A DNA stretch of 64,000 nt from Bdellovibrionales bacterium (GCA_965205945.1 CBDBIB010000001.1:1-64000); one strand, 5' to 3'; shown: positions 1-64,000, counted from the first letter of the stretch. Program-made: numbers and translations. Notes: generated from the sequence alone by a model not told the origin.

Positions 1-1
1 C

Positions 2-58
2 AATGAAGCAGGTTTTTCTAAACGTATGGTTGATCTTGCAATGCATTGGCTAGGTTAA
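2..58 (+). CDS. gap: 3' end of glyceraldehyde-3-phosphate dehydrogenase (partial, window edge)
   Basis: Frame from nt 2 reads NEAGFSKRMVDLAMHWLG*, matching the GAPDH C-terminal (WYD)NExGySxRxvDL motif; directly upstream of pgk. Confidence 0.85.
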   Translation, partial: NEAGFSKRMVDLAMHWLG

Positions 59-63
59 AGTAT

Positions 64-1350
64 ATGTTAGCAAATGGTGTTTTTAGCTTAAAGGATCTTT
101 ATTTAAATGAGAAAAGAGTTTTTTTAAGAGCAGATTTTAACTGTCCTTTAAAAGATGGAGTAATTTTTGACGATACAAGAATCAGAGCAGCACTTCCTAC
201 AATAGAATATATATTAAAAGCTAATGGAAAGCTGATTATTGGAAGTCATTTAGGGCGCCCCGGTGGACAGATTAATAAGAAGTATAGTTTAAGGCCCATT
301 GCTGAGAGATTAGGAGATCTTACAGGCTATGATATTCTTTTAATGGATAGTGTAATGTCTGATGCTCCTAAAGTAATTTTAAAACAACTTAAAAAAAATC
401 AAATTATCTTACTTGAAAATTTAAGATTTGCTAAAGATGAAAAAGAGAAAACAGGAAAGCTCTCTCAACATATAGCCTCGTATACTGATGTGTATATAAA
501 TGATGCCTTTGGTCTTTGTCATAGAAAAGATACTAGCATATTTGATTTACCAAAACTTATCCCAAACAGAGGAATGGGTAAACTTATAGAGAAAGAAATT
601 AAGTTATTATCAGTAGTTCGTGACAATCCAGAAAGACCTTTTGGTGTTATTATGGGGGGAGCAAAAGTAAGTGATAAAATTCCAATGATTACAAAACTTA
701 TTGATAAAACAGATGTATTTGTCATTGGTGGTGCAATGGCTTTTACATTTTTAAAAGCTAAGCAAAGATCTGTGGGCAAGTCTTTAGTTGAAAAAGATTT
801 GGTTAAATATTGTAAAGATTTAATGATTCGTTTAAAAGGCAGAGGGAAAAAGATTTTTCTTCCAATTGATTTTATAGAAGCTGATTTTATTAAATCTAGA
901 AAAGGCAATCTTACTCAAACAATTAGTGATAGAATGATTGGATTTGATATTGGATTAAAGTCGGTGAATCTTTTTTCAAAAGAACTTTTAAAATGCAAAA
1001 CTATTTTATGGAATGGTCCAATGGGTGTATTTGAAAATCCTACGTTTGAAGGTGGAACTAAGAGTTTATGCCAAAACCTTTCAAATATGACTTCGTTAAA
1101 AGTTGTTGGTGGTGGTGATACTGCAGCGGCAGTTATAAAATTTAAAGGATTATTCGATCATGTTTCAACAGGAGGCGGTGCATCGCTTTCATTTTTACAA
1201 GGCGAAGAACTTCCTGGGGTTTCAGCTTTAAGACTGGATAGAAAAGAAATTCTTGCTAGAGCAATGGAGGCGCTTGATCCAGATGAAATGTATGATCCAA
1301 AGTGTGTTAAAAAACAAGAAGAAATTTTTACTAAGAAGTTTAAAGAGTAA
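64..1350 (+). CDS. pgk: Phosphoglycerate kinase
   Basis: RADFNCP, SHLGRP, LLENLRF, GGAKVSDK, WNGPMGVFE, HVSTGGGASL motifs; ATG at 64 preferred over TTG at 46. Confidence 0.97.
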   Translation: MLANGVFSLKDLYLNEKRVFLRADFNCPLKDGVIFDDTRIRAALPTIEYILKANGKLIIGSHLGRPGGQINKKYSLRPIAERLGDLTGYDILLMDSVMSDAPKVILKQLKKNQIILLENLRFAKDEKEKTGKLSQHIASYTDVYINDAFGLCHRKDTSIFDLPKLIPNRGMGKLIEKEIKLLSVVRDNPERPFGVIMGGAKVSDKIPMITKLIDKTDVFVIGGAMAFTFLKAKQRSVGKSLVEKDLVKYCKDLMIRLKGRGKKIFLPIDFIEADFIKSRKGNLTQTISDRMIGFDIGLKSVNLFSKELLKCKTILWNGPMGVFENPTFEGGTKSLCQNLSNMTSLKVVGGGDTAAAVIKFKGLFDHVSTGGGASLSFLQGEELPGVSALRLDRKEILARAMEALDPDEMYDPKCVKKQEEIFTKKFKE

Positions 1351-1405
1351 GGCCGTATAATAAAAGCCATAGTAAAATTATAAAAAATATTAAAAGGAGG
1401 TTTTA

Positions 1406-2128
1406 ATGTTAAAAGACAAACTGTGCTTTGGTAATTGGAAACTTAATAAAACTCCTAAAGAAGCAAGTGCTTATTTAAGTGAATTTTATAAAATAACTAC
1501 AAAAAAAACTCAAGGTCATTTTTGTATTTTCCCTACAAGTGTGTTAGCAGGAGTTTTTTCATCTGAAAAGATAAACTGGGGAGGTCAAAATTGTTATAGT
1601 GAAAATGAAGGTGCTTTTACTGGTGAGACCTCAGCTTCAACTTTAAAAGATATGAATGCTAGTTATTGTTTAATAGGGCATAGTGAGCGAAGAAGTGTTT
1701 TTGGTGAAAAGGATGAATTTTTAAATATAAAAGTAAAAAATGTTTTAAAAGAAGGGCTTATTCCTGTTTTTTGCGTAGGTGAGACTTTAAAGGATAGAGA
1801 GTTGAGTAAAACCTTTGAGGTTTTAAAAAAACAAATTGATTTAGGTCTTAAAGATATTGATTTAAAAAGCATTGTTCTAGCTTATGAACCTGTATGGGCA
1901 ATTGGTACTGGAAAAGCAGCAACTTTTAATATGGTAAAAGAAGTTCATGATTATTTAAGAAATGCATTAAGTGTAAAAGATGTTCCTCTTTTATATGGTG
2001 GAAGTGTAAAAGGCTCAAATGCTCAAGAACTTTATAGTATTGATAATGTAAATGGATTTTTAATTGGTGGAGCAAGCCTTCAGGTAAGATCATTTGTAGA
2101 AATTTTTAATAAAATGCAAGGGATTTAA
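1406..2128 (+). CDS. tpiA: Triosephosphate isomerase
   Basis: GNWKLN, IGHSERR, AYEPVWAIGTG, LYGGSV, GFLIGGASL; GGAGG RBS. Confidence 0.98.
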   Translation: MLKDKLCFGNWKLNKTPKEASAYLSEFYKITTKKTQGHFCIFPTSVLAGVFSSEKINWGGQNCYSENEGAFTGETSASTLKDMNASYCLIGHSERRSVFGEKDEFLNIKVKNVLKEGLIPVFCVGETLKDRELSKTFEVLKKQIDLGLKDIDLKSIVLAYEPVWAIGTGKAATFNMVKEVHDYLRNALSVKDVPLLYGGSVKGSNAQELYSIDNVNGFLIGGASLQVRSFVEIFNKMQGI

Positions 2129-3353
2129 ATGACTCGTATAATTAGTCTTAACGATATTCAAGCTGCTAGGAAAAGACTTGATGGTATAGTTTTAAAAACA
2201 ACATGTGAATTTTCAAAAAATGTTACAAAGTACATAGGTGTTAAGACGTATTTAAAATTTGAAAATCAACAACTTACAGGAAGCTTTAAGATTAGAGGAG
2301 CATATAATAAGATATCCTTATTGTCCTTAGAACAGAGAAAAAAAGGGGTGAGTGCATGTTCTGCAGGAAATCATGCACAAGGAGTAGCGTACTCAGCTAC
2401 AAAACTTGGAATTAAATCACATATTGTTATGCCCATGGGGGCGCCCTTAGCAAAAGTTGAAGCAACAAGAGCTTATGGAGCAACAGTCTATCAAAATGGT
2501 CAAGTTTTTGATGATGCTTATGATTATTGTATGATCTTAAATAAAAAAAAAAGGTTATGAATTTGTTCACCCATATTTAGACCCTGAAGTTATTGCTGGT
2601 CAAGGCACTATAAGTCTTGAACTATTAGAACAGGTAAAAGAACTAGACTCAGTTATAATTTCTGTTGGAGGAGGTGGCCTGATTAGTGGTGTAGGGTTAG
2701 CTTTAAAAATGCTAAATCCTAAGATAAGAGTGTATGGAGTAGTAGCAGAATCTGCTCCAGGAATGTATCATTTGTTTAAATCTAAAGGTAAAGACTTAGG
2801 TGCAATATCAAATCCAACTATTGCAGATGGTATAGCCATAAAAAAACCTTCATTATATATTTATGAAAATTATATTAGTAAATATGTTGATGATATGGTT
2901 GTGGTCTCTGAAGATGAAATAGCTGCAGCTATGGTGTTTTTACTTGAGCGAGCAAAAGCGGTTGTTGAAGGCGCAGGGGCAGCAGGACTTGCGGGAATTA
3001 AAAAAGCAGCTAAAAAATGGGATCTTGGTAGAAAAACAGTTGTTGTTTTATGTGGTGGAAATGTAGATTTAAATCTCCTTTCTGCTGTAATAGAAAAAGG
3101 GTTTTCACAAGTGGGAAGAATAACAAGAATTAAAGTTGTTACAAAAGACTTACCTGGAAATCTTCATAAATTAACAAAGGTTTTAGCAGATCTTGATGCT
3201 AATATAATTGATGTAACTCATGATAGAGTAAGTGCTGGATTAGCTTTAAGGGAAACATTAATTGAATTCTTATTAGATACAAAGAATGTAAAACATATTC
3301 AGAAAATTAAGGATAAATTCCAAACACTTGGTGTAAGGGTTTTAGAGGATTAA
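2129..3353 (+). pseudogene. ilvA: Threonine/serine ammonia-lyase with C-terminal ACT domain, split by a frameshift in an A10 tract (2543-2552)
   Basis: KFENQQLTGSFKIRGA and SAGNHAQGVA in ORF 2129-2560; removing one A restores NKKKGYEFVHPYLDPEVIAGQGT, continuing into ORF 2709-3353. Confidence 0.88.
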
Positions 3354-3355
3354 AT

Positions 3356-4459
3356 ATGGATTTAAAAATTTCTAAAGATATTCTAGACTTGGCTCCTTAT
3401 AAACCTGGAGAGTCTGGGAAGAATGTGAAAACTCAGTATAATAGAGATTTTTTTATAAAACTTGCAAGTAATGAAAGTCCCTTTCCACCATCTGAAAAAG
3501 TTAAGGATGCTATTTTAAAAGCAATGGATAAAACTTTTTTATATCCAGATCCATCCAGTAAAGATTTAAGAAAAGAGGCTTCAAAATATTTTAAAACTTC
3601 TTTGCAAAATATATTGGTTGGTAATGGTTCTAATGAACTTATTGATCTTTTAATTAGGCTTGTTTGTGAGCCCGGTGAGTCTGTAATGACCTCAGCAGGT
3701 GCTTTTATTGCATATAAGATTTGTGCCAAAGCAAGTAGAGCTAAAGTTATTGAGATTCCTTTAAGAACTGATTACACAATTGATTTATATGCTTTTTCAA
3801 AAATATTAGAGAATTTAGATGTGCTGCCTAAAATTGTATTTATTCCAAATCCAAATAATCCAACAGGATCTTATGTTACTAAAAATGAGGTTGATGAGTT
3901 TTTATTTAAATGGGGTGGAAGACAAGATTTACTAATAGTTTTTGATGAAGCTTATACAGAATTTGTAGATGTTAAAGATTTCCCTAAAACTCTAGATCTT
4001 TTAAAATTTAAAAATGTTTTAGTTTTAAAGACAATGAGTAAAGTTTTTGGCTTAGCAAGTTTAAGAATAGGTCTTTTATTAGGAAATCCTGAGATACTAG
4101 GGTTGATTCATAGAATTAGAAATCCTTTTAATGTGAACTCTTTTGCTCAAACAGCAGCTACAGCAGCACTTCAAGATCAAGAAAATTTAGATAAGATAAA
4201 AAATCTTATAATACATGGAAGAAATGATTTTTCTAAATTCTTAGATAAATTAGGGCTTATATACGTTCCTTCACAAGCTAATTTTATTTTTTTTGAAACG
4301 GGTAAAGGTGCGTTAAAAGTTTATAATGCTTTGTTAAAGCAGGGAGTTATTGTCCGATCTCTTATTGATTATGGTTTTAAAACTCAGCTAAGAATAACAA
4401 TTGGTGATAAAAAACAGATGGAGTTTGCAAAAAAAGGATTTAAGAAAGTTTTTGATTAG
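3356..4459 (+). CDS. hisC: Histidinol-phosphate aminotransferase family PLP enzyme
   Basis: KLASNE, GNGSNELI, NPNNPTG, DEAY, TMSKVFGLASLRIG, LRITIG. Confidence 0.92.
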   Translation: MDLKISKDILDLAPYKPGESGKNVKTQYNRDFFIKLASNESPFPPSEKVKDAILKAMDKTFLYPDPSSKDLRKEASKYFKTSLQNILVGNGSNELIDLLIRLVCEPGESVMTSAGAFIAYKICAKASRAKVIEIPLRTDYTIDLYAFSKILENLDVLPKIVFIPNPNNPTGSYVTKNEVDEFLFKWGGRQDLLIVFDEAYTEFVDVKDFPKTLDLLKFKNVLVLKTMSKVFGLASLRIGLLLGNPEILGLIHRIRNPFNVNSFAQTAATAALQDQENLDKIKNLIIHGRNDFSKFLDKLGLIYVPSQANFIFFETGKGALKVYNALLKQGVIVRSLIDYGFKTQLRITIGDKKQMEFAKKGFKKVFD

Positions 4460-4629
4460 GAAAGAACTTAGAACTCGGATTTGATTATACATTTTTTAAA
4501 AGTAGGTAATTAATTTTTAACTTTTTGTTAGTTGAAAATTATTCTTTTTTTTCTAAATTTTTTTTTTTACCCTTTAGTTAATATTTTATTAAGTGTATTA
4601 AGAATTGTATTTTTGCCTTATACATATTT

Positions 4630-5832
4630 TTAAAATTGAGAAGTTTCTTTTAGAGCTGGCACGGGCCTAATCTTTGATAAGTATAATATTGGGATAAAGC
4701 TACTTAAAAGTGCAACAAAAATACAGAAAAAAAGAACCCATCCTGCTGTGAACAAATTAAATTCAGTAGGAAGGTGTTGATCCTGGTAAATAGATGGAAG
4801 TATTTTTAGTGGAAAAATATCTAAGAAAATTGCTACAAAAATTCCTAAAAATCCTCCTATAAAAACTCCACAAAGTGAAATTCCTGCTCCAATCCCCCCA
4901 AAGAGTAGTCTAATTTTAAATTTAGAAAACCCCATGGACAAAAGAATGCCTATATCTTTTTGTTTTTGAACGACGATAAGAATAAGAAGTGTCATTATTG
5001 AAAAACTTGTAATAAGAAGAGCTAAACCTAGTAAAAAAGTCATCGTAAATTTTTCTAATTTAAGTGCTAAAAAAAGTGCTGAATTTCTTTCTTTCCAAGT
5101 TTCAACTTCATACCCTTTTTGTGATAGTTGTTCTTTATAGCTTTTAACATTTTGAGGGTTTTTAATATAAATTTCATATCCTGAGAAAAGACTTAAAGTC
5201 TTTTCTTTAAAAAGATTTTGATAATTATATATTAAAACTCTGCCTTCCTTATCTCCACTTTCAGAATTTAAAATACCTAAAATTCTAACTTCTTTTAAAT
5301 CCTTAAAATCTAAATCTAACTGGTTTTTAATTATGGTCTCTGGTTTATATAACTGAATATTGTCTCCTACTACAATTTTGAGTTCAAAAGCTAAATCTGA
5401 ACCTATAAAAATACCTTCTCCATTTAAAAAATCTTCAAAATCATAAATTAAAGGTCTTTTATCAAAACTATAAAATGATTTTTTTTCTTTTAAGGATTTT
5501 TCTTTAAGACCGATGGCTTCAGCACCATTAAAATAACCCTCTGATGTTTTGATAAGAACATCTTGAGTTTGAAAAGCATTAAATTTAGTTATTCCTTTTA
5601 TTGTTTTGATTTTTTTTTTAAAATCCTTATTTATATTTTTTACTACAAGGTGGGGCTCGTAATTTAATAGTCTTTCTTCTGTTGATTTATTTAGACCAGA
5701 CATTATAGAAAGCACTACAATTAAAGAAAATGTGCCTAAAATTATTCCAAATAAACTAATCCATGCCATTTTTTTTATATGAGAGTTGGCTTGTTCAGAG
5801 AAGAGATATGCTTTTAAAAAATTAAAAATCAT
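4630..5832 (-). CDS. Lipoprotein-releasing ABC transporter permease (LolC/E, FtsX family)
   Basis: N-terminal TM (LIVVLSIMSG), periplasmic domain, WKERNSALFLALKLEK, KQKDIGILLSMG, C-terminal TMs. Confidence 0.88.
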   Translation of the reverse strand: MIFNFLKAYLFSEQANSHIKKMAWISLFGIILGTFSLIVVLSIMSGLNKSTEERLLNYEPHLVVKNINKDFKKKIKTIKGITKFNAFQTQDVLIKTSEGYFNGAEAIGLKEKSLKEKKSFYSFDKRPLIYDFEDFLNGEGIFIGSDLAFELKIVVGDNIQLYKPETIIKNQLDLDFKDLKEVRILGILNSESGDKEGRVLIYNYQNLFKEKTLSLFSGYEIYIKNPQNVKSYKEQLSQKGYEVETWKERNSALFLALKLEKFTMTFLLGLALLITSFSIMTLLILIVVQKQKDIGILLSMGFSKFKIRLLFGGIGAGISLCGVFIGGFLGIFVAIFLDIFPLKILPSIYQDQHLPTEFNLFTAGWVLFFCIFVALLSSFIPILYLSKIRPVPALKETSQF

Positions 5833-5837
5833 TTAAA

Positions 5838-6218
5838 TCAAAGTGCTACAATAACTTCCACTTCAACATCTACACCTTTTGGAAGTTCACTAACAGCTAC
5901 ACAAGATCTTGCAGGCTTTCCCTCACTAAAATACTGTGTGTAAATTTCATTAAATTCTTCAAATTTAGACATATCTGTTAAAAAAACCATAGTTTTAACT
6001 ACATTTAAAAGGCTTAAATTAGAATCTTGAATAAACGCCTTTATATTGGAAAGAACTAGTTTAGCTTGTTCTGACACACTTCCTTTTAGAATTTCACCAT
6101 TTGCTGGATTTATAGGAATCATTCCTGAACAATACATCATCCCATTAATTTGAACAGCTTGTGAATATGGACCTACTGGTTTAGGTGCTTTATTGCTATA
6201 AATAATTTTTTTATCCAT
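5838..6218 (-). CDS. ridA: RidA/YjgF enamine-imine deaminase
   Basis: APKPVGPYSQAV, PARSCVAV, LPKGVDVEVE. Confidence 0.95.
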   Translation of the reverse strand: MDKKIIYSNKAPKPVGPYSQAVQINGMMYCSGMIPINPANGEILKGSVSEQAKLVLSNIKAFIQDSNLSLLNVVKTMVFLTDMSKFEEFNEIYTQYFSEGKPARSCVAVSELPKGVDVEVEVIVAL

Positions 6219-6365
6219 GAATTCTTTCCTTATTTTTGATTTAAATTTAATTCGTTTATTCTAGCTTTATAATTAACTACATCAAGTAGCTTTATGTTAA
6301 TTTTGCTAAAAATTATAACATAACTTGTATAAATTTAAGACAATTTATCGTGAATATTAAAATAA

Positions 6366-6725
6366 TTCATGCTTATCCGGTTGTTGCACATATAGGATTA
6401 GGTTTAGCCAATGAACATGCAGTGAGTGCACCATCAAATAACTTTGAGACATCATGGCGGCGGTTAAATCCATAGGTGTATTCTGCTAAGGAAAGGTCTA
6501 AATATTTACTTCTAACACCATGGTGAGTCCCTAATATCCAAGATTTTGCATTTGATATAAATTTATGAAACCATGGTTGCCAGCTGTCTAATATTTTTTG
6601 ATCCCCATGGGTATATTTAAACTCAACTTTCACATTTTCAAGGTTACCCAGATAGACTCTCGCCCCATGAGACTGAATAGTTGATTCTTTTTTTATCTCT
6701 TGTGCAACAACCGGATAAGCATGAA
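6366..6725 (-). mobile_element. IS1595-family internally deleted mini-element with perfect 25-bp terminal inverted repeats
   Basis: TTCATGCTTATCCGGTTGTTGCACA (6366-6390) and its exact reverse complement (6701-6725) enclose a transposase C-terminal fragment. Confidence 0.85.
6373..6699 (-). pseudogene. IS1595-family transposase, C-terminal fragment only
   Basis: EIKKESTIQSHG...HKFISNAKSWILGTHHGVRSKYLDLSLAEYTYGFNRRH; N-terminal half missing. Confidence 0.85.
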
Positions 6726-6771
6726 CCCCCGATTTTTGGATAGTTGGGACCTGAAGGGAAATTTAATTCAG

Positions 6772-7857
6772 TTAAACCACATTCTTCATAACAACTACTT
6801 TTTCACTTGGCAAACAATTTAAATACACCACATTCTCTCGCTCCCAATTCCTAATTCCTCTGCTACTCCAGCGCTCTGGCTTTAACCTTCTTGCTGCTTC
6901 ATAAACTTCCTTACGCTTTTCTAATATCTCTTTATCTTTTCCTAAATGGCGCTCTGATGGCGTCACAAACTTTATTCCACTGTGACGATGCTCTTCATTG
7001 TACCAATTAACAAAATTATCAACCCAGTCTCTTGCATCACCTATGCTTTTAAAAAACTCTGGATAATCCGGCACATACTTTAACGTCTTAAATAAACTTT
7101 CTGAATAGGCATTGTCATTACTTACACTCGGCCTACTAAATGAACTTGAAACTCCCAACCAATCAAGTGTTGCTAGCATCGTTGCTCCCTTCATTGAGCC
7201 GCCATTATCTGAATGTAATACTAGCTCATCTCTTTTTATTTTTTCTCTCTCACAAATCTCTTTAATTAACTCTGATGATAAATCCATACTTTCTCTAACG
7301 TGTACTTTATAACCTACAATCTTTCTACTAAACACATCCATAAACATATATAAATAATAAAACCGACCCCGCACCGAAGTTTTTAAATAAGTAATATCCC
7401 AAGAATAAACTTGATTCACTTCCGTTGCAGTCATTCCTTTTGGCTTTTGTTTAGTTTTTGGTTTTGTTCTTCCTCTATGAACTAAAAGTTTATTCTCTTT
7501 TAAAACTTTATAAAAACTTGATTCACTTGCTAAATAAACTCCATCATCTGCAAGTTTTGAAACTATCACATGAGGAGAGTCATCAACATACTTTTTTAAA
7601 GTACAGGTGTTAATGATCTCATCTTTTTCTTTATCACTTAATTTATTTTTTGGAGGCGATAAGGGTCCTTTTCTTTTATCAGTTAAAGAAAGTTTCCAGC
7701 GGTTGAAAGTTTTAATATCAATTTCTAAATCGCTGCAGGCAAGTTTAAGTCTACAGCCATTTTTAGAAGAGGTGTTAATTAATTCAAGACAAACTTCTTT
7801 GTCATCAGGACTTAATCTTCGTCCTCTTTGACCCCCCAGATCTCGTGGCTTTTTTTT
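6772..7857 (-). CDS. IS3-family transposase OrfB (DDE integrase core), reached by -1 frameshift from OrfA
   Basis: WDITY, DVFSRKIVG, HSDNG, SRPSVSNDNAYSESLFKTLKY, YNEEHRHSGI; frame open back to the A8G slippery run (7849-7857). Confidence 0.92.
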   Translation of the reverse strand, partial: KKKPRDLGGQRGRRLSPDDKEVCLELINTSSKNGCRLKLACSDLEIDIKTFNRWKLSLTDKRKGPLSPPKNKLSDKEKDEIINTCTLKKYVDDSPHVIVSKLADDGVYLASESSFYKVLKENKLLVHRGRTKPKTKQKPKGMTATEVNQVYSWDITYLKTSVRGRFYYLYMFMDVFSRKIVGYKVHVRESMDLSSELIKEICEREKIKRDELVLHSDNGGSMKGATMLATLDWLGVSSSFSRPSVSNDNAYSESLFKTLKYVPDYPEFFKSIGDARDWVDNFVNWYNEEHRHSGIKFVTPSERHLGKDKEILEKRKEVYEAARRLKPERWSSRGIRNWERENVVYLNCLPSEKVVVMKNVV

Positions 7858-8312
7858 AACAAGATGATTCTAGCAGACTGTTCAGCTAGAGCTTTTTCAG
7901 CTCGATTTAAAGATCTTTCTAAGTTTATTTTATCTTTCCTTAAAGTTTTAATTTCAGGATCAAGTGAAGGTCTTCCAACAGGATTTTGTCCAAGTAATTC
8001 TTTTTCAAAATTAATAAGGTCTGAAGAGTTAAGTCCATTTTCTCTAAGAAATTTTCCAAGTTCGTTTTCATTTAAAGATTGAGTTTTTTTAATAAAGTTA
8101 AGTTTGTCTTCAAGAGAGAGTTTTTTATTGCTGTTGCTGTGGGTCATAGAATTTAAATTAGCATATTTTTTCTTCCATCCATAGAGGGTTAAAGAGGCAA
8201 TGTTAAGTTTACTAGCGGTGTAAGTGAGTCCTTTTTTGTCAGCGAGTAATTTTTTCACAGCGTTGAGTTTAAAGTTTTCATTATAAGTTTTATTGAGGTT
8301 ATTGTTTTTCAT
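7812..8312 (-). CDS. IS3-family transposase OrfA (HTH)
   Basis: YNENFKLNAVK...TLYGWKKK HTH; coiled coil EKALAE; ends LLKKSHEIWG. Confidence 0.9.
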   Translation of the reverse strand: MKNNNLNKTYNENFKLNAVKKLLADKKGLTYTASKLNIASLTLYGWKKKYANLNSMTHSNSNKKLSLEDKLNFIKKTQSLNENELGKFLRENGLNSSDLINFEKELLGQNPVGRPSLDPEIKTLRKDKINLERSLNRAEKALAEQSARIILLKKSHEIWGVKEDED

Positions 8313-8428
8313 ATGTTTTCCTTTTTAAGCCCCTGATATTGTTTAAATAAAGTGGATTTCAAAAGTTAAACTGAATTTTAAATAATTAATTTTTCTCTCA
8401 GGTCCCAACTATCCAAAAATCGGGGGTA

Positions 8429-8575
8429 ACTGACATTGCGAAGAAACATTTGAATATCGAAACGCTGGAGACCAGAAACAGCGATGGCCTTGATTTCCAC
8501 GATGTGGCCGTCTGGTGCTTAAAAGACGCACTACAAGCCGCCTACGAGGCAGGATTGCTAAATCAAGCATACTAA
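8429..8575 (+). pseudogene. 5'-truncated small protein (DUF6900-like)
   Basis: Reads TDIAKKHLNIETLETRNSDGLDFHDVAVWCLKDALQAAYEAG...*; begins at the IS end with no start codon. Confidence 0.7.
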
Positions 8576-8579
8576 GAGC

Positions 8580-8640
8580 TTGCATCAATGGTCAATATAA
8601 TTTACAATAAGTAGTGTATTTGGATATATTATTAACCATT
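8580..8640 (+). promoter_or_regulatory. sigma70 promoter with overlapping inverted-repeat operator upstream of hipBA
   Basis: TTGCAT(8580)-17 nt-TACAAT(8603); IR AATGGTCAAT (8587-8596) / ATTAACCATT (8631-8640). Confidence 0.6.
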
Positions 8641-8653
8641 GGAGCTAACTGGC

Positions 8654-8974
8654 ATGGCAAGAAAAAAAGTAACAATATCACCAGCTCTCGAGAGTATCTT
8701 GAAGGCTGTCGGTGAAAATATCAAGCTCGCTCGTTTGCGCAGAAAGATTACAACAACAATGTTAGCAGAGCGAGCGGATATTAGTCGCGTAACATTGCGC
8801 AAGGTCGAAAATGGTGAAAGCAGTGTCACTATGAGTACATATGCAAACGTGCTGTTTTGTCTTGGGCTTGAAAAAGATTTACTACACCTTGCTGGTGATG
8901 ATCCCTTAGGGCGACGCTTACAAGACGCAGAATTAACGCACACAAAAGAACGTGTGGCAAAAAGGAATAAGTAA
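8654..8974 (+). CDS. XRE-family HTH antitoxin (HipB-like)
   Basis: GENIKLARLRRKIT...LAERADISRVTLRKVENG; GGAG RBS at 8641; TAATG overlap with hipA. Confidence 0.9.
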   Translation: MARKKVTISPALESILKAVGENIKLARLRRKITTTMLAERADISRVTLRKVENGESSVTMSTYANVLFCLGLEKDLLHLAGDDPLGRRLQDAELTHTKERVAKRNK

Positions 8975-10254
8975 TGCCTAAAAAACGACAAGCACAAAAA
9001 GCGATCCAAGTCTGCGCTCATTGGCACGGCATGAGTGATCCTGTCTTAATGGGAACGCTCTTCGCTGCACCCTCAAGAGGCAAAGAAATATTTTCTTTTG
9101 AGTATGATAAGGAGTGGCTACAATCCCCCTACGCACAATCACTTGATCCAGATTTAGGTTTATTCACTGGCCCGCAATATGCGCGTGATGGTCATGATAA
9201 CTTTGGTTTGTTTCTCGACTCCTCTCCTGATCGCTGGGGGCGTGTTTTAATGCAACGTCGTGAAGCTCAACAAGCACAAGCTGAAGAACGTGATGTGCGT
9301 TCATTATTTGAATCTGATTATTTACTGGGTGTTTATGATGCGCATCGTATGGGGGCATTGCGTTTTCGCATGTCCGAGGACGCTCCGTTCTTAGATGATC
9401 AGGCAAAATTTGCAGCACCTCCTTGGACAAAGTTGCGTGACCTTGAGTATGCAAGTCTTCAGTTGGAGCAAGACAATGCTGAAACAGAGAGTGATTATTT
9501 AAAATGGTTAAATATTTTGATTGCTCCGGGGGGATCACTTGGTGGGGCGCGTCCTAAGGCAAGCGTCCTTGATGAGGATGGACATCCATGGATTGCTAAG
9601 TTCCCGAGCCGCCGAGATGAGATCAACATTGGCAAATGGGAATACTTGGTTTACCAACTGGCGAAAGACGCTGGTATTGAGGTTGCTCAATCTGAAACAC
9701 GCAACTTCTCAGGAGAATACGACACGTTTTTAACTAAACGATTTGATCGCACAGATAGCGGTGAGCGACTTCAATTTTCTTCCGCAATGACACTGCTTGG
9801 TAAGAAAGATGGCGATGGTGGTGATACTGGGGTGAGCTATTTAGATTTAGCTGACTTTCTTGTTCGTCATGGCACGCAGGTTAATCAAGACCTAGAACAG
9901 CTATGGCGACGTATCCTTTTTTATGTTTGTGTTTCCAATACAGATGATCACCTGCGTAACCATGGTTTTATGTTGCAAGATAGTGGCTGGACGCTGTCTC
10001 CGGCTTACGATATGAATCCTGTTGCCTCAGGCGGGGGCTTATCTCTCAACATATCAAAGGACGATAACCGTCAAGACTTAGGCCTTGTATTAAGTGTGGC
10101 TCATTACTTCCGTTTGAGTGACGAGCGTGCAAATGAAATTGTTCAAGAGGTCTTATCAGTAATCAAACGCTGGCCAGAGCTGGCTAAGAAGCTATCTATC
10201 CCGTCACGTGAAGTTGGCTTGATGACGGAAAATTTTTGGATAGTTGGGACCTGA
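8974..10254 (+). CDS. hipA: HipA-family Ser/Thr kinase toxin (last residues and stop codon supplied by the IS end)
   Basis: DSSPDRWGR, GSLGGARPKASV, WIAKFP, KRFDR, NTDDHLRNHGF, LSPAYDMNP. Confidence 0.93.
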   Translation: MPKKRQAQKAIQVCAHWHGMSDPVLMGTLFAAPSRGKEIFSFEYDKEWLQSPYAQSLDPDLGLFTGPQYARDGHDNFGLFLDSSPDRWGRVLMQRREAQQAQAEERDVRSLFESDYLLGVYDAHRMGALRFRMSEDAPFLDDQAKFAAPPWTKLRDLEYASLQLEQDNAETESDYLKWLNILIAPGGSLGGARPKASVLDEDGHPWIAKFPSRRDEINIGKWEYLVYQLAKDAGIEVAQSETRNFSGEYDTFLTKRFDRTDSGERLQFSSAMTLLGKKDGDGGDTGVSYLDLADFLVRHGTQVNQDLEQLWRRILFYVCVSNTDDHLRNHGFMLQDSGWTLSPAYDMNPVASGGGLSLNISKDDNRQDLGLVLSVAHYFRLSDERANEIVQEVLSVIKRWPELAKKLSIPSREVGLMTENFWIVGT

Positions 10255-10271
10255 AGGGAAATTTAATTCAG

Positions 10272-11357
10272 TTAAACCACATTCTTCATAACAACTACTT
10301 TTTCACTTGGCAAACAATTTAAATACACCACATTCTCTCGCTCCCAATTCCTAATTCCTCTGCTACTCCAGCGCTCTGGCTTTAACCTTCTTGCTGCTTC
10401 ATAAACTTCCTTACGCTTTTCTAATATCTCTTTATCTTTTCCTAAATGGCGCTCTGATGGCGTCACAAACTTTATTCCACTGTGACGATGCTCTTCATTG
10501 TACCAATTAACAAAATTATCAACCCAGTCTCTTGCATCACCTATGCTTTTAAAAAACTCTGGATAATCCGGCACATACTTTAACGTCTTAAATAAACTTT
10601 CTGAATAGGCATTGTCATTACTTACACTCGGCCTACTAAATGAACTTGAAACTCCCAACCAATCAAGTGTTGCTAGCATCGTTGCTCCCTTCATTGAGCC
10701 GCCATTATCTGAATGTAATACTAGCTCATCTCTTTTTATTTTTTCTCTCTCACAAATCTCTTTAATTAACTCTGATGATAAATCCATACTTTCTCTAACG
10801 TGTACTTTATAACCTACAATCTTTCTACTAAACACATCCATAAACATATATAAATAATAAAACCGACCCCGCACCGAAGTTTTTAAATAAGTAATATCCC
10901 AAGAATAAACTTGATTCACTTCCGTTGCAGTCATTCCTTTTGGCTTTTGTTTAGTTTTTGGTTTTGTTCTTCCTCTATGAACTAAAAGTTTATTCTCTTT
11001 TAAAACTTTATAAAAACTTGATTCACTTGCTAAATAAACTCCATCATCTGCAAGTTTTGAAACTATCACATGAGGAGAGTCATCAACATACTTTTTTAAA
11101 GTACAGGTGTTAATGATCTCATCTTTTTCTTTATCACTTAATTTATTTTTTGGAGGCGATAAGGGTCCTTTTCTTTTATCAGTTAAAGAAAGTTTCCAGC
11201 GGTTGAAAGTTTTAATATCAATTTCTAAATCGCTGCAGGCAAGTTTAAGTCTACAGCCATTTTTAGAAGAGGTGTTAATTAATTCAAGACAAACTTCTTT
11301 GTCATCAGGACTTAATCTTCGTCCTCTTTGACCCCCCAGATCTCGTGGCTTTTTTTT
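10272..11357 (-). CDS. IS3-family transposase OrfB, copy 2
   Basis: Same translation as copy 1. Confidence 0.92.
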   Translation of the reverse strand, partial: KKKPRDLGGQRGRRLSPDDKEVCLELINTSSKNGCRLKLACSDLEIDIKTFNRWKLSLTDKRKGPLSPPKNKLSDKEKDEIINTCTLKKYVDDSPHVIVSKLADDGVYLASESSFYKVLKENKLLVHRGRTKPKTKQKPKGMTATEVNQVYSWDITYLKTSVRGRFYYLYMFMDVFSRKIVGYKVHVRESMDLSSELIKEICEREKIKRDELVLHSDNGGSMKGATMLATLDWLGVSSSFSRPSVSNDNAYSESLFKTLKYVPDYPEFFKSIGDARDWVDNFVNWYNEEHRHSGIKFVTPSERHLGKDKEILEKRKEVYEAARRLKPERWSSRGIRNWERENVVYLNCLPSEKVVVMKNVV

Positions 11358-11812
11358 AACAAGATGATTCTAGCAGACTGTTCAGCTAGAGCTTTTTCAG
11401 CTCGATTTAAAGATCTTTCTAAGTTTATTTTATCTTTCCTTAAAGTTTTAATTTCAGGATCAAGTGAAGGTCTTCCAACAGGATTTTGTCCAAGTAATTC
11501 TTTTTCAAAATTAATAAGGTCTGAAGAGTTAAGTCCATTTTCTCTAAGAAATTTTCCAAGTTCGTTTTCATTTAAAGATTGAGTTTTTTTAATAAAGTTA
11601 AGTTTGTCTTCAAGAGAGAGTTTTTTATTGCTGTTGCTGTGGGTCATAGAATTTAAATTAGCATATTTTTTCTTCCATCCATAGAGGGTTGAAGAGGCAA
11701 TGTTAAGTTTACTAGCGGTGTAAGTGAGTCCTTTTTTGTCAGCGAGTAATTTTTTCACAGCGTTGAGTTTAAAGTTTTCATTATAAGTTTTATTGAGGTT
11801 ATTGTTTTTCAT
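11312..11812 (-). CDS. IS3-family transposase OrfA, copy 2
   Basis: Same as copy 1 except IASSTL vs IASLTL. Confidence 0.9.
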   Translation of the reverse strand: MKNNNLNKTYNENFKLNAVKKLLADKKGLTYTASKLNIASSTLYGWKKKYANLNSMTHSNSNKKLSLEDKLNFIKKTQSLNENELGKFLRENGLNSSDLINFEKELLGQNPVGRPSLDPEIKTLRKDKINLERSLNRAEKALAEQSARIILLKKSHEIWGVKEDED

Positions 11813-11926
11813 ATGTTTTCCTTTTTAAGCCCCTGATATTGTTTAAATAAAGTGGATTTCAAAAGTTAAACTGAATTTTAAATAATTAATTTTTCTCTCA
11901 GGTCCCAACTATCCAAAAATCGGGGG

Positions 11927-12005
11927 ATTCCATCTGAAGCCGCCGCGTCCGCGCTTGCTTTGCGAGCTTTTTTTGTGCTTTTGCTGGTGTTATAAGTGAT
12001 ACCAT
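11927..12005 (-). pseudogene. N-terminus of an XRE-HTH regulator (HipB-like) truncated by IS copy 2
   Basis: MVSLITPAKAQKKLAKQARTRRLQME| breaks off at the IS end, just before the expected LTQxxLA helix. Confidence 0.65.
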
Positions 12006-12388
12006 TATATCTACAAACTCTGTTAAGTTCTTTATATTGATATTATAGTATCAATTAATAAAAAATTAAGTAAGGTATAGCTATAAGCATTTTTCACAAA
12101 ACATCCCAAATATAAATGTTTTGCATGGATTGTAAGTGTATTTTATAAAGCTATTCTTCTTATAATTCGCGCACGCTTTTCATGAAAATACCGATTTACG
12201 CAACGCTTTTCATGAGCTGCGCACAGTTTGCCTTGGTAATGACATTAATCGTGATAATTCCATTGTGATAATTAAAGGTGTCTTCTATAGTAATCTTCTT
12301 AATTTCATATTGAGTGGAAAAGAGAAGACTGAGTTTAATGGTGTTTATTGTTTCTAGAAGATTTTTAAATATACTTTAGCTAGAAAAA

Positions 12389-13114
12389 CTAGCACTTAAT
12401 TATATTGCCATAGAAACAAGGGCCACTTTTAACTTTTAATTCTCTATTAACAAGAACCACAACTGAAGATCCTAAGCCAAAGGTGCCTAAGTGATCACCA
12501 GCCTTAATTTTATCTCGGCCATTTTTAAAAAGGCCTTTAGACATTTCTAAGCTTCCAACATTAAGAGCCCCTATCATAACAGATGCAACTCTTCCATAGT
12601 CTAAAGAGTTGACTATGGAAATAGTTCTTACATTTTTAGAAAAAACCGAAGGACAGAGTTTTATAAACCAATTTGCTACAGGGTATAAAGAACCTTTTAT
12701 TTTAAAGCATTTTTCATAAATTCCTGAAACAGGATGATGAACTCTGTGATAATCCTTAGGACTTAGATAATAATTGAAAAAGTAGGCGTTTTTAAAATTA
12801 TTAGCTTCTTCTCCTAAAAGTTCATATAAAGGATAATTTTTTTTTTTCACTAAGAAGACTTGTTTTTTTTTAACTTTCCCAAAACTAATAAGTTTTCCAT
12901 CTACAGGATGAATAAAATCTTTTTCATCTAGAAATAAATCTCTATTTATTTCACGAGTAAACATATCATAAAGAGATTCAAATTTTTTTTTTCTTGCATT
13001 TAAAAAACTTATTTTAAAAAATTTAGAAAATAAAAAAATACAAGCTTGAGCAAAAAATTGAGGTTTTTTTATTTTTGAAAAAGCTCCAAAAAGATAGCTT
13101 AAAAAAAGTGTCAT
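12389..13114 (-). CDS. psd: Phosphatidylserine decarboxylase proenzyme
   Basis: HPVDG, YLSPKDYHRVHHPV, IGALNVGS, FGLGSSVV self-cleavage motif. Confidence 0.93.
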   Translation of the reverse strand: MTLFLSYLFGAFSKIKKPQFFAQACIFLFSKFFKISFLNARKKKFESLYDMFTREINRDLFLDEKDFIHPVDGKLISFGKVKKKQVFLVKKKNYPLYELLGEEANNFKNAYFFNYYLSPKDYHRVHHPVSGIYEKCFKIKGSLYPVANWFIKLCPSVFSKNVRTISIVNSLDYGRVASVMIGALNVGSLEMSKGLFKNGRDKIKAGDHLGTFGLGSSVVVLVNRELKVKSGPCFYGNIIKC

Positions 13115-13117
13115 TTT

Positions 13118-14260
13118 TTAAATATCCGTTTCAGAAAAAGGCTCTTTAAAACTGGTTTTAAGTTTAACCTCTTCCTCCTTTGTTTCTTCATTATTTATAG
13201 GAAGAGTTTTATTATCTTTAGATAAGGGTGAAAGTTTTTTTGAAACAGAATCTTTTTTAGTTACTTCATTTTTAGGTTCACTCTTTGTTAAAGTTTTTAT
13301 TTTTTCATCAAATTTTATAAGCCAGTTTTTATCTTTAGAAGATATTTCACCACCAGTCATTAAAACTTCTCTAAGGTTGTTAGCTTTTTGTGTTTGTTTT
13401 TCTTGCTCAAAAAATTCTGTTTTAGTAGAAATTTTAGAAAGCTGTTCATGAATTTGCATAAACTCTTTTTCACTAGCCGAATAGGATCCATCATAAGGTT
13501 CTTTTAATTTTTCAGTTAAATTAGAAAGTGTCTCTTTTTCTTCACTATTTTCACTGTCAATTCCATTAGGGAATAGAGTTTCAATTTCAGATAAACTTGG
13601 GAGTTCTTTAATATTTTTTAAACCAAAAATTTCTAAAAATTTAGACGTTGTTTTATATAACATTGGTTTTCCAGGAAGGTCACTTTTGCCAGCAAATGCT
13701 AATAAACTTTTATCCATTAAAGTTCTTATTAAGTGACTAGAGTCTACCCCTCTAATTTCATCAACTTGAAATTTAGAACATGGTTGTGTATAAGCAACTA
13801 TTGCAAGAGTTTCTAAAGATGGACTAGTGAGTCGAAAGCTTCTAGCTTTAATAGTATTTTGTAAAAATTTTTTTAAATCTTTTATTGTGCGAAGTTGATA
13901 ACCACCATCAATAAAATAAAGCCTAAAACTCCTTTTTGTTTCTCTAAGATTTTTCTCTAAAACCTCTAAAGCCTCTTTAACATGAGCTTTTTGTATGCTT
14001 CCTTCCTCTCCAAAAGCAGCTAGTAAAGTAGAAATTTTTACTGATTTATCTGAAATAAATAAAACAGCTTCAATTACTTGTACTCGCAGTTCTAAACTAA
14101 AAGAACATTTAATATTGTCTTTAAGATCAGAAAAATTTAATTTTGAAGCTTGAGAAAAATTAACAAGGTCATCTTTTAAATTAATCTTTATATCTTTTGT
14201 ATGGTTAAGTTTATGATTTTTTTTAGATATTTTAAGTTCTTTAATTTTTTCATTACTCAC
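13118..14260 (-). CDS. scpB: SMC-Scp complex subunit ScpB
   Basis: IEAVLFIS, GGYQLRT, LETLAIVAYTQP, EIRGVDS, PGKPMLYKTTSKFLEIFGL. Confidence 0.95.
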   Translation of the reverse strand: MSNEKIKELKISKKNHKLNHTKDIKINLKDDLVNFSQASKLNFSDLKDNIKCSFSLELRVQVIEAVLFISDKSVKISTLLAAFGEEGSIQKAHVKEALEVLEKNLRETKRSFRLYFIDGGYQLRTIKDLKKFLQNTIKARSFRLTSPSLETLAIVAYTQPCSKFQVDEIRGVDSSHLIRTLMDKSLLAFAGKSDLPGKPMLYKTTSKFLEIFGLKNIKELPSLSEIETLFPNGIDSENSEEKETLSNLTEKLKEPYDGSYSASEKEFMQIHEQLSKISTKTEFFEQEKQTQKANNLREVLMTGGEISSKDKNWLIKFDEKIKTLTKSEPKNEVTKKDSVSKKLSPLSKDNKTLPINNEETKEEEVKLKTSFKEPFSETDI

Positions 14261-15183
14261 TATAAACCCCTATTTAATGAAAGTGATAATTTTGTTTCAC
14301 CGTTGTCAATACCATCATCCGTAGTGTTTTTAACTTCATGGTCAGTAAAAATTTCTTTTGTATCAAATTTAATTTTATTATTTAAAAATAGTGTTGAGTT
14401 TAAATCTGCATAGTCTTTTTTCTGAAACCAAGTTTTTTCCAGGTTTTTAGGTAATTTTTTTTTCATATTAATATGAATATCTGCATAATTTTGACTTTGA
14501 AAAAGGCTTGTATAACCTATTTTAGAAAGTTCTAATATAGATAAAAATGTAATGAGAAGTCTAGATTTCTCATTGTCTGTGAAATCAGAGGGTATAACCC
14601 AGAGTTCTTTTAAAGATGTTTTAGATTTTTTTATAAGAATATTCTTAATTTCTAAAATTCTTGAAGAAATTGATTGAATTTTTATACTAACTTTATGAAC
14701 AATCTTGTTTGCTTTATTTAAAGCTTTTTTATAATGAAGGATTAAAGCATAGACGGGGTTATCATTAATCTTTATAATATCATCAGGTCTTTTAAGGGCT
14801 GTTTCTTTAAAAGCTTTAGTCCAAATATCTCTACCTAAAAGTGGCCGCTCATAAATTTGCTTAGAGATTTCTTGATATTTTTGATATTCTAAAAGCTTAC
14901 CTATAAGCTCCTTACGTGGATCATCTATTTCTTCTTCCTCTTCTAAAAGTTTTAAAGGCATTAGCATCCTAGATTTAATTTGAATAAGAGTTGCTGCCAT
15001 TGTAATAAAGTTTCCAGCTCCTTCAAGATCTAATGTTTTCATAGTTTTAACATAAGCAAGGTATTGGTCTGTTATTTGAACAATATTTATGTCAAATATG
15101 TCCATCTCTTCTTTTTTTATAAGAAAGAGCAATAGCCCTAAAGGCCCTTCAAATTGATTAAGTGAAACTTTTACTTCTGCCAT
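14260..15183 (-). CDS. scpA: Segregation and condensation protein ScpA
   Basis: FEGPLGLLLFLI, ITDQYL, MAATLIQIKSRMLMP, TFLSILEL. Confidence 0.95.
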   Translation of the reverse strand: MAEVKVSLNQFEGPLGLLLFLIKKEEMDIFDINIVQITDQYLAYVKTMKTLDLEGAGNFITMAATLIQIKSRMLMPLKLLEEEEEIDDPRKELIGKLLEYQKYQEISKQIYERPLLGRDIWTKAFKETALKRPDDIIKINDNPVYALILHYKKALNKANKIVHKVSIKIQSISSRILEIKNILIKKSKTSLKELWVIPSDFTDNEKSRLLITFLSILELSKIGYTSLFQSQNYADIHINMKKKLPKNLEKTWFQKKDYADLNSTLFLNNKIKFDTKEIFTDHEVKNTTDDGIDNGETKLSLSLNRGL

Positions 15184-15257
15184 TTATCCACCGTTTATTA
15201 AACAAACCCTGTTGAGTCTTAAGTCTATATTGAATCAAGCCTTTTGGTTTAAATCAA

Positions 15258-15935
15258 TCATGAAGGCATAAAAAGAAAACCTATAGTAGCTGCTAGTATA
15301 TTATACAAAATTTTAATTGGAAGGGCTACAAAGCTTTGCCCTGAGCTTAAAGAATCTAAGATAATAAATCCGAAAAGAACCATTGAAATAATTTGAGAGT
15401 TTTGTTCAAGCCAAATATTAGTTTTGATAGGTAAAAATCGAGCTAATATTTTTCCTCCGTCTAAGGGGTGTACAGGAATCATGTTAAAAACTGCTAAAAA
15501 AAGATTCAAATATACAAACATTCGAAGCAGTTGAAGTATTAAATCGCTTAAGTTATGAGATAATCCAAGTTTAAGCCTTATGTTTATTAAAATTAATCCT
15601 ATAATGGCTAAAATAAAATTAGATGCTGGTCCAGCTAAGGCAATCCAAAACATATCTTTTTTAGGATTTTTTAGGTTTTGAATGGAAACAGGAACAGGCT
15701 TAGCCCAACCAAAAAATAAAGGAGAACCGCCTACAATTGCAAATAGTGGAAATATAACTGTCCCCATTAAATCCATATGTACTAAAGGGTTCATAGATAA
15801 ACGACCTAAATCCTTAGCTGTAGAATCACCTAACCTATTTGCTACCCAACTATGGGCAAATTCATGAAAGCAAAGGGCAAACAAAAAGGGTACATAAAAT
15901 AGTGCAATTTGACCCATAATTTGATTAAAATCCAT
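15258..15935 (-). CDS. Site-2 protease (M50 family)
   Basis: HEFAH, GRLSMNPLVH, FGWAKPVPV, ALAGPASN, FNMIPVHPLDGG. Confidence 0.93.
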   Translation of the reverse strand: MDFNQIMGQIALFYVPFLFALCFHEFAHSWVANRLGDSTAKDLGRLSMNPLVHMDLMGTVIFPLFAIVGGSPLFFGWAKPVPVSIQNLKNPKKDMFWIALAGPASNFILAIIGLILINIRLKLGLSHNLSDLILQLLRMFVYLNLFLAVFNMIPVHPLDGGKILARFLPIKTNIWLEQNSQIISMVLFGFIILDSLSSGQSFVALPIKILYNILAATIGFLFMPS

Positions 15936-16035
15936 ATTCCCACCTACGTATTTATGATTTTTAGTCTTTAATTTTTACTCGCCATAATTCTTTTAATAAG
16001 ATATGACATGTTTTTTATATAAAAGGGAGGCTTTT

Positions 16036-17187
16036 ATGTCTATAGTTCAACCATTAACTCAACTTACAGAGGAAGAACAAGACTTTAAAAATACTATTAA
16101 AAAATTTGCTGAAGGTGAGGTCAGACCACTTGTGCAAGAAATGGATAAAAAGGCTCAAATAAACAAAGATCTAATAAAAAAGTTTTTTAAAATGGGTATT
16201 ATGGGTGTTGAAATCCCTGAAAACTATGGCGGTACAGGCGCCTCATTTATGACAGCTTGCTTAATAGTTGAAGAGCTTGGCAAAGTAGATGGTTCTGTGA
16301 GTGTTTTAGTTGATGTTCAAAACACGCTTGTTATTAATGCGTTTTTAAAATGGGGTAATAAAGCCATTAAAGAACGTTATCTTTTTAAGTTAGCAACTGA
16401 ATGGGTTGGAGCTTATGCTTTAAGTGAGTCTACTAGCGGATCTGATGCTTTTGCGTTAAAGCTTAAAGCTGAAGACAAAGGTGACAAATATATTTTAAAC
16501 GGTAGTAAGCTTTGGATTACAAATGCAAATGAAGCTGATGTTTTTATTTGTTTTGCGAATTTAGATTTTAATAAAGGTTATAAAGGTATTACAGCCTTTA
16601 TAGTTGAAAAATCTTTTTCTGGCTTTAAAGTAGGTAAAAAAGAAGATAAATTAGGAATTCGAGCAAGTTCTACTTGTGAGCTTCTTTTTGAAAACTGTGA
16701 AGTTCCTAAAGAGAATATCCTAGGTGACATTGGAAAGGGTTATAAAGTAGCGGTTCAAACTTTAAACGAAGGTCGTATTGGTATTGGTGCTCAAATGCTT
16801 GGTATTTCCCAAGGAGCATATGATGCTACTGTTGAATATGTTAAAGGTCGTGAACAGTTTGATAGATTAATTTCGTCATTTCAAGGAGTTCAATTTCAAT
16901 TAGCTGAGATGAGAACTATGTTAGAGGCTTCTCGTTTATTGGTTTATAATGCGGCAAGGCTAAAAGAAGCGGGAAAAGATTTTATAAAAGAAGCTGCCAT
17001 AGCAAAACTGTACTCATCTCGTTCAGCTGAAAAAATTACTTCAATGGCTATTGATTTGTTTGGCGGTAATGGTTTTACTTCTGAATACCCTGCAGAAAAA
17101 TTTTTTAGAGATGCTAAAATTGGCCAGATTTATGAAGGAACTTCTAACATGCAACTTCAAACGATTGCAAAAACGGAGCTTTTATAA
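16036..17187 (+). CDS. Acyl-CoA dehydrogenase (short/branched-chain type)
   Basis: YALSESTSGSDA, GSKLWITN, KLGIRASST, GRIGIGAQ, RDAKIGQIYEGTSNMQ; GGGAGG RBS before ATG 16036. Confidence 0.93.
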   Translation: MSIVQPLTQLTEEEQDFKNTIKKFAEGEVRPLVQEMDKKAQINKDLIKKFFKMGIMGVEIPENYGGTGASFMTACLIVEELGKVDGSVSVLVDVQNTLVINAFLKWGNKAIKERYLFKLATEWVGAYALSESTSGSDAFALKLKAEDKGDKYILNGSKLWITNANEADVFICFANLDFNKGYKGITAFIVEKSFSGFKVGKKEDKLGIRASSTCELLFENCEVPKENILGDIGKGYKVAVQTLNEGRIGIGAQMLGISQGAYDATVEYVKGREQFDRLISSFQGVQFQLAEMRTMLEASRLLVYNAARLKEAGKDFIKEAAIAKLYSSRSAEKITSMAIDLFGGNGFTSEYPAEKFFRDAKIGQIYEGTSNMQLQTIAKTELL

Positions 17188-17264
17188 AAATTTAAGGCGA
17201 TGACTATGTAAGCAACGTGTATTAAAAAATTTAAATTGATATAAATAGTATTTTAAAATGATCA

Positions 17265-18704
17265 TTACAATTTAAGATTGTTAATAAAATCTGTATGTAT
17301 ATCCTCAAACTCACCATTAGACATAAAAAGAACCACATCTTCACCTTTAAGTTTAGATTTAATTAGTTCTGGTATAGATTTAATGGAATCTGGACAAATC
17401 GCATCTTTTGAGAGTTTTCTTAGATCATTACAAAGTTTTTCTGAAGAAAAATTATCCTTTTCTGATTTTTTTATAACAGGTGCAACTATAGATACGTCTG
17501 CAGCCTTAAAGCTGTTTACATATTTTTTTTGAAATACATTTTTTCTGGAAGTGGCCGACTTTGGTTCAAATATTGCTATAAGATTTTTTTTAGGATACTT
17601 TTTTTTAAAAGATTCTAATGTTAGGCTAACAGCACTGGGGTGATGAGCGAAATCTTGAAAAACTACTAGGTTTTTATTTTCAAATATTTTTTGTTGCCTT
17701 TTTACAACACCTTTAAAAGTTTTAGCGGACTCCATAACTTTTTCTAAATCACAATTTTTAAAATTTAAAAATGTCATAATAGATAAAAAATTTAAAGAGT
17801 TATAGGTACCAAACCAAGCTCCTAAAAATTTATATTTCTTAGCTCCAATTCTAAATACAACTTGAGTTCCTTCATCAGTAATTTTTTCTTCTAGTACTTG
17901 TGAGTGACAGTCATTAGATAAGCCATAAGAAAGCTTGCAGTAATTTTTAGGTGGTTTATTTAAAATTTGTTTTATATTCTTATCATCTCCATTATAGATT
18001 AAAACTCCATCTTCTGGAATCTTTTTAAGAAGAATTTTAAAGGCGTTAAGAACTTGAGAAAGGTTGTCATAAATATCCACATGATCAAACTCTATACCTG
18101 TTAAAATAGTATTTTTAGGAAAATAATGAGAAAACTTTGGAACTTTATCAAAAAAAGCAGTATCGTACTCATCACCTTCAATGGCAAACCAATGAGATTC
18201 TCTTGCTGAAAATGAATATTTAAAATTAGCAGGAACTCCGCCTATTAAATATCCAGGGTGTTCTCCTAAAGTTTCTAAAGCCCAAGTTATCATAGAAGTT
18301 GTTGTTGTTTTTCCATGAGTTCCACAACAAACAATGGTTTCCCTATCTTTTAAAAACAGCTCTCCTAAAGTTTTAGGAAGTGATGAAAATAGAATATTTG
18401 ATTTTAATAATGCTTGGACCTCTTCTATATTTGAACTCATAACATTGCCAACAATTACAAAATCAGGTTTTGGGGTTAGATTTTCCTTAACAAAACCTTT
18501 CATAATAGGAATCTTTAAAGCTTCTAACTGTCTAGACATTGGAGGGTAGACATTTTGATCACTACCTGTAACCTTATATCCCATAGCTTGAAGAATTCCA
18601 GCAAGGCTTCCCATGGCTGTGCCACAAATCCCCATTAAATGTATATGAGATCCTTTTTTTAAGCTTTTAATACAAGCTTGATTTTTATTTATCATTTTGT
18701 TCAC
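17265..18704 (-). CDS. mpl: Murein peptide ligase (Mpl/MurC family)
   Basis: HLMGICGTAMGSLA, GSDQNVYPPMS, GTHGKTTT, EGDEYDTAFFDK, DFAHHP. Confidence 0.92.
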   Translation of the reverse strand: MNKMINKNQACIKSLKKGSHIHLMGICGTAMGSLAGILQAMGYKVTGSDQNVYPPMSRQLEALKIPIMKGFVKENLTPKPDFVIVGNVMSSNIEEVQALLKSNILFSSLPKTLGELFLKDRETIVCCGTHGKTTTTSMITWALETLGEHPGYLIGGVPANFKYSFSARESHWFAIEGDEYDTAFFDKVPKFSHYFPKNTILTGIEFDHVDIYDNLSQVLNAFKILLKKIPEDGVLIYNGDDKNIKQILNKPPKNYCKLSYGLSNDCHSQVLEEKITDEGTQVVFRIGAKKYKFLGAWFGTYNSLNFLSIMTFLNFKNCDLEKVMESAKTFKGVVKRQQKIFENKNLVVFQDFAHHPSAVSLTLESFKKKYPKKNLIAIFEPKSATSRKNVFQKKYVNSFKAADVSIVAPVIKKSEKDNFSSEKLCNDLRKLSKDAICPDSIKSIPELIKSKLKGEDVVLFMSNGEFEDIHTDFINNLKL

Positions 18705-19707
18705 TGTATAAATTCCTTATAGACTAAATCTTGAATCATAGATCTATATTTATTAAAGTTGGTATTCATTTTATCGGGAAATGTTTTATTTGATAGGATT
18801 ACAACTAAGAGGTCTTTTATTGGATCAAACCAAAAAGAAGTTCCTGTATACCCTAAGTGTCCGATTGAACTTTTAGAAAATAAGGCTCCTGCCGTGGTTT
18901 TTTCACCACTAGGTATCATAAAGCCATTTGCCCATTCATTGTTTATTTTTTTAAAATATTTAGGGTTTTTTTTATACTGAATTCTTAAATTTTCCCATAT
19001 TCAAGCATATCTTGCATAGAGCCAAATAGTCCTGCTTGAGGAGCTACGCCACCTATAACGTGAGTGTTATCATCAAAAACCTCTCCTTGAAGAACTCGTT
19101 TTCTCCAACTACAGATTTTAGTTGGAGCATAAAGATTTTTTTTAAATTTAGGTTTGTTACATAGATTAAAATGTAGTCCTTTAATTTTATTCATTCTTTT
19201 AAAAATTATATCTAGATTCTCACCTTCTAGTTCTTTAATAAAAAAACCTAAAATTAAAAAACCAAGATCTGAATAAACAATATTAGTTTTTCTTTTTTTA
19301 ATGCTTTTAACTTGATTTCTAAGATTTTTTTTTAGTTCAAAAATTTTTTCATCTTCAGGTAGGTCTTTTAAAGCCTTGTAAAGAGCTTTATATTTATTTA
19401 AACCCGAACTATGATTTAAGAGGTCTGTTACTGTCATTTTAGACATATAAAGCCAATTTAAAACTAAAGAGATTTTAGTATTTAAAAATTTTGAATTTTT
19501 ATAAAAATAAGTAGCTATGAAAATGGTTTTTGTTAAAGAAGCAAGGTCATAATAATCATATTTTTTACCATAACATTCAGAAAAAACTTTTTCTCCCTTG
19601 TATAAGACTCCTACTCTTAATGAGAGTTTTGAGTTTTGAGTTAGTTTATTAAAAATATTAGTTTTAAGTTTTATTTTTAAGGATTGAGTTTTTAAATTTT
19701 TAATCAT
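18701..19707 (-). pseudogene. Serine hydrolase (beta-lactamase-related) split by a 1-nt frameshift near 18988
   Basis: DLASLTK (SxxK), LLNHSSGL, YSDLGF, GEVFDDN, AGLFGS upstream; GHLGYTGTSFWFDP downstream; one added base joins the two frames. Confidence 0.85.
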
Positions 19708-19710
19708 AAG

Positions 19711-20598
19711 TTATATATTATTTATTAGGCTAGGCTCATCGTCTAGTATAAGTTTAGACCTTTTTCCTAGCCAGAGAGGGTTGTTTTTTAGGTGAATATG
19801 TCCAGCTTGTAGCCCCGATAAAACTGGAAACTTTTGGTTTAATGCCCATCGCTTTAAAACTTTTTTAATAAGCTGTTCTTGTTTTTTATTTGAATGAGAA
19901 AAGTGTCCAAAAACTATAGCTTTTACACCTGATAAGAATTCTGACTGATTTAAATGTGTAAGCATTCTGTTTATCTTATATGCAGGCTCCTCAACCTCTT
20001 CTAAGAAAAGAATGTCTCCTTTTGATCCCTTATCAATTTTAGTTCCTATTATAGACACTAGTGTTGTTAGGTTGCCTCCAATAAGTTTTGCTAAAATTTT
20101 ATTTTTAGTTGATGTGTTTAATAACCTTAGTTTCTTAAAAGTATCAGAATAAATATAAGGGTTTCTTAATAAAATATTAATTTTATTATTTATATCTATA
20201 TTATTTAATTTTTGAAAAGCTGCACTTACATGGGGCCCATGTATTGAAGAGAGTCCTAAATTTTTATTAAGATAGTAATGAAGACTTGTACAATCGCTAA
20301 ATCCTATATAAGTTTTTTTAGTTTTAAAATCTGAGGGTTTTAAATATGGAATAACTTCTTGCATCCCGTAGCCACCTCTTAAAGCCCAAACTATTTTACT
20401 TGATATTTTTTTGCTAAACGCCTGTTTTAGCTCTTGAATTCTTGATTCTAAATTTGAAGAGCACAGTAAATCTTTTTTAAAAGATATTTCACCTATTCGC
20501 TCTATTAAAATTCCTTGCCTTAACCACCAAGATAAACTTGCTTTAATATCTTCTTCATTAAGTTTAAAACCTGAAGCTACACAAGAGACTTTAACCAT
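19711..20598 (-). CDS. ldcA: LD-carboxypeptidase (S66)
   Basis: RGGYG, GFSDCT, HGP, GGNL, ILFLEEV, AGH. Confidence 0.9.
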   Translation of the reverse strand: MVKVSCVASGFKLNEEDIKASLSWWLRQGILIERIGEISFKKDLLCSSNLESRIQELKQAFSKKISSKIVWALRGGYGMQEVIPYLKPSDFKTKKTYIGFSDCTSLHYYLNKNLGLSSIHGPHVSAAFQKLNNIDINNKINILLRNPYIYSDTFKKLRLLNTSTKNKILAKLIGGNLTTLVSIIGTKIDKGSKGDILFLEEVEEPAYKINRMLTHLNQSEFLSGVKAIVFGHFSHSNKKQEQLIKKVLKRWALNQKFPVLSGLQAGHIHLKNNPLWLGKRSKLILDDEPSLINNI

Positions 20599-20728
20599 AT
20601 AAATAAATCCTTATAAAGCATTAGTAGTTGTAATATTTTCATTTCTTATAAACTTTATTGCTTAAATACTGAAAGTCAATATAGGTTAAATGAGAGGGTT
20701 TGTTTGAAATTTAAATTAGGAGTAGTGA

Positions 20729-21220
20729 ATGGCTAAGAGTATAGTATTTTTATTTTTATTTTTAAGCTATCAAAATATTTTTGGTAAAAACATTGTCTCT
20801 TATGAAGTTAAAGAAAATCAGACTCAAGTATTTATGTTTGGTTTGTTTGCACATTCAGAGTGTTTAATTGCAGATTGGGGAGTTTTAGAATGTGCTTATA
20901 AGATTGGCAAGGGTGAATTTAAAGAGGAAGACTTTGAGTTTAAAGCTATTTGCAATAAAGTATGTAGAAAAGATGAAAATATTATAGATGTTTTTATCCA
21001 GAACAATAATATTGTTGTTCAATTTGAGCTCGGGGATAAATTTTTTGCTGATTTAAATTTAAGCAGTCAAGATTTTTCTCATGCTATTGTTTTAAATGAG
21101 GCCATTGAAAAAGTGAATAAAAATTATAGCCTTTCTCCCTATCGTTTGATGATTATATATTCAGGGGTAAGTTTTGATAAAAACTTAATGGGAGAGCCTG
21201 TAAAACAAAAGAACTTTTAA
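20729..21220 (+). CDS. Hypothetical secreted protein
   Basis: 163-aa ORF, AGGAG RBS, signal-peptide-like N-terminus. Confidence 0.7.
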   Translation: MAKSIVFLFLFLSYQNIFGKNIVSYEVKENQTQVFMFGLFAHSECLIADWGVLECAYKIGKGEFKEEDFEFKAICNKVCRKDENIIDVFIQNNNIVVQFELGDKFFADLNLSSQDFSHAIVLNEAIEKVNKNYSLSPYRLMIIYSGVSFDKNLMGEPVKQKNF

Positions 21221-21223
21221 GTT

Positions 21224-22222
21224 TTAAAAGGCTTCATCAAATGAAACATCACCAGTTACACTTACTTGGTAAGCTGAAACCCTTCTTTCAAAAAAATTAG
21301 CTAATTCTTGAGTGTTTTGAAGTTCCATGAAATCAAAAGGGTTTTTAACGTTATAAATTTTGTCCATACCCATTCGTTCAAACCGTTGATCTGCAACAAA
21401 TTGTAAATATGTTTTCATATCTTTATTAGAAAGACCTGCAATTCCTTGTTCAAGAATTTCTTGAGCAAAAAGCATTTCACAATCTATAGCCTCAGTAAGC
21501 ATTTTTTTAATAGCATTTTTTATGTTGTCATCAAAAAGATCAGGCTCTTCAGTAATGACTGTTTGCATTACCTGAAAAGCAAAATCAATATGTGCACTTT
21601 CATCTCTAAACACCCAGTTTGTTCCAGAAGCTAAACCATTTAAAAGACCTTTTGATCTTAAGAAATAAACATAGGCAAAAGCACCAAAGAAAAATAAACC
21701 TTCAATACAACATGCAAAGCAAATCAGATTTAAGAGAAATTGGCGGCGCTGTTTTTTTGTTTGAATAGTATTTAATTCATTAATTGAGTTCATCCATTTA
21801 AAACAGAATTCACCTTTTGCTTTTATTGAAGGGATAGTTTCAATGGCGGAAAAAGCATCCTCTCTTTCTTTATGGTCAGGAATATAAGTATCTAAAAGTG
21901 TAAGGTAGAACTGCACATGCAAAGCTTCTTCATAAAGTTGACGAGAAAGGTATAATCTGGCTTCTGGTGAATTAATATGTTTATATAAGTTTAGTACAAG
22001 ATTGTTGCTTACAATGGAATCACCTGTTGCAAAAAATGCAACAAGACGTTTAATTAAGAAAAGCTCTTCTTTTGTTAGTTTATTTCTTAAATCAGTAAGA
22101 TCATTTGAAAAGTCTACTTCATCTACAGTCCATGTATTTTTGATTGCATCTTTATACATTTCAAAAAAGACGGGGTATTTCATTGGTCTAAGTGTTAAAT
22201 TAAAACCTGGATCTAATAACAT
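21224..22222 (-). CDS. nrdB: Ribonucleotide reductase class Ia beta subunit
   Basis: FFATGD, EEALHVQFY, IEGLFF, RDESAH, NFFERRV. Confidence 0.96.
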   Translation of the reverse strand: MLLDPGFNLTLRPMKYPVFFEMYKDAIKNTWTVDEVDFSNDLTDLRNKLTKEELFLIKRLVAFFATGDSIVSNNLVLNLYKHINSPEARLYLSRQLYEEALHVQFYLTLLDTYIPDHKEREDAFSAIETIPSIKAKGEFCFKWMNSINELNTIQTKKQRRQFLLNLICFACCIEGLFFFGAFAYVYFLRSKGLLNGLASGTNWVFRDESAHIDFAFQVMQTVITEEPDLFDDNIKNAIKKMLTEAIDCEMLFAQEILEQGIAGLSNKDMKTYLQFVADQRFERMGMDKIYNVKNPFDFMELQNTQELANFFERRVSAYQVSVTGDVSFDEAF

Positions 22223-22276
22223 TATGTTGTTCTCCTAAAAATTTAAGTTACATAAAAAAAGTCATTAAAACGTTTT

Positions 22277-24718
22277 TTACTGACAAGCTTCGCAAACTTC
22301 AGGGTTTTCTAAAGAACAAATTAAAGCTTCTTCTTTAGAAAACATTTTAGTGGGTGTATTTACAATATTATAGTTATTATCTACAGTTTTTGCAATTTTT
22401 GTGGCAGGCCGTGATCTTAGATAATAAGTAGTTTTAAGTCCTTTTTCCCAAGCATACATATACATGCTAGAAAGCTTTCCAATAGATGGGTTTTCAATGA
22501 AAAGATTTAAGGATTGGCTTTGATCAATGTAGGGGCCACGTGCAGCAGCTAAATTGATTAAAGCTTTTTGAGGTAGCTCCCAAGCTGTTCTATAAAGGTT
22601 TTTAATGTCTTCAGGGATGGCCTGAATGGCTTGAATAGATCCTTCAGCAGTCTTAATCTGTATTCGTATATCATTAGTCCAAAGGCCGCGCGCTTTTAAT
22701 GCTTGAACTAGGTACTTGTTAGTTTGAATAAATTCACCAGACAAAGTCTCTCTTTTAAAGTAGTTTGAAACCTGAGGTTCAATTGCTTCAAAAACACCAG
22801 TGATGGTTGCAATAGTTGCTGTTGGGGCAATAGCAATTATTAAAGAGTTTCTTAATCCATCAGTCATGATATCTTTTTTTAAAGTTTCCCACCTTTGCAT
22901 TTGAGCAGGCTTTATCCCCCAAAGATCAAACTGGAAGTCACCTTTAGCAGCCCTTGTTTCTTTAAAAGCTTTGTGAGGTCCTTGCTGTTTAGAAATAATC
23001 GTGGAGGTTTTTAAAGACCAATAATAAATTTCTTCTTGAATTTTTGTAGAAAGCTTTAAAGCTTCAGGGCTATCATATTCTAGATTAAGTTTGAAAAAAA
23101 CATCTTGTAAGCCCATTACACCAAGTCCAATAGGCCTCCATTTATTGTTAGAATTTTTTGCTGTTGGAATAGGATAAAAGTTTATATCAATAACTTTATC
23201 TAAATATTTAACAGCAATTTGCACAGTTTGAGCAAGCTTTGTGAAGTTAAATTTACCATCTACAACATGGTTTGAAAGATTAACACTTCCAAGGTTACAA
23301 ACTGCGGTCTCATCTTTTGAAGTTACTTCTAGAATTTCAGTACAAAGGTTGGATAAATGAATTATATTTTTAGGATATCCAGTTTGGTTACTTTTTTGGT
23401 TACTGGTATCTTTAAATGTCATCCAGCCATTACCTGTTTGAGCTAAGGTTTTCATCATTCTTGAGTAAAGATCTCTAGCTTTTATTTGTTTTTCAAAAAG
23501 ACCGTCTTTTTCACCTTGCGTGTAAATTTCTTTAAACTTATCACCAAAAGTATCAACTAAAAGAGGTATTTTTTTAGGATCAAATAAAGACCAGAAAGCG
23601 TTTTCTTTAACTCTTTCCATGAATAAGTCAGGAACCCAATTAGCAAGGTTTATGTTATGAGCACGTGCTGCTTCATCTCCTGTATTATCTCTAAGTTCTA
23701 AGAATTCTTCAATGTCTGCATGCCATGATTCAAGGTAAATACAAGCAGCACCCTTTCTTCTTCCCCCTTGATTTACAGCAGCTACTGAAGAATCTAAAGT
23801 CTTAATCCAAGGAATAAGCCCATTAGATTTTCCGTTAGTCCCTTTAATTAAAGAGCCTCTAGATCTAACTCTATGGAAAGCGACACCAATGCCACCAGCA
23901 AATTTTGAAAGTAAGGCTATATCCTTATATTTATCGTAAATATCAGCAAGATTATCATCGGGGCTATCTAAAAGGTAGCAACTTGAAAGTTGTGGTCTTA
24001 AAGTTGCAGAGTTAAATAGCGTAGGAGAACTTGGCATGTAATCCATTTGAGAAATAAGATCATAAAACTCTTTAGCTTCAGGAAAAGTTGAACTTAAACC
24101 GCATGCTACACGTAAGAAAAAATATTGAGGAGTTTCAATGATTTGACGAGTTTGAGGGTGTTTTAAAAGATACCGATCATAAACAGTTCTGAGTCCAAAG
24201 TACTCAAATTTATCATTTCTTGTCTTATCTATAATTAGATTTAAAGCTTCTTTATTTTCAAGAGCAAATTCGGCTTTCTCTTTACAGATAAGGCTTAATT
24301 CATATCCTCTTTTAATAGAATCAAAAAAGTTTAAAATATTTTGAGAAGCAACTTCCTCTTGAATGTATCTGTTTAAAAGTCTTTGAGCAAGTTTTGAATA
24401 CACAGGGTCCTCACTAATAAGCATAGAGGCGGTTTGAATACAAAGCTCATCAAGCTCTTTAGTTGTAGCACCATCATAGAGGCCACTGATGGCTTTTGTA
24501 GCAATTCTCATGGGATCTACTTCTGATAAACCGTTTGAACATGCAATTACTACATTAACAATTTTATTTACATCAACAGGAACAAGGTTTCCGTTTCTTT
24601 TTTTTACGTGCATTATTTTTGGGGTTCCAGTTTTATCTAAAGGATTCATACTTGAAGGCTTGGTATTATTAAGATAAGCGTCGTTAGTTTTTTCTTTTTC
24701 TATGTCGATATTCATCAT
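22277..24718 (-). CDS. nrdA: Ribonucleotide reductase class Ia alpha subunit with ATP cone
   Basis: VKKRNG, SPTLFN, QLSSCYL, SNLCTEI, APTAT, KTTYYLR, C-terminal CEAC. Confidence 0.97.
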   Translation of the reverse strand: MMNIDIEKEKTNDAYLNNTKPSSMNPLDKTGTPKIMHVKKRNGNLVPVDVNKIVNVVIACSNGLSEVDPMRIATKAISGLYDGATTKELDELCIQTASMLISEDPVYSKLAQRLLNRYIQEEVASQNILNFFDSIKRGYELSLICKEKAEFALENKEALNLIIDKTRNDKFEYFGLRTVYDRYLLKHPQTRQIIETPQYFFLRVACGLSSTFPEAKEFYDLISQMDYMPSSPTLFNSATLRPQLSSCYLLDSPDDNLADIYDKYKDIALLSKFAGGIGVAFHRVRSRGSLIKGTNGKSNGLIPWIKTLDSSVAAVNQGGRRKGAACIYLESWHADIEEFLELRDNTGDEAARAHNINLANWVPDLFMERVKENAFWSLFDPKKIPLLVDTFGDKFKEIYTQGEKDGLFEKQIKARDLYSRMMKTLAQTGNGWMTFKDTSNQKSNQTGYPKNIIHLSNLCTEILEVTSKDETAVCNLGSVNLSNHVVDGKFNFTKLAQTVQIAVKYLDKVIDINFYPIPTAKNSNNKWRPIGLGVMGLQDVFFKLNLEYDSPEALKLSTKIQEEIYYWSLKTSTIISKQQGPHKAFKETRAAKGDFQFDLWGIKPAQMQRWETLKKDIMTDGLRNSLIIAIAPTATIATITGVFEAIEPQVSNYFKRETLSGEFIQTNKYLVQALKARGLWTNDIRIQIKTAEGSIQAIQAIPEDIKNLYRTAWELPQKALINLAAARGPYIDQSQSLNLFIENPSIGKLSSMYMYAWEKGLKTTYYLRSRPATKIAKTVDNNYNIVNTPTKMFSKEEALICSLENPEVCEACQ

Positions 24719-24741
24719 GAACTCCTTTTAGTGCTATTTAC

Positions 24742-24780
24742 TTTTAAATCCTATTTTAGTCTAATAAATAGGATTTAAAA
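24742..24780. promoter_or_regulatory. Perfect 15-bp-arm inverted repeat just upstream of the nrdA RBS
   Basis: TTTTAAATCCTATTT-9 nt-AAATAGGATTTAAAA. Confidence 0.55.
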
Positions 24781-25155
24781 ATCAGTGCTTAAAGAAAAGA
24801 ATATTAAGATTAATTGCATATAAATTCACCTACTCTCATCTTGTTTCTCTTTTAGTAATGAAGGTTTCAGATCTTTTTAAAATATAGTTTTTTTTAAACC
24901 TATGTGTAACCTGAGATTCTCTTCATTTTTATTTTGATACTATTTTAAAGTATAAATTTACTTACTTTTTAAGACCTCAGTCAAACTTGAAAAAAAAATG
25001 TCTTTTTGCATTTTTTCTTGCATCTTTTTTAAAAAATACTTTAAAAAAAACATGCTCAAAAACTAAACGTTTTTGATTAAGGTGTATGTATTTTATAAAT
25101 AAACAAAACATCTATTTAAGTATTTCATGTATTTTAAAGTAAATCTAAAGAATAG

Positions 25156-25226
25156 AGGTCTAGTTTTATATAAAAAACAAGAATTCACTGTTTAAAGGTC
25201 TAGTTTTGTATAAAAAACAAGAATTC
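25156..25226. repeat. Two 31-bp direct repeats (40-bp period) in the divergent intergenic region
   Basis: AGGTCTAGTTTT(A/G)TATAAAAAACAAGAATTC at 25156 and 25196. Confidence 0.85.
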
Positions 25227-25418
25227 GTTATTTTTTGACAACAAGAAATTTTTTTTCCTGTGTTTTTATTAAAAAGGTTTTTTTTTCATAAAAGCATCTA
25301 TACATAGTGAAATTTTTATCAAAAAAAACTATAAAGCTATTAATATCCGCCTTAAAAGATTAGAATGCTTGTATTTAAGGAGGGAGAAATCCTTGGTTAA
25401 AAAGGGCTTATTTATATA

Positions 25419-26807
25419 ATGAAAAGTATAATTTCTATAATATATTGTAGCGTATTTAGCATGAGCTTAGGTATCGTACCCTTAACAGCGTATTCGTTTA
25501 ATCTTATGGGTGTTCAAGAATATAAAAGTACCAGGTTAAATGAGACTGTATCAATTAAAACAGGTGTTTTTTATTTAAATCACTATCATCGTCAGTTTGA
25601 GCAGTCGTTGTATAGTTTTGATTTAAAAGGAAATAAAAAAATTTCATCTAAAGCAAATTTTATTTTTAATGGTTTTGGACTTTTAAAAGTGGAAGGTGAG
25701 GGGGCCTCATCTTATTCCCTCTCAGAAATATATTATCTTAATCAATTTTCTTCTAAGCTAGAATATTCAATTGGAAGAAAAATTATAAATTGGTCTGAGT
25801 TAGAACAGTATTTACCGTCAGGATTTTGGAACAATGTTTGGGATTTTAATAAGGTATCTCCACTAAAAGAAGGGCTTGTGGGTATATTTTTAAATTATAA
25901 AGCTTCGGATAAATCAAAAATAGAGTTTTTTATAAGTCCGGTCTCAATACCTAAAATGACATCTCACTATAAATTTGATAGTACTGGAAAAGTAAAAGCT
26001 AATACATTATGGGTTAAGCCACTTTCTAAGAGTATTAATTATAAGGGAGATCAATATAAAGCTAAGTATTTTTTGGATTTAAATATTTCTAGATTAGTAG
26101 CTCAACCTCAGATTGGAGGAAGTTTTAATTGGTCTGATAAAAAAACTTTTTTAAAGGCTTCATATTTTTATGGTCCAAGTAAGGATATTGATACAGCTGT
26201 TGATTTTTCTTGGGATGTAACGACACCAGAGAGTCATATTGAAGTGTTTATTCTTCCTAAAAGAGTGAATGTTTATAAGGGTACTGTAGAATTTGGTAAG
26301 TATTGGAACGAAAGTTCAAAAATGATATTTAGTACTAGTTATAGGCAAAGAGCTAAAAAGCTGCCTACTACGATAGATGATAAAAAAAGTTATATAGGAA
26401 CTAGTTCTGGTGGAATTTACCAACTTTCTTATGAACAGTTTTTTAAGGCTAAAAGTGTGCGAACTAGGGTTCATGTTGTTGAGAATACAGCCATTCAGAA
26501 TCTTACTAGTGGAGAGCTTGGTGAATTTTTATTAAGTTCACCTTCTGCTTCTTTTCAATATAGGAGAGGAATTGGCGGCAGCATTGACTATAAAACAGGG
26601 CCAAGATTTAAAGTACATTTTCAAGGGTATTACGATATTAAGTTAAAAGGAGTAATGGGGAATTTTAATATTAATATGAATTGGGGAAAAGCACACCTAA
26701 CTCTAGGGTATAATTTTATTGAAGCTATTTCTTTTCAAACAGAAGCCTTTTATAAAGATTTTAGAGAAAACGACTCTTATCATATGGGGGTTTCTTATGT
26801 TTTTTAA
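25419..26807 (+). CDS. Putative outer-membrane beta-barrel protein
   Basis: Signal peptide, IGRKIINWS porin-like motif, alternating aromatic strands, C-terminal GVSYVF. Confidence 0.7.
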   Translation: MKSIISIIYCSVFSMSLGIVPLTAYSFNLMGVQEYKSTRLNETVSIKTGVFYLNHYHRQFEQSLYSFDLKGNKKISSKANFIFNGFGLLKVEGEGASSYSLSEIYYLNQFSSKLEYSIGRKIINWSELEQYLPSGFWNNVWDFNKVSPLKEGLVGIFLNYKASDKSKIEFFISPVSIPKMTSHYKFDSTGKVKANTLWVKPLSKSINYKGDQYKAKYFLDLNISRLVAQPQIGGSFNWSDKKTFLKASYFYGPSKDIDTAVDFSWDVTTPESHIEVFILPKRVNVYKGTVEFGKYWNESSKMIFSTSYRQRAKKLPTTIDDKKSYIGTSSGGIYQLSYEQFFKAKSVRTRVHVVENTAIQNLTSGELGEFLLSSPSASFQYRRGIGGSIDYKTGPRFKVHFQGYYDIKLKGVMGNFNINMNWGKAHLTLGYNFIEAISFQTEAFYKDFRENDSYHMGVSYVF

Positions 26808-28962
26808 ATTAATAGTATTGTTTAACTTTATTTTTTTATTATCATGCACAAACGATCATAATTTTAAAAAAAATAAGCCTGTGATAAGTTTGAGTTATGA
26901 TTCAAATTGTTTAAATAGCTTAGGGGAAGCTATGGAGTCTTATTCAAATGAATTTCTTTCAGATAAAGAGATTAAACGAAGTTTTAAGTGTGTTATAGAT
27001 GCTGTTGATTATATTCAATTAAAAGTAAAAGGTAAAAATAAAGGGGTTTACAGTGCTTTAGAAATACAAAATTTTTTGAATAAATTTTTATTTAAAAACA
27101 ATAAAAAAGCTATAGATTTTTATGAAAGGCTTTTAGCTTTTAAAAATCAAATTTTTGGTGGAAATATAAAAAATTTGACTTTTACAGACTTAAAGGTTTT
27201 AAAGATTTTTTTGCAAGAAGCTAAAGAGTTAGCACTTATTATGAAGCCTCATGTTTTAGAATTATTCTTTAAAAAACCTTTTGATGAATCAGTTGATATT
27301 AGGGCCCTTCTACGGCTGAATTCTAAGTTTTTAAGGAAGTGGGTTCTTTTCCAAAATAACAACTTAAATATTCAAGAGATTCTAGGTTTTTTAAAAGGGC
27401 TTGATGTTAAAATTAAAGCTCAAGAAAGTTGGATTTCGATTTTTAATTTATTAAGATCTGTTGATTCAAAAAGTATCCAGGTTAAGAATAGTGATAAACT
27501 TGATTTAATAAAGGCTTTTGAAAATTATCATGTTAAAACTCTAGATTTATATAAAAGTTTAGATGGCAATTGGGAGTTTGAAAGAAAATCTTTTTTTGAA
27601 TTTTCTTTTAAAGTAGAAAATCTTTTTTTAACTATAGGGGAGACGATAAAGCATCATCCTAATAAAAAGTGGTCTTTAAAAGATTTAACCCATGTAACGC
27701 ATCTAATGAGCGAGTACAAGTTTTTAGGTAAGAGTTTATCTTTAGAAACTCAAGAGCATATTTTAAAAGTTATATTTGAGAAATATTTTTCAAATGGAAA
27801 CAAAGAAGTAGTTTTAGATTCTAAGAATTTTCAAGAAATTGTTTCTGCTTGGTCTGATATAAAAAAGTTTCTTATTAAAGCAAAAAATATTGAAGGTCAT
27901 ATAGGTGAGGATTTTCCTTTTGTTCAAGAAGGAGAAGACATCTTTTCACAATTTACTCAAAGCAGGTGGCCTTCTTTGGTTAGAAGTAATAGAACTATAT
28001 TTATACCGAATTACAGTTTAGCAGTAGAGTTTAGTTTTCAAAGTTTATTTCATGCAAGTTGGCAGTTTTTATTTGCTAAGCTTTTAATTAAAGCTTACTC
28101 CAAAGATTTACAAAATGGGGTTAGTCAAGGGCTCGGTTTAGAGCAAGTAAAGGAAGCTTACTTAGATATATTTTTGTTTTTAAAAGACTTAGGCTTATTA
28201 AATGAAAGTAGTAGGGGAAGTTGGTTTAGGATTTATAATGAAGGGAATATTTTTGTTCCATCTGCTATACCAGATAATGTAGTGAGTTTGAGTGAAATAG
28301 CTGATTATGCTGCATATATGTTTTCGGCGTATTATGTTGGGGGTTATATTAAAGAATATATGGAGCAGCGATGTCCAACTTTTGATGAAATCTGCTCTTT
28401 TAATTATGTATTTAATAACGCAAATGAGGTGTTTGAATCTTTACCAGGGCTTAGTCAATATTTAATGCCTGAGAATTTTATTAATCTAACTGATTTTAAA
28501 AAATCACACAATGCGTGGCAAAAAAACCTTGAGTATATAGCTAAACTTACCAACGATGAGTCCCCATATAAAAAACTTGAGTGGTTTAGGGCCTCTATTG
28601 CTAATCAATATATTGAAGTTATTTTTAGAAAATATGATTTAGATAGATCAAATACTTTGAGTTTTGAAGAAGTGAGTTTGGCTTATAAAGATTTTAAAGA
28701 AGCATTAAAACTTCTTCCTATGATTAGGAATTCTAAGCTTGATGATGCTCAGCTAAAAGGAGTATTTACGTTTTTTATTAAAAAAGGGAAAGCCCCTAAA
28801 TTTAGAAAAGGAAGGCCAACAGGGCCCTTGATAAAGCACATTATTCTTTGTGGAGGGGTTGATACCAGTAAGAAAAAAGAGTGTATGTTTGAGGCAGATC
28901 GCGCTCAAATAATATCTATTCTAGCATATATGACTAAAACTAACTATGAGAACTCTAAATAG
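26797..28962 (+). CDS. Large hypothetical lipoprotein with an EF-hand-like motif near the C-terminus
   Basis: MFFKLIVLFNFIFLLSC lipobox from ATG 26797; DLDRSNTLSFEE. Confidence 0.75.
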   Translation: MFFKLIVLFNFIFLLSCTNDHNFKKNKPVISLSYDSNCLNSLGEAMESYSNEFLSDKEIKRSFKCVIDAVDYIQLKVKGKNKGVYSALEIQNFLNKFLFKNNKKAIDFYERLLAFKNQIFGGNIKNLTFTDLKVLKIFLQEAKELALIMKPHVLELFFKKPFDESVDIRALLRLNSKFLRKWVLFQNNNLNIQEILGFLKGLDVKIKAQESWISIFNLLRSVDSKSIQVKNSDKLDLIKAFENYHVKTLDLYKSLDGNWEFERKSFFEFSFKVENLFLTIGETIKHHPNKKWSLKDLTHVTHLMSEYKFLGKSLSLETQEHILKVIFEKYFSNGNKEVVLDSKNFQEIVSAWSDIKKFLIKAKNIEGHIGEDFPFVQEGEDIFSQFTQSRWPSLVRSNRTIFIPNYSLAVEFSFQSLFHASWQFLFAKLLIKAYSKDLQNGVSQGLGLEQVKEAYLDIFLFLKDLGLLNESSRGSWFRIYNEGNIFVPSAIPDNVVSLSEIADYAAYMFSAYYVGGYIKEYMEQRCPTFDEICSFNYVFNNANEVFESLPGLSQYLMPENFINLTDFKKSHNAWQKNLEYIAKLTNDESPYKKLEWFRASIANQYIEVIFRKYDLDRSNTLSFEEVSLAYKDFKEALKLLPMIRNSKLDDAQLKGVFTFFIKKGKAPKFRKGRPTGPLIKHIILCGGVDTSKKKECMFEADRAQIISILAYMTKTNYENSK

Positions 28963-29069
28963 GATTTATCGTTATTAGAGTGTTTATTTCATTTCTTAAA
29001 AATTTTATAATCTAGCTTATTTAAATATAAAATTTAGATATAAGGGTTAAACCCATGGTAATCATATTT

Positions 29070-29720
29070 AGGGCGTGTTCTTATAAGCAGGCCCTGAATT
29101 CAATATGAATATCTAGTTGATTGATTAAATGAAAATGATGAGAAAAACTTGATTTATGGAGGTTTTTTACATGACCAGAAAAGTTTTATCAGATTCTTTA
29201 TGAAGACAACTTAAAGTTATTTTAGTTTCTTATAATTGTAGAAGATCAAAAAATAATCGTAATGTTATGGAAGCCATTTTATGGAAGCTTAGAACTGGTA
29301 GTTCTTGGAGAGATGTTTTAGAAAAATTTTGTCCTTGGAAAACAGCCTACAATGGCTTTAACTGTTGGGTGCAAAAAGGCTTATGGGATAATTTTTTTTG
29401 CTGTACAAGAAGAAATTGATACAGAGTGGGTGTCTATTGACAGAACTTACGTACGTACTCATTAGCATGCTAATGGGGCTAGGCGTGGAGAAGAGTGTGC
29501 AATTAGAAAATCTGCAGGTGGAGCCACAACAAAAATACACATGGCCTGTGATGCCCATGAAAATCCGATCTGTTTTAAAGTCACTGGGGGCCAAGTGCAT
29601 GACAGTAAAGCTGCACCCAGCTTAATTAAAAAAATAGAAGGTGAAAACCTTTTATTTGACAAAGGTTATGATTCCGAAGAGATAAGGCAATTAGTACGAG
29701 ACAAAAATAATATTAATTGA
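29070..29720 (+). mobile_element. Degenerate IS5-family element (transposase pseudogene 29171-29720)
   Basis: AGGGCGTGTT end; EAILWKLRTGSSWRD...PWKTAYNGF.W; after a T-run shift, IDRTYVRTH*HA...GGATTKIH...GQVHDS...DKGYDSE; internal stops, 3' truncated. Confidence 0.88.
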
Positions 29721-29861
29721 ATATAGAGTGTAAAGATTTTTAACTACAAGTATGAAAGATCTACAAACCAATTGATATAAGTAGATTAAAATTAGTAGTT
29801 CCATTAAACTTGTAAAGGTATAAGAGAGAACTAAATATAAAATTTAGATACAGGATTATTT

Positions 29862-32800
29862 ATGTTAGTGTTAGTTCGTCAGTTTTTATTGTTGGTATTG
29901 TCTGTGAGTATTGTGTTTTTAGGAATTCCACTAGTTCCAAATACTTTAGTCTATGCTCAAGATACAAAAAATAAAGAAAATACAACTGAAGTTAGTTTGG
30001 ATGAGGAGCTTAATGCCTTACGCGACTCTATTTATGGAACAAGAAAAAAAAATATAAATTTAGACCCTTTTTTTTTAACAAGTCAGCATGTTTTAGATAC
30101 TAGAGAAGAAAATCTTAAAGAGGTGATAAAGGAGGAAATAGAAAAAGATTATCAAGAAAGATTAGAATATTATCGTAATGAAATTATTGCATATGAAAAA
30201 TTATCTAAAGAGGTTGATGTAAGATTGGCAAATCTTAAAGACGATACAAAAAAAGATGCAAGAATTGCCTTAGAAGATTTAAAAAGAGATCTTTTAAGTA
30301 GAATAGACCTAACTAAAATGGAATTGGCTGATCAAAAAGAGTTTGATCCTAAAACTGGAAATCCATTAAATCTAACACATATGATTAACACTAGTTTAAA
30401 GCCTCAACATTACTGGGGTAATAAAATGACTATTCGTGTAAAAACTATTGGTGGTGAAAAAGTCTTAGATATAAAACAAAAAAAATTTACAGAATCTTTA
30501 AGCCCTAGATTTAATATAGAAAACCCATTTAATACTTTAGACTCTAAAGGAACTTATAAATTTTCTTTGATGAATCCTAGAGGAAAGAGTTTAAACGAGT
30601 TTAATATTGCTGTTGAAACAGTTATGTTTTTTGGTGGTTATTTAATTTTTATTGAAAAATCTGAAATGGATAGTATTCGAACAAGAGCAACACAAACGCT
30701 TCGAATTAGATTTATTGATTTAAATTTTGTGAGAGCAAATATTGGTAACGCACCGTTACCTGTGTACACATTTCCGTTAAAGTTAACAAAGGTCCCAGAC
30801 GTTTTTTCAATAGAGAGCGGAAGGTTAAGAGTTGGAAATCAAAGACTTAGCCATTTTCAATTTGGTATGTTGGCAAAAATTCATCAAGTGATTTTTAATA
30901 TGGGTGTTGCAATGGTGGATCCTTCTACATATAGGAAAATACAACCTTTAGTGGAAAGTACTTTAGGGATTTTTGGAAAATTCATGATTGCTCAGGATAA
31001 GAATTTTAAAAATCAAATGGACCAAACAATTCAAGCAGATTCTTATCTTAAAGAAATTATAAAAAGTGTAGATGGTAAAATACCTCTAGCTCCAGATATT
31101 AATGCAGAAGATATTCTTAAAAAAGCTCTTGATGATGGAAAGATTAGTCCTGATGAGTTTGCAGAGTTAGAAAAAGGTCTAAGTATCAATAAGGCTTTTA
31201 AAGATACAAATGCAGCTAGTCATCAGGGAAGGAAATTCTTTAATCGGTTGCGTTTATTAGTTGGTAACTTGATTAGTCCACGAGCTGAAGGGGCAGCAAA
31301 ACTTAGAAATGCTTTATTAGTAGCAGTAAGTTTTAATAAAGAGGATAGACTTAGAGTGTTTAAAGATCGTGGGGGAATGACTAAGTTTACAAAATTTGGA
31401 GCTGTGGCCACAGGAGCGTTAATAGGTTCAACATTTCTTCCAGCAGAGCATGCTTTTCATATTAGCCAAACGTTGGATTTATTAAGCGCTACATATAAAC
31501 ACTTTCAAGGCTATTTAGAGCATATTGATTATGGACGTAATTACTTTGAATTGTCTAAAGATGCTTACTTAACGTCAACTTCAGGTGTTTTTGGAGGAAT
31601 TTTTAAACTAGAGTTTATCGAGCCTTTTTTTTCAGACGGCAAATGGGGAAAGTTCCTATTGGGTTTAAGTTCAGTTTTAGCTGTTACGTTAAAGTTTTTT
31701 ATTCCAACACATATAACGATTAATACATATAAAATTTTTCAAGGCGTTCTTAAGGAAAAAAAGAACAAGAATGAACGTTTTATTCAAGATACAGAAAAGA
31801 GAAGACAAAAAACACAAAGTTATTTTCTACAAAAAGCTGAAGAAGTAAGATCATTGGATCCTGAATCAGCTAACAGATACAAGATGTATGCGGATGTTAT
31901 AAAAAATACAGTTGAAGAGCCTGTTAAGGTAAAAGTTATTGATTCTTTTATTAGTTGGGCCGATCAAGATAATAAAGAATATTGGCGTATTAAATCAGAT
32001 GCTGAGAAAAAAATTTCTGGAAGTGATATTTCAAATTTAACAGATAAAGAAATTAAGCTTTTAAATGAACATCTGCAAAGATTAAGAACTGGGACAGATA
32101 GAAGAGCTGCTTTTGAAAAAGCTTTTAAAAGAGGTGGATATAAGACAGGGCTTATTAAAGGTTTAGATAACTTAATAAGAGGTTTTAGAAATAAATTATC
32201 TAGTTCAGAGTCAATTGATAATAAAGCTGAAAAGCTTATAGAACAAAAAGTAGTTAAAGATAAAGAGACTTTTATGGAAGCGATAGCTTACTCGTTTTTA
32301 ACGTTTTCTTCACTAAAGACAACATTTAAGACATTAGCAACCATTTGGAATACAGCTTTTTTGAAAAGATCAAACTGGCATAGACCAACAATGTGGTTGA
32401 TGCAGTTTATATATCCTAATTTTACTATAATTTCAAAAGGTGAGTTAGATGGGAAACAACATTATCCAACTAAATACAATTCTGGTCTAGATTTATGGCC
32501 ACAGAAATTAAGTAGATTATTGGGAAATTTTAAAAAAACAGATTTAGGTGAACAAATACCTCTTCCTAAGAGTATCTTTTTATCAAAAGAATCTTTAGAT
32601 AACCTAGAAATTTTTGAAGATGCTGCTGGAAAATTAGAACTTTTAGCTATGGAGATTGCATCAAATAAAGCTCAAAAAGCATTACTTCAAAGTATTAATG
32701 ACCCTAAAAGGATACTTGCATTATTTGATTCAAAACCAGTATCAGAGGTAGAAGCTTTGCATAAGCTTGCAAAAACAGGTATTAATACTCTTCATGATAC

Positions 32801-34376
32801 AAAAATTGACAAACTAAATAAAAAAGAAAGGGCTTATTATAGGGCTTATTATACAAAAACTTTTGATCTAGTTATGCAAAGGTTTATAAGTGATTTATTT
32901 TTAGATAGTAAAGGGATAGATCTTACTCCAGAACAATTTGCTAAAGAATTTGTAAAAAAAGTTAAGAAAAATGAAGCTACTGATTTTAAATTTACTCAGT
33001 CTGAAGTTGCTGCGGTTGAATCTATTATAGAAAAAAAAATTAATTTTGATAAAGTAAAAAAAGAATCAGAGCAGATAGCAAATAATTGGTCTAAGTTTTA
33101 TGAAAAAACAGGTTTAAACTTTAAACATCGAGTTTTAAGAAGAATTCATCCAGAAAACCCTCAGGTTAAAAGGCAACAGATTGCAGGAAAAATGCTAAAA
33201 GATTCAAGAGCAATGGATCGAGCTGTAAGAATGGAAGTTAATACTATGCTTGTTGATATTCCTCTTACAATTGGTATGACTTTACTTCTTTATTCTGCCA
33301 TTCCTTCAGGATTGTTGATGCCTTTTAATCCAGAAGGTTTAAACACTGAAACTCATTTAAACTATATGAGTCGATACTTATATTATAATGATTTTATACC
33401 TGGTATGATTTTAGGCTTACTTGCGAATACATGGATGAAGGTTCAAATGGATTATCGTATGAGCTCTAAAGGTGCTTTTGATAAAGCTATTATGCATAAA
33501 GATGGTCAAAAGGGTTTTTGGAGATTTGTTTTAAAAAACTTTGCTTTAAATCCTGAGAATACATTAAAAGAAAATCAAATTTTTTTAGTAAAATTAGTTG
33601 TAGCTAATTTCCCGGCTGCAGTATTAACAACAATTGTTTTTAATGCTTATGGTTTAGGGCGTTTTGATGTGGGATCTTTTTTAGTTGGTTACACCATGAT
33701 GATAGGACTCTTTTATTCTGGGTTAAACTTTAAAATAGAGAATGCTTTTGAAAACTCAGTCTCATGGATTTACAATAAAATACCCAGGAAGCTAAGAGCC
33801 CATCCAGAAGCTCAAAGTTATATTGATAGAAAATTGCAGAAAAAGAAAATGGTATTTTCTTGGTATATGCAACTTTGGACGGTAGTTGTAATAGAAAATG
33901 TTGCAGGGATAATGCTAACTTTAAAAGAAAATAGTAAAATAGGTACTCGTGCTTTTATTCGTTTAATGACTGGGGGGCAAACATTTACAGAGATTGTAGT
34001 AAAGACTGCAGACATGTTGATGAAAACTTTGGAATCTGTGCCAAATATGAGTAAAGTGTTTGATCTATTAAAATTTACAGTTTCTAATAATTTTGAAGCT
34101 TTTGAAAGATACCCTAAAGAATTGATAGAAAGAGGTGATAGTCTTGGTGTAAAAAGGGTTTATGAAAATATAAATCTTCCAAAGAACTTACTGGCTGAAA
34201 TTATAGGTAAGCTTGGAGGTGCTGTAAGTACAGTAGGCTTAATTGCCTCAATGCCATATATAAGTGGGCACTTATTAGAAAGGTACTCTCAAAGTAAAGT
34301 TCAATTAAAAGGACAAATCCTAAAGGAAAAGAAAGCTGGAAAATCTAGAATAGGCTTATGTAAAAATTTTCTTTAA
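29862..34376 (+). CDS. Very large hypothetical exported/membrane protein (1504 aa)
   Basis: Long ORF, signal peptide, coiled coil, several hydrophobic segments, ends CKNFL. Confidence 0.8.
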   Translation: MLVLVRQFLLLVLSVSIVFLGIPLVPNTLVYAQDTKNKENTTEVSLDEELNALRDSIYGTRKKNINLDPFFLTSQHVLDTREENLKEVIKEEIEKDYQERLEYYRNEIIAYEKLSKEVDVRLANLKDDTKKDARIALEDLKRDLLSRIDLTKMELADQKEFDPKTGNPLNLTHMINTSLKPQHYWGNKMTIRVKTIGGEKVLDIKQKKFTESLSPRFNIENPFNTLDSKGTYKFSLMNPRGKSLNEFNIAVETVMFFGGYLIFIEKSEMDSIRTRATQTLRIRFIDLNFVRANIGNAPLPVYTFPLKLTKVPDVFSIESGRLRVGNQRLSHFQFGMLAKIHQVIFNMGVAMVDPSTYRKIQPLVESTLGIFGKFMIAQDKNFKNQMDQTIQADSYLKEIIKSVDGKIPLAPDINAEDILKKALDDGKISPDEFAELEKGLSINKAFKDTNAASHQGRKFFNRLRLLVGNLISPRAEGAAKLRNALLVAVSFNKEDRLRVFKDRGGMTKFTKFGAVATGALIGSTFLPAEHAFHISQTLDLLSATYKHFQGYLEHIDYGRNYFELSKDAYLTSTSGVFGGIFKLEFIEPFFSDGKWGKFLLGLSSVLAVTLKFFIPTHITINTYKIFQGVLKEKKNKNERFIQDTEKRRQKTQSYFLQKAEEVRSLDPESANRYKMYADVIKNTVEEPVKVKVIDSFISWADQDNKEYWRIKSDAEKKISGSDISNLTDKEIKLLNEHLQRLRTGTDRRAAFEKAFKRGGYKTGLIKGLDNLIRGFRNKLSSSESIDNKAEKLIEQKVVKDKETFMEAIAYSFLTFSSLKTTFKTLATIWNTAFLKRSNWHRPTMWLMQFIYPNFTIISKGELDGKQHYPTKYNSGLDLWPQKLSRLLGNFKKTDLGEQIPLPKSIFLSKESLDNLEIFEDAAGKLELLAMEIASNKAQKALLQSINDPKRILALFDSKPVSEVEALHKLAKTGINTLHDTKIDKLNKKERAYYRAYYTKTFDLVMQRFISDLFLDSKGIDLTPEQFAKEFVKKVKKNEATDFKFTQSEVAAVESIIEKKINFDKVKKESEQIANNWSKFYEKTGLNFKHRVLRRIHPENPQVKRQQIAGKMLKDSRAMDRAVRMEVNTMLVDIPLTIGMTLLLYSAIPSGLLMPFNPEGLNTETHLNYMSRYLYYNDFIPGMILGLLANTWMKVQMDYRMSSKGAFDKAIMHKDGQKGFWRFVLKNFALNPENTLKENQIFLVKLVVANFPAAVLTTIVFNAYGLGRFDVGSFLVGYTMMIGLFYSGLNFKIENAFENSVSWIYNKIPRKLRAHPEAQSYIDRKLQKKKMVFSWYMQLWTVVVIENVAGIMLTLKENSKIGTRAFIRLMTGGQTFTEIVVKTADMLMKTLESVPNMSKVFDLLKFTVSNNFEAFERYPKELIERGDSLGVKRVYENINLPKNLLAEIIGKLGGAVSTVGLIASMPYISGHLLERYSQSKVQLKGQILKEKKAGKSRIGLCKNFL

Positions 34377-34501
34377 ACTTATACTTAAAATTTTTTATGA
34401 GAACATAGATCTTTAAAATTCAACCGTAATAGAATATAGAAAAAGAGTAAAACCCTGTAGATTATAGAGTATAGGATCTTTAAAGCATGGAATTCAGGTT
34501 T

Positions 34502-35821
34502 TTAAGAATGTGGTTTTAATTGATTTTCAAAAAACATTAAATGAGTTTTAGAAACTAGATCATGGCCAAGCCACAAAACAGGTTCTGTGGGGTTTGAGGC
34601 TTCACATAAAATTACTTTCCCAGTGGTTTTAAATACAATAGTGCTTAAAAAAAATGTTATTAAATTCTTACTATTTTTATGAAGACTGATTAAATAATCT
34701 GAAGCCTCTTTCATTTGTGCCATTCTAGACTCTTTATTATGTTGTGGCCATGTGTCCCAGTGAAGCTTTGTTACTTTTGGGTCAGTATTCATATATTTTT
34801 GAGTAAAAGAATCAATAGTGTTAAGATCATTAGGGTTATTTAAAAGATCTGCACAAACTTTATGAACAAAAGTGTTTTTTCCACCATTTTCAAATTTAAG
34901 TGACCTAAGAAGAGGGTATAGGCAAACTTCAACACCCATAAACACACTTGAAGAAGCTGTTAAAATCTCAGGAGCATTAAATACTTGAGTATGTAAACCT
35001 TTAGCCCAGTATTTTTTAGCAATATTTTCAAGCTTAATTTTAGCCCATCCTTGTAAATAAGGGGCGTATGACTGCCATTTGTATTTATCACCTAAAAAAG
35101 GTTCGCAACCATGATATCCGTAGGCTGAATAACTTACTGATTTAGCAGTAGCTCTGATGTGTTTTGTTTCCACAATTAAAGTTTTAAAGGTATTTGCTGT
35201 TACTTCATCAAAATTCATAGAACAAATTTTTCCAATTTCTGATTCCCAAAACTCCTTAGAATATAGAAATCTTTTTCCGAATCCTTTAAAGACTCTATTT
35301 AGTAAGGGCATTAAAATTTTAGCTCTTGGGATTCCTCCTGCCATAGTATGAACAAAGTGGATATTGGTTTTAGGAGTTACATATTTTTCTGATATTTGAT
35401 TTAAAAAGGCTTGAGTATTTTTTAAAAATCTTTTTAAGCCTATTTTTCGAGATTCTTGAATTTGATGCCAATCAATTTTTTTAACAGTATTCCACTCATC
35501 TCTTTTTAGCCCTTTTAATTGATCACATGGAGATATGCCTTTTAAGCTTTTGTCTAAATCAAAACCTGCTTCAAGAGGTATGTTAATAAGGTTACTCTGG
35601 CCTTTTTGAGCGATTTCCTCCGGAGTAAGAGGTCTTAGTTCATTATTTTTATTTCGACGACCGACAGTGCCGTAAACAACCGTCATTCCAATTTTTTCTG
35701 CCTCTTGAATAATTCCATTTACATAGCCTTGATCAAAAACTTCGCCAAAAATTACTAGTAAGTCTCCTTTTTTAAACTTAGAGTTAGGAGGACAAGTGCG
35801 TAAAGCCTTAAAACCTTTCAT
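34502..35821 (-). CDS. FabMG-family enoyl-ACP reductase (probable)
   Basis: KGDLLVIFGEVF..GY.NG, VGRR, PLEAGFD, HTMAGGIPRAK, YSAYGYHG, WQSY.PY.QG.AK, FNAPEI, WPQH, recognised from memory of the family. Confidence 0.75.
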   Translation of the reverse strand: MKGFKALRTCPPNSKFKKGDLLVIFGEVFDQGYVNGIIQEAEKIGMTVVYGTVGRRNKNNELRPLTPEEIAQKGQSNLINIPLEAGFDLDKSLKGISPCDQLKGLKRDEWNTVKKIDWHQIQESRKIGLKRFLKNTQAFLNQISEKYVTPKTNIHFVHTMAGGIPRAKILMPLLNRVFKGFGKRFLYSKEFWESEIGKICSMNFDEVTANTFKTLIVETKHIRATAKSVSYSAYGYHGCEPFLGDKYKWQSYAPYLQGWAKIKLENIAKKYWAKGLHTQVFNAPEILTASSSVFMGVEVCLYPLLRSLKFENGGKNTFVHKVCADLLNNPNDLNTIDSFTQKYMNTDPKVTKLHWDTWPQHNKESRMAQMKEASDYLISLHKNSKNLITFFLSTIVFKTTGKVILCEASNPTEPVLWLGHDLVSKTHLMFFENQLKPHS

Positions 35822-36211
35822 AAAATCTCCTTTTTAAGTAAATATTTTATGAAAATATATTTTTTAAATAAATTTATTACAAGGTTTTAAGGTGATTAAA
35901 GCTTAAAACTCTTACAAAAAAATCGAGTTCTTTAAATATATCTAGTTTTTAGATTTAAAATCTAAATAAAATAGGTTTTAAAATCATGAATAAATCGCAA
36001 GTATATTTAAAGATTAGGCCATATGTGTAAAAGTTTCTATATTTTTTTTTTAAGTTTATTGATAAAAATAAAAGAGTAGATCATCAATAGTGTTTGAATT
36101 AATAGATAGCAAAGTCTTTAAAAAATGTATATGGAGCTGTTTAAATATAAATTTTATTTTTTTTGTTGAAACTTGATTTGTATCGAGTCTTGGGTAAGGA
36201 GTTTATCTAAA

Positions 36212-37477
36212 TTGAAATATAAGATTTCAACAGTTCTACTCTTAAACTTTTGTGTTTTAACAAACTCCTTTTCTAAAACTCTAAATGATGAAAATTTAGA
36301 AAAAACACAGACCTTAATAAAAGAAAATTCCTTTGTTGGTATTTTAACAAAACAACATTTGCCCTTAAAAGAATACACTCTTCTTAAATTTGAAGAAAAA
36401 AGCTGGCATTTAGGGCTTAAACTAAATCAAGGTGCTGATATTTGGGATAGCAAAATTGAGAATAGTTTTCTTTATAGTATATATGTGAGCCCTAGTTTTT
36501 TATTTAAAATAGTTAATAATTTCTTTTTTTCAATAAATCTAAATTTAGGTGATACTATAGGAAGTGTACAATCTAGATTTGGAGATTTAAGAACAGATGA
36601 TTTTGTTTATCTTCGTGACGCAAGGGTGTATTTTCAAAAGCAAGTAAAAACAAGTACTAGTGATTACCTATATACTTTTTCTGTAGGAGCTATTCAGCAT
36701 AGAAAACTTTTAAGAAAATTTGATTTATTCATGTCTTCAAGAGCATTACCGGGGTTAGAGCAGGATTTAAAATATTCATATAATTATATAGAAAAAAAAT
36801 CATTTGGAATTAATTTAAGATTTTTTGAGGGCATTCCCACTTCTCAGTCTGAATCATTAGATTTTAATGAGAAAGAGAGCATTCCTTTTTTTGTAAATGG
36901 AAATTTTGAGGTGTTTATAAAAAATCTGAATTCAAAGTCTTTTAGATATAGAGCAGGTCTTAGTTTTGGAGTTTTTGATTTTTCTTCTTTACCTGCAGTT
37001 ATTGCGGATGAGAGTAGAAGGCTTGGAAACACTGTAAATGGAATTGGTGGAGCAGCAAATTTTGAATATGATTTTAAAGGATGGTATGCCGGCTGGACAG
37101 CAATTCTAGGTTTTAATAAGTTTGAAATTTTTCCATATGTTAGGGTGGTAACCAATATAAAGGCTCCTAGTGGAAGAAATCAAGGGCAAAGAGCAGGAGT
37201 CCATTTTAGGTATCATAGTCAATCTTTGTATAGCTTAGATATTGAGCCATTTAACTTCTTTAATGAGACAGATGCTTCTGTAGCCAGTTACAATGGGTCT
37301 ACATATGGTCATAATAATCGTGAAGGTTTTGGCATAAATTTAGCATTAGAATTACTAAAAGAAGGTTTAAAATTTGGGCTAACATATGTTTACTCAGATA
37401 TTTTGAAGGAAAACAGTGACTTACAGATACCTTACCAATTTGTAAGGTTTAAGGTGGAGTACCAGTATGATTTTTAA
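36212..37477 (+). CDS. Putative outer-membrane beta-barrel protein
   Basis: AGGAG RBS before TTG 36212, signal peptide, amphipathic strands, C-terminal VEYQYDF. Confidence 0.7.
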   Translation: MKYKISTVLLLNFCVLTNSFSKTLNDENLEKTQTLIKENSFVGILTKQHLPLKEYTLLKFEEKSWHLGLKLNQGADIWDSKIENSFLYSIYVSPSFLFKIVNNFFFSINLNLGDTIGSVQSRFGDLRTDDFVYLRDARVYFQKQVKTSTSDYLYTFSVGAIQHRKLLRKFDLFMSSRALPGLEQDLKYSYNYIEKKSFGINLRFFEGIPTSQSESLDFNEKESIPFFVNGNFEVFIKNLNSKSFRYRAGLSFGVFDFSSLPAVIADESRRLGNTVNGIGGAANFEYDFKGWYAGWTAILGFNKFEIFPYVRVVTNIKAPSGRNQGQRAGVHFRYHSQSLYSLDIEPFNFFNETDASVASYNGSTYGHNNREGFGINLALELLKEGLKFGLTYVYSDILKENSDLQIPYQFVRFKVEYQYDF

Positions 37478-40400
37478 GAAGAAAAGTATGAATATTATAT
37501 TTCTAGCAACTATAGCTAGTCTTCTTATGTTTTCAGGGTGTATTAGGTCTGAAGCACCTAAAGATTTAGATATTTTAACTAAAGCTGGTGAAATGGGTTT
37601 TGAACAGGCCGAGAAAAATGCAACATTTTATATAGCAGGAGATGCCGCAGGTTTAATTGTTGAGCAGATTACATCACTAGACGGGGCTACAAAAGAGGTT
37701 AGGGCTTTAAGGTATAGGTTTTTAGTTTGTTTAAAAGAAAAGGCTTCAGCAAGAAAACTTCAAGGTTTTAAATTTAAAATTAACAGTTCTCAAGGAGAAA
37801 ATCCAAATTTTTCAAAAATAGTAACAACTAATGAAGATGGTTGTTTAGTGTGGATTGAAGATTTTAGGTTTGATGTAGGTAAACCAAATCCTCAACCTGT
37901 AGTTTTTCTTAGAAAAATAAAATCAGTTAAAGAAAGCAGTAGGCAAGGTGAGGTGAGTTTTATTTTTCAACTTTTTCCTTGGGGTAAAGTATTATCTAAT
38001 CAAGCATATTTGCCTTTTTACTTCTTAAAAGGAGAACAAAGAAAATTATATAGAGGTCAAATTCAAAGACTTTTCTTAGGTTATTACAACCCTAAAAAGA
38101 AGCTTAATTATAATCGCAATGAAAAAACCCAACTTTATGTAAGTCATATTAATTACAATTTAACAGGGATTCCATTTTCAGTAATTAAAAAAGATTTGCA
38201 ACCAACTAGAAAAGAAATTGAAGAAAAAGGTCTAGACGCTCTTTTACCGGGCTCTGATTATGTTCTTCTAAAACCTGATAGAAATAATCCAAATTCGGAC
38301 AAACTTTTGCTAAGATTAAGAAATAATAATCAATCTCCATACGCCTTAATAAAGAACCAAAAAGCTTTTGATGGTCTTCATGTAGATTTAGTATTAAACA
38401 TAAAATTGGCTCAATTTCATACAGCTGTAAATGGAAATTTTTCAAGAAATCAAAAAAGTGGTCGATTCAAAGTTCTTCCATATTTATACGCAACAGATTA
38501 CAATAAAGAAGGTGACAGAGTTTTATTAAATTCTGGTATGGAGAGCTTAATTTCTAAAATTAATAAAAAAGGTGATTTAAATCTTCATTATAAAGGCATT
38601 TTACCTTATGCTCCAACTTCTGGAAATGTACAGCTAGCTTTGCAAATAACTCCTATGAACAACAATCTATCTAAATATGAAGTTATTGAAGAGTTATTTG
38701 ATATAGGAACCTATAGTGATATTATTGGTAAAAAAAATAGGATTATGGAGCATCCTGAAAACTTTGCAGGGACCTTTGATTTTAATAAACATGCTAAAGA
38801 ATCTGTAGGCTATGAGAAAGCTTTAAATAGATCTCATTTAAGGTCAGCTGAACCATACAACTTTACTTTAGCCAACGTTAAATTTAAGACCATTGAAGCA
38901 GGTGAAACAGCAAACAGACGAACTGTAATTTTTAATGTTAAAACTTGTGTAGGTAAATTTAATTTTCAATCTAAAATTTTACAAAAACAAGAATTTAAGA
39001 TTATCTCCAGACATTTTAAAAATAGTGAAGCAGAGATTAAAGATGAGATTGCAGATAATGAAAATAAAGATCCAGACTTTAAATCATCTGATTATAAAGA
39101 TATAAAACTTTTTAGTGAAATTGATGGGGATAAGATTAGAACAGATTCTAATGGTTGTTTAAGTTTCATAGATAAGATTAGACATAAGTACTATAAAACA
39201 GAACGTTTGGTAAGAAGAAAATATTTTATACAAGCAAAAGATGATCCTCAAGGCTTTACAAAAGAATTAATCCTTTACTTAAATCCTTGGGATGAAAAAT
39301 TTGGTACTTTAGGAACAGATGCTAGATCTGTATCTCAAACATTTTTAAAAGAGCTTAATCAAAGAGATAAAATTGAACCAAGATTTTATATTCAAGATTT
39401 TAGATATGAAACACTAAGATTTAGGTATGAAATTGATAAAAGCATGAACCTTGTAGTAAAAAAGACGATTCTTCTTAGGCTTTACCCAAAGGTCTTGCGA
39501 TATTCAAATATTTTACAAGGTATTAATTCAATTTTTCCAATTAGAGATGGTATCTATTTATTAAAAATGGCTTACCAAAAGGATTATTTAGATCCTGCAG
39601 CTAGAGGTATTAGGATTAGGTCTAGAGTGGAGAACACAAATCCATCATCATCAAGTGCAAGTGTAACAAAAGGACCTTTAATTGAAAGGCTTGATGGTAA
39701 TGGAAAAGTATTAAGAACCGATGAAGATTCAGCTAAGGTTGAAGCCTCTGCAGATCTAAAAGGCGAAACTCTAGATGGATCGCAAAAAGTACTTCCTCCT
39801 TATGACCCAAGCAGAAAAGTTTCAATTAGTATTGTTAAAAAACTTGTTCGTGTTAACGCAGGTTTTATTATAACACCTATTGAATTTTCTGTTAAAGATT
39901 TACGTCTTTTACGAATTAGATCACAGGTTTTTGTACAAATAGAAAATGTGAATCAAACTAGATTACAATTGGTTAATATAGCCAGTAGAGAAATTGAAAA
40001 AGCAATGCAGATATCAAAAGGAACAGCTTCAGAAATTTCTAACTTACCTAAATCAGAGCAAAGAAAAATTATTCAACAGAAAGTAAGGGCTTTAGATGTT
40101 TTGGCAAAGGCCATACCTGATGATTTAGAATATACTAAAAATGACATTTCAGAATTATTAAAAGTATTTAGTAAGCCAGAAGTAATTTCAGCATTTAGTC
40201 CATTTATAAAAGGAGGCAAGTTAAATTCAGTAGCTACTATGATTGGAGAAGAAAAATCAGATAAAGATTTTTTAGAGTCTATTGTTGAATTAGCATTTTT
40301 AAAACAAGACGATTATATTAAAGAAATAAAAATTAGAACAGAAAAGTTAAGAAAAGAAGTAATAAATTTAACAGGGGAAAAAAATACCGACCAAAAAGTG

Positions 40401-42707
40401 TTATATAACTATGCTTCATCTGAAGAATTTAGAATGATATGTGGACCAACTCATAAAGGTTATGACCAATGCGTAACTGAAAATAAAGCCAAAAATCCAG
40501 ATTTTAATGAGCAGGCTTGTAGGTGCTATGATGAGTTAAGTAATGATTATAAAGATTTCTCTACAGTTTATGGTGATACAATTACTAAACTTAATAATGA
40601 TGTAGATAAGTTACAAAGTTATAAAGAGTTTATGTCTGCATCTACTATTCTTAATAAAGTTATGGCTAGAAGTAAGAATTTTTTTTCAAATTTATCTAAT
40701 AAAGATATTATAACAAAACTTCTTTTAAATGATTTTACCCTGGCTCAAGCTAAAGCTGATATTAGTGATTTAGATCTTTTAAGAGATAAGGTTATTCCAA
40801 ATATTGATATTCAAAAAAGAACATTCGTAGGTCCATTAACACTTCTAAGTAATGCTAATGGAGGTAGTCTTAGACCGACAGATAATTTAGATGAAGCTTA
40901 CTGTGTTACAGATGATTGTAATTCTTTAGGGTCAGACCCTTTAAATAGTTATAGTGCTATTAAAAACTTTAACTATGAAAGATCTCCGTATCATGGATCC
41001 ATTGCACATTTTTCTGGAAAACATGTAGATGATTTTATCAAAGGAAGTACAATTCAAATTGGTTCTGAAACTAAAAAAATTCCTTCTTATAAAGAGTTTA
41101 ATAAAATGCAAGCTAAAATTCTTGATATTCAAGCATTACTCCCGAATTTTATTAGAGACCAGAATCTTAATTATGTATCGTTAAAAAATAATAAGCTTAA
41201 AGACTTTATTTGTGAAGATCCTAAAGATGCAGATTTTAAAAATAATAGCAATAACTGCTTTAAAGACTACACAGATAACTATCTTAGTACACAAGATTTA
41301 ATAGAAGACTATCATACATACTCGACAAACCCTTTGGTTACAAAAAACTTTTCTAAAATCAATGATAAGGGTAAATATAGTTTTGATTTAAATTTTTTAA
41401 AATCTGTAGTTAAAAAAGATCATGGAGGGCAACAGTGTACTAAAAAAATTGTTCCTGCAAGCTATGCTGTGTTTAACGAGATTGAATATGGAAAATTTTG
41501 TGATTTAATGATTTATGGTATTTTTGCTAAAAACTATTTAAACCTAGTTAATGATTTTATAGGTAAAGTTAAAGAGGATAAAATTGAGTATAAGACAACT
41601 GGATCGTTTGTTAGTAGTTTACTTAATACAAATATAGTAGATGTTTATTCTCAAAGAGGTGGGTCTGTAATTCCAATTGTTAAGCCATTTGTAGATCGCT
41701 TATATGATTCATGTATTACTTATGCTAAGTTAGGGAAATTTAATGAGCCTTTAAATATTGAACGTAAGTATAGAATTGAAGAAACTGGTGGTTATTATTA
41801 TTTAGGTGGTAAATCACTTAATATCACATTGGGGCAGCAAGTTGGTATTGCTCACAAGATTGACAGTAATAAAACACATAGAATAGACAGTGGAGCTATT
41901 ACAAACTATCTCCCACCTGTTTTAAAAAGTTATAATTATTCTTATACTAGCGGTGAAGGTTTTTCTATGAATAGAGGTTTAAGTATACAACAAGCAACAT
42001 TTTTAGTGATGCAAAACGCTGAATTTGATATAGAGCTTAAAAAGTATGAACAGTGTTTAGTGGTTAGGTGGGCTACTAATTTTTTAAGAGAAAATAAATA
42101 TATATTTTTTGAAAATCCTATGTTAAAACCAGCAAAAAAAAGTGGACTTATAGTTGATGGTCAAACTTATGATCAGTATATTATTAAAAAACTTTTAGAA
42201 GGTTTAATGGTTTGTTCTGGGGATTCTGAAAAAGATCCTATAGCAATTAGAGAAACATACTACTACTTTACTCAAAATTTTATTGAAGGTGATATGCAAG
42301 ATATAGGAGATAATCTCAATCACCCTTGGCTCTTATCATTAAGAGGTGTTAGAGATTTTGAAACATTCTTAATTTCAACACTTTCTAATCGTGATATTAA
42401 AGATTCAAAACCGGAAAGGTATGTAGAAGCAGAAGAGCTTGTAGGAATGGGTAAGTTGTTTTCTAGTGATTTTGCTACAGAAAATTTAGATGGAACTAGT
42501 CACGAAGATATTGATAAATTTAAGCGTAATGTATGGCCCTTAAGTCAACTTATTAGAACTTATAGAAGAATCAGCCCAACATTTCCTGGTTTATACACTC
42601 AGTTAAATAGGAAAGAGTATGAAGTTGTTCAATGGCCATGGGCTGAAAGTGTTCCAGGGCAAAAATTTGAACAGAATCAAGGGCTAAATTGTTATTCTAA
42701 AGAATAA
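37467..42707 (+). CDS. Giant hypothetical lipoprotein (1746 aa)
   Basis: LLMFSGC lipobox; internal duplicated motif T.E/S.GCL..I. Confidence 0.82.
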   Translation: MIFKKKSMNIIFLATIASLLMFSGCIRSEAPKDLDILTKAGEMGFEQAEKNATFYIAGDAAGLIVEQITSLDGATKEVRALRYRFLVCLKEKASARKLQGFKFKINSSQGENPNFSKIVTTNEDGCLVWIEDFRFDVGKPNPQPVVFLRKIKSVKESSRQGEVSFIFQLFPWGKVLSNQAYLPFYFLKGEQRKLYRGQIQRLFLGYYNPKKKLNYNRNEKTQLYVSHINYNLTGIPFSVIKKDLQPTRKEIEEKGLDALLPGSDYVLLKPDRNNPNSDKLLLRLRNNNQSPYALIKNQKAFDGLHVDLVLNIKLAQFHTAVNGNFSRNQKSGRFKVLPYLYATDYNKEGDRVLLNSGMESLISKINKKGDLNLHYKGILPYAPTSGNVQLALQITPMNNNLSKYEVIEELFDIGTYSDIIGKKNRIMEHPENFAGTFDFNKHAKESVGYEKALNRSHLRSAEPYNFTLANVKFKTIEAGETANRRTVIFNVKTCVGKFNFQSKILQKQEFKIISRHFKNSEAEIKDEIADNENKDPDFKSSDYKDIKLFSEIDGDKIRTDSNGCLSFIDKIRHKYYKTERLVRRKYFIQAKDDPQGFTKELILYLNPWDEKFGTLGTDARSVSQTFLKELNQRDKIEPRFYIQDFRYETLRFRYEIDKSMNLVVKKTILLRLYPKVLRYSNILQGINSIFPIRDGIYLLKMAYQKDYLDPAARGIRIRSRVENTNPSSSSASVTKGPLIERLDGNGKVLRTDEDSAKVEASADLKGETLDGSQKVLPPYDPSRKVSISIVKKLVRVNAGFIITPIEFSVKDLRLLRIRSQVFVQIENVNQTRLQLVNIASREIEKAMQISKGTASEISNLPKSEQRKIIQQKVRALDVLAKAIPDDLEYTKNDISELLKVFSKPEVISAFSPFIKGGKLNSVATMIGEEKSDKDFLESIVELAFLKQDDYIKEIKIRTEKLRKEVINLTGEKNTDQKVLYNYASSEEFRMICGPTHKGYDQCVTENKAKNPDFNEQACRCYDELSNDYKDFSTVYGDTITKLNNDVDKLQSYKEFMSASTILNKVMARSKNFFSNLSNKDIITKLLLNDFTLAQAKADISDLDLLRDKVIPNIDIQKRTFVGPLTLLSNANGGSLRPTDNLDEAYCVTDDCNSLGSDPLNSYSAIKNFNYERSPYHGSIAHFSGKHVDDFIKGSTIQIGSETKKIPSYKEFNKMQAKILDIQALLPNFIRDQNLNYVSLKNNKLKDFICEDPKDADFKNNSNNCFKDYTDNYLSTQDLIEDYHTYSTNPLVTKNFSKINDKGKYSFDLNFLKSVVKKDHGGQQCTKKIVPASYAVFNEIEYGKFCDLMIYGIFAKNYLNLVNDFIGKVKEDKIEYKTTGSFVSSLLNTNIVDVYSQRGGSVIPIVKPFVDRLYDSCITYAKLGKFNEPLNIERKYRIEETGGYYYLGGKSLNITLGQQVGIAHKIDSNKTHRIDSGAITNYLPPVLKSYNYSYTSGEGFSMNRGLSIQQATFLVMQNAEFDIELKKYEQCLVVRWATNFLRENKYIFFENPMLKPAKKSGLIVDGQTYDQYIIKKLLEGLMVCSGDSEKDPIAIRETYYYFTQNFIEGDMQDIGDNLNHPWLLSLRGVRDFETFLISTLSNRDIKDSKPERYVEAEELVGMGKLFSSDFATENLDGTSHEDIDKFKRNVWPLSQLIRTYRRISPTFPGLYTQLNRKEYEVVQWPWAESVPGQKFEQNQGLNCYSKE

Positions 42708-42720
42708 AGGAGGAAGTAAG

Positions 42721-43542
42721 GTGAAAAAAAATAGAAAATTAAAACTATTATTTGTAGTGCCTTTAATTGCGTTTATTTTCTCATCTGTTTTTGTGAATGC
42801 AATATCTTGTAGAGATATTTTAAAGACAGAGAATGTAGTTACAGCTAATAGAGCCGATATCATTAAGGATTATGAAGCTTTAGAGGTGATTGCATCATTG
42901 ACACTAGCATTAGAAATTCTAGGAGGTAGGTATACATCTATTCCAAGAATTAAATACAATGAACGAAATGATTATTTGTTTGATAGTTATGATTTTGATA
43001 GAATAAGTAAGGCTGATAAGAATGAAATTATAAATGATCTTCCTAAAAGAATACAAAATATTTTAAAAAAATCAAATATTTTAGGAAAAAATTTTTATAA
43101 AACATTTGAAAAAGATTTTATAGAAGGCCTTTTAATAAGAAATAGAACATGGTCTAAAGAATTTTTTGAAGAAAATTTTAAAGCCATTGTTTTTAATGCA
43201 GTAACAATGCCTAAATTACCTATAAAAGAAAAATTAGTTTTATTTGCAAAAAGAAATGCCAAAGTATCAGTGCCTATATCGTTGGCTATAGGAAGTCTTG
43301 TTGAATTTATTTATCCAAGTATGTTATTTGATCAGTTTTACAAAGAAAATTTACAAACATCTATTGACTATGCATTTGCATTAAAAGCAGCTATTAATGC
43401 AGCGCCTATATATATGACATTTTCATCTTTGCAAATAGGTAAGATAGTAGCTGAAAAAGAAATATTTAATCTTACTGAATATGATTTTGAATTAGGCCGT
43501 CAGATTCGTGAAGACTTTGTGGATGTTACTTTTAAAAATTAA
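42721..43542 (+). CDS. Hypothetical secreted/membrane protein
   Basis: GGAGG RBS, GTG start, signal peptide ending VNA then ISCRDIL. Confidence 0.75.
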   Translation: MKKNRKLKLLFVVPLIAFIFSSVFVNAISCRDILKTENVVTANRADIIKDYEALEVIASLTLALEILGGRYTSIPRIKYNERNDYLFDSYDFDRISKADKNEIINDLPKRIQNILKKSNILGKNFYKTFEKDFIEGLLIRNRTWSKEFFEENFKAIVFNAVTMPKLPIKEKLVLFAKRNAKVSVPISLAIGSLVEFIYPSMLFDQFYKENLQTSIDYAFALKAAINAAPIYMTFSSLQIGKIVAEKEIFNLTEYDFELGRQIREDFVDVTFKN

Positions 43543-43589
43543 TAGTTTATATAATACTGCTCTACTTAAAAAAAATAGAGGACTTACTA

Positions 43590-44315
43590 CTATAGAATAA
43601 TATCTTTTGCTTTTACTAATGTCCATTTCCCTTCAGGAAGATCGTTTATTTTTAATTTTCCTATTCTAATACGATGAACTCTAGTAGCCCTTAAACCTAC
43701 AAGTTCACACATTCTACGAATTTGTCTTTTTCTTCCTTGATTAAGAATAAAAATCATTTTTGTGTTAGATATCTTAGTAATTTTAGCATGTTTTAATTTT
43801 ATACCATCTAAAATTAGACCAAATCTAAGTTTTCTAAGAGCCTCTTCACTTATTTCACCTGTGACATTTATTTCATATTCTTTATCTATTAGAGTGTCTT
43901 TACCTATTATTTTTTTAGCTAAAACTCCACTTTGTGAGTATAAAATAAGTCCTGTTGAATCAATATCTAATCTGCCAAGTGGGGCAAGCTCTCTTCTTTG
44001 GATATGTTTATAGTTTTTACCAAAATAATTTTTTTTTCGAATGAGTTCTAAAGCTGAAATATAGTTTTCTTCAGGTTGACTTGAGACATAGTTTCTAGGT
44101 TTATTAAGAGCTATTGTTATTTTATCACCTAAAAGCTTTTTTCCTCTTTTTAAAATTTCAATACTACATTCAGGACTCACTTTAAAGCCAAGTTCACTAA
44201 TAAGTTTGCCATTAACTTTGACAAGTCCTTCTTCTATGAGTTTATCAGCCTCTCTTCTAGAGCAAAATCCTCTAGTCCCCATTAATTTAGAAAGTCTTAG
44301 TTTGCTATTGATCAT
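43590..44315 (-). CDS. rRNA pseudouridine synthase (RsuA/RluB/RluF family)
   Basis: S4 domain SRREAD, LNKP, GRLDIDSTGL, QGRKRQIRRM. Confidence 0.93.
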   Translation of the reverse strand: MINSKLRLSKLMGTRGFCSRREADKLIEEGLVKVNGKLISELGFKVSPECSIEILKRGKKLLGDKITIALNKPRNYVSSQPEENYISALELIRKKNYFGKNYKHIQRRELAPLGRLDIDSTGLILYSQSGVLAKKIIGKDTLIDKEYEINVTGEISEEALRKLRFGLILDGIKLKHAKITKISNTKMIFILNQGRKRQIRRMCELVGLRATRVHRIRIGKLKINDLPEGKWTLVKAKDIIL

Positions 44316-44323
44316 ATGTTTTT

Positions 44324-45055
44324 CTAACTCTTAAGTAATATTCCACCATCAACATTAATAATAGCTCCTGTTGTCCAATCCGACTCACCTAAAAGATGTA
44401 TAACCATTTTTGCTATATCAACAGGTTCTCCAACACGGCCTAAAGGCTGCATATCTTTAAACATCTTTTTCCATTCAGATAAAGGTTTTTTATTTTTATG
44501 ATGAATAGGGGTGTTTATAATTCCAGGACAAATAGAGTTTACACGTATGCCTGAATCAGCAAACTCTAGGGCCATAGTAAGTGTTAAATTGTTCATAGCT
44601 GCTTTTGAAGCTGAATAAGCTGCTGTATTAGAAATAGGTTTTATTCCTAAAGTTGAAGAGATATTTATAATAGCGCCCTTATATTCTTTAAGCTCTTTAA
44701 AAAATTCTTGAGATAGATAAACTGCGCTTAAAACATTTGTTTTAAATTGGTCTAACCAGTTACTAGTTTTAGAGTCTAGAAATGATTTTGGAGTATAAAT
44801 ACCAGCATTATTTACAACACCTAAAAGTTTTCCTTTAGGAAGTTTTTTAAATTCATCTCTTAATTTTTTTTTAGATGTTTCTTCAGATAAATCTATTGAA
44901 ACATAAGGACAATCAAAAAGTTTTTTAGAGGCTTTTATTAGTAACTCTAAACGTCTTCCTAAGAGAATTGGAGTCCATTTTTTTTTAATACAAAGTTTTG
45001 CTATTTCAAAACCGATACCTGAGCCGCCACCACTAATATAAACGTAAGCATTCAT
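44324..45055 (-). CDS. Short-chain dehydrogenase/reductase
   Basis: SGGGSGIG, NNAG, YSASK, RVNSICPG, VDGG. Confidence 0.93.
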   Translation of the reverse strand: MNAYVYISGGGSGIGFEIAKLCIKKKWTPILLGRRLELLIKASKKLFDCPYVSIDLSEETSKKKLRDEFKKLPKGKLLGVVNNAGIYTPKSFLDSKTSNWLDQFKTNVLSAVYLSQEFFKELKEYKGAIINISSTLGIKPISNTAAYSASKAAMNNLTLTMALEFADSGIRVNSICPGIINTPIHHKNKKPLSEWKKMFKDMQPLGRVGEPVDIAKMVIHLLGESDWTTGAIINVDGGILLKS

Positions 45056-46464
45056 AAATTAAGGTTCCTCTTTTTTTTAAGGTTTTCTAAGCCAAATTGC
45101 CCTAACATATTTATATAGTAACCTGAGTAGTCTTTTGCATGCAAATGTGCAAAAAAAGGCATTCCTAAAGGCAGCCAAATGTATTGCTTTAATATGTTTT
45201 TAAAATATTTATCACATGAAAGGTTTGAATTTACTCTTACTCCTTTAAACTCAGGTTGTTTTTTAATGGACTCAATGGCTTCAACACAAGTTAGATTTTT
45301 TAAAATTATAGATTTTCTATAAACAGAAAGCTTATTTTTTAAAATACTTTCATAAAAAATGCCCGTTTCTAATTGCTTAATTTGAAGATTTATTCCTAAA
45401 TGTTTTTTCCAATTTTCTTTTGCCCATTGTGCAAGTATTTTATGCTCATTGGAGGAAATATTTGGAATATAAAGATTTATTTTTTTAGCTACATTTTTTA
45501 CCTTATTAAGATATTCTTTAGCTTTTTTTAAATCTAAATCATAACAAGCAAGCTTAGTTTTGAAAAAGAAAGATGGCAATGAGATACAGCCGGGTAGGGA
45601 AGGGCTTGAGAATATTTTTTTGAGTCCTTTATAATCAAGGCTATGAAAAAGAGCTTTTCTTAAAGATTTATCTTTTATGTGGTCAGGGTTAAAGAAAATT
45701 CCATCAAGTCTTGCAAAAGGCGCCATATAACGATTAGGGTACATGGGAATGTGTGAAGATTCTAAGTATCTAAGAAAGTCTATTCTTTTAGTATTGTATA
45801 TATTTAATGCTGTATTGGGATCATCAATAAATATTGCGTCAACCAAAGGTCTTTTCTTATCATCATAATAATTATTATTAGCAAGACTTATCTTTGAAGT
45901 TGTTAAATCTATAGCCCTATAAGGGCCAGAGAAAACTTGATGTAAAATTTTTTGATATAATTTTTCTTCTTTTCTAGGTGTAAAGTAAATATGAGTAAGT
46001 TCATGCATGAACTTAATATTTTTTCTTTTTAAGTAAAATATTAAGTTTCCATTGATTGTTTCTATTTTTTTAATATTACTTAAAAACTCTTCACTTTCTT
46101 CTTTTTCTTTTTTAATAAGATTATATGTATTAATATAATGCTTAGATGTGATAAGATCACCATTACTCCATTTTTTAGGATTGAGTTCACAATAAAGCTC
46201 AATGTTTGATTTCCATTTACATTTTTTAGCCCCATGAGCGGTTAACTTATTATCTTTATTATAATAGAATAAACCTCTGTGAAGATTGAATAATAAAAAT
46301 CTTTTAGCTAGTCCTCTAACTAAAAGCGGATCAAGGCTGTGTATTTGAACAGGAAGGTTAAATTTAAAACTCTTAGTTTGCTTGTTAGCATATTTTTTTG
46401 TACAACTACTAAAAAGCAACATGAGACTAAGTGCACTCTTCGTGATTAGAAACTTGAAACCCAA
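45052..46464 (-). CDS. ABC transporter substrate-binding lipoprotein, family 5 (OppA-like); start uncertain
   Basis: LLFSSC lipobox, SLDP, KWSNGDLIT, FSGPY, YDLDLKKAKEYL, WKKHLGI. Confidence 0.8.
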   Translation of the reverse strand: MGFKFLITKSALSLMLLFSSCTKKYANKQTKSFKFNLPVQIHSLDPLLVRGLAKRFLLFNLHRGLFYYNKDNKLTAHGAKKCKWKSNIELYCELNPKKWSNGDLITSKHYINTYNLIKKEKEESEEFLSNIKKIETINGNLIFYLKRKNIKFMHELTHIYFTPRKEEKLYQKILHQVFSGPYRAIDLTTSKISLANNNYYDDKKRPLVDAIFIDDPNTALNIYNTKRIDFLRYLESSHIPMYPNRYMAPFARLDGIFFNPDHIKDKSLRKALFHSLDYKGLKKIFSSPSLPGCISLPSFFFKTKLACYDLDLKKAKEYLNKVKNVAKKINLYIPNISSNEHKILAQWAKENWKKHLGINLQIKQLETGIFYESILKNKLSVYRKSIILKNLTCVEAIESIKKQPEFKGVRVNSNLSCDKYFKNILKQYIWLPLGMPFFAHLHAKDYSGYYINMLGQFGLENLKKKRNLNL

Positions 46465-46981
46465 TTGTTTTTCTTGCTTTTGCTGGCTGTAAGACTTCAG
46501 TTCCATCTATTTTTTTACCTATAAGTTCTAGTTGAAGTGTGTGTAGTTTACATAATCCACTTACAATTAGTTGGACTCGCAGTTGAACATGAAACTTACC
46601 TCGCTTACAAGAACCTAAATTAAATGAATTTGAAAAGCCATCCAATGAAGTTTTAGCAATAATAAAAGCTAAATCCAAGCCTCCTTCATTACAAAGACCG
46701 GACACATCAAAGCAAAAGTTATTTGAACCTGTTATTAAAGCTCCTGTAATATCTCTATTTGAATTTCCGTTACAATCACCATTTGCTGAAAGTGTAATTA
46801 TAGGGTTAGGAGTTTGAATAATGAGTTCTAAATTTATATTAGAGTCATCAACTAAACAGTATTGCCCGTCACTTTCTTCACAATTGTTAGTTTCGGTTTG
46901 AGAAAGATTAGTACCTTGCTCATCAATGACGCATGTTGTAAGTAATAGTAAAACTGGCAAGTAGAGTAGTGTTCTTCTCAT
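46427..46981 (-). CDS. Hypothetical Cys-rich lipoprotein
   Basis: MRRTLLYLPVLLLLTTC from ATG 46981; FDVSGLCNEGG motif. Confidence 0.75.
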   Translation of the reverse strand: MRRTLLYLPVLLLLTTCVIDEQGTNLSQTETNNCEESDGQYCLVDDSNINLELIIQTPNPIITLSANGDCNGNSNRDITGALITGSNNFCFDVSGLCNEGGLDLAFIIAKTSLDGFSNSFNLGSCKRGKFHVQLRVQLIVSGLCKLHTLQLELIGKKIDGTEVLQPAKARKTIGFQVSNHEECT

Positions 46982-46987
46982 ATCAAT

Positions 46988-47015
46988 ATATCGGTCAAAC
47001 ATCTTCCAGTCTTTA
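46988..47015 (-). promoter_or_regulatory. sigma28/FliA-type promoter
   Basis: TAAAG-15 nt-ACCGATAT, then 6 nt to ATG 46981. Confidence 0.65.
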
Positions 47016-47030
47016 ACCCTGGATTAAGAC

Positions 47031-48323
47031 TTAAAGACCATCTGGATCATAAAGAACATTTATTTCAGAACCTTGGGCGGGGATACTTGTACCGTGAAAT
47101 ACGATACTATTTTTAGATGGGATATAAGTCCAACCATTGTTTATATTTTGAGGTAAAATTGTAGGGACTATTTTTCCTGGACTTTTAACTGAAACTTGAA
47201 GCTTATTTGAGTCTTCAGGGATGCGTGTTAAAGAAAACTCAACTGTTTTTTCAATTATTGTCTTAGCTATATTACTTAAACTTTCTGAAAAATCCCCACA
47301 AATAGAGGCTTTAACTCCCCCTGATAAGTCAGAGAGTTTTATATATCTTGTTCCTATTCCGTCGTCGCCTGGACCACCATATAAATCATCACGACAGGTA
47401 TTATCGTCAAGCCTTGCTATTGTATGAAAGGAATAACCGTATATGGGACTTACAAGTTTTGTAAGAAAATCATGGTAATTTATTACAGGAACATTGTTTA
47501 TTACTGCTGGTAGTTCTTGCGATCCATTTTGAAGATTTCCTTCAATTTGATCTTCTTCATCAGAAACTACAATTATCGCTAAGTGAGCATCTGGTCTAGG
47601 AAAATTAAACTCTTTGTTTGCTGGAGTATTTAAAGCAGTTTGAATACTGTTTAAACCACTTTCATAAGGAACACCCGTTATTCCAACATTTGAATTGATT
47701 GCAAAAATATTTTTTACATTATTTGGAATATAGTCAGCATGACCAATTTCATAGACAGTATTATTTAAAGGATCATCGTACAATTTAAAGTCAATGGTGT
47801 CATCAGAACTGTCAATTAAATGGTATCCTGACAGTATATGTTCTTCTGAGACTTGGCGACAATCGATTGTAGAATTATTATTATTACTACTTAAAAGTTG
47901 CTTGCAGTTTTTTATTAAATCACCGTCAACAAATTTAGATGTCAAATACGAGGGGTCTTCGTTCCTATTTATAGCTATATAATCCATATAAGGAGTTATT
48001 TCTTCTAGATTATATAGTATAGACTCTGTTTGAGGATCCGTGTAATAAGCGTCTGTAGTGGTCACAGCTATTCTATAATCATAACCTTTTTTAATAAAGT
48101 CTGTTATAAAAGAATTAAAATTTTCTCTTAAGTGTTGTTGATTATCCTCCATTGATTCAGAGTTATCAATAACCCATAAAATATCCATTTTAGCGGTAAT
48201 AATCCTATTTTCTTGTTGTTGAAAGCTATCTAATGATGGAAGTGTTGAAATAGAAGGGGGGCGATTACATCCAAGAAGTAAGATTATTACTAGTAAAATA
48301 TTTATAAGGATTTTTTTAATCAT
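47031..48323 (-). CDS. vWA (MIDAS) domain lipoprotein, paralogue A
   Basis: LLLGC lipobox, DILWVIDNSESM, AVTTTD, IVVSDEED. Confidence 0.85.
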   Translation of the reverse strand: MIKKILINILLVIILLLGCNRPPSISTLPSLDSFQQQENRIITAKMDILWVIDNSESMEDNQQHLRENFNSFITDFIKKGYDYRIAVTTTDAYYTDPQTESILYNLEEITPYMDYIAINRNEDPSYLTSKFVDGDLIKNCKQLLSSNNNNSTIDCRQVSEEHILSGYHLIDSSDDTIDFKLYDDPLNNTVYEIGHADYIPNNVKNIFAINSNVGITGVPYESGLNSIQTALNTPANKEFNFPRPDAHLAIIVVSDEEDQIEGNLQNGSQELPAVINNVPVINYHDFLTKLVSPIYGYSFHTIARLDDNTCRDDLYGGPGDDGIGTRYIKLSDLSGGVKASICGDFSESLSNIAKTIIEKTVEFSLTRIPEDSNKLQVSVKSPGKIVPTILPQNINNGWTYIPSKNSIVFHGTSIPAQGSEINVLYDPDGL

Positions 48324-48329
48324 ACTAGA

Positions 48330-48356
48330 CCTTCGGTTTAAACATTTTAAGACTTA
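48330..48356 (-). promoter_or_regulatory. sigma28/FliA-type promoter of paralogue A
   Basis: TAAG-15 nt-ACCGAAGG-6 nt-ATG. Confidence 0.6.
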
Positions 48357-48369
48357 ATTAATTTAAAAA

Positions 48370-48860
48370 GGTCTGAATTGACCCATTATTAAGATACTGA
48401 GAGACTGTGTGGCGTTTTATGAGGCTCTCACTTGGTCTAGACTCTAGACCAAGTATGAAACACCAAGAAGTTGATAATTACCTAATAGCCGTACTGTCTA
48501 CATATAAGACAGCTTGTAGAGTTGAAAAAGGAAAGCTCTTAGGTCATGGAGAGCTGATCACTAAAAGATCCAGGAAGCACCTAATTAAAAGATTAAAGGA
48601 GCTAAAGACAAATAAGGGACTGCCAATCACGAAAAGATTAGGAGACCACTTATGTACTTAAGAACTGAGCTCATTTCCTACATCAAGTTTTTGTGGATGC
48701 AAATGGAGAAGATCTCAGTAAAGCCCATGAAGGCAGCAGTGCCTCATTGGCTCCCAAAATATAAAGGCTGTTCTGCACATTTAAAGTTGCAGCTCTCAAT
48801 GATGAGTGCCACAACACTAGGACGATACTTAAAAGACATTAGAGCAAGCGACACAGCGGG
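48370..48860 (+). mobile_element. Degenerate transposase remnant (N-terminal part of an integrase-type, ISNCY-like transposase); boundaries approximate
   Basis: TYKTACRVEKGKLL...KRSRKHLIKRL and LW.....S.K.MKAAVPHWLPKY...MSATTLGRYLK; frameshifted, truncated, GC-richer than flanks. Confidence 0.65.
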
Positions 48861-48936
48861 TATATTTTATTTTTTTAGCATTTTTTTTTTATAATATCTC
48901 AGGTATCTTCTATTGAACTTTTACTTTAATTAAAAT

Positions 48937-50058
48937 TTAAAGACCATCTGGATCATAAAGAACATTTATTTTAGAACCTTGAACAGGTATGCCCGTACCA
49001 TGAAAAACAATACTATTTGCAGGTGGATTATAAGTCCAACCATTGTTTATATCTTGAGGTAAAATTGTAGGGACTATTTTTCCTGGACTTTTAACTGAAA
49101 CTTGAAGCTTATTTGAGTTTTCAGGGATGCGTGTTAAAGAAAACTCAACTGTTTTTTCAATTATTGTCTTAGCTATATTACTTAAACTTTCTGAAAAATC
49201 CCCACAAATAGAGGCTTTAACTCCCCCTGATAAGTCAGAGAGTTTTATATATCTTGTTCCTATTCCGTCGCTTGGACCATGTGAATCATCACCACAGGTT
49301 TCGTCAATTTTTGCTATTGTATGAAATGAATAACCGTATATGGGACTTACAAGTTTTGTAAGAAAATCATGGTAATTTATTACAGGAACATTGTTTATTA
49401 CTGCTGGTAGTTCTTGCGATCCATTTTGAAGATTTCCTTCAATTTGATCTTCTTCATCAGAAACTACAATTATCGCTAAGTGAGCATCTGGTCTAGGAAA
49501 ATTAAACTCTTTGTTTGCTGGAGTATTTAAAGCAGTTTGAATACTGTTTAAACCACTTTCATAAGGAACACCCATTATTCCAACATTTGAATTGATTGCA
49601 AAAATATTTTTTACATTATTTGGAATATAGTCAGCATGACCAATTTCATAGACAGTATTATTTAAAGGATCATCGTACAATTGAAAGTCAATGGTGTCAT
49701 CAGAACTGTCAATTAAACGATACCCTGATCGTATATTTTTTCTTAAATCACCATCAACAAATTTAGATTTTATACCAGTATGGTAAGCATCTGTAGTAAT
49801 CACAGCTATTCTGTAATCATAATCTTTTTTAATAAAGTTTGTTATGAAAGAATTAAAATTTTCTCTTAAGTGTTGTTGCTCATCTTCCATTGATCTAGAG
49901 TTATCAATAACCCATAAAATATCCATTTTAGCTGCAGTCCTATTTTCTTGTTGTTGAAAGCTATCTAATGACGAAAGTACTGAAATAGAAGGAGGGCTAT
50001 TACATCCAAGAAGCAAGACTATCATTAGTAAAATATCTACAGGTATTTTTTTAATCAC
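48937..50058 (-). CDS. vWA (MIDAS) domain lipoprotein, paralogue B (short loops)
   Basis: LLLGC, DILWVIDNSRSM, IVVSDEED; GTG start. Confidence 0.85.
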   Translation of the reverse strand: MIKKIPVDILLMIVLLLGCNSPPSISVLSSLDSFQQQENRTAAKMDILWVIDNSRSMEDEQQHLRENFNSFITNFIKKDYDYRIAVITTDAYHTGIKSKFVDGDLRKNIRSGYRLIDSSDDTIDFQLYDDPLNNTVYEIGHADYIPNNVKNIFAINSNVGIMGVPYESGLNSIQTALNTPANKEFNFPRPDAHLAIIVVSDEEDQIEGNLQNGSQELPAVINNVPVINYHDFLTKLVSPIYGYSFHTIAKIDETCGDDSHGPSDGIGTRYIKLSDLSGGVKASICGDFSESLSNIAKTIIEKTVEFSLTRIPENSNKLQVSVKSPGKIVPTILPQDINNGWTYNPPANSIVFHGTGIPVQGSKINVLYDPDGL

Positions 50059-50064
50059 ACTAGA

Positions 50065-50091
50065 CTTTCGGTCTAATATTTTAAGACTTAA
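50065..50091 (-). promoter_or_regulatory. sigma28/FliA-type promoter of paralogue B
   Basis: TAAG-14 nt-ACCGAAAG-6 nt-GTG. Confidence 0.55.
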
Positions 50092-50416
50092 TTAATTTAA
50101 AAATAAGGTATTTCTTGTAAATACTTAAAATTACTTAAAATTATTTAATTTTTGTATTATAGTATCAAATTTAATTAAAATAAGATCTCAAATTTAAACA
50201 AAGCTTTTTATTAAATATAAGTATATTGTTAAAGATTTAAAATAAATATTATTAAAGTGTTGTCTTTTATGTAGATTCATAGGGGGATCTGTAAAAGGTC
50301 TAAAGAAAAAATTAATCAATAATACTTAGAGCTAGGGTTTTGTTTAGATTTAAATAGCATATTTTTTTCTATAGTTTTTAAATATTTTTGAGTGATCTTT
50401 TGTTTTGAATAAAAAT

Positions 50417-51691
50417 TTAAAGACCATTTGAGTCATAAAGGATATTTATTTCAGAGTCTTGGGCGGGAATACTTGTACCGTGAAATACAATACTATTTGC
50501 AGATGGATTATAAGTCCAACCATTATCTACGTTCTGAGGTAAAATTGTAGGGGTTATTTCTCCTGGATTTTTAACTGAAACTTGAAGCCTGTTTGGGTTC
50601 ACAGGAATATTTTTTAAAGGAAATTCAACTGTTTTTTCAATGATTATTTGAGCTATATTACTCAAACTTTCTGCAAAGTTGTCACAAATAGAGATTGCAA
50701 TTCCTCCTGATAAATCAGCAAGTGCTATATATCTATATCCTATTTGTGGATCCTTTTGTGACTGTTGATCTTCCATAGCTATATTAGGGCATTGAGCATT
50801 ATTAAATTTTACTATTGCATAAAATGAATAACCATATGTAGGATTTGCTTTTTGTTTAAGAATATTATTGTAATAATTCTCATCTTTAGGATTTTGTATA
50901 CGGTTATTTTCTTCGTTCTGGATTTGATCTTCTTCATCAGAAACTACAATTATCGCTAAGTGAGCATCTGGTCTAGGAAAATTAAACTCTTTGTTTGCTG
51001 GAGTATTTAAAGCAGTTTGAATACTACTTAAACCACTTTCAGCACCAAAACCTCTAGTTCCAACATTTGAATTGACTGCAAAAATATTTTTTACATTATT
51101 GCGAATATAGTCAGCATGACCAATTTCATAGACAGTATTATTTAAAGGATCATCGTACAATTTAAAGTCAATGGTGTTATCAGAACTGTCAATTAAATGA
51201 TACCCTGATCGTGTGTCTTCTGTGTCTTTTGTTAAATCACCATCAACAAATTTAGATGTTACATACCTGTCATATGGAACTTCATTATCTTCATTATTAC
51301 GATACTGGATGGTAAAATCAGTATAAGGACCTGTTTGTGCTGTTATTACTGGATGTTCAGCAGCCTTGGGATCTTTGGCATTATACACTTCACTATATTT
51401 TCCAGTCTCTGTGTAATAAGCATCTGTGGTGATCACAGCTATTCTATAGTCATAACCTTTTCCAATAAAGCTTGTTATAAAAGAATTAAAATTTTCTTTT
51501 AAGGCCTTTTGTTCATCATCCATTGATCTAGAGTTATCAATAACCCATAAAATATCCATTTTAGCTGTGATCTTATTACCTTGCTGTTGAAAAGTGTCTA
51601 ATAATGGAAGTACTGAAATAGAAGGAGGGCCACTACATCCAAGAAATAACGTTATCACAACTAAAATATTTAAAGAGATTTTTTTAATCAT
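50417..51691 (-). CDS. vWA (MIDAS) domain lipoprotein, paralogue C
   Basis: LFLGC, DILWVIDNSRSM, IVVSDEED. Confidence 0.85.
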   Translation of the reverse strand: MIKKISLNILVVITLFLGCSGPPSISVLPLLDTFQQQGNKITAKMDILWVIDNSRSMDDEQKALKENFNSFITSFIGKGYDYRIAVITTDAYYTETGKYSEVYNAKDPKAAEHPVITAQTGPYTDFTIQYRNNEDNEVPYDRYVTSKFVDGDLTKDTEDTRSGYHLIDSSDNTIDFKLYDDPLNNTVYEIGHADYIRNNVKNIFAVNSNVGTRGFGAESGLSSIQTALNTPANKEFNFPRPDAHLAIIVVSDEEDQIQNEENNRIQNPKDENYYNNILKQKANPTYGYSFYAIVKFNNAQCPNIAMEDQQSQKDPQIGYRYIALADLSGGIAISICDNFAESLSNIAQIIIEKTVEFPLKNIPVNPNRLQVSVKNPGEITPTILPQNVDNGWTYNPSANSIVFHGTSIPAQDSEINILYDSNGL

Positions 51692-51697
51692 AGGAGA

Positions 51698-51724
51698 CTA
51701 TCGGCTTGAGTATTTTGAGGTTTA
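51698..51724 (-). promoter_or_regulatory. sigma28/FliA promoter of paralogue C
   Basis: TAAA-15 nt-GCCGATAG (one mismatch to TAAA-N15-GCCGATAA), 6 nt to ATG. Confidence 0.8.
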
Positions 51725-52035
51725 GTTTTATCTAAAAGTTAGACAATTTAAAATACTTTTTATAAGTACTTTAAATTATTATTATTTTTTTAATAGCATT
51801 AAATTCAAACCCAATAAAGCTTAAAAATAAGACATAATTTTCAAAAAGATGTATTATATTTAGGCGAATATTTGTTAAAAATTAAGAAAAGTACTACTAA
51901 AGTGTTATCTGCTATATAAATTAATACGAAAATCCTAGAAGATTTGAGAAATAGGTTTAACTTATCGCATCACCCTCAGAGCTAAAGTCCTGTATAGTTT
52001 TGCTTGGATGGAGAGCAGGACCTTTAAAGAAGTCC

Positions 52036-52065
52036 TTGCGTTTATAAAGTATAGTTTTATACAAT
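52036..52065 (+). promoter_or_regulatory. Candidate sigma70 promoter for a small RNA
   Basis: TTGCGT-18 nt-TACAAT. Confidence 0.5.
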
Positions 52066-52071
52066 TTAATT

Positions 52072-52136
52072 TGTGGGGGGGCGATGTTGACCAAGAGGCC
52101 ACTTAGAAGCAGGATGCTTCACATCGCCTTTTTTTT
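52072..52136 (+). ncRNA. Candidate structured small RNA ending in an intrinsic terminator
   Basis: GC-rich island; GGCGATGT/ACATCGCC closing stem followed by T8; internal GAAGCA-GGA-TGCTTC hairpin; upstream promoter-like sequence. Confidence 0.5.
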
Positions 52137-52151
52137 ATGTGTAACAAAAAC

Positions 52152-52784
52152 CTAGATTTTACATTTAATAAGATCTTCTAGTTTATCAACATTAGCTATT
52201 TTTAAGAGTTCTTTTCTAACTTTAGCAATGTTTTTAGAATCTGTAAGGTCAACATTTTTTAAAGATTCTTGCATTTTAGTAATATTTTTAAAAGAGGTTT
52301 CTTTACCAGTTTTAACAGCTTCACTAATAAGCTTTAAAATTACTTCATTTGCTTGGATTAACTCGAAGGCCTCTTTAGATAAAACAGTCTTACTGCCAGC
52401 TTTAGCTTTTGTCATTGCACCATTAAATTTTTCTAAGGAATTTGATACTTCCTTAAGAGCAGATTCAATTTTAGGTTTTAAAAGAATAACTCTTACCTCG
52501 TCAACTCCCAGGGTTTTTCCCAAGTTTTCTAAGGATTTAGAAAATTCTGAGGCTTTATTATTACTTGAAAACGCCACATCTGCTTTTACAGCACTTTTAA
52601 AAATATTATTTGCTGATATTAAAGCAGTCTTAAAATCTCTTTTTGCATTTTCAGTAAGCTTTGTTGCTTCATTTTTAGTTTTATCTGCGTTTAAATTTTT
52701 ATTAGCACGATTACCTCTTCCAGCAAAAGATGTTGTTGCAAATCCAATTATAAACATAGCTATTAAAGTCCTGTTGTATTTCAT
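52152..52784 (-). CDS. Hypothetical secreted alpha-helical protein
   Basis: AGGAG RBS, signal peptide ending SFA, Lys/Ala-rich. Confidence 0.8.
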   Translation of the reverse strand: MKYNRTLIAMFIIGFATTSFAGRGNRANKNLNADKTKNEATKLTENAKRDFKTALISANNIFKSAVKADVAFSSNNKASEFSKSLENLGKTLGVDEVRVILLKPKIESALKEVSNSLEKFNGAMTKAKAGSKTVLSKEAFELIQANEVILKLISEAVKTGKETSFKNITKMQESLKNVDLTDSKNIAKVRKELLKIANVDKLEDLIKCKI

Positions 52785-52852
52785 TTTAAGTGGCTCCTAT
52801 TAGTTAGGTTAAGTATTAAAGGTAATGTTTTATTTATAAAATTCTGCCGAGT

Positions 52853-55800
52853 CTATAGGTTTGAAATATCAGCAAGTCCAGCTTGTGGCAAGAGTTCAAA
52901 AGCTTCAATGTATTTATTATAAAAATCATTTATATCATGTACACCAAGACGAAGAAGATCTATGAGTTCAGAAAGTACGTCTGTATTTTTTATACTCGAT
53001 TTTTTAATTATGGCTTCAATAGAATCAATTTCTTTAAGGGTAGCTAAAAGAGTTTTTTTAAACTGCACCTTTTTCTTATCATCTATAAGTACAGTATTTT
53101 GAATATATAAGCTATAATGATCTCGTATAGATCTTTGAATTGCATCTCTGTAGCGACGTATTTGAGCTCCATCACCGGAAGCATCCATTAAAATAAAGGC
53201 CCCGGGTTTTCCTGCTTCAAACTCAAATATCTTAAAAAGTCTACCTATTAAATCTTTATTAGCCTTATTAAAATCCTTGTCTGAATAATTAATAAAACTA
53301 TCATGAGAATTAGGAAAACTAAACTGTTTATGGTTTTTAATAATGGCTGTATTTAGCCTTGTTATTATATCCTCTACAAAAGCTTTTGATTCTTTAATTT
53401 CTCCAGGGTTATATGAGAGTTGCACTAAAAGCTCTGACAAGGTTTTTAAAGTGATCTTTATTTGTTCATCTAGTTCTTTTTCTAGTACTACTTCTTCATT
53501 TATTTTGTGGAAAGAGAAAAAGATATTTCTTATAAGATCTAAATAAAATCTAGATCTAGTTAATGTCTGAATATCGTAACTTTTAGACGTTAAATCGTTA
53601 CTATATCTTTTAAATTGAGTTCCTCTTGTTTGAAGATTAAAATGATTATTTTTTATTTTCTGAACTGGTTTAAATTTTAATTCAGAAGTTTTTAATAACA
53701 GCTCCTGAGCAGCTTTAGAAATAGCATACTCAAGCTCGTCAGCCTCTATGTAAGCATTTAAATGAACAGCATTGTGGTTTAAAATTTCTTTTTCAATCAT
53801 TTCTTTATATTCAACAATAAGGTTTAAATGAGATTGCATTGCTTTTTTTTGAACATTTTTAAGCCACCAAATATTTAAATCATGTTTAACAAAAGATTTT
53901 AAGGGTACTTTTGGGTTTAAAAGAAAGTGGAGACCTGAATACTCGTTTTCTATAAGAGGTGTATTATCTTTAGAATATATTGAATAAAGAGTATGTTTAG
54001 ATACGGCATGATTTTCACTTTTATTTTCTACACTTTCAGTAATTAGATCTCTGACTTCAAATGTAAAATGCATTGACTCTTTTATAGAAGGGTCTAAATT
54101 TTTAAAGCGATATCCTTTTTTAGTTATGGTATTTTCTTTCGTAGTTTTTTGATTTATAAATTTATGTAACTTTTTTAATTTAGAAGTGTATTTAATAACT
54201 TGACCTAATGAAACAGAATGAGCACTTACCACTGCTCTATCATTTAAGAACTGAGCACTTTCTTTAATATCATTAATCATCTCTAACAAAGTGGTATAAT
54301 CTTTATGAGTTGTTGGAATTTTACTTTTAAAATCAGCTCTTAATTGTTCAATCTTTTCCATATCTACAAAATAATCTGATTTATATTTATTTTGAAATAA
54401 AGGAAAAATATTCTTAGGGTTTTTACAATTAAAATCTACTTTAGTTCTATCAATTATCCCTGCTGGTATAAATTCTATAGAATAGGTCTTTTCATCTTTA
54501 ATACTAAAATTTTGATCCCCACAAATAGACTTTAAAACTACCCAATCAAATACTGTATTGCTGTTAAGTTTTTCTTTAAAAAATTTTTCTCCTTGATTAT
54601 CTGAATAAGATATTTGATTTAATGCCTCATAAAAAGATGCAGCTTCACTTTTATTAGCATAAAACTTACTTAAAATATCCTTACTCGTTATATTGGCTTC
54701 AATAAAACTATCAATTTCATACCAATATCTATTCAGATTCTGTGTAATTCCTCTAGGATCAGAGATAGAGTTGTATTTAAGAAAAGATTTTCGAAAATCT
54801 TTTCTTAAATTAAAATACCCTTTAATATCAAATGATTTTTGGTTATCATTAAAAAGAAGGTTAAATCTATTAATCCAAACTTTAATTTTTTTAACTTTTT
54901 CTTCTTGTATGTGATAAGTTCTTGAAGATAAAAATTTTTGGTTTTTAATCAAAGCTTCTTTATTAGCAATTGATTTATTTAAAATTTTTTTCAAAGTTTT
55001 AAGCTTATTATAGTCAATCTCTAGTGGTTTTGTATAACCTTTTGATCTTGCACGATTAACATAACTATAAAGCTTACTTGTTCCTTCATAAGCTGCATAA
55101 AGATGAGCGGCTTTTCTATGAAACATAGGGGTGTTTTCTTCATTTAAAGGCCTTAAATGACTTTTTGCTTGAGACTCTTTTAATTGAGAATCTAGATTTC
55201 TTAATGTGCTTATAAAATCAGATTTTAAAGATTCATCTTGAAGAGAATTCCAAAAGCTTTTTTCATGATTTTTTATAGTTGTTAAAAGAGTTTTTATTTT
55301 TTTTCTTGCATAAATTTTATTATGGACAATATCATACCAAGGAGTCATGATCTTATTTCTAAAAAATTCTTCAAAAGCTACAAAATATACAGCATGAGAA
55401 AATGTTTGTTTTACAGATTTTCCAAAAGAAAAAACAGCTTTAAGAGCTCCCCCTGGAACGAATGTAAAACCTAATAGAAAAGCTTTTGAACCTACTAGAC
55501 GAATTGTTTTTCCTAAAACTGGTCCAAAAATTTTAGACATTGTTGTTTGAGCTAAAAAAGCTGCAAATGCTGCTGACAACATATTACCTGTGGCTCCTAA
55601 AAACTCAAGCCACTTTTCATCACTAAGCATATAGTTTTTAAAAGATTTACATTCTGTCGATTCTAAACCTAAACCTAATTTAAATCTATTTAAACAAGGC
55701 TTAGACTGCACAATAAAATCTATTAAAAGGTCTTGAGTCATTGAACCTACAGCCATTCCAAGATATCCATACATCATTTTAGCAGATAACCCTGTATTTT

Positions 55801-56449
55801 GAATATATTTGCGAACTCGAATCTTTCTTTCATCTAAATTTAATCCATTTTTTAATCCTAATCGCTCTATTTGCTTAATATGAAAGTTATTTAATCGCCC
55901 ACTAGTTTGTGCACTTGCAACCATAAAAGCATAAAACCCGGCGATACCTAAGGGGTCAGTTAATAAACCTATAAGGGTATCTTCTCCACAAGAAGGGGAG
56001 GATGGATTATGTGGTTTGTATATAGGTATATTAAATGGATTAAATCCACCGCACTGTATTGCTGTAACTAAGTGAATTGCTAAGGCAAAGGCAACGTGTG
56101 TTGAAGGAAATGTTCTAGCTTGTGAAACAAGTGTCGTCCCTATATTTACATTTTGGCGGTAAGCACTTTGAACTTGCTTCATTGTTGCTTTATTCCAAGG
56201 TATCATTTTAAATTCGCCTGTTAATTTTTTATTTCTTATTACAGGGACTGGGATTAGATCTTTAGGATCATTGAAATGTTTTAGAACTGTATTAAATTCA
56301 GAGTCCGGCATTTCTTTTGCTAGGCTTTCATCTTCACTACTAAGTGTACGATTTTGAATATGGGTTTGTGAAAAATTATTAATAACAAAGTACAGTAGAA
56401 AAATACAAAAACATAAACTACTTACAGCTTTAAATTTAGAACTATTCAT
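52853..56449 (-). CDS. Large hypothetical membrane-associated protein (1198 aa)
   Basis: Long ORF, signal peptide, Gly/Ala-rich hydrophobic segments in the N-terminal third. Confidence 0.8.
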   Translation of the reverse strand: MNSSKFKAVSSLCFCIFLLYFVINNFSQTHIQNRTLSSEDESLAKEMPDSEFNTVLKHFNDPKDLIPVPVIRNKKLTGEFKMIPWNKATMKQVQSAYRQNVNIGTTLVSQARTFPSTHVAFALAIHLVTAIQCGGFNPFNIPIYKPHNPSSPSCGEDTLIGLLTDPLGIAGFYAFMVASAQTSGRLNNFHIKQIERLGLKNGLNLDERKIRVRKYIQNTGLSAKMMYGYLGMAVGSMTQDLLIDFIVQSKPCLNRFKLGLGLESTECKSFKNYMLSDEKWLEFLGATGNMLSAAFAAFLAQTTMSKIFGPVLGKTIRLVGSKAFLLGFTFVPGGALKAVFSFGKSVKQTFSHAVYFVAFEEFFRNKIMTPWYDIVHNKIYARKKIKTLLTTIKNHEKSFWNSLQDESLKSDFISTLRNLDSQLKESQAKSHLRPLNEENTPMFHRKAAHLYAAYEGTSKLYSYVNRARSKGYTKPLEIDYNKLKTLKKILNKSIANKEALIKNQKFLSSRTYHIQEEKVKKIKVWINRFNLLFNDNQKSFDIKGYFNLRKDFRKSFLKYNSISDPRGITQNLNRYWYEIDSFIEANITSKDILSKFYANKSEAASFYEALNQISYSDNQGEKFFKEKLNSNTVFDWVVLKSICGDQNFSIKDEKTYSIEFIPAGIIDRTKVDFNCKNPKNIFPLFQNKYKSDYFVDMEKIEQLRADFKSKIPTTHKDYTTLLEMINDIKESAQFLNDRAVVSAHSVSLGQVIKYTSKLKKLHKFINQKTTKENTITKKGYRFKNLDPSIKESMHFTFEVRDLITESVENKSENHAVSKHTLYSIYSKDNTPLIENEYSGLHFLLNPKVPLKSFVKHDLNIWWLKNVQKKAMQSHLNLIVEYKEMIEKEILNHNAVHLNAYIEADELEYAISKAAQELLLKTSELKFKPVQKIKNNHFNLQTRGTQFKRYSNDLTSKSYDIQTLTRSRFYLDLIRNIFFSFHKINEEVVLEKELDEQIKITLKTLSELLVQLSYNPGEIKESKAFVEDIITRLNTAIIKNHKQFSFPNSHDSFINYSDKDFNKANKDLIGRLFKIFEFEAGKPGAFILMDASGDGAQIRRYRDAIQRSIRDHYSLYIQNTVLIDDKKKVQFKKTLLATLKEIDSIEAIIKKSSIKNTDVLSELIDLLRLGVHDINDFYNKYIEAFELLPQAGLADISNL

Positions 56450-56558
56450 AGTTTAATTATTTCGGATTTAATATAGATTAAAGCAAATAAATCTCATTTT
56501 GATAATCTAGGCAAAAATCTAGGTGATATCTTTAGTTAAAAATCTTAAAATACTGTTT

Positions 56559-56822
56559 ATGGAGGTTTTTAATTACTTTTGGTTTTTTTTATATGGTCTT
56601 ATTGCAGGAGTTTTAGCAAAAACCCTTGCCCCTGAAAGAGATCAAGGAGGGTTTATTTTTACATCTATCCTAGGGATTCTAGGCTCTATTCTAGGGGGTT
56701 TTATTTTTTCTTTTTTTGGGTGGACTTTTGAAAAAGGCTTTTCTTTTAGTGGTCTTATCCCTGCCTTTATAGGCTCAATTGTAATTCTTATTTTTTATAA
56801 AATAATTACTAAATTATTATAA
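56559..56822 (+). CDS. GlsB/YeaQ/YmgE (transglycosylase-associated) small membrane protein
   Basis: GLIAGVLAK.L.P.RDQGG...TSILGILGSILGG...AFIGSIVIL. Confidence 0.88.
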   Translation: MEVFNYFWFFLYGLIAGVLAKTLAPERDQGGFIFTSILGILGSILGGFIFSFFGWTFEKGFSFSGLIPAFIGSIVILIFYKIITKLL

Positions 56823-56981
56823 TTTTAAAAAATATTATTTTTAAATTTTTAACAATATGATCTAAATATAATATAATATAATATAATTAATAAAAATCTA
56901 TGTCTAAATTTGAAATGTTATTTTAGTTAAATTTAATAATTTTTAAGTATTTAAAGAAAGTGCTTTAATTTTTATATTAAT

Positions 56982-57008
56982 TAAGCTTTAAAAGACTCAA
57001 ACCGATAA
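56982..57008 (+). promoter_or_regulatory. sigma28/FliA-type promoter of paralogue D
   Basis: TAAG-15 nt-ACCGATAA-6 nt-ATG. Confidence 0.72.
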
Positions 57009-57014
57009 TTCAGT

Positions 57015-58283
57015 ATGATTAAGAAAGTACGAATAAATATTTTAGTAGTGATAGTCTTACTTCTTGGCTGTAGTGAGCCTCCTTCTTTTTCAGTGTTTCC
57101 GTCAATAGATATTTTTTATCAAACACAAGAAAATAAAGCTACAGCTAAAATAGATATTTTATGGGTTATTGATAACTCTGGATCAATGGAGGATGATCAA
57201 CAACACTTAAGAGAAAATTTTAATTCTTTTATAACAGACTTTATTAAAAAGGGTTATGATTACAGAATAGCTGTGATCACCACAGATGCTTATTATACGG
57301 ATCCTCAAACAGAGTCTATATATAGTCAAGAAAGAATGGGCCCTTATATGGATTTTATAAATATAGATGGGAACGGAGAGTTCCTCCGGTATTTGACATC
57401 TAAATTTGTTGATGGTGATTTAACAAAAAGCTGCAAGCAATTTTTTAGTAATAATGATTTTACAGCCGATTGCCGCCAAGTCACAGAAGAACATATACTG
57501 TCAGGATACCATTTAATCGACAGTTCTGATGACATCATTGACTTTAAATTGTATGATGATCCTTTAAATACTGTTTATGAAATTGGTCATGCTGACTACA
57601 TTCCCAATAATATAAAAAATATTTTTGCCATCAATTCAAACGTTGGAATAGTGGGTTCTCCTTATGAAAGTGGTTTAAAAAGCATTCATACGGCTTTAAA
57701 TACCTCAGCAAACAAAAAGTTTAACTTTCCTAGATCAGATGCTCATTTAGCGATAATTATAGTTTCTGATGAAGAAGATCAAATTGAAGGAAGTCTTCAG
57801 CCTAATGGATCGCCAGCAGAAGTAATAAACAATGTTCCTGTAAAAGATTATCACGATTTTTTTACAAAACTTGTAAGTCCCATATACGGCTATTCGTTTC
57901 ATACAATAGCAAAAATTGACGAAACCTGTGGTAAAGCATTTGGTCCAAATGACGGAATAGGAACAAGGTATATAGAGCTTTCTAACTTATCAGGAGGAGT
58001 TAAGAGCTCTATTTGTGGGGATTTTTCAGAAAGTTTGAGTAATATAGCTAAAACAATCATTGAAAAAACAGTTGGGTTTTTTTTAACAAATGTCCCTGCA
58101 GAGTCAAATAGGCTTCAAGTTTCAATTAAAAGCCCAGGAAAAATAATCCCTACAATTTTACCTCAAGATATAAACAATGGTTGGACTTATAATCCATCTG
58201 CAAATAGTATTGTTTTTCATGGTACGGGCATACCTGTTCAAGGCTCTAAAATAACTGTCCTTTATGAACCAGCCTTTTTTTAG
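57015..58283 (+). CDS. vWA (MIDAS) domain lipoprotein, paralogue D (inverted relative to A-C)
   Basis: LLLGC, DILWVIDNSGSM, IIVSDEED. Confidence 0.85.
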   Translation: MIKKVRINILVVIVLLLGCSEPPSFSVFPSIDIFYQTQENKATAKIDILWVIDNSGSMEDDQQHLRENFNSFITDFIKKGYDYRIAVITTDAYYTDPQTESIYSQERMGPYMDFINIDGNGEFLRYLTSKFVDGDLTKSCKQFFSNNDFTADCRQVTEEHILSGYHLIDSSDDIIDFKLYDDPLNTVYEIGHADYIPNNIKNIFAINSNVGIVGSPYESGLKSIHTALNTSANKKFNFPRSDAHLAIIIVSDEEDQIEGSLQPNGSPAEVINNVPVKDYHDFFTKLVSPIYGYSFHTIAKIDETCGKAFGPNDGIGTRYIELSNLSGGVKSSICGDFSESLSNIAKTIIEKTVGFFLTNVPAESNRLQVSIKSPGKIIPTILPQDINNGWTYNPSANSIVFHGTGIPVQGSKITVLYEPAFF

Positions 58284-59482
58284 AACTTAAAAGCCATAAA
58301 ATGAATCTATTGCAGTGGGCTTTTCGTGTTTTATGTCATCCACAATAGTATATCGATTTCGGAACTGATTTCCTGCGGTTTGCATTTGGGTAAAGGTATT
58401 TAGTTGATTACTCATTAAAATTAAATATGGAAAAAATAAGTTTGTACTACTTTTTCATAAACTTTTACTGAGAAAAAGATATATTGTTGAGATTGTATTA
58501 ACTGGGTATTGTTTGCGTCCTTTTAAACCGGTAGTATGTATAAATTTTAAAGTGTAGTGTTTTTAAATAAAATGCTGATAAGGTATATTATGTTACAACT
58601 TAGAAATTATTTAATTTAAATCCTAAAACTCATATCTTTTATTCTAAGGTTAATATCCTTATCACCAAGCTTTATTAAACTAATCAAGCTTCTCCTAGAC
58701 CCTCGTTTTATCTTTTTTCAATAATATTAATTTTGTTTTTTAAATATGAGTTTAGAAATTTTTAATCTGCCCAAAGCTTCTCAAGATCTGGTTCAAATAA
58801 AATTCACCCTCCACCAGGACCATTTTCTCCTAGGTGATAAGGTGGAAGAATAATAGACCCTATTGTCGAACTTGCATTAGCATGCTTAGGAGCAGGCCTT
58901 AAATAGGGTATACCTATAGGAAAAACTCTTCTTTTAGAGGCTCTCCAAGCTTATTGTCATTACCAAGGGAAACTGTCACCTCTAAAAATAGTAATAACTC
59001 TAAACTAGGTTTTATTTCTCCTTTCCAAGAAGCTTATTTACTTGGAACTCGTTGTAATTAACCCGAATTTGAACTTTTTAAATCTGCTGTAACATTCTAT
59101 TTTTGTGGGTTTTTGAATATGGATTGATGGTTTAAAAGGGCACAGACAATATACTGTTAATACTGACAAAACAGTCTTAACAATATATCTTATTCCTCAG
59201 TAACAGTTTATCAAATAGGTGATCTTCTTCGGGTTATCTTACAACAGATTTGTAGAAATTAGGAAATCTTTAAACACCTTATTTTTTTGTTTTTCTACAT
59301 CTGCTTATACAATCAAATCTTTGCATTGAAATATTCGTTATAGAGACTCTTAGCCTCATTGTTATTTATAATAATAAAATTAATTGCCATAAAACCTTTA
59401 GTGAGCTTGTTAAAAAAGGGTACTGTCTTACATAAAGCAGATCTCTTAAAGTAAGCTCTTCTATTCATCAAAAAAAAATAAA

Positions 59483-62400
59483 TTAATAACCAGGGCTACA
59501 ACGTGTAAAATTAGGTTTTTCAGCACGAGTCCAAGAAGTTAAAGTTCGGCCTGAAAAACTGCCGCAATCGAGAACGTTAGAAACATTCCATGAACTGATG
59601 TCTTGATCAAAAGAAGCTGCATTATTAAACATACTCCCCATATCAGTAACCTTAGAAGTGTCCCAGTTAGAGGTGTCAGGGTTAGCTAAATCTGCATTAG
59701 AAAACATAGAGTTCATATCAGTAACCTTAGAAGTGTCCCAGTTAGAGGTGTCAGGGTTAGCTAAATCTGCATTAGAAAACATAGAGTTCATATAAGTAAC
59801 ATTAGAAGTGTCCCAGTCAGAGGTGTCAGGGTTAGCTAAATCTGCATTATAAAACATAAAGCTCATATCAGTAACCTTAGAAGTGTCCCAGTTAGAGGTG
59901 TCAGGGTTAGCTAAAGCTGCATTATAAAACATAGAGCTCATACTAGTAACCTTAGAAGTGTCCCAGTCAGAGGTGTCAGGGTTAGCTAAAGCTGCACTTA
60001 AAAACATAGAGCTCATATCAGTAACCTTAGAAGTGTCCCAGTTAGAGGTGTCAGGGTTAGCTAAAGCTGCATTATAAAACATAGAGTTCATATAAGTAAC
60101 ATTAGAAGTGTCCCAGTCAGAGGTGTCAGGGTTAGCTAAAGCTGCACTTAAAAACATAGAGCTCATATCAGTAACCTTAGAAGTGTCCCAGTTAGAGGTG
60201 TCAGGGTTAGCTAAAGCTGCATTATAAAACATAGAGCTCATACTAGTAACCTTAGAAGTGTCCCAGTCAGAGGTGTCAGGGTTAGCTAAATCTGCATTAG
60301 AAAACATAGAGTTCATATCAGTAACCTTAGAAGTGTCCCAGTTAGAGGTGTCAGGGTTAGCTAAATCTGCATTAGAAAACATCCAGTTCATATCAGTAAC
60401 CTTAGAAGTGTCCCAGTCAGAGGTGTCAGGGTTAGCTAAATCTGCATTATAAAACATAAAGCTCATATCAGTAACCTTAGAAGTGTCCCAGTCAGAGGTG
60501 TCAGGGTTAGCTAAATCTGCATTATAAAACATAAAGCTCATATCAGTAACCTTAGAAGTGTCCCAGTCAGAGGTGTCAGGGTTAGCTAAATCTGCATTAT
60601 AAAACATAAAGCTCATACTAGTAACCTTAGAAGTGTCCCAGTCAGAGGTGTCAGGGTTAGCTAAAGCTGCACTTAAAAACATAGAGCTCATATCAGTAAC
60701 CTTAGAAGTGTCCCAGTTAGAGGTGTCAGGGTTAGCTAAAGCTGCACTTAAAAACATAGAGCTCATATCAGTAACCTTAGAAGTGTCCCAGTTAGAGGTG
60801 TCAGGGTTAGCTAAATCTGCATTAGAAAACATAGAGTTCATATAAGTAACCTTAGAAGTGTCCCAGTTAGAGGTGTCAGGGTTAGCTAAATCTGCATTAG
60901 AAAACATAGAGCTCATATCAGTAACCTTAGAAGTGTCCCAGTTAGAGGTGTCAGGGTTAGCTAAATCTGCATTATTAAACATAGAGCTCATACTAGTAAC
61001 CTTAGAAGTGTCCCAGTTAGAGGTGTCAGGGTTAGCTAAATCTGCATTAGAAAACATAGAGTTCATATAAGTAACATTAGAAGTGTCCCAGTTAGAGGTG
61101 TCAGGGTTAGCTAAATCTGCATTAGAAAACATAGAGTTCATATAAGTAACATTAGAAGTGTCCCAGTCAGAGGTGTCAGGGTTAGCTAAATCTGCATTAT
61201 AAAACATAAAGCTCATATCAGTAACCTTAGAAGTGTCCCAGTTAGAGGTGTCAGGGTTAGCTAAATCTGCATCAGAAAACATCCAGTTCATATCAGTAAC
61301 CTTAGAAGTGTCCCAGTCAGAGGTGTCAGGGTTAGCTAAATCTGCATTATAAAACATAAAGCTCATATCAGTAACCTTAGAAGTGTCCCAGTTAGAGGTG
61401 TCAGGGTTAGCTAAATCTGCATCAGAAAACATCCAGTTCATATCAGTAACCTTAGAAGTGTCCCAGTTAGAGGTGTCAGGGTTAGCTAAAGCTGCACTTA
61501 AAAACATAGAGCTCATATCAGTAACCTTAGAAGTGTCCCAGTCAGAGGTGTCAGGGTTAGCTAAATCTGCATTATTAAACATAGAGCTCATACTAGTAAC
61601 CTTAGAAGTGTCCCAGTCAGAGGTGTCAGGGTTAGCTAAATCTGCATTATAAAACATAGAGCTCATATCAGTAACCTTAGAAGTGTCCCAGTCAGAGGTG
61701 TCAGGGTTAGCTAAATCTGCATTATTAAACATAGAGCTCATACTAGTAACCTTAGAAGTGTCCCAGTTAGAGGTGTCAGGGTTAGCTAAATCTGCATTAT
61801 AAAACATAGAGCTCATATCAGTAACCTTAGAAGTGTCCCAGTTAGAGGTGTCAGGGTTAGCTAAATCTGCATTATTAAACATAGAGCTCATACTAGTAAC
61901 CTTAGAAGTGTCCCAGTTAGAGGTGTCAGGGTTAGCTAAATCTGCATCATAAAACATCAAGCTCATATTAGTAACATGTCTAGTTGAGCCACCATTAACA
62001 AGAGTTAAGTTATCTGCTTTATAAAACATATAACTAAAACTTTCCCACCCTGTGTCTCCTAATTCTGTAACCTCAATTATTTGCTCGCTATCACGAAAGT
62101 TAAGATATGGGCAGCGCCCAGTGATTTTAACTATATAAGTCCCTGAAGATGAATAAGTATGATTTTTATCTAAATCACTTGATGAAGTAACAACTCCCGA
62201 GGTTCCATCCCCCCAATGAACCATAAAGTTATATGTATAAGAAGAACTTAAACTAAGATTTAAATTTAAATCACTACCATAAATACTAAATTTAGCTGTA
62301 AAAGGGGTTCCTAAATTTTGTATTTCAGTGCTTAAACTAACTACATCAGACAGGTTTCCGGCTGCATCTTGTGCAACACCAGAGGCGATTGTAATTTGAA

Positions 62401-64000
62401 TATTTCCGGTTTCATCACTGCAGTCTGAAATCCTAATACTTGGATTAATAGTTGTTCCATTTGTTACTAAAACTGTGCAACCTGTAGTAGCTCCAGTAAG
62501 GCTGACATTGCTCTTTTCTAGGTTTATACTACTAAAGTCTTGGCTTACAGTTATGGGAAAGTCTATAGAATTTGAACTGCTTATTATATGGCTTCCAATA
62601 CTGACAATAGGGGGTTTAGTATCTTTTATTAGATTTAAAACACCTGAAGTTTTAGAATTTCCAGCAATGTTTGTGATACTAGCAGTTAGTGAAAGTGGAC
62701 CATCACTTAGGCTTGAAAAATCAATATCACCACTAAAGCTTTTATTAGAACAGGTAATAAAGCTTGTACCATGTGAAAATGTGATAAGCTCACCATTTTC
62801 AGAACATGTTCCTAAAACCCTAAAACCCCCCTCATTAATAGAATTAATGTAAGATCCACTTAAAGAGTTTGTAATAGAAATTGTTGGATCATTGTTACTT
62901 AAAAAAGTTTTCCACACTACCCCATCGCAAAACTCCAGTTTTTTTCCTAAAGAATTATACCTTAAAGTACCCTCAGTTAAACTGTCACAAGGGGTTGTAA
63001 CTGTTCCAACTTTTTTTAAAAATGTAACAGTAGATGTACTAATAGATCCTGGAGTAGAAATGCTTCCAGAGACAGAAACATCACCATTATTGTTAATAGT
63101 GATTCCTTCATCATCGCCGTCTCCACTTAAATAATTTTGGTTAAGATTTATATTTAATCGAGCCCTGCCATCTCCCATATTATCAGCACTGCTTGGTAAG
63201 TTTATAAGCCGACTTCCATCAACAGCAGGCAGTCTTAAAGAGCTATCAAGCTTAATAAGCTGATTGCTCCCTGTGCCAACATCTAATCTAGCTGTGCTAA
63301 TGGTTCCTGAAGTGATCTTTTCTCCATTTAAATCTGGTATATCAGATTTTAATAAACTTAAACCCTCAACCACTCTTCCTTTAACATCAACTCTAACTTT
63401 TGGGTACGTCCCTTGGGTTACACCCGTTGGTATAAGACTAGGGTTCGGGTAGGTTCCTGTAAGATCCCCTTGAGCCTGGCTTCCTAAAAGACTTGTGTCT
63501 GTCACACATGACCATAAATAAATAGGACCTTCACTCATTTGAAGTTTTTCATTGCTTTCACAATTAGGCACTCCACCAGCATCCATTGCGTTGCCTCGAC
63601 TTGTGCCTAAAGAAGCTTTTAAATAACCGTTTAAAAAGTTTGAATGTGTTATTTTTTTAAGACCACTTTGAGAAACATCATACATTAAAACACTGTCTAA
63701 AGAATCAGCCGTAGTTTTTTCTGTAGTTTTGTTAATGTCTACACTTAAACTTCTATTAGTTGATAAATCTCCACCTCCACTTAATCCACTGTTTAAAGCC
63801 GTTCTAATAGTTCTAGTTATTGGAGCTTTTCTAGATTCAAGTTCATTAAGTGCACCTTCTACATCTGTAGCCTGAATGTTTCCAAATGGAGTGTAGGTCA
63901 CCGTGTTTGCCGCCAGACTTGCTAAACTCCAACCTTCAGACACATCCTTACAATTTGCTCCTCTTTCATCACAAATTTGTGTTATTCTTGCTGTTCCAGC
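59483..64000 (-). CDS. Fibre-like surface adhesin with Ig/PKD-like domains and a C-terminal DUF285/BspA-type repeat solenoid (5' end beyond the window)
   Basis: Frame stays open to nt 64000; GDLTGTYPNP, GTYPKVRVDVKGRV, RLPAVDGS, GTLRYN...LEFCDG..W, VHWGDG...HTYSSSGTY.VKITG, FDQDISSWNVSNV. Confidence 0.88.
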   Translation of the reverse strand, partial: AGTARITQICDERGANCKDVSEGWSLASLAANTVTYTPFGNIQATDVEGALNELESRKAPITRTIRTALNSGLSGGGDLSTNRSLSVDINKTTEKTTADSLDSVLMYDVSQSGLKKITHSNFLNGYLKASLGTSRGNAMDAGGVPNCESNEKLQMSEGPIYLWSCVTDTSLLGSQAQGDLTGTYPNPSLIPTGVTQGTYPKVRVDVKGRVVEGLSLLKSDIPDLNGEKITSGTISTARLDVGTGSNQLIKLDSSLRLPAVDGSRLINLPSSADNMGDGRARLNINLNQNYLSGDGDDEGITINNNGDVSVSGSISTPGSISTSTVTFLKKVGTVTTPCDSLTEGTLRYNSLGKKLEFCDGVVWKTFLSNNDPTISITNSLSGSYINSINEGGFRVLGTCSENGELITFSHGTSFITCSNKSFSGDIDFSSLSDGPLSLTASITNIAGNSKTSGVLNLIKDTKPPIVSIGSHIISSSNSIDFPITVSQDFSSINLEKSNVSLTGATTGCTVLVTNGTTINPSIRISDCSDETGNIQITIASGVAQDAAGNLSDVVSLSTEIQNLGTPFTAKFSIYGSDLNLNLSLSSSYTYNFMVHWGDGTSGVVTSSSDLDKNHTYSSSGTYIVKITGRCPYLNFRDSEQIIEVTELGDTGWESFSYMFYKADNLTLVNGGSTRHVTNMSLMFYDADLANPDTSNWDTSKVTSMSSMFNNADLANPDTSNWDTSKVTDMSSMFYNADLANPDTSNWDTSKVTSMSSMFNNADLANPDTSDWDTSKVTDMSSMFYNADLANPDTSDWDTSKVTSMSSMFNNADLANPDTSDWDTSKVTDMSSMFLSAALANPDTSNWDTSKVTDMNWMFSDADLANPDTSNWDTSKVTDMSFMFYNADLANPDTSDWDTSKVTDMNWMFSDADLANPDTSNWDTSKVTDMSFMFYNADLANPDTSDWDTSNVTYMNSMFSNADLANPDTSNWDTSNVTYMNSMFSNADLANPDTSNWDTSKVTSMSSMFNNADLANPDTSNWDTSKVTDMSSMFSNADLANPDTSNWDTSKVTYMNSMFSNADLANPDTSNWDTSKVTDMSSMFLSAALANPDTSNWDTSKVTDMSSMFLSAALANPDTSDWDTSKVTSMSFMFYNADLANPDTSDWDTSKVTDMSFMFYNADLANPDTSDWDTSKVTDMSFMFYNADLANPDTSDWDTSKVTDMNWMFSNADLANPDTSNWDTSKVTDMNSMFSNADLANPDTSDWDTSKVTSMSSMFYNAALANPDTSNWDTSKVTDMSSMFLSAALANPDTSDWDTSNVTYMNSMFYNAALANPDTSNWDTSKVTDMSSMFLSAALANPDTSDWDTSKVTSMSSMFYNAALANPDTSNWDTSKVTDMSFMFYNADLANPDTSDWDTSNVTYMNSMFSNADLANPDTSNWDTSKVTDMNSMFSNADLANPDTSNWDTSKVTDMGSMFNNAASFDQDISSWNVSNVLDCGSFSGRTLTSWTRAEKPNFTRCSPGY
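59637..61961 (-). repeat. 31 tandem in-frame 75-bp (25-aa) repeats
   Basis: GTTAGCTAAA recurs every 75 nt from 59681 to 61931; unit LANPDTS(N/D)WDTS(K/N)VTxMxxMFxxA(D/A). Confidence 0.97.

Follow-up and report, generated by a model that had tools for sequence, protein, structure and literature searches.

Four vWA lipoprotein genes (A to D) in a 64,000-nucleotide stretch of DNA (the window) from a Bdellovibrionales bacterium, a Bdellovibrio-like predator, are probably an expansion of MIDAS lipoprotein adhesins of the Bd0875/Bd1483 type that has been shaped by gene conversion without dedicated diversification machinery. Although the case is clear, it is one of fairly ordinary gene conversion in a known adhesin family and reveals no new mechanism. 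An earlier sequence-only reading had described a recombination-diversified system of mosaic paralogues; its positions for A, B, C and the inverted D are exact and all four are intact lipoprotein paralogues (Table 1).

Table 1. Features of the locus, in window coordinates.
Feature	Coordinates	Strand	Size or remark	Basis
Gene A	47031..48323	-	430 aa; MIDAS/vWA lipoprotein	intact ORF, lipobox
Gene B	48937..50058	-	373 aa; GTG start	intact ORF, lipobox
Gene C	50417..51691	-	424 aa	intact ORF, lipobox
Gene D	57015..58283	+	422 aa; inverted, 5.3 kb from C	intact ORF, lipobox
Cap region	A 47832..48053, B 49729-49791, C 51209-51424, D 57285-57500	A -	between strands beta2 and beta3; residues 91-164 in A; vestigial in B	AF2, alignment
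Single-Cys hypervariable loop	A 47352..47414, B 49258-49311, C 50738-50809, D 57912-57962	A -	after strand beta5	22/25 columns variable
Central homogenised block (s3)	A 47562..47858, B 49459-49734, C 50939-51223, D 57474-57767	A -		trees, dS
A=B tract	A 47431..47676 / B 49328..49573	-	246 nt identical; covers beta4-alpha4 loop	exact match
A=B=C tract	A 47545..47648 / B 49442..49545 / C 50922..51025	-	104 nt identical	exact match
D upstream region	56825..57014	+	homologous to upstream of B (50059-50256) and C (51692-51888)	alignment
Foreign element between B and A	48370..48936		~560 bp	alignment, second copy in own genome
Putative lipoprotein gene	46427..47002	-	191 aa; directly downstream of A

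Each protein starts with a hydrophobic signal that ends in L-L/F-L-G-C (LLGC or FLGC in 4/4). Gene A carries both cap modules, a 39-aa insert after TTD and a 31-aa loop bracketed by cysteines. Gene B, 92.9% (~93%) identical to A at the nucleotide level outside indels, is the cap-less form; its length is typical of the family and its cap modules, of 9 and 8 aa, compare with medians of 19 and 7 in the family. Gene C, the most divergent of the four, has a 57-aa first module of its own and lacks the Cys-bracketed second module, and D combines an A-like cap with a B-like Cys loop and tail. The sharing of loops that had been claimed can be followed in the alignment, where the long insert that follows TTD occurs in both A and D, as does the Cys-bracketed loop; B has its type of Cys loop and its C-terminal tail in common with D; and A and C carry the other type of tail. 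The variable residue of DNSxS is E in A, R in B and C, and G in D, again as had been read.

The best sigma-70-like match upstream of D found by pattern scan is TTAACA-17-TATAAT at 56849-56877, while such matches overall are not enriched over shuffled sequence (72 vs 63.1 +/- 8.9). The element inserted between B and A, which has no Pfam or Rfam match, has a second copy that is 91–92% identical at G000:C3:313066-313435, and it leaves A only ~50 nt of upstream homology. Since this insertion truncates the native upstream region of A, expression of A may be altered or poor. The 191-aa putative lipoprotein has no family match in Pfam/NCBIfam scans and was found in 8 of the 41 genomes searched, the one under study included; its gene adjoins a vWA match in G001, G002, G003 and G008, and in G007 lies ~1.3 kb from one on the opposite strand. 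Inverted repeats lie just 3′ of D.

The AF2 models of A (pLDDT 84.8, pTM 0.85) and B (pLDDT 85.0, pTM 0.81) have a vWA core (residues 45-361) flanked by a strand (31-35) and a group of strands (362-424) that form a small beta domain. Model A matches the vWA fold of 1aox_B (Z 13.2, rmsd 3.0, 187/201 residues aligned), and the best 50 matches of model B in a Foldseek-independent fold search of 48,161 chains are all vWA domains (top 7eow_A, Z 13.4). Across 55 aligned homologues D53, S55, S57, E221, D255 and D258 do not vary. The vWA/MIDAS assignment of the earlier reading is thus upheld by the fold and the invariant D53, S55, S57, E221 and D255. Pfam VWA (PF00092) reaches 17.3–18.2 bits, below its cut-off of 23.8, and only its first ~45–59 profile positions are matched; the sequences are too divergent for the Pfam model, and it is the fold that bears the vWA assignment.

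A–D match the NCBIfam model NF052240 (“MIDAS family adhesin”) at 60.8–67.1 bits (E 1.6e-18 to 1.2e-16; A at 64.1 bits), and a lipobox followed by a vWA domain inserted into a small beta domain made up by the N-terminus and the C-terminus together is the architecture of Bd0875/Bd1483. The scores fall far short of the equivalog cut-off of 700 bits, which is reached by 0 of the 8 related ORFs in the genome. By these sequence scores A–D are to be classed as homologues, not orthologues, of Bd0875, and its function cannot simply be transferred to them. Outer-surface display of A–D and metal-dependent binding of prey or other surfaces are predicted, prey or surface recognition being suggested by homology to Bd0875.

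A different role for the same genes with the same evolution, as gliding-motility or envelope vWA lipoproteins (like CglB/CglD) or as periplasm-facing lipoproteins, is possible but doubtful. The NCBIfam CglD model also matches A–D (E 1.8e-8 to 2.4e-5), covering residues 40-354 in B, and the available text of the Bdellovibrio study gives no predation phenotype for three (Bd0767, Bd1483 and Bd3132) of the four MIDAS proteins that it tested (PMC11003981). However, the Bd0875-family model outscores CglD (61–67 vs 22–33 bits), and hypervariable loops at a binding site would be expected more of proteins whose external partner is variable.

Variation among the four proteins is concentrated in the loops of the top face. 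With loop limits drawn from AF2 secondary structure after the alignment had been viewed, 127 of 165 top-face loop columns are variable against 52 of 176 elsewhere in the vWA domain (Fisher p=8.5e-19), and 47 of 68 against the same 52 of 176 if the big insert is left out (p=3.7e-8). The sites named in the earlier reading do lie on the MIDAS face: in the predicted structures invariant MIDAS residues sit in 3 of the 5 variable loops themselves, and the big insert is located between strands 2 and 3. The offset of the Bd0875 cap from the DxSxS aspartate, as given in the available account, falls inside this insert. The variable segments differ by indels as well as substitutions. Positive selection on the loops is not supported, their dN/dS of 0.46–1.02 being not clearly above 1.

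The mosaic pattern among A–D goes beyond chance. The identity of ~245 nt between A and B that had been reported extends over 246 nt, and the ~100 nt of that block said to be shared by C are 104 nt identical in all three genes; an exact-match search of the window gives further identical A=B runs of 151 nt (47214-47364 / 49120-49270), 108 nt and 65 nt. Beyond the fully identical tracts, it is blocks with 85–98% identity that make up most of the mosaic. Permutation tests were run on 1086 ungapped columns of the A–D alignment, 296 of them polymorphic. The 52 parsimony-informative sites (24 AB/CD, 19 AC/BD, 9 AD/BC) are clustered, with 28 adjacent pairs of the same type against a null of 18.6 +/- 3.3 (p=0.003), and a PHI-like test puts incompatibility within 100 nt at 0.42, where the null value is 0.64 (p=5e-5). 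In a run test, the longest stretch of concordant polymorphic sites exceeds permutation in 6/6 gene pairs, with uncorrected p from 2e-4 (A-B) to 0.016 (C-D). For the four genes of G003, the only congener compared, the same PHI-like test is not significant (p=0.23) and the run test gives p<0.05 in only 4/6 gene pairs. The description as a patchwork rather than a simple tree stands for A–D, where the segment trees also conflict.

The comparison between the genome under study (G000) and G003, a genome of the same genus, bears on the age of the copies. Nucleotide identity is 92.9% for A-B, 88.1% for B-D and 86.5% for A-D within G000, and 74.4–77.7% between positional orthologues. In G003 the syntenic order is a 1198-aa gene, a 212-aa gene, C3, a short B3, A3, a 193-aa gene and an SBP gene; D3 sits outside that array and its location differs from that of D. 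Gene order, cap-less middle gene, C-type loops and D-type tails match position for position between the two genomes. Since this C-B-A array with its short middle gene is syntenic in G003, the copies are old, and the similarity within each genome is therefore concerted evolution.

No single congruent tree runs along the genes, as trees built per segment make plain, and s3 conflicts with the segments that flank it. The tree of s3 groups all four genes by genome with 100/100 support, and no orthologue pair survives the AU test, with p from 1.2e-4 (C+C3) down to 5e-49. These p-values are optimistic because segment boundaries were picked after the identity profile had been seen. C and its orthologue C3 are recovered together in s1 (89/93), s2 (99), s4 (92/97) and s6 (81/86), with bootstraps of 99 in the cap and 95 in the 3′ loops, though by-genome monophyly outside s3 is not rejected by AU (p=0.056–0.16). 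On the 5′ side of s3 A pairs with D, on its 3′ side A pairs with B, and the tail pairs B with D. Synonymous divergence follows the same lines: dS in s3 is 0.05–0.33 within G000 vs 0.47–0.61 between positional orthologues, A-B dS is 0.03–0.05 in s4 and s5, and in the cap A-D dS is 0.15 vs 0.68–0.80 for positional orthologues. Incongruent segment trees with AU rejection, low synonymous divergence in the shared blocks and clustering by genome despite the syntenic array of the congener support the segmental gene conversion that the sequence-only reading had inferred. Most of the conversion that can be detected homogenizes rather than diversifies, and turnover is slow since the loops of C have stayed orthologous to those of C3 since the split from G003.

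On the explanation we favor, the locus would represent a lineage-specific expansion to four genes within the Bdellovibrionota MIDAS lipoprotein adhesins of the Bd0875/Bd1483 type. Each protein consists of a lipobox, a small beta domain contributed by both termini and, inserted in it, a vWA domain whose MIDAS is complete (DxSxS + E + D). All four genes would have been present before this species split from G003. Since then, ectopic gene conversion by ordinary homologous recombination, in tracts of ~50 to 650 nt, would have partially overwritten them again and again, which would have homogenized the central scaffold block in A–D, made A nearly the same as B over most of the 3′ two-thirds, and left a cap common to A and D and a tail common to B and D. 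The indel-rich loops that ring the MIDAS (the cap between strands 2-3, the Cys loop, and the loops that precede the conserved ESGL and follow SDEEDQ) would have been skipped by conversion or transferred as whole modules, so that each gene would carry a different combination of loop types on a common scaffold. Any adaptive value of these combinations is putative.

A more speculative extension, to which we give a low probability, is that of a self-reassorting adhesin repertoire in which the homogenized central block acts as a handle that recombines 5′ cap and 3′ loop modules among expressed MIDAS adhesins, yielding new prey-surface specificities for the predator without dedicated machinery. The central block is kept in all four genes including the inverted D, and on this reading A/B would be a natural pair of capped and cap-less forms on a near-identical scaffold.

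The recombination-diversified system of the earlier reading, taken in the dedicated sense, is not supported: in addition to the loop dN/dS and slow turnover given above, all four copies are complete genes, and neither silent cassettes nor a reverse transcriptase were found. A frequently switching cassette-type system, with the copies as donors and acceptors at a high rate and the central block possibly as recombination handle, is very unlikely, even though every gene is a distinct combination of loop modules, inverted repeats lie just 3′ of D, and a conserved central block with variable flanks is the layout proposed, in the available text, to drive shuffling of S. aureus lpl (PMC2568036). None of the four is truncated or promoter-less, 4/4 being full length with start codon and lipobox; B, C and D have a common upstream region; the C loops are still orthologous since speciation; and a search of the genome itself shows no partial close copies that could be silent donors. 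Reverse transcriptase (PF00078, RVT_1) has 0 matches in the 97%-complete genome, in a search whose control was positive in 3/14 genomes. No recombinase gene was seen among ORFs of at least 80 aa at 44-61 kb, nor by Pfam/NCBIfam scans of the 11 non-paralogue ORFs there, and with a single assembly per species no switching was seen. Two specific mechanisms were rejected: for a diversity-generating retroelement no reverse transcriptase was matched in the 97%-complete genome, and the variable segments differ by indels as well as substitutions; a cassette-type antigenic variation locus fails since all four copies are complete ORFs with start codon and signal peptide.

That the identical blocks and some junctions are mis-joined or cross-polished paralogues of a metagenome-derived assembly is improbable. 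Among public runs the locus occurs only in X1 and X2, which come from one sample, and in X3, as contigs of low word depth (~2–8 in unique parts). These contigs break exactly in the paralogue region at shared blocks and contain graph-like joints that link paralogues, the short sides measuring 25–41 nt. However, the independently assembled G003 has the same four-gene layout, and similarity within the genome exceeds that between orthologues; most mosaic blocks are 85–98% identical rather than only identical, the ORFs are all intact, and a mis-join of tandem direct repeats would delete a copy, not make a patchwork. The assembly also separates nine more fibre-gene segment copies elsewhere (0.5–1.4 kb, 91–95% identity) and one internal repeat. 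That each genome duplicated the genes recently and independently, and that uneven divergence with purifying selection on conserved blocks then gave the pattern, with no conversion, is the least credible reading and extremely improbable: tandem arrays of the family in other genomes of the order, such as three adjacent matches in G032, indicate that duplication is frequent, yet the two genomes agree by position in order, cap-less middle gene, C-type loops and D-type tails, the orthology of one gene pair, recovered in some segments, is rejected in another, and the similarity reaches synonymous sites.

Several known systems offer comparisons. In Neisseria pilE/pilS and Borrelia vlsE, one expression site is combined with silent partial cassettes and switching occurs at high frequency. 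As there, segmental non-reciprocal transfer between related sequences gives mosaic surface proteins (surface location being predicted for A–D); unlike there, each of A–D is a complete gene, and exchanged blocks have diverged enough to imply that events are rare. A–D also resemble the integrin beta headpiece, with its beta-I domain in the hybrid domain: a vWA domain is inserted in a beta-sandwich, the MIDAS is DxSxS + Glu + Asp, and a long disulphide-containing insert lies between strands 2 and 3, which we take to be the position of the integrin specificity-determining loop. Integrin beta chains align over residues 22-430 (Z 12–13, 245–267 residues) at an rmsd of 6–8 A, which is high because of domain orientation. 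Unlike integrins, A–D have no sequence-level match, a Pfam scan giving no Integrin_beta hit, and they lack an alpha-subunit partner; convergence or very ancient descent may explain the resemblance. In S. aureus, tandem lipoprotein-like lpl paralogues are described with a highly conserved center and variable 5′ and 3′ regions, and homologous recombination at the central region was invoked to explain the incongruent phylogenies of their two halves (Tsuru and Kobayashi 2008, PMC2568036). [quoted passage not shown] A–D likewise have a conserved central region (s3) with incongruent phylogenies on its two sides, in another protein family and another organism. As far as the available text goes, copy number and order of lpl are rearranged among >10 genomes of one species, whereas neither has changed between the two genomes of one genus compared here, where the events resemble non-reciprocal conversion.

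The closest comparison is with Bdellovibrio bacteriovorus HD100, where Bd0875 and Bd1483 are MIDAS-family lipoprotein adhesins (PMC11003981; NF052240). According to the available text, the authors regard Bd0875 as a MIDAS adhesin important for prey invasion, place its “cap” (aa 143-176) “above the MIDAS domain” and think that it confers specificity; cap chimeras and deletions were ruled out since a structural model predicted disrupted folding (PMC11003981). Judged by the same partial account, A–D share with Bd0875 the conserved DxSxS and an acidic loop residue (E213 in Bd0875, E221 in A–D), with Bd0875 and Bd1483 a conserved aromatic residue in the small domain, and with the pair the feature that some members have a cap over the MIDAS (Bd0875; A, C, D) and others do not (Bd1483; B). 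A–D are nevertheless only distant homologues of Bd0875 (61–67 bits vs the 700 cut-off), and their caps are two separate inserts flanking a conserved strand, any homology of which to the Bd0875 cap is putative. The available text, in which “paralog” occurs 0 times, gives no account of four paralogues that convert one another.

The locus thus holds natural versions of the Bd0875 cap constructs that could not be tested. B is cap-less, folds confidently in the model and has 93% DNA identity to the capped A; A and D have similar caps with different 3′ loops, and C has a different cap. If these proteins are prey adhesins, binding assays on A–D would directly test cap and loop modules as determinants of specificity. 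As regards genome evolution, it provides a clean case, drawn from two genomes, of concerted evolution in which the scaffold has been homogenized and the binding loops have been left distinct.

The four vWA lipoprotein genes A, B, C and D lie within the opening 64 kb of contig 1 in a genome (G000) of 1.87 Mb, assembled into five contigs and 97% complete. A whole-genome search found no further close copies, with four other ORFs elsewhere being distant relatives. The four align end to end, with protein identities to A of 89% (B), 67% (C) and 80% (D), and every N-terminus carries a signal, basic and hydrophobic, with LLGC or FLGC at its end.

Features of the vWA lipoprotein array, its neighbors and the encoded loops and cap modules
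Feature	Position	Strand	Description
Gene A	47031-48323	minus	430 aa ORF
Gene B	48937-50058	minus	373 aa ORF, GTG start
Gene C	50417-51691	minus	424 aa ORF
Gene D	57015-58283	plus	422 aa ORF
~560-bp element	48370-48936		between B and A; replaces most of A's ancestral upstream region
Putative lipoprotein gene	46427-47002	minus	191 aa
Genes kept beside the array	52152-56449	minus	1198-aa protein; 210-aa exported protein
DUF285 surface protein gene	59483-63943	minus	1486 aa
Variable top loop 1	strand 1 to helix 1		carries DxSxS
Variable top loop 2	strand 2 to strand 3		insert
Variable top loop 3	before conserved ESGL		
Variable top loop 4	after SDEEDQ		
Variable top loop 5	after strand 5		Cys loop
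Cap modules, A			module 1 39 aa; module 2 31 aa
Cap modules, D			module 1 39 aa; module 2 29 aa
Cap modules, C			module 1 57 aa; module 2 11 aa
Cap modules, B			module 1 9 aa; module 2 8 aa
Cap modules, 48 selected more distant homologues			module 1 median 19 (7-75) aa; module 2 median 7 (3-19) aa

The similarity among the genes is a patchwork. An exact-match search of the window showed that A and B share an identical block of 246 nt (47431-47676 and 49328-49573) and further identical runs of 151, 108 and 65 nt, and that an identical block of 104 nt is common to A, B and C (47545-47648, 49442-49545 and 50922-51025). The sequence-only reading had placed the first block at the same coordinates with about 245 nt and the second at about 100 nt. 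The loop sharing it described was reproduced in the alignment, as was the x of DNSxS (E, R, R and G in A to D): the cap, an insert between vWA strands 2 and 3, is common to A and D, the Cys loop and tail to B and D, and another tail type to A and C. The 52 parsimony-informative sites of the codon alignment back all three groupings (24 AB/CD, 19 AC/BD, 9 AD/BC) and are clustered in runs, with AD/BC sites near the cap end, AB/CD sites in the 3′ third and AC/BD sites in the tail. Shuffling of site order gave p=0.003 for adjacency of like sites and p=5e-5 for local incompatibility (PHI-like test). The longest concordant run of polymorphic sites exceeded expectation in six of six pairs, with uncorrected p values of 2e-4 to 0.016.

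A same-genus genome (G003) provides the comparison needed to date the array. It has the same neighborhood with unchanged gene order: a 1198-aa gene, a ~210-aa gene, C3 (long), B3 (short, 364 aa), A3 (long), a ~190-aa gene and a solute-binding-protein gene; the fourth copy, D3, is on another contig. At the corresponding positions both genomes have a middle gene that lacks the cap, a cap and loops of C type and a D-type C-terminus, thus all four genes are older than the species split. Nucleotide identity nevertheless is 92.9% (A-B), 88.1% (B-D) and 86.5% (A-D) inside G000 vs. just 74.4-77.7% between positional orthologues. Within the G003 quartet alone the PHI-like test gave p=0.23 and the run test p<0.05 in four of the six pairs. 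D itself is flanked by a Transgly_assoc gene and a conserved repeat; since G003 holds a 2077-aa gene at that position and D3 lies elsewhere, one D copy was relocated after the split. The 1198-aa and 210-aa proteins, kept beside the array in both genomes, had no Pfam or NCBIfam match.

Chimeric assembly or polishing of the paralogues could in principle produce such a mosaic. The only public runs containing the locus are low-depth metagenomes (X1 and X2, from one sample, and X3), with no RNA run among those listed, and their contigs over 46500-58800 break at the shared blocks, with short-sided joints between paralogues that we read as graph branches through repeats and not as chimeric alleles. 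Fragmentation at shared blocks would fit an artefact, but G003 carries an independent array, many blocks are at 85-98% identity, the ORFs of all four genes are intact and the same assembly separates fibre-gene copies that are 91-95% identical; we therefore consider this explanation very improbable. One X3 contig joins 51208 to 48045, with C-like and A-like flanks bridged by 36 other letters. Their translation, read by eye, looks like the cap-less form of B3, which suggests a G003-like relative in that second sample rather than a chimeric allele.

Trees of six segments, whose boundaries were picked after inspecting the identity profile, conflict with one another. Over alignment positions 641-945, the central block (A 47562-47858 and equivalents), the copies cluster by genome, each set of four as a clade supported at 100/100, and forcing any orthologue pair is rejected, with AU p values from 1.2e-4 down to 5e-49 for these post hoc segments. 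Outside the central block, AU tests did not reject by-genome monophyly (p=0.056-0.16). A C+C3 pairing is recovered with support of 89/93 for the N-terminal segment, 99 for the cap, 92/97 for the 3′ loops and 81/86 for the tail. Synonymous sites follow the same pattern: dS in the central block is 0.05-0.33 inside G000 vs. 0.47-0.61 for positional orthologues, A-B dS is 0.03-0.05 in the two segments right after it, and A-D dS in the cap is 0.15 vs. 0.68-0.80 for orthologues. Due to this low dS in the shared blocks, purifying selection at the protein level cannot account for them. Simple duplication fails as the sole account since the array predates the split from G003, the segment trees conflict and synonymous sites agree. 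The segmental gene conversion proposed from the sequence is thus upheld by the conflicting trees and the low dS, and the best-supported explanation of the mosaic is ectopic gene conversion of the ordinary kind between the four complete paralogues. Conversion would homogenize the scaffold, with the strongest effect in the central block; loops rich in indels would sometimes be bypassed, as in the A/B cap difference, and sometimes moved as a unit, examples being the A/D cap and the B/D Cys loop and tail.

Nothing found suggests dedicated diversification machinery. A search of G000 against itself found no partial cassettes, a genome search found no reverse transcriptase, and no recombinase gene appears among the ORFs of 80 aa or longer in the 44-61 kb part of the window. 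The candidate recombination-diversified system of the sequence-only reading is therefore not borne out in any dedicated sense. The closest evolutionary analogue found is the tandem lipoprotein (lpl) cluster of S. aureus, with a conserved central region and variable flanks; recombination at that central region is proposed to shuffle the variable 5′ and 3′ halves (PMC2568036).

Upstream regions and neighbors have their own histories. About 170 nt of upstream sequence, including a TTAACA-17-TATAAT box, is common to B, C and D, and the upstream homology of A ends ~50 nt before its start codon, at the ~560-bp element. A promoter-pattern scan served only to locate this conserved box; in AT-rich DNA it returned 72 matches vs. 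63.1 ± 8.9 in shuffles, which is no enrichment. A second copy of the element (G000 contig 3, 313066-313435) is 91-92% identical with an internal length difference. The element contains a near-perfect palindrome (48430-48454) and short ORFs of 84 and 80 aa, fused to 93 aa in the second copy; neither element nor ORFs had a Pfam or Rfam match. Rfam gave no match at E≤0.1 on 44000-60000, and a tRNA search of 56000-60000 was negative. In G003 a ~240-bp repeat occupies the intergenic region between B3 and A3 (L030 7750-7990), so a different repeat landed upstream of the A-position gene in each species. Blastn of this repeat against G000 contigs 1-3 gave 25 matches, of which 12 span 120 nt or more at 75-93% identity, and the repeat matches the window weakly at 58497-58539 and 59059-59171. 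Inverted-repeat arms (58472-58529 and 59129-59195) enclose a stretch of ~600 bp lying between the 3′ end of D and that of the giant DUF285 gene, and 58384-58610 is 96-99% identical at the translated level to L041 2266-2492 of G003, in genomes otherwise ~75% alike. The DUF285 protein has a long repeat array (PF03382, 1131 bits, 13 stretches) and a weak PKD match, and the 3′ 0.5-1.4 kb of its gene is repeated at nine other G000 sites at 91-95% identity. The 191-aa putative lipoprotein belongs to no known family and occurs in 8 of 41 related genomes, G000 included; its gene directly adjoins a vWA lipoprotein gene in several (G001, G002, G003 and G008), and the protein may be a functional partner. 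As annotated, its ORF starts before the solute-binding-protein ORF has ended, with ~80 nt in common.

The vWA assignment relies mainly on predicted structure. Pfam VWA matches sub-threshold, by the first strand and DxSxS alone (17-18 bits vs. a cut-off of 23.8), and a PDB sequence search had no match at E≤1. AlphaFold models from alignments of 55-56 homologues reached pLDDT 84.8 and pTM 0.85 for A and pLDDT 85.0 and pTM 0.81 for B. In the model of A, an N-terminal strand (31-35) precedes a vWA core (45-361), and a C-terminal beta sandwich (362-424) follows it. Structural search with A returned integrin alpha I domains (Z 13.2, rmsd 3.0, 187 aligned), and integrin beta chains span both domains (residues 22-430, 245-267 aligned, Z 12-13, rmsd 6-8); the best 50 matches of B in a Foldseek-independent search were all vWA domains (top Z 13.4). 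D53, S55, S57, E221, D255 and D258 are invariant across 55 homologues. The family is widespread in Bdellovibrionota, with a match in 40 of the 41 genomes searched (G000 included) and 369 of 4005 candidate proteins reaching E≤1e-3, named, where at all, hypothetical or vWA-domain; a typical member has ~350 aa, and B. bacteriovorus has a 348-aa homologue (P0128). All four proteins match NF052240 (Bdellovibrio MIDAS family adhesin, 378 positions) at E 1e-16 to 1e-18, with 61-67 bits vs. an equivalog cut-off of 700; the model of the Myxococcus gliding lipoprotein CglD matched more weakly. A-D share the architecture of the B. bacteriovorus MIDAS lipoprotein adhesins Bd0875 and Bd1483 as described in PMC11003981, but are distant homologues, not orthologues. 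That paper reports that in Bd0875 an additional cap (aa 143-176) sits over the MIDAS, the metal-binding site, packed against the variable residues of DxSxS, that loss of Bd0875 or a D66A variant leaves ~10% of killed prey uninvaded, and that deletion of the cap-less Bd1483 had no phenotype. For A-D, we infer expression, surface exposure and a ligand.

Variation is concentrated where the sequence-only reading had seen it. With top loops defined from model secondary structure as those at the C-terminal ends of the parallel vWA strands, 127 of 165 top-loop columns are variable vs. 52 of 176 in the remaining vWA domain (Fisher p=8.5e-19), and 47 of 68 vs. 52 of 176 when the large insert is left out (p=3.7e-8). 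Three of the five variable loops hold invariant MIDAS residues, so their predicted position on the binding face, likewise proposed earlier, follows from the fold; the mapping uses fold topology and the published Bd0875 description. The large insert comprises two modules, one on each side of the conserved SKFVDGDL strand. Judged by module lengths in the 48 homologues, B is the family-typical form, and the Cys-bracketed module 2 of 25-31 aa is restricted, within the sampled homologues, to the G000/G003 clade. Loop dN/dS is 0.46-1.02, so not clearly in excess of 1, and scaffold dN/dS 0.17-0.65; the loops may be under relaxed constraint or diversifying selection.

MIDAS lipoprotein adhesins in predatory bacteria and concerted evolution among paralogous surface lipoproteins are already known. 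In the literature on Bdellovibrio gene conversion and predatory MIDAS adhesin paralogs we found nothing in print on conversion among MIDAS adhesins. The main value of A-D is as natural cap and loop chimeras for testing the specificity determinants of Bd0875-type adhesins.
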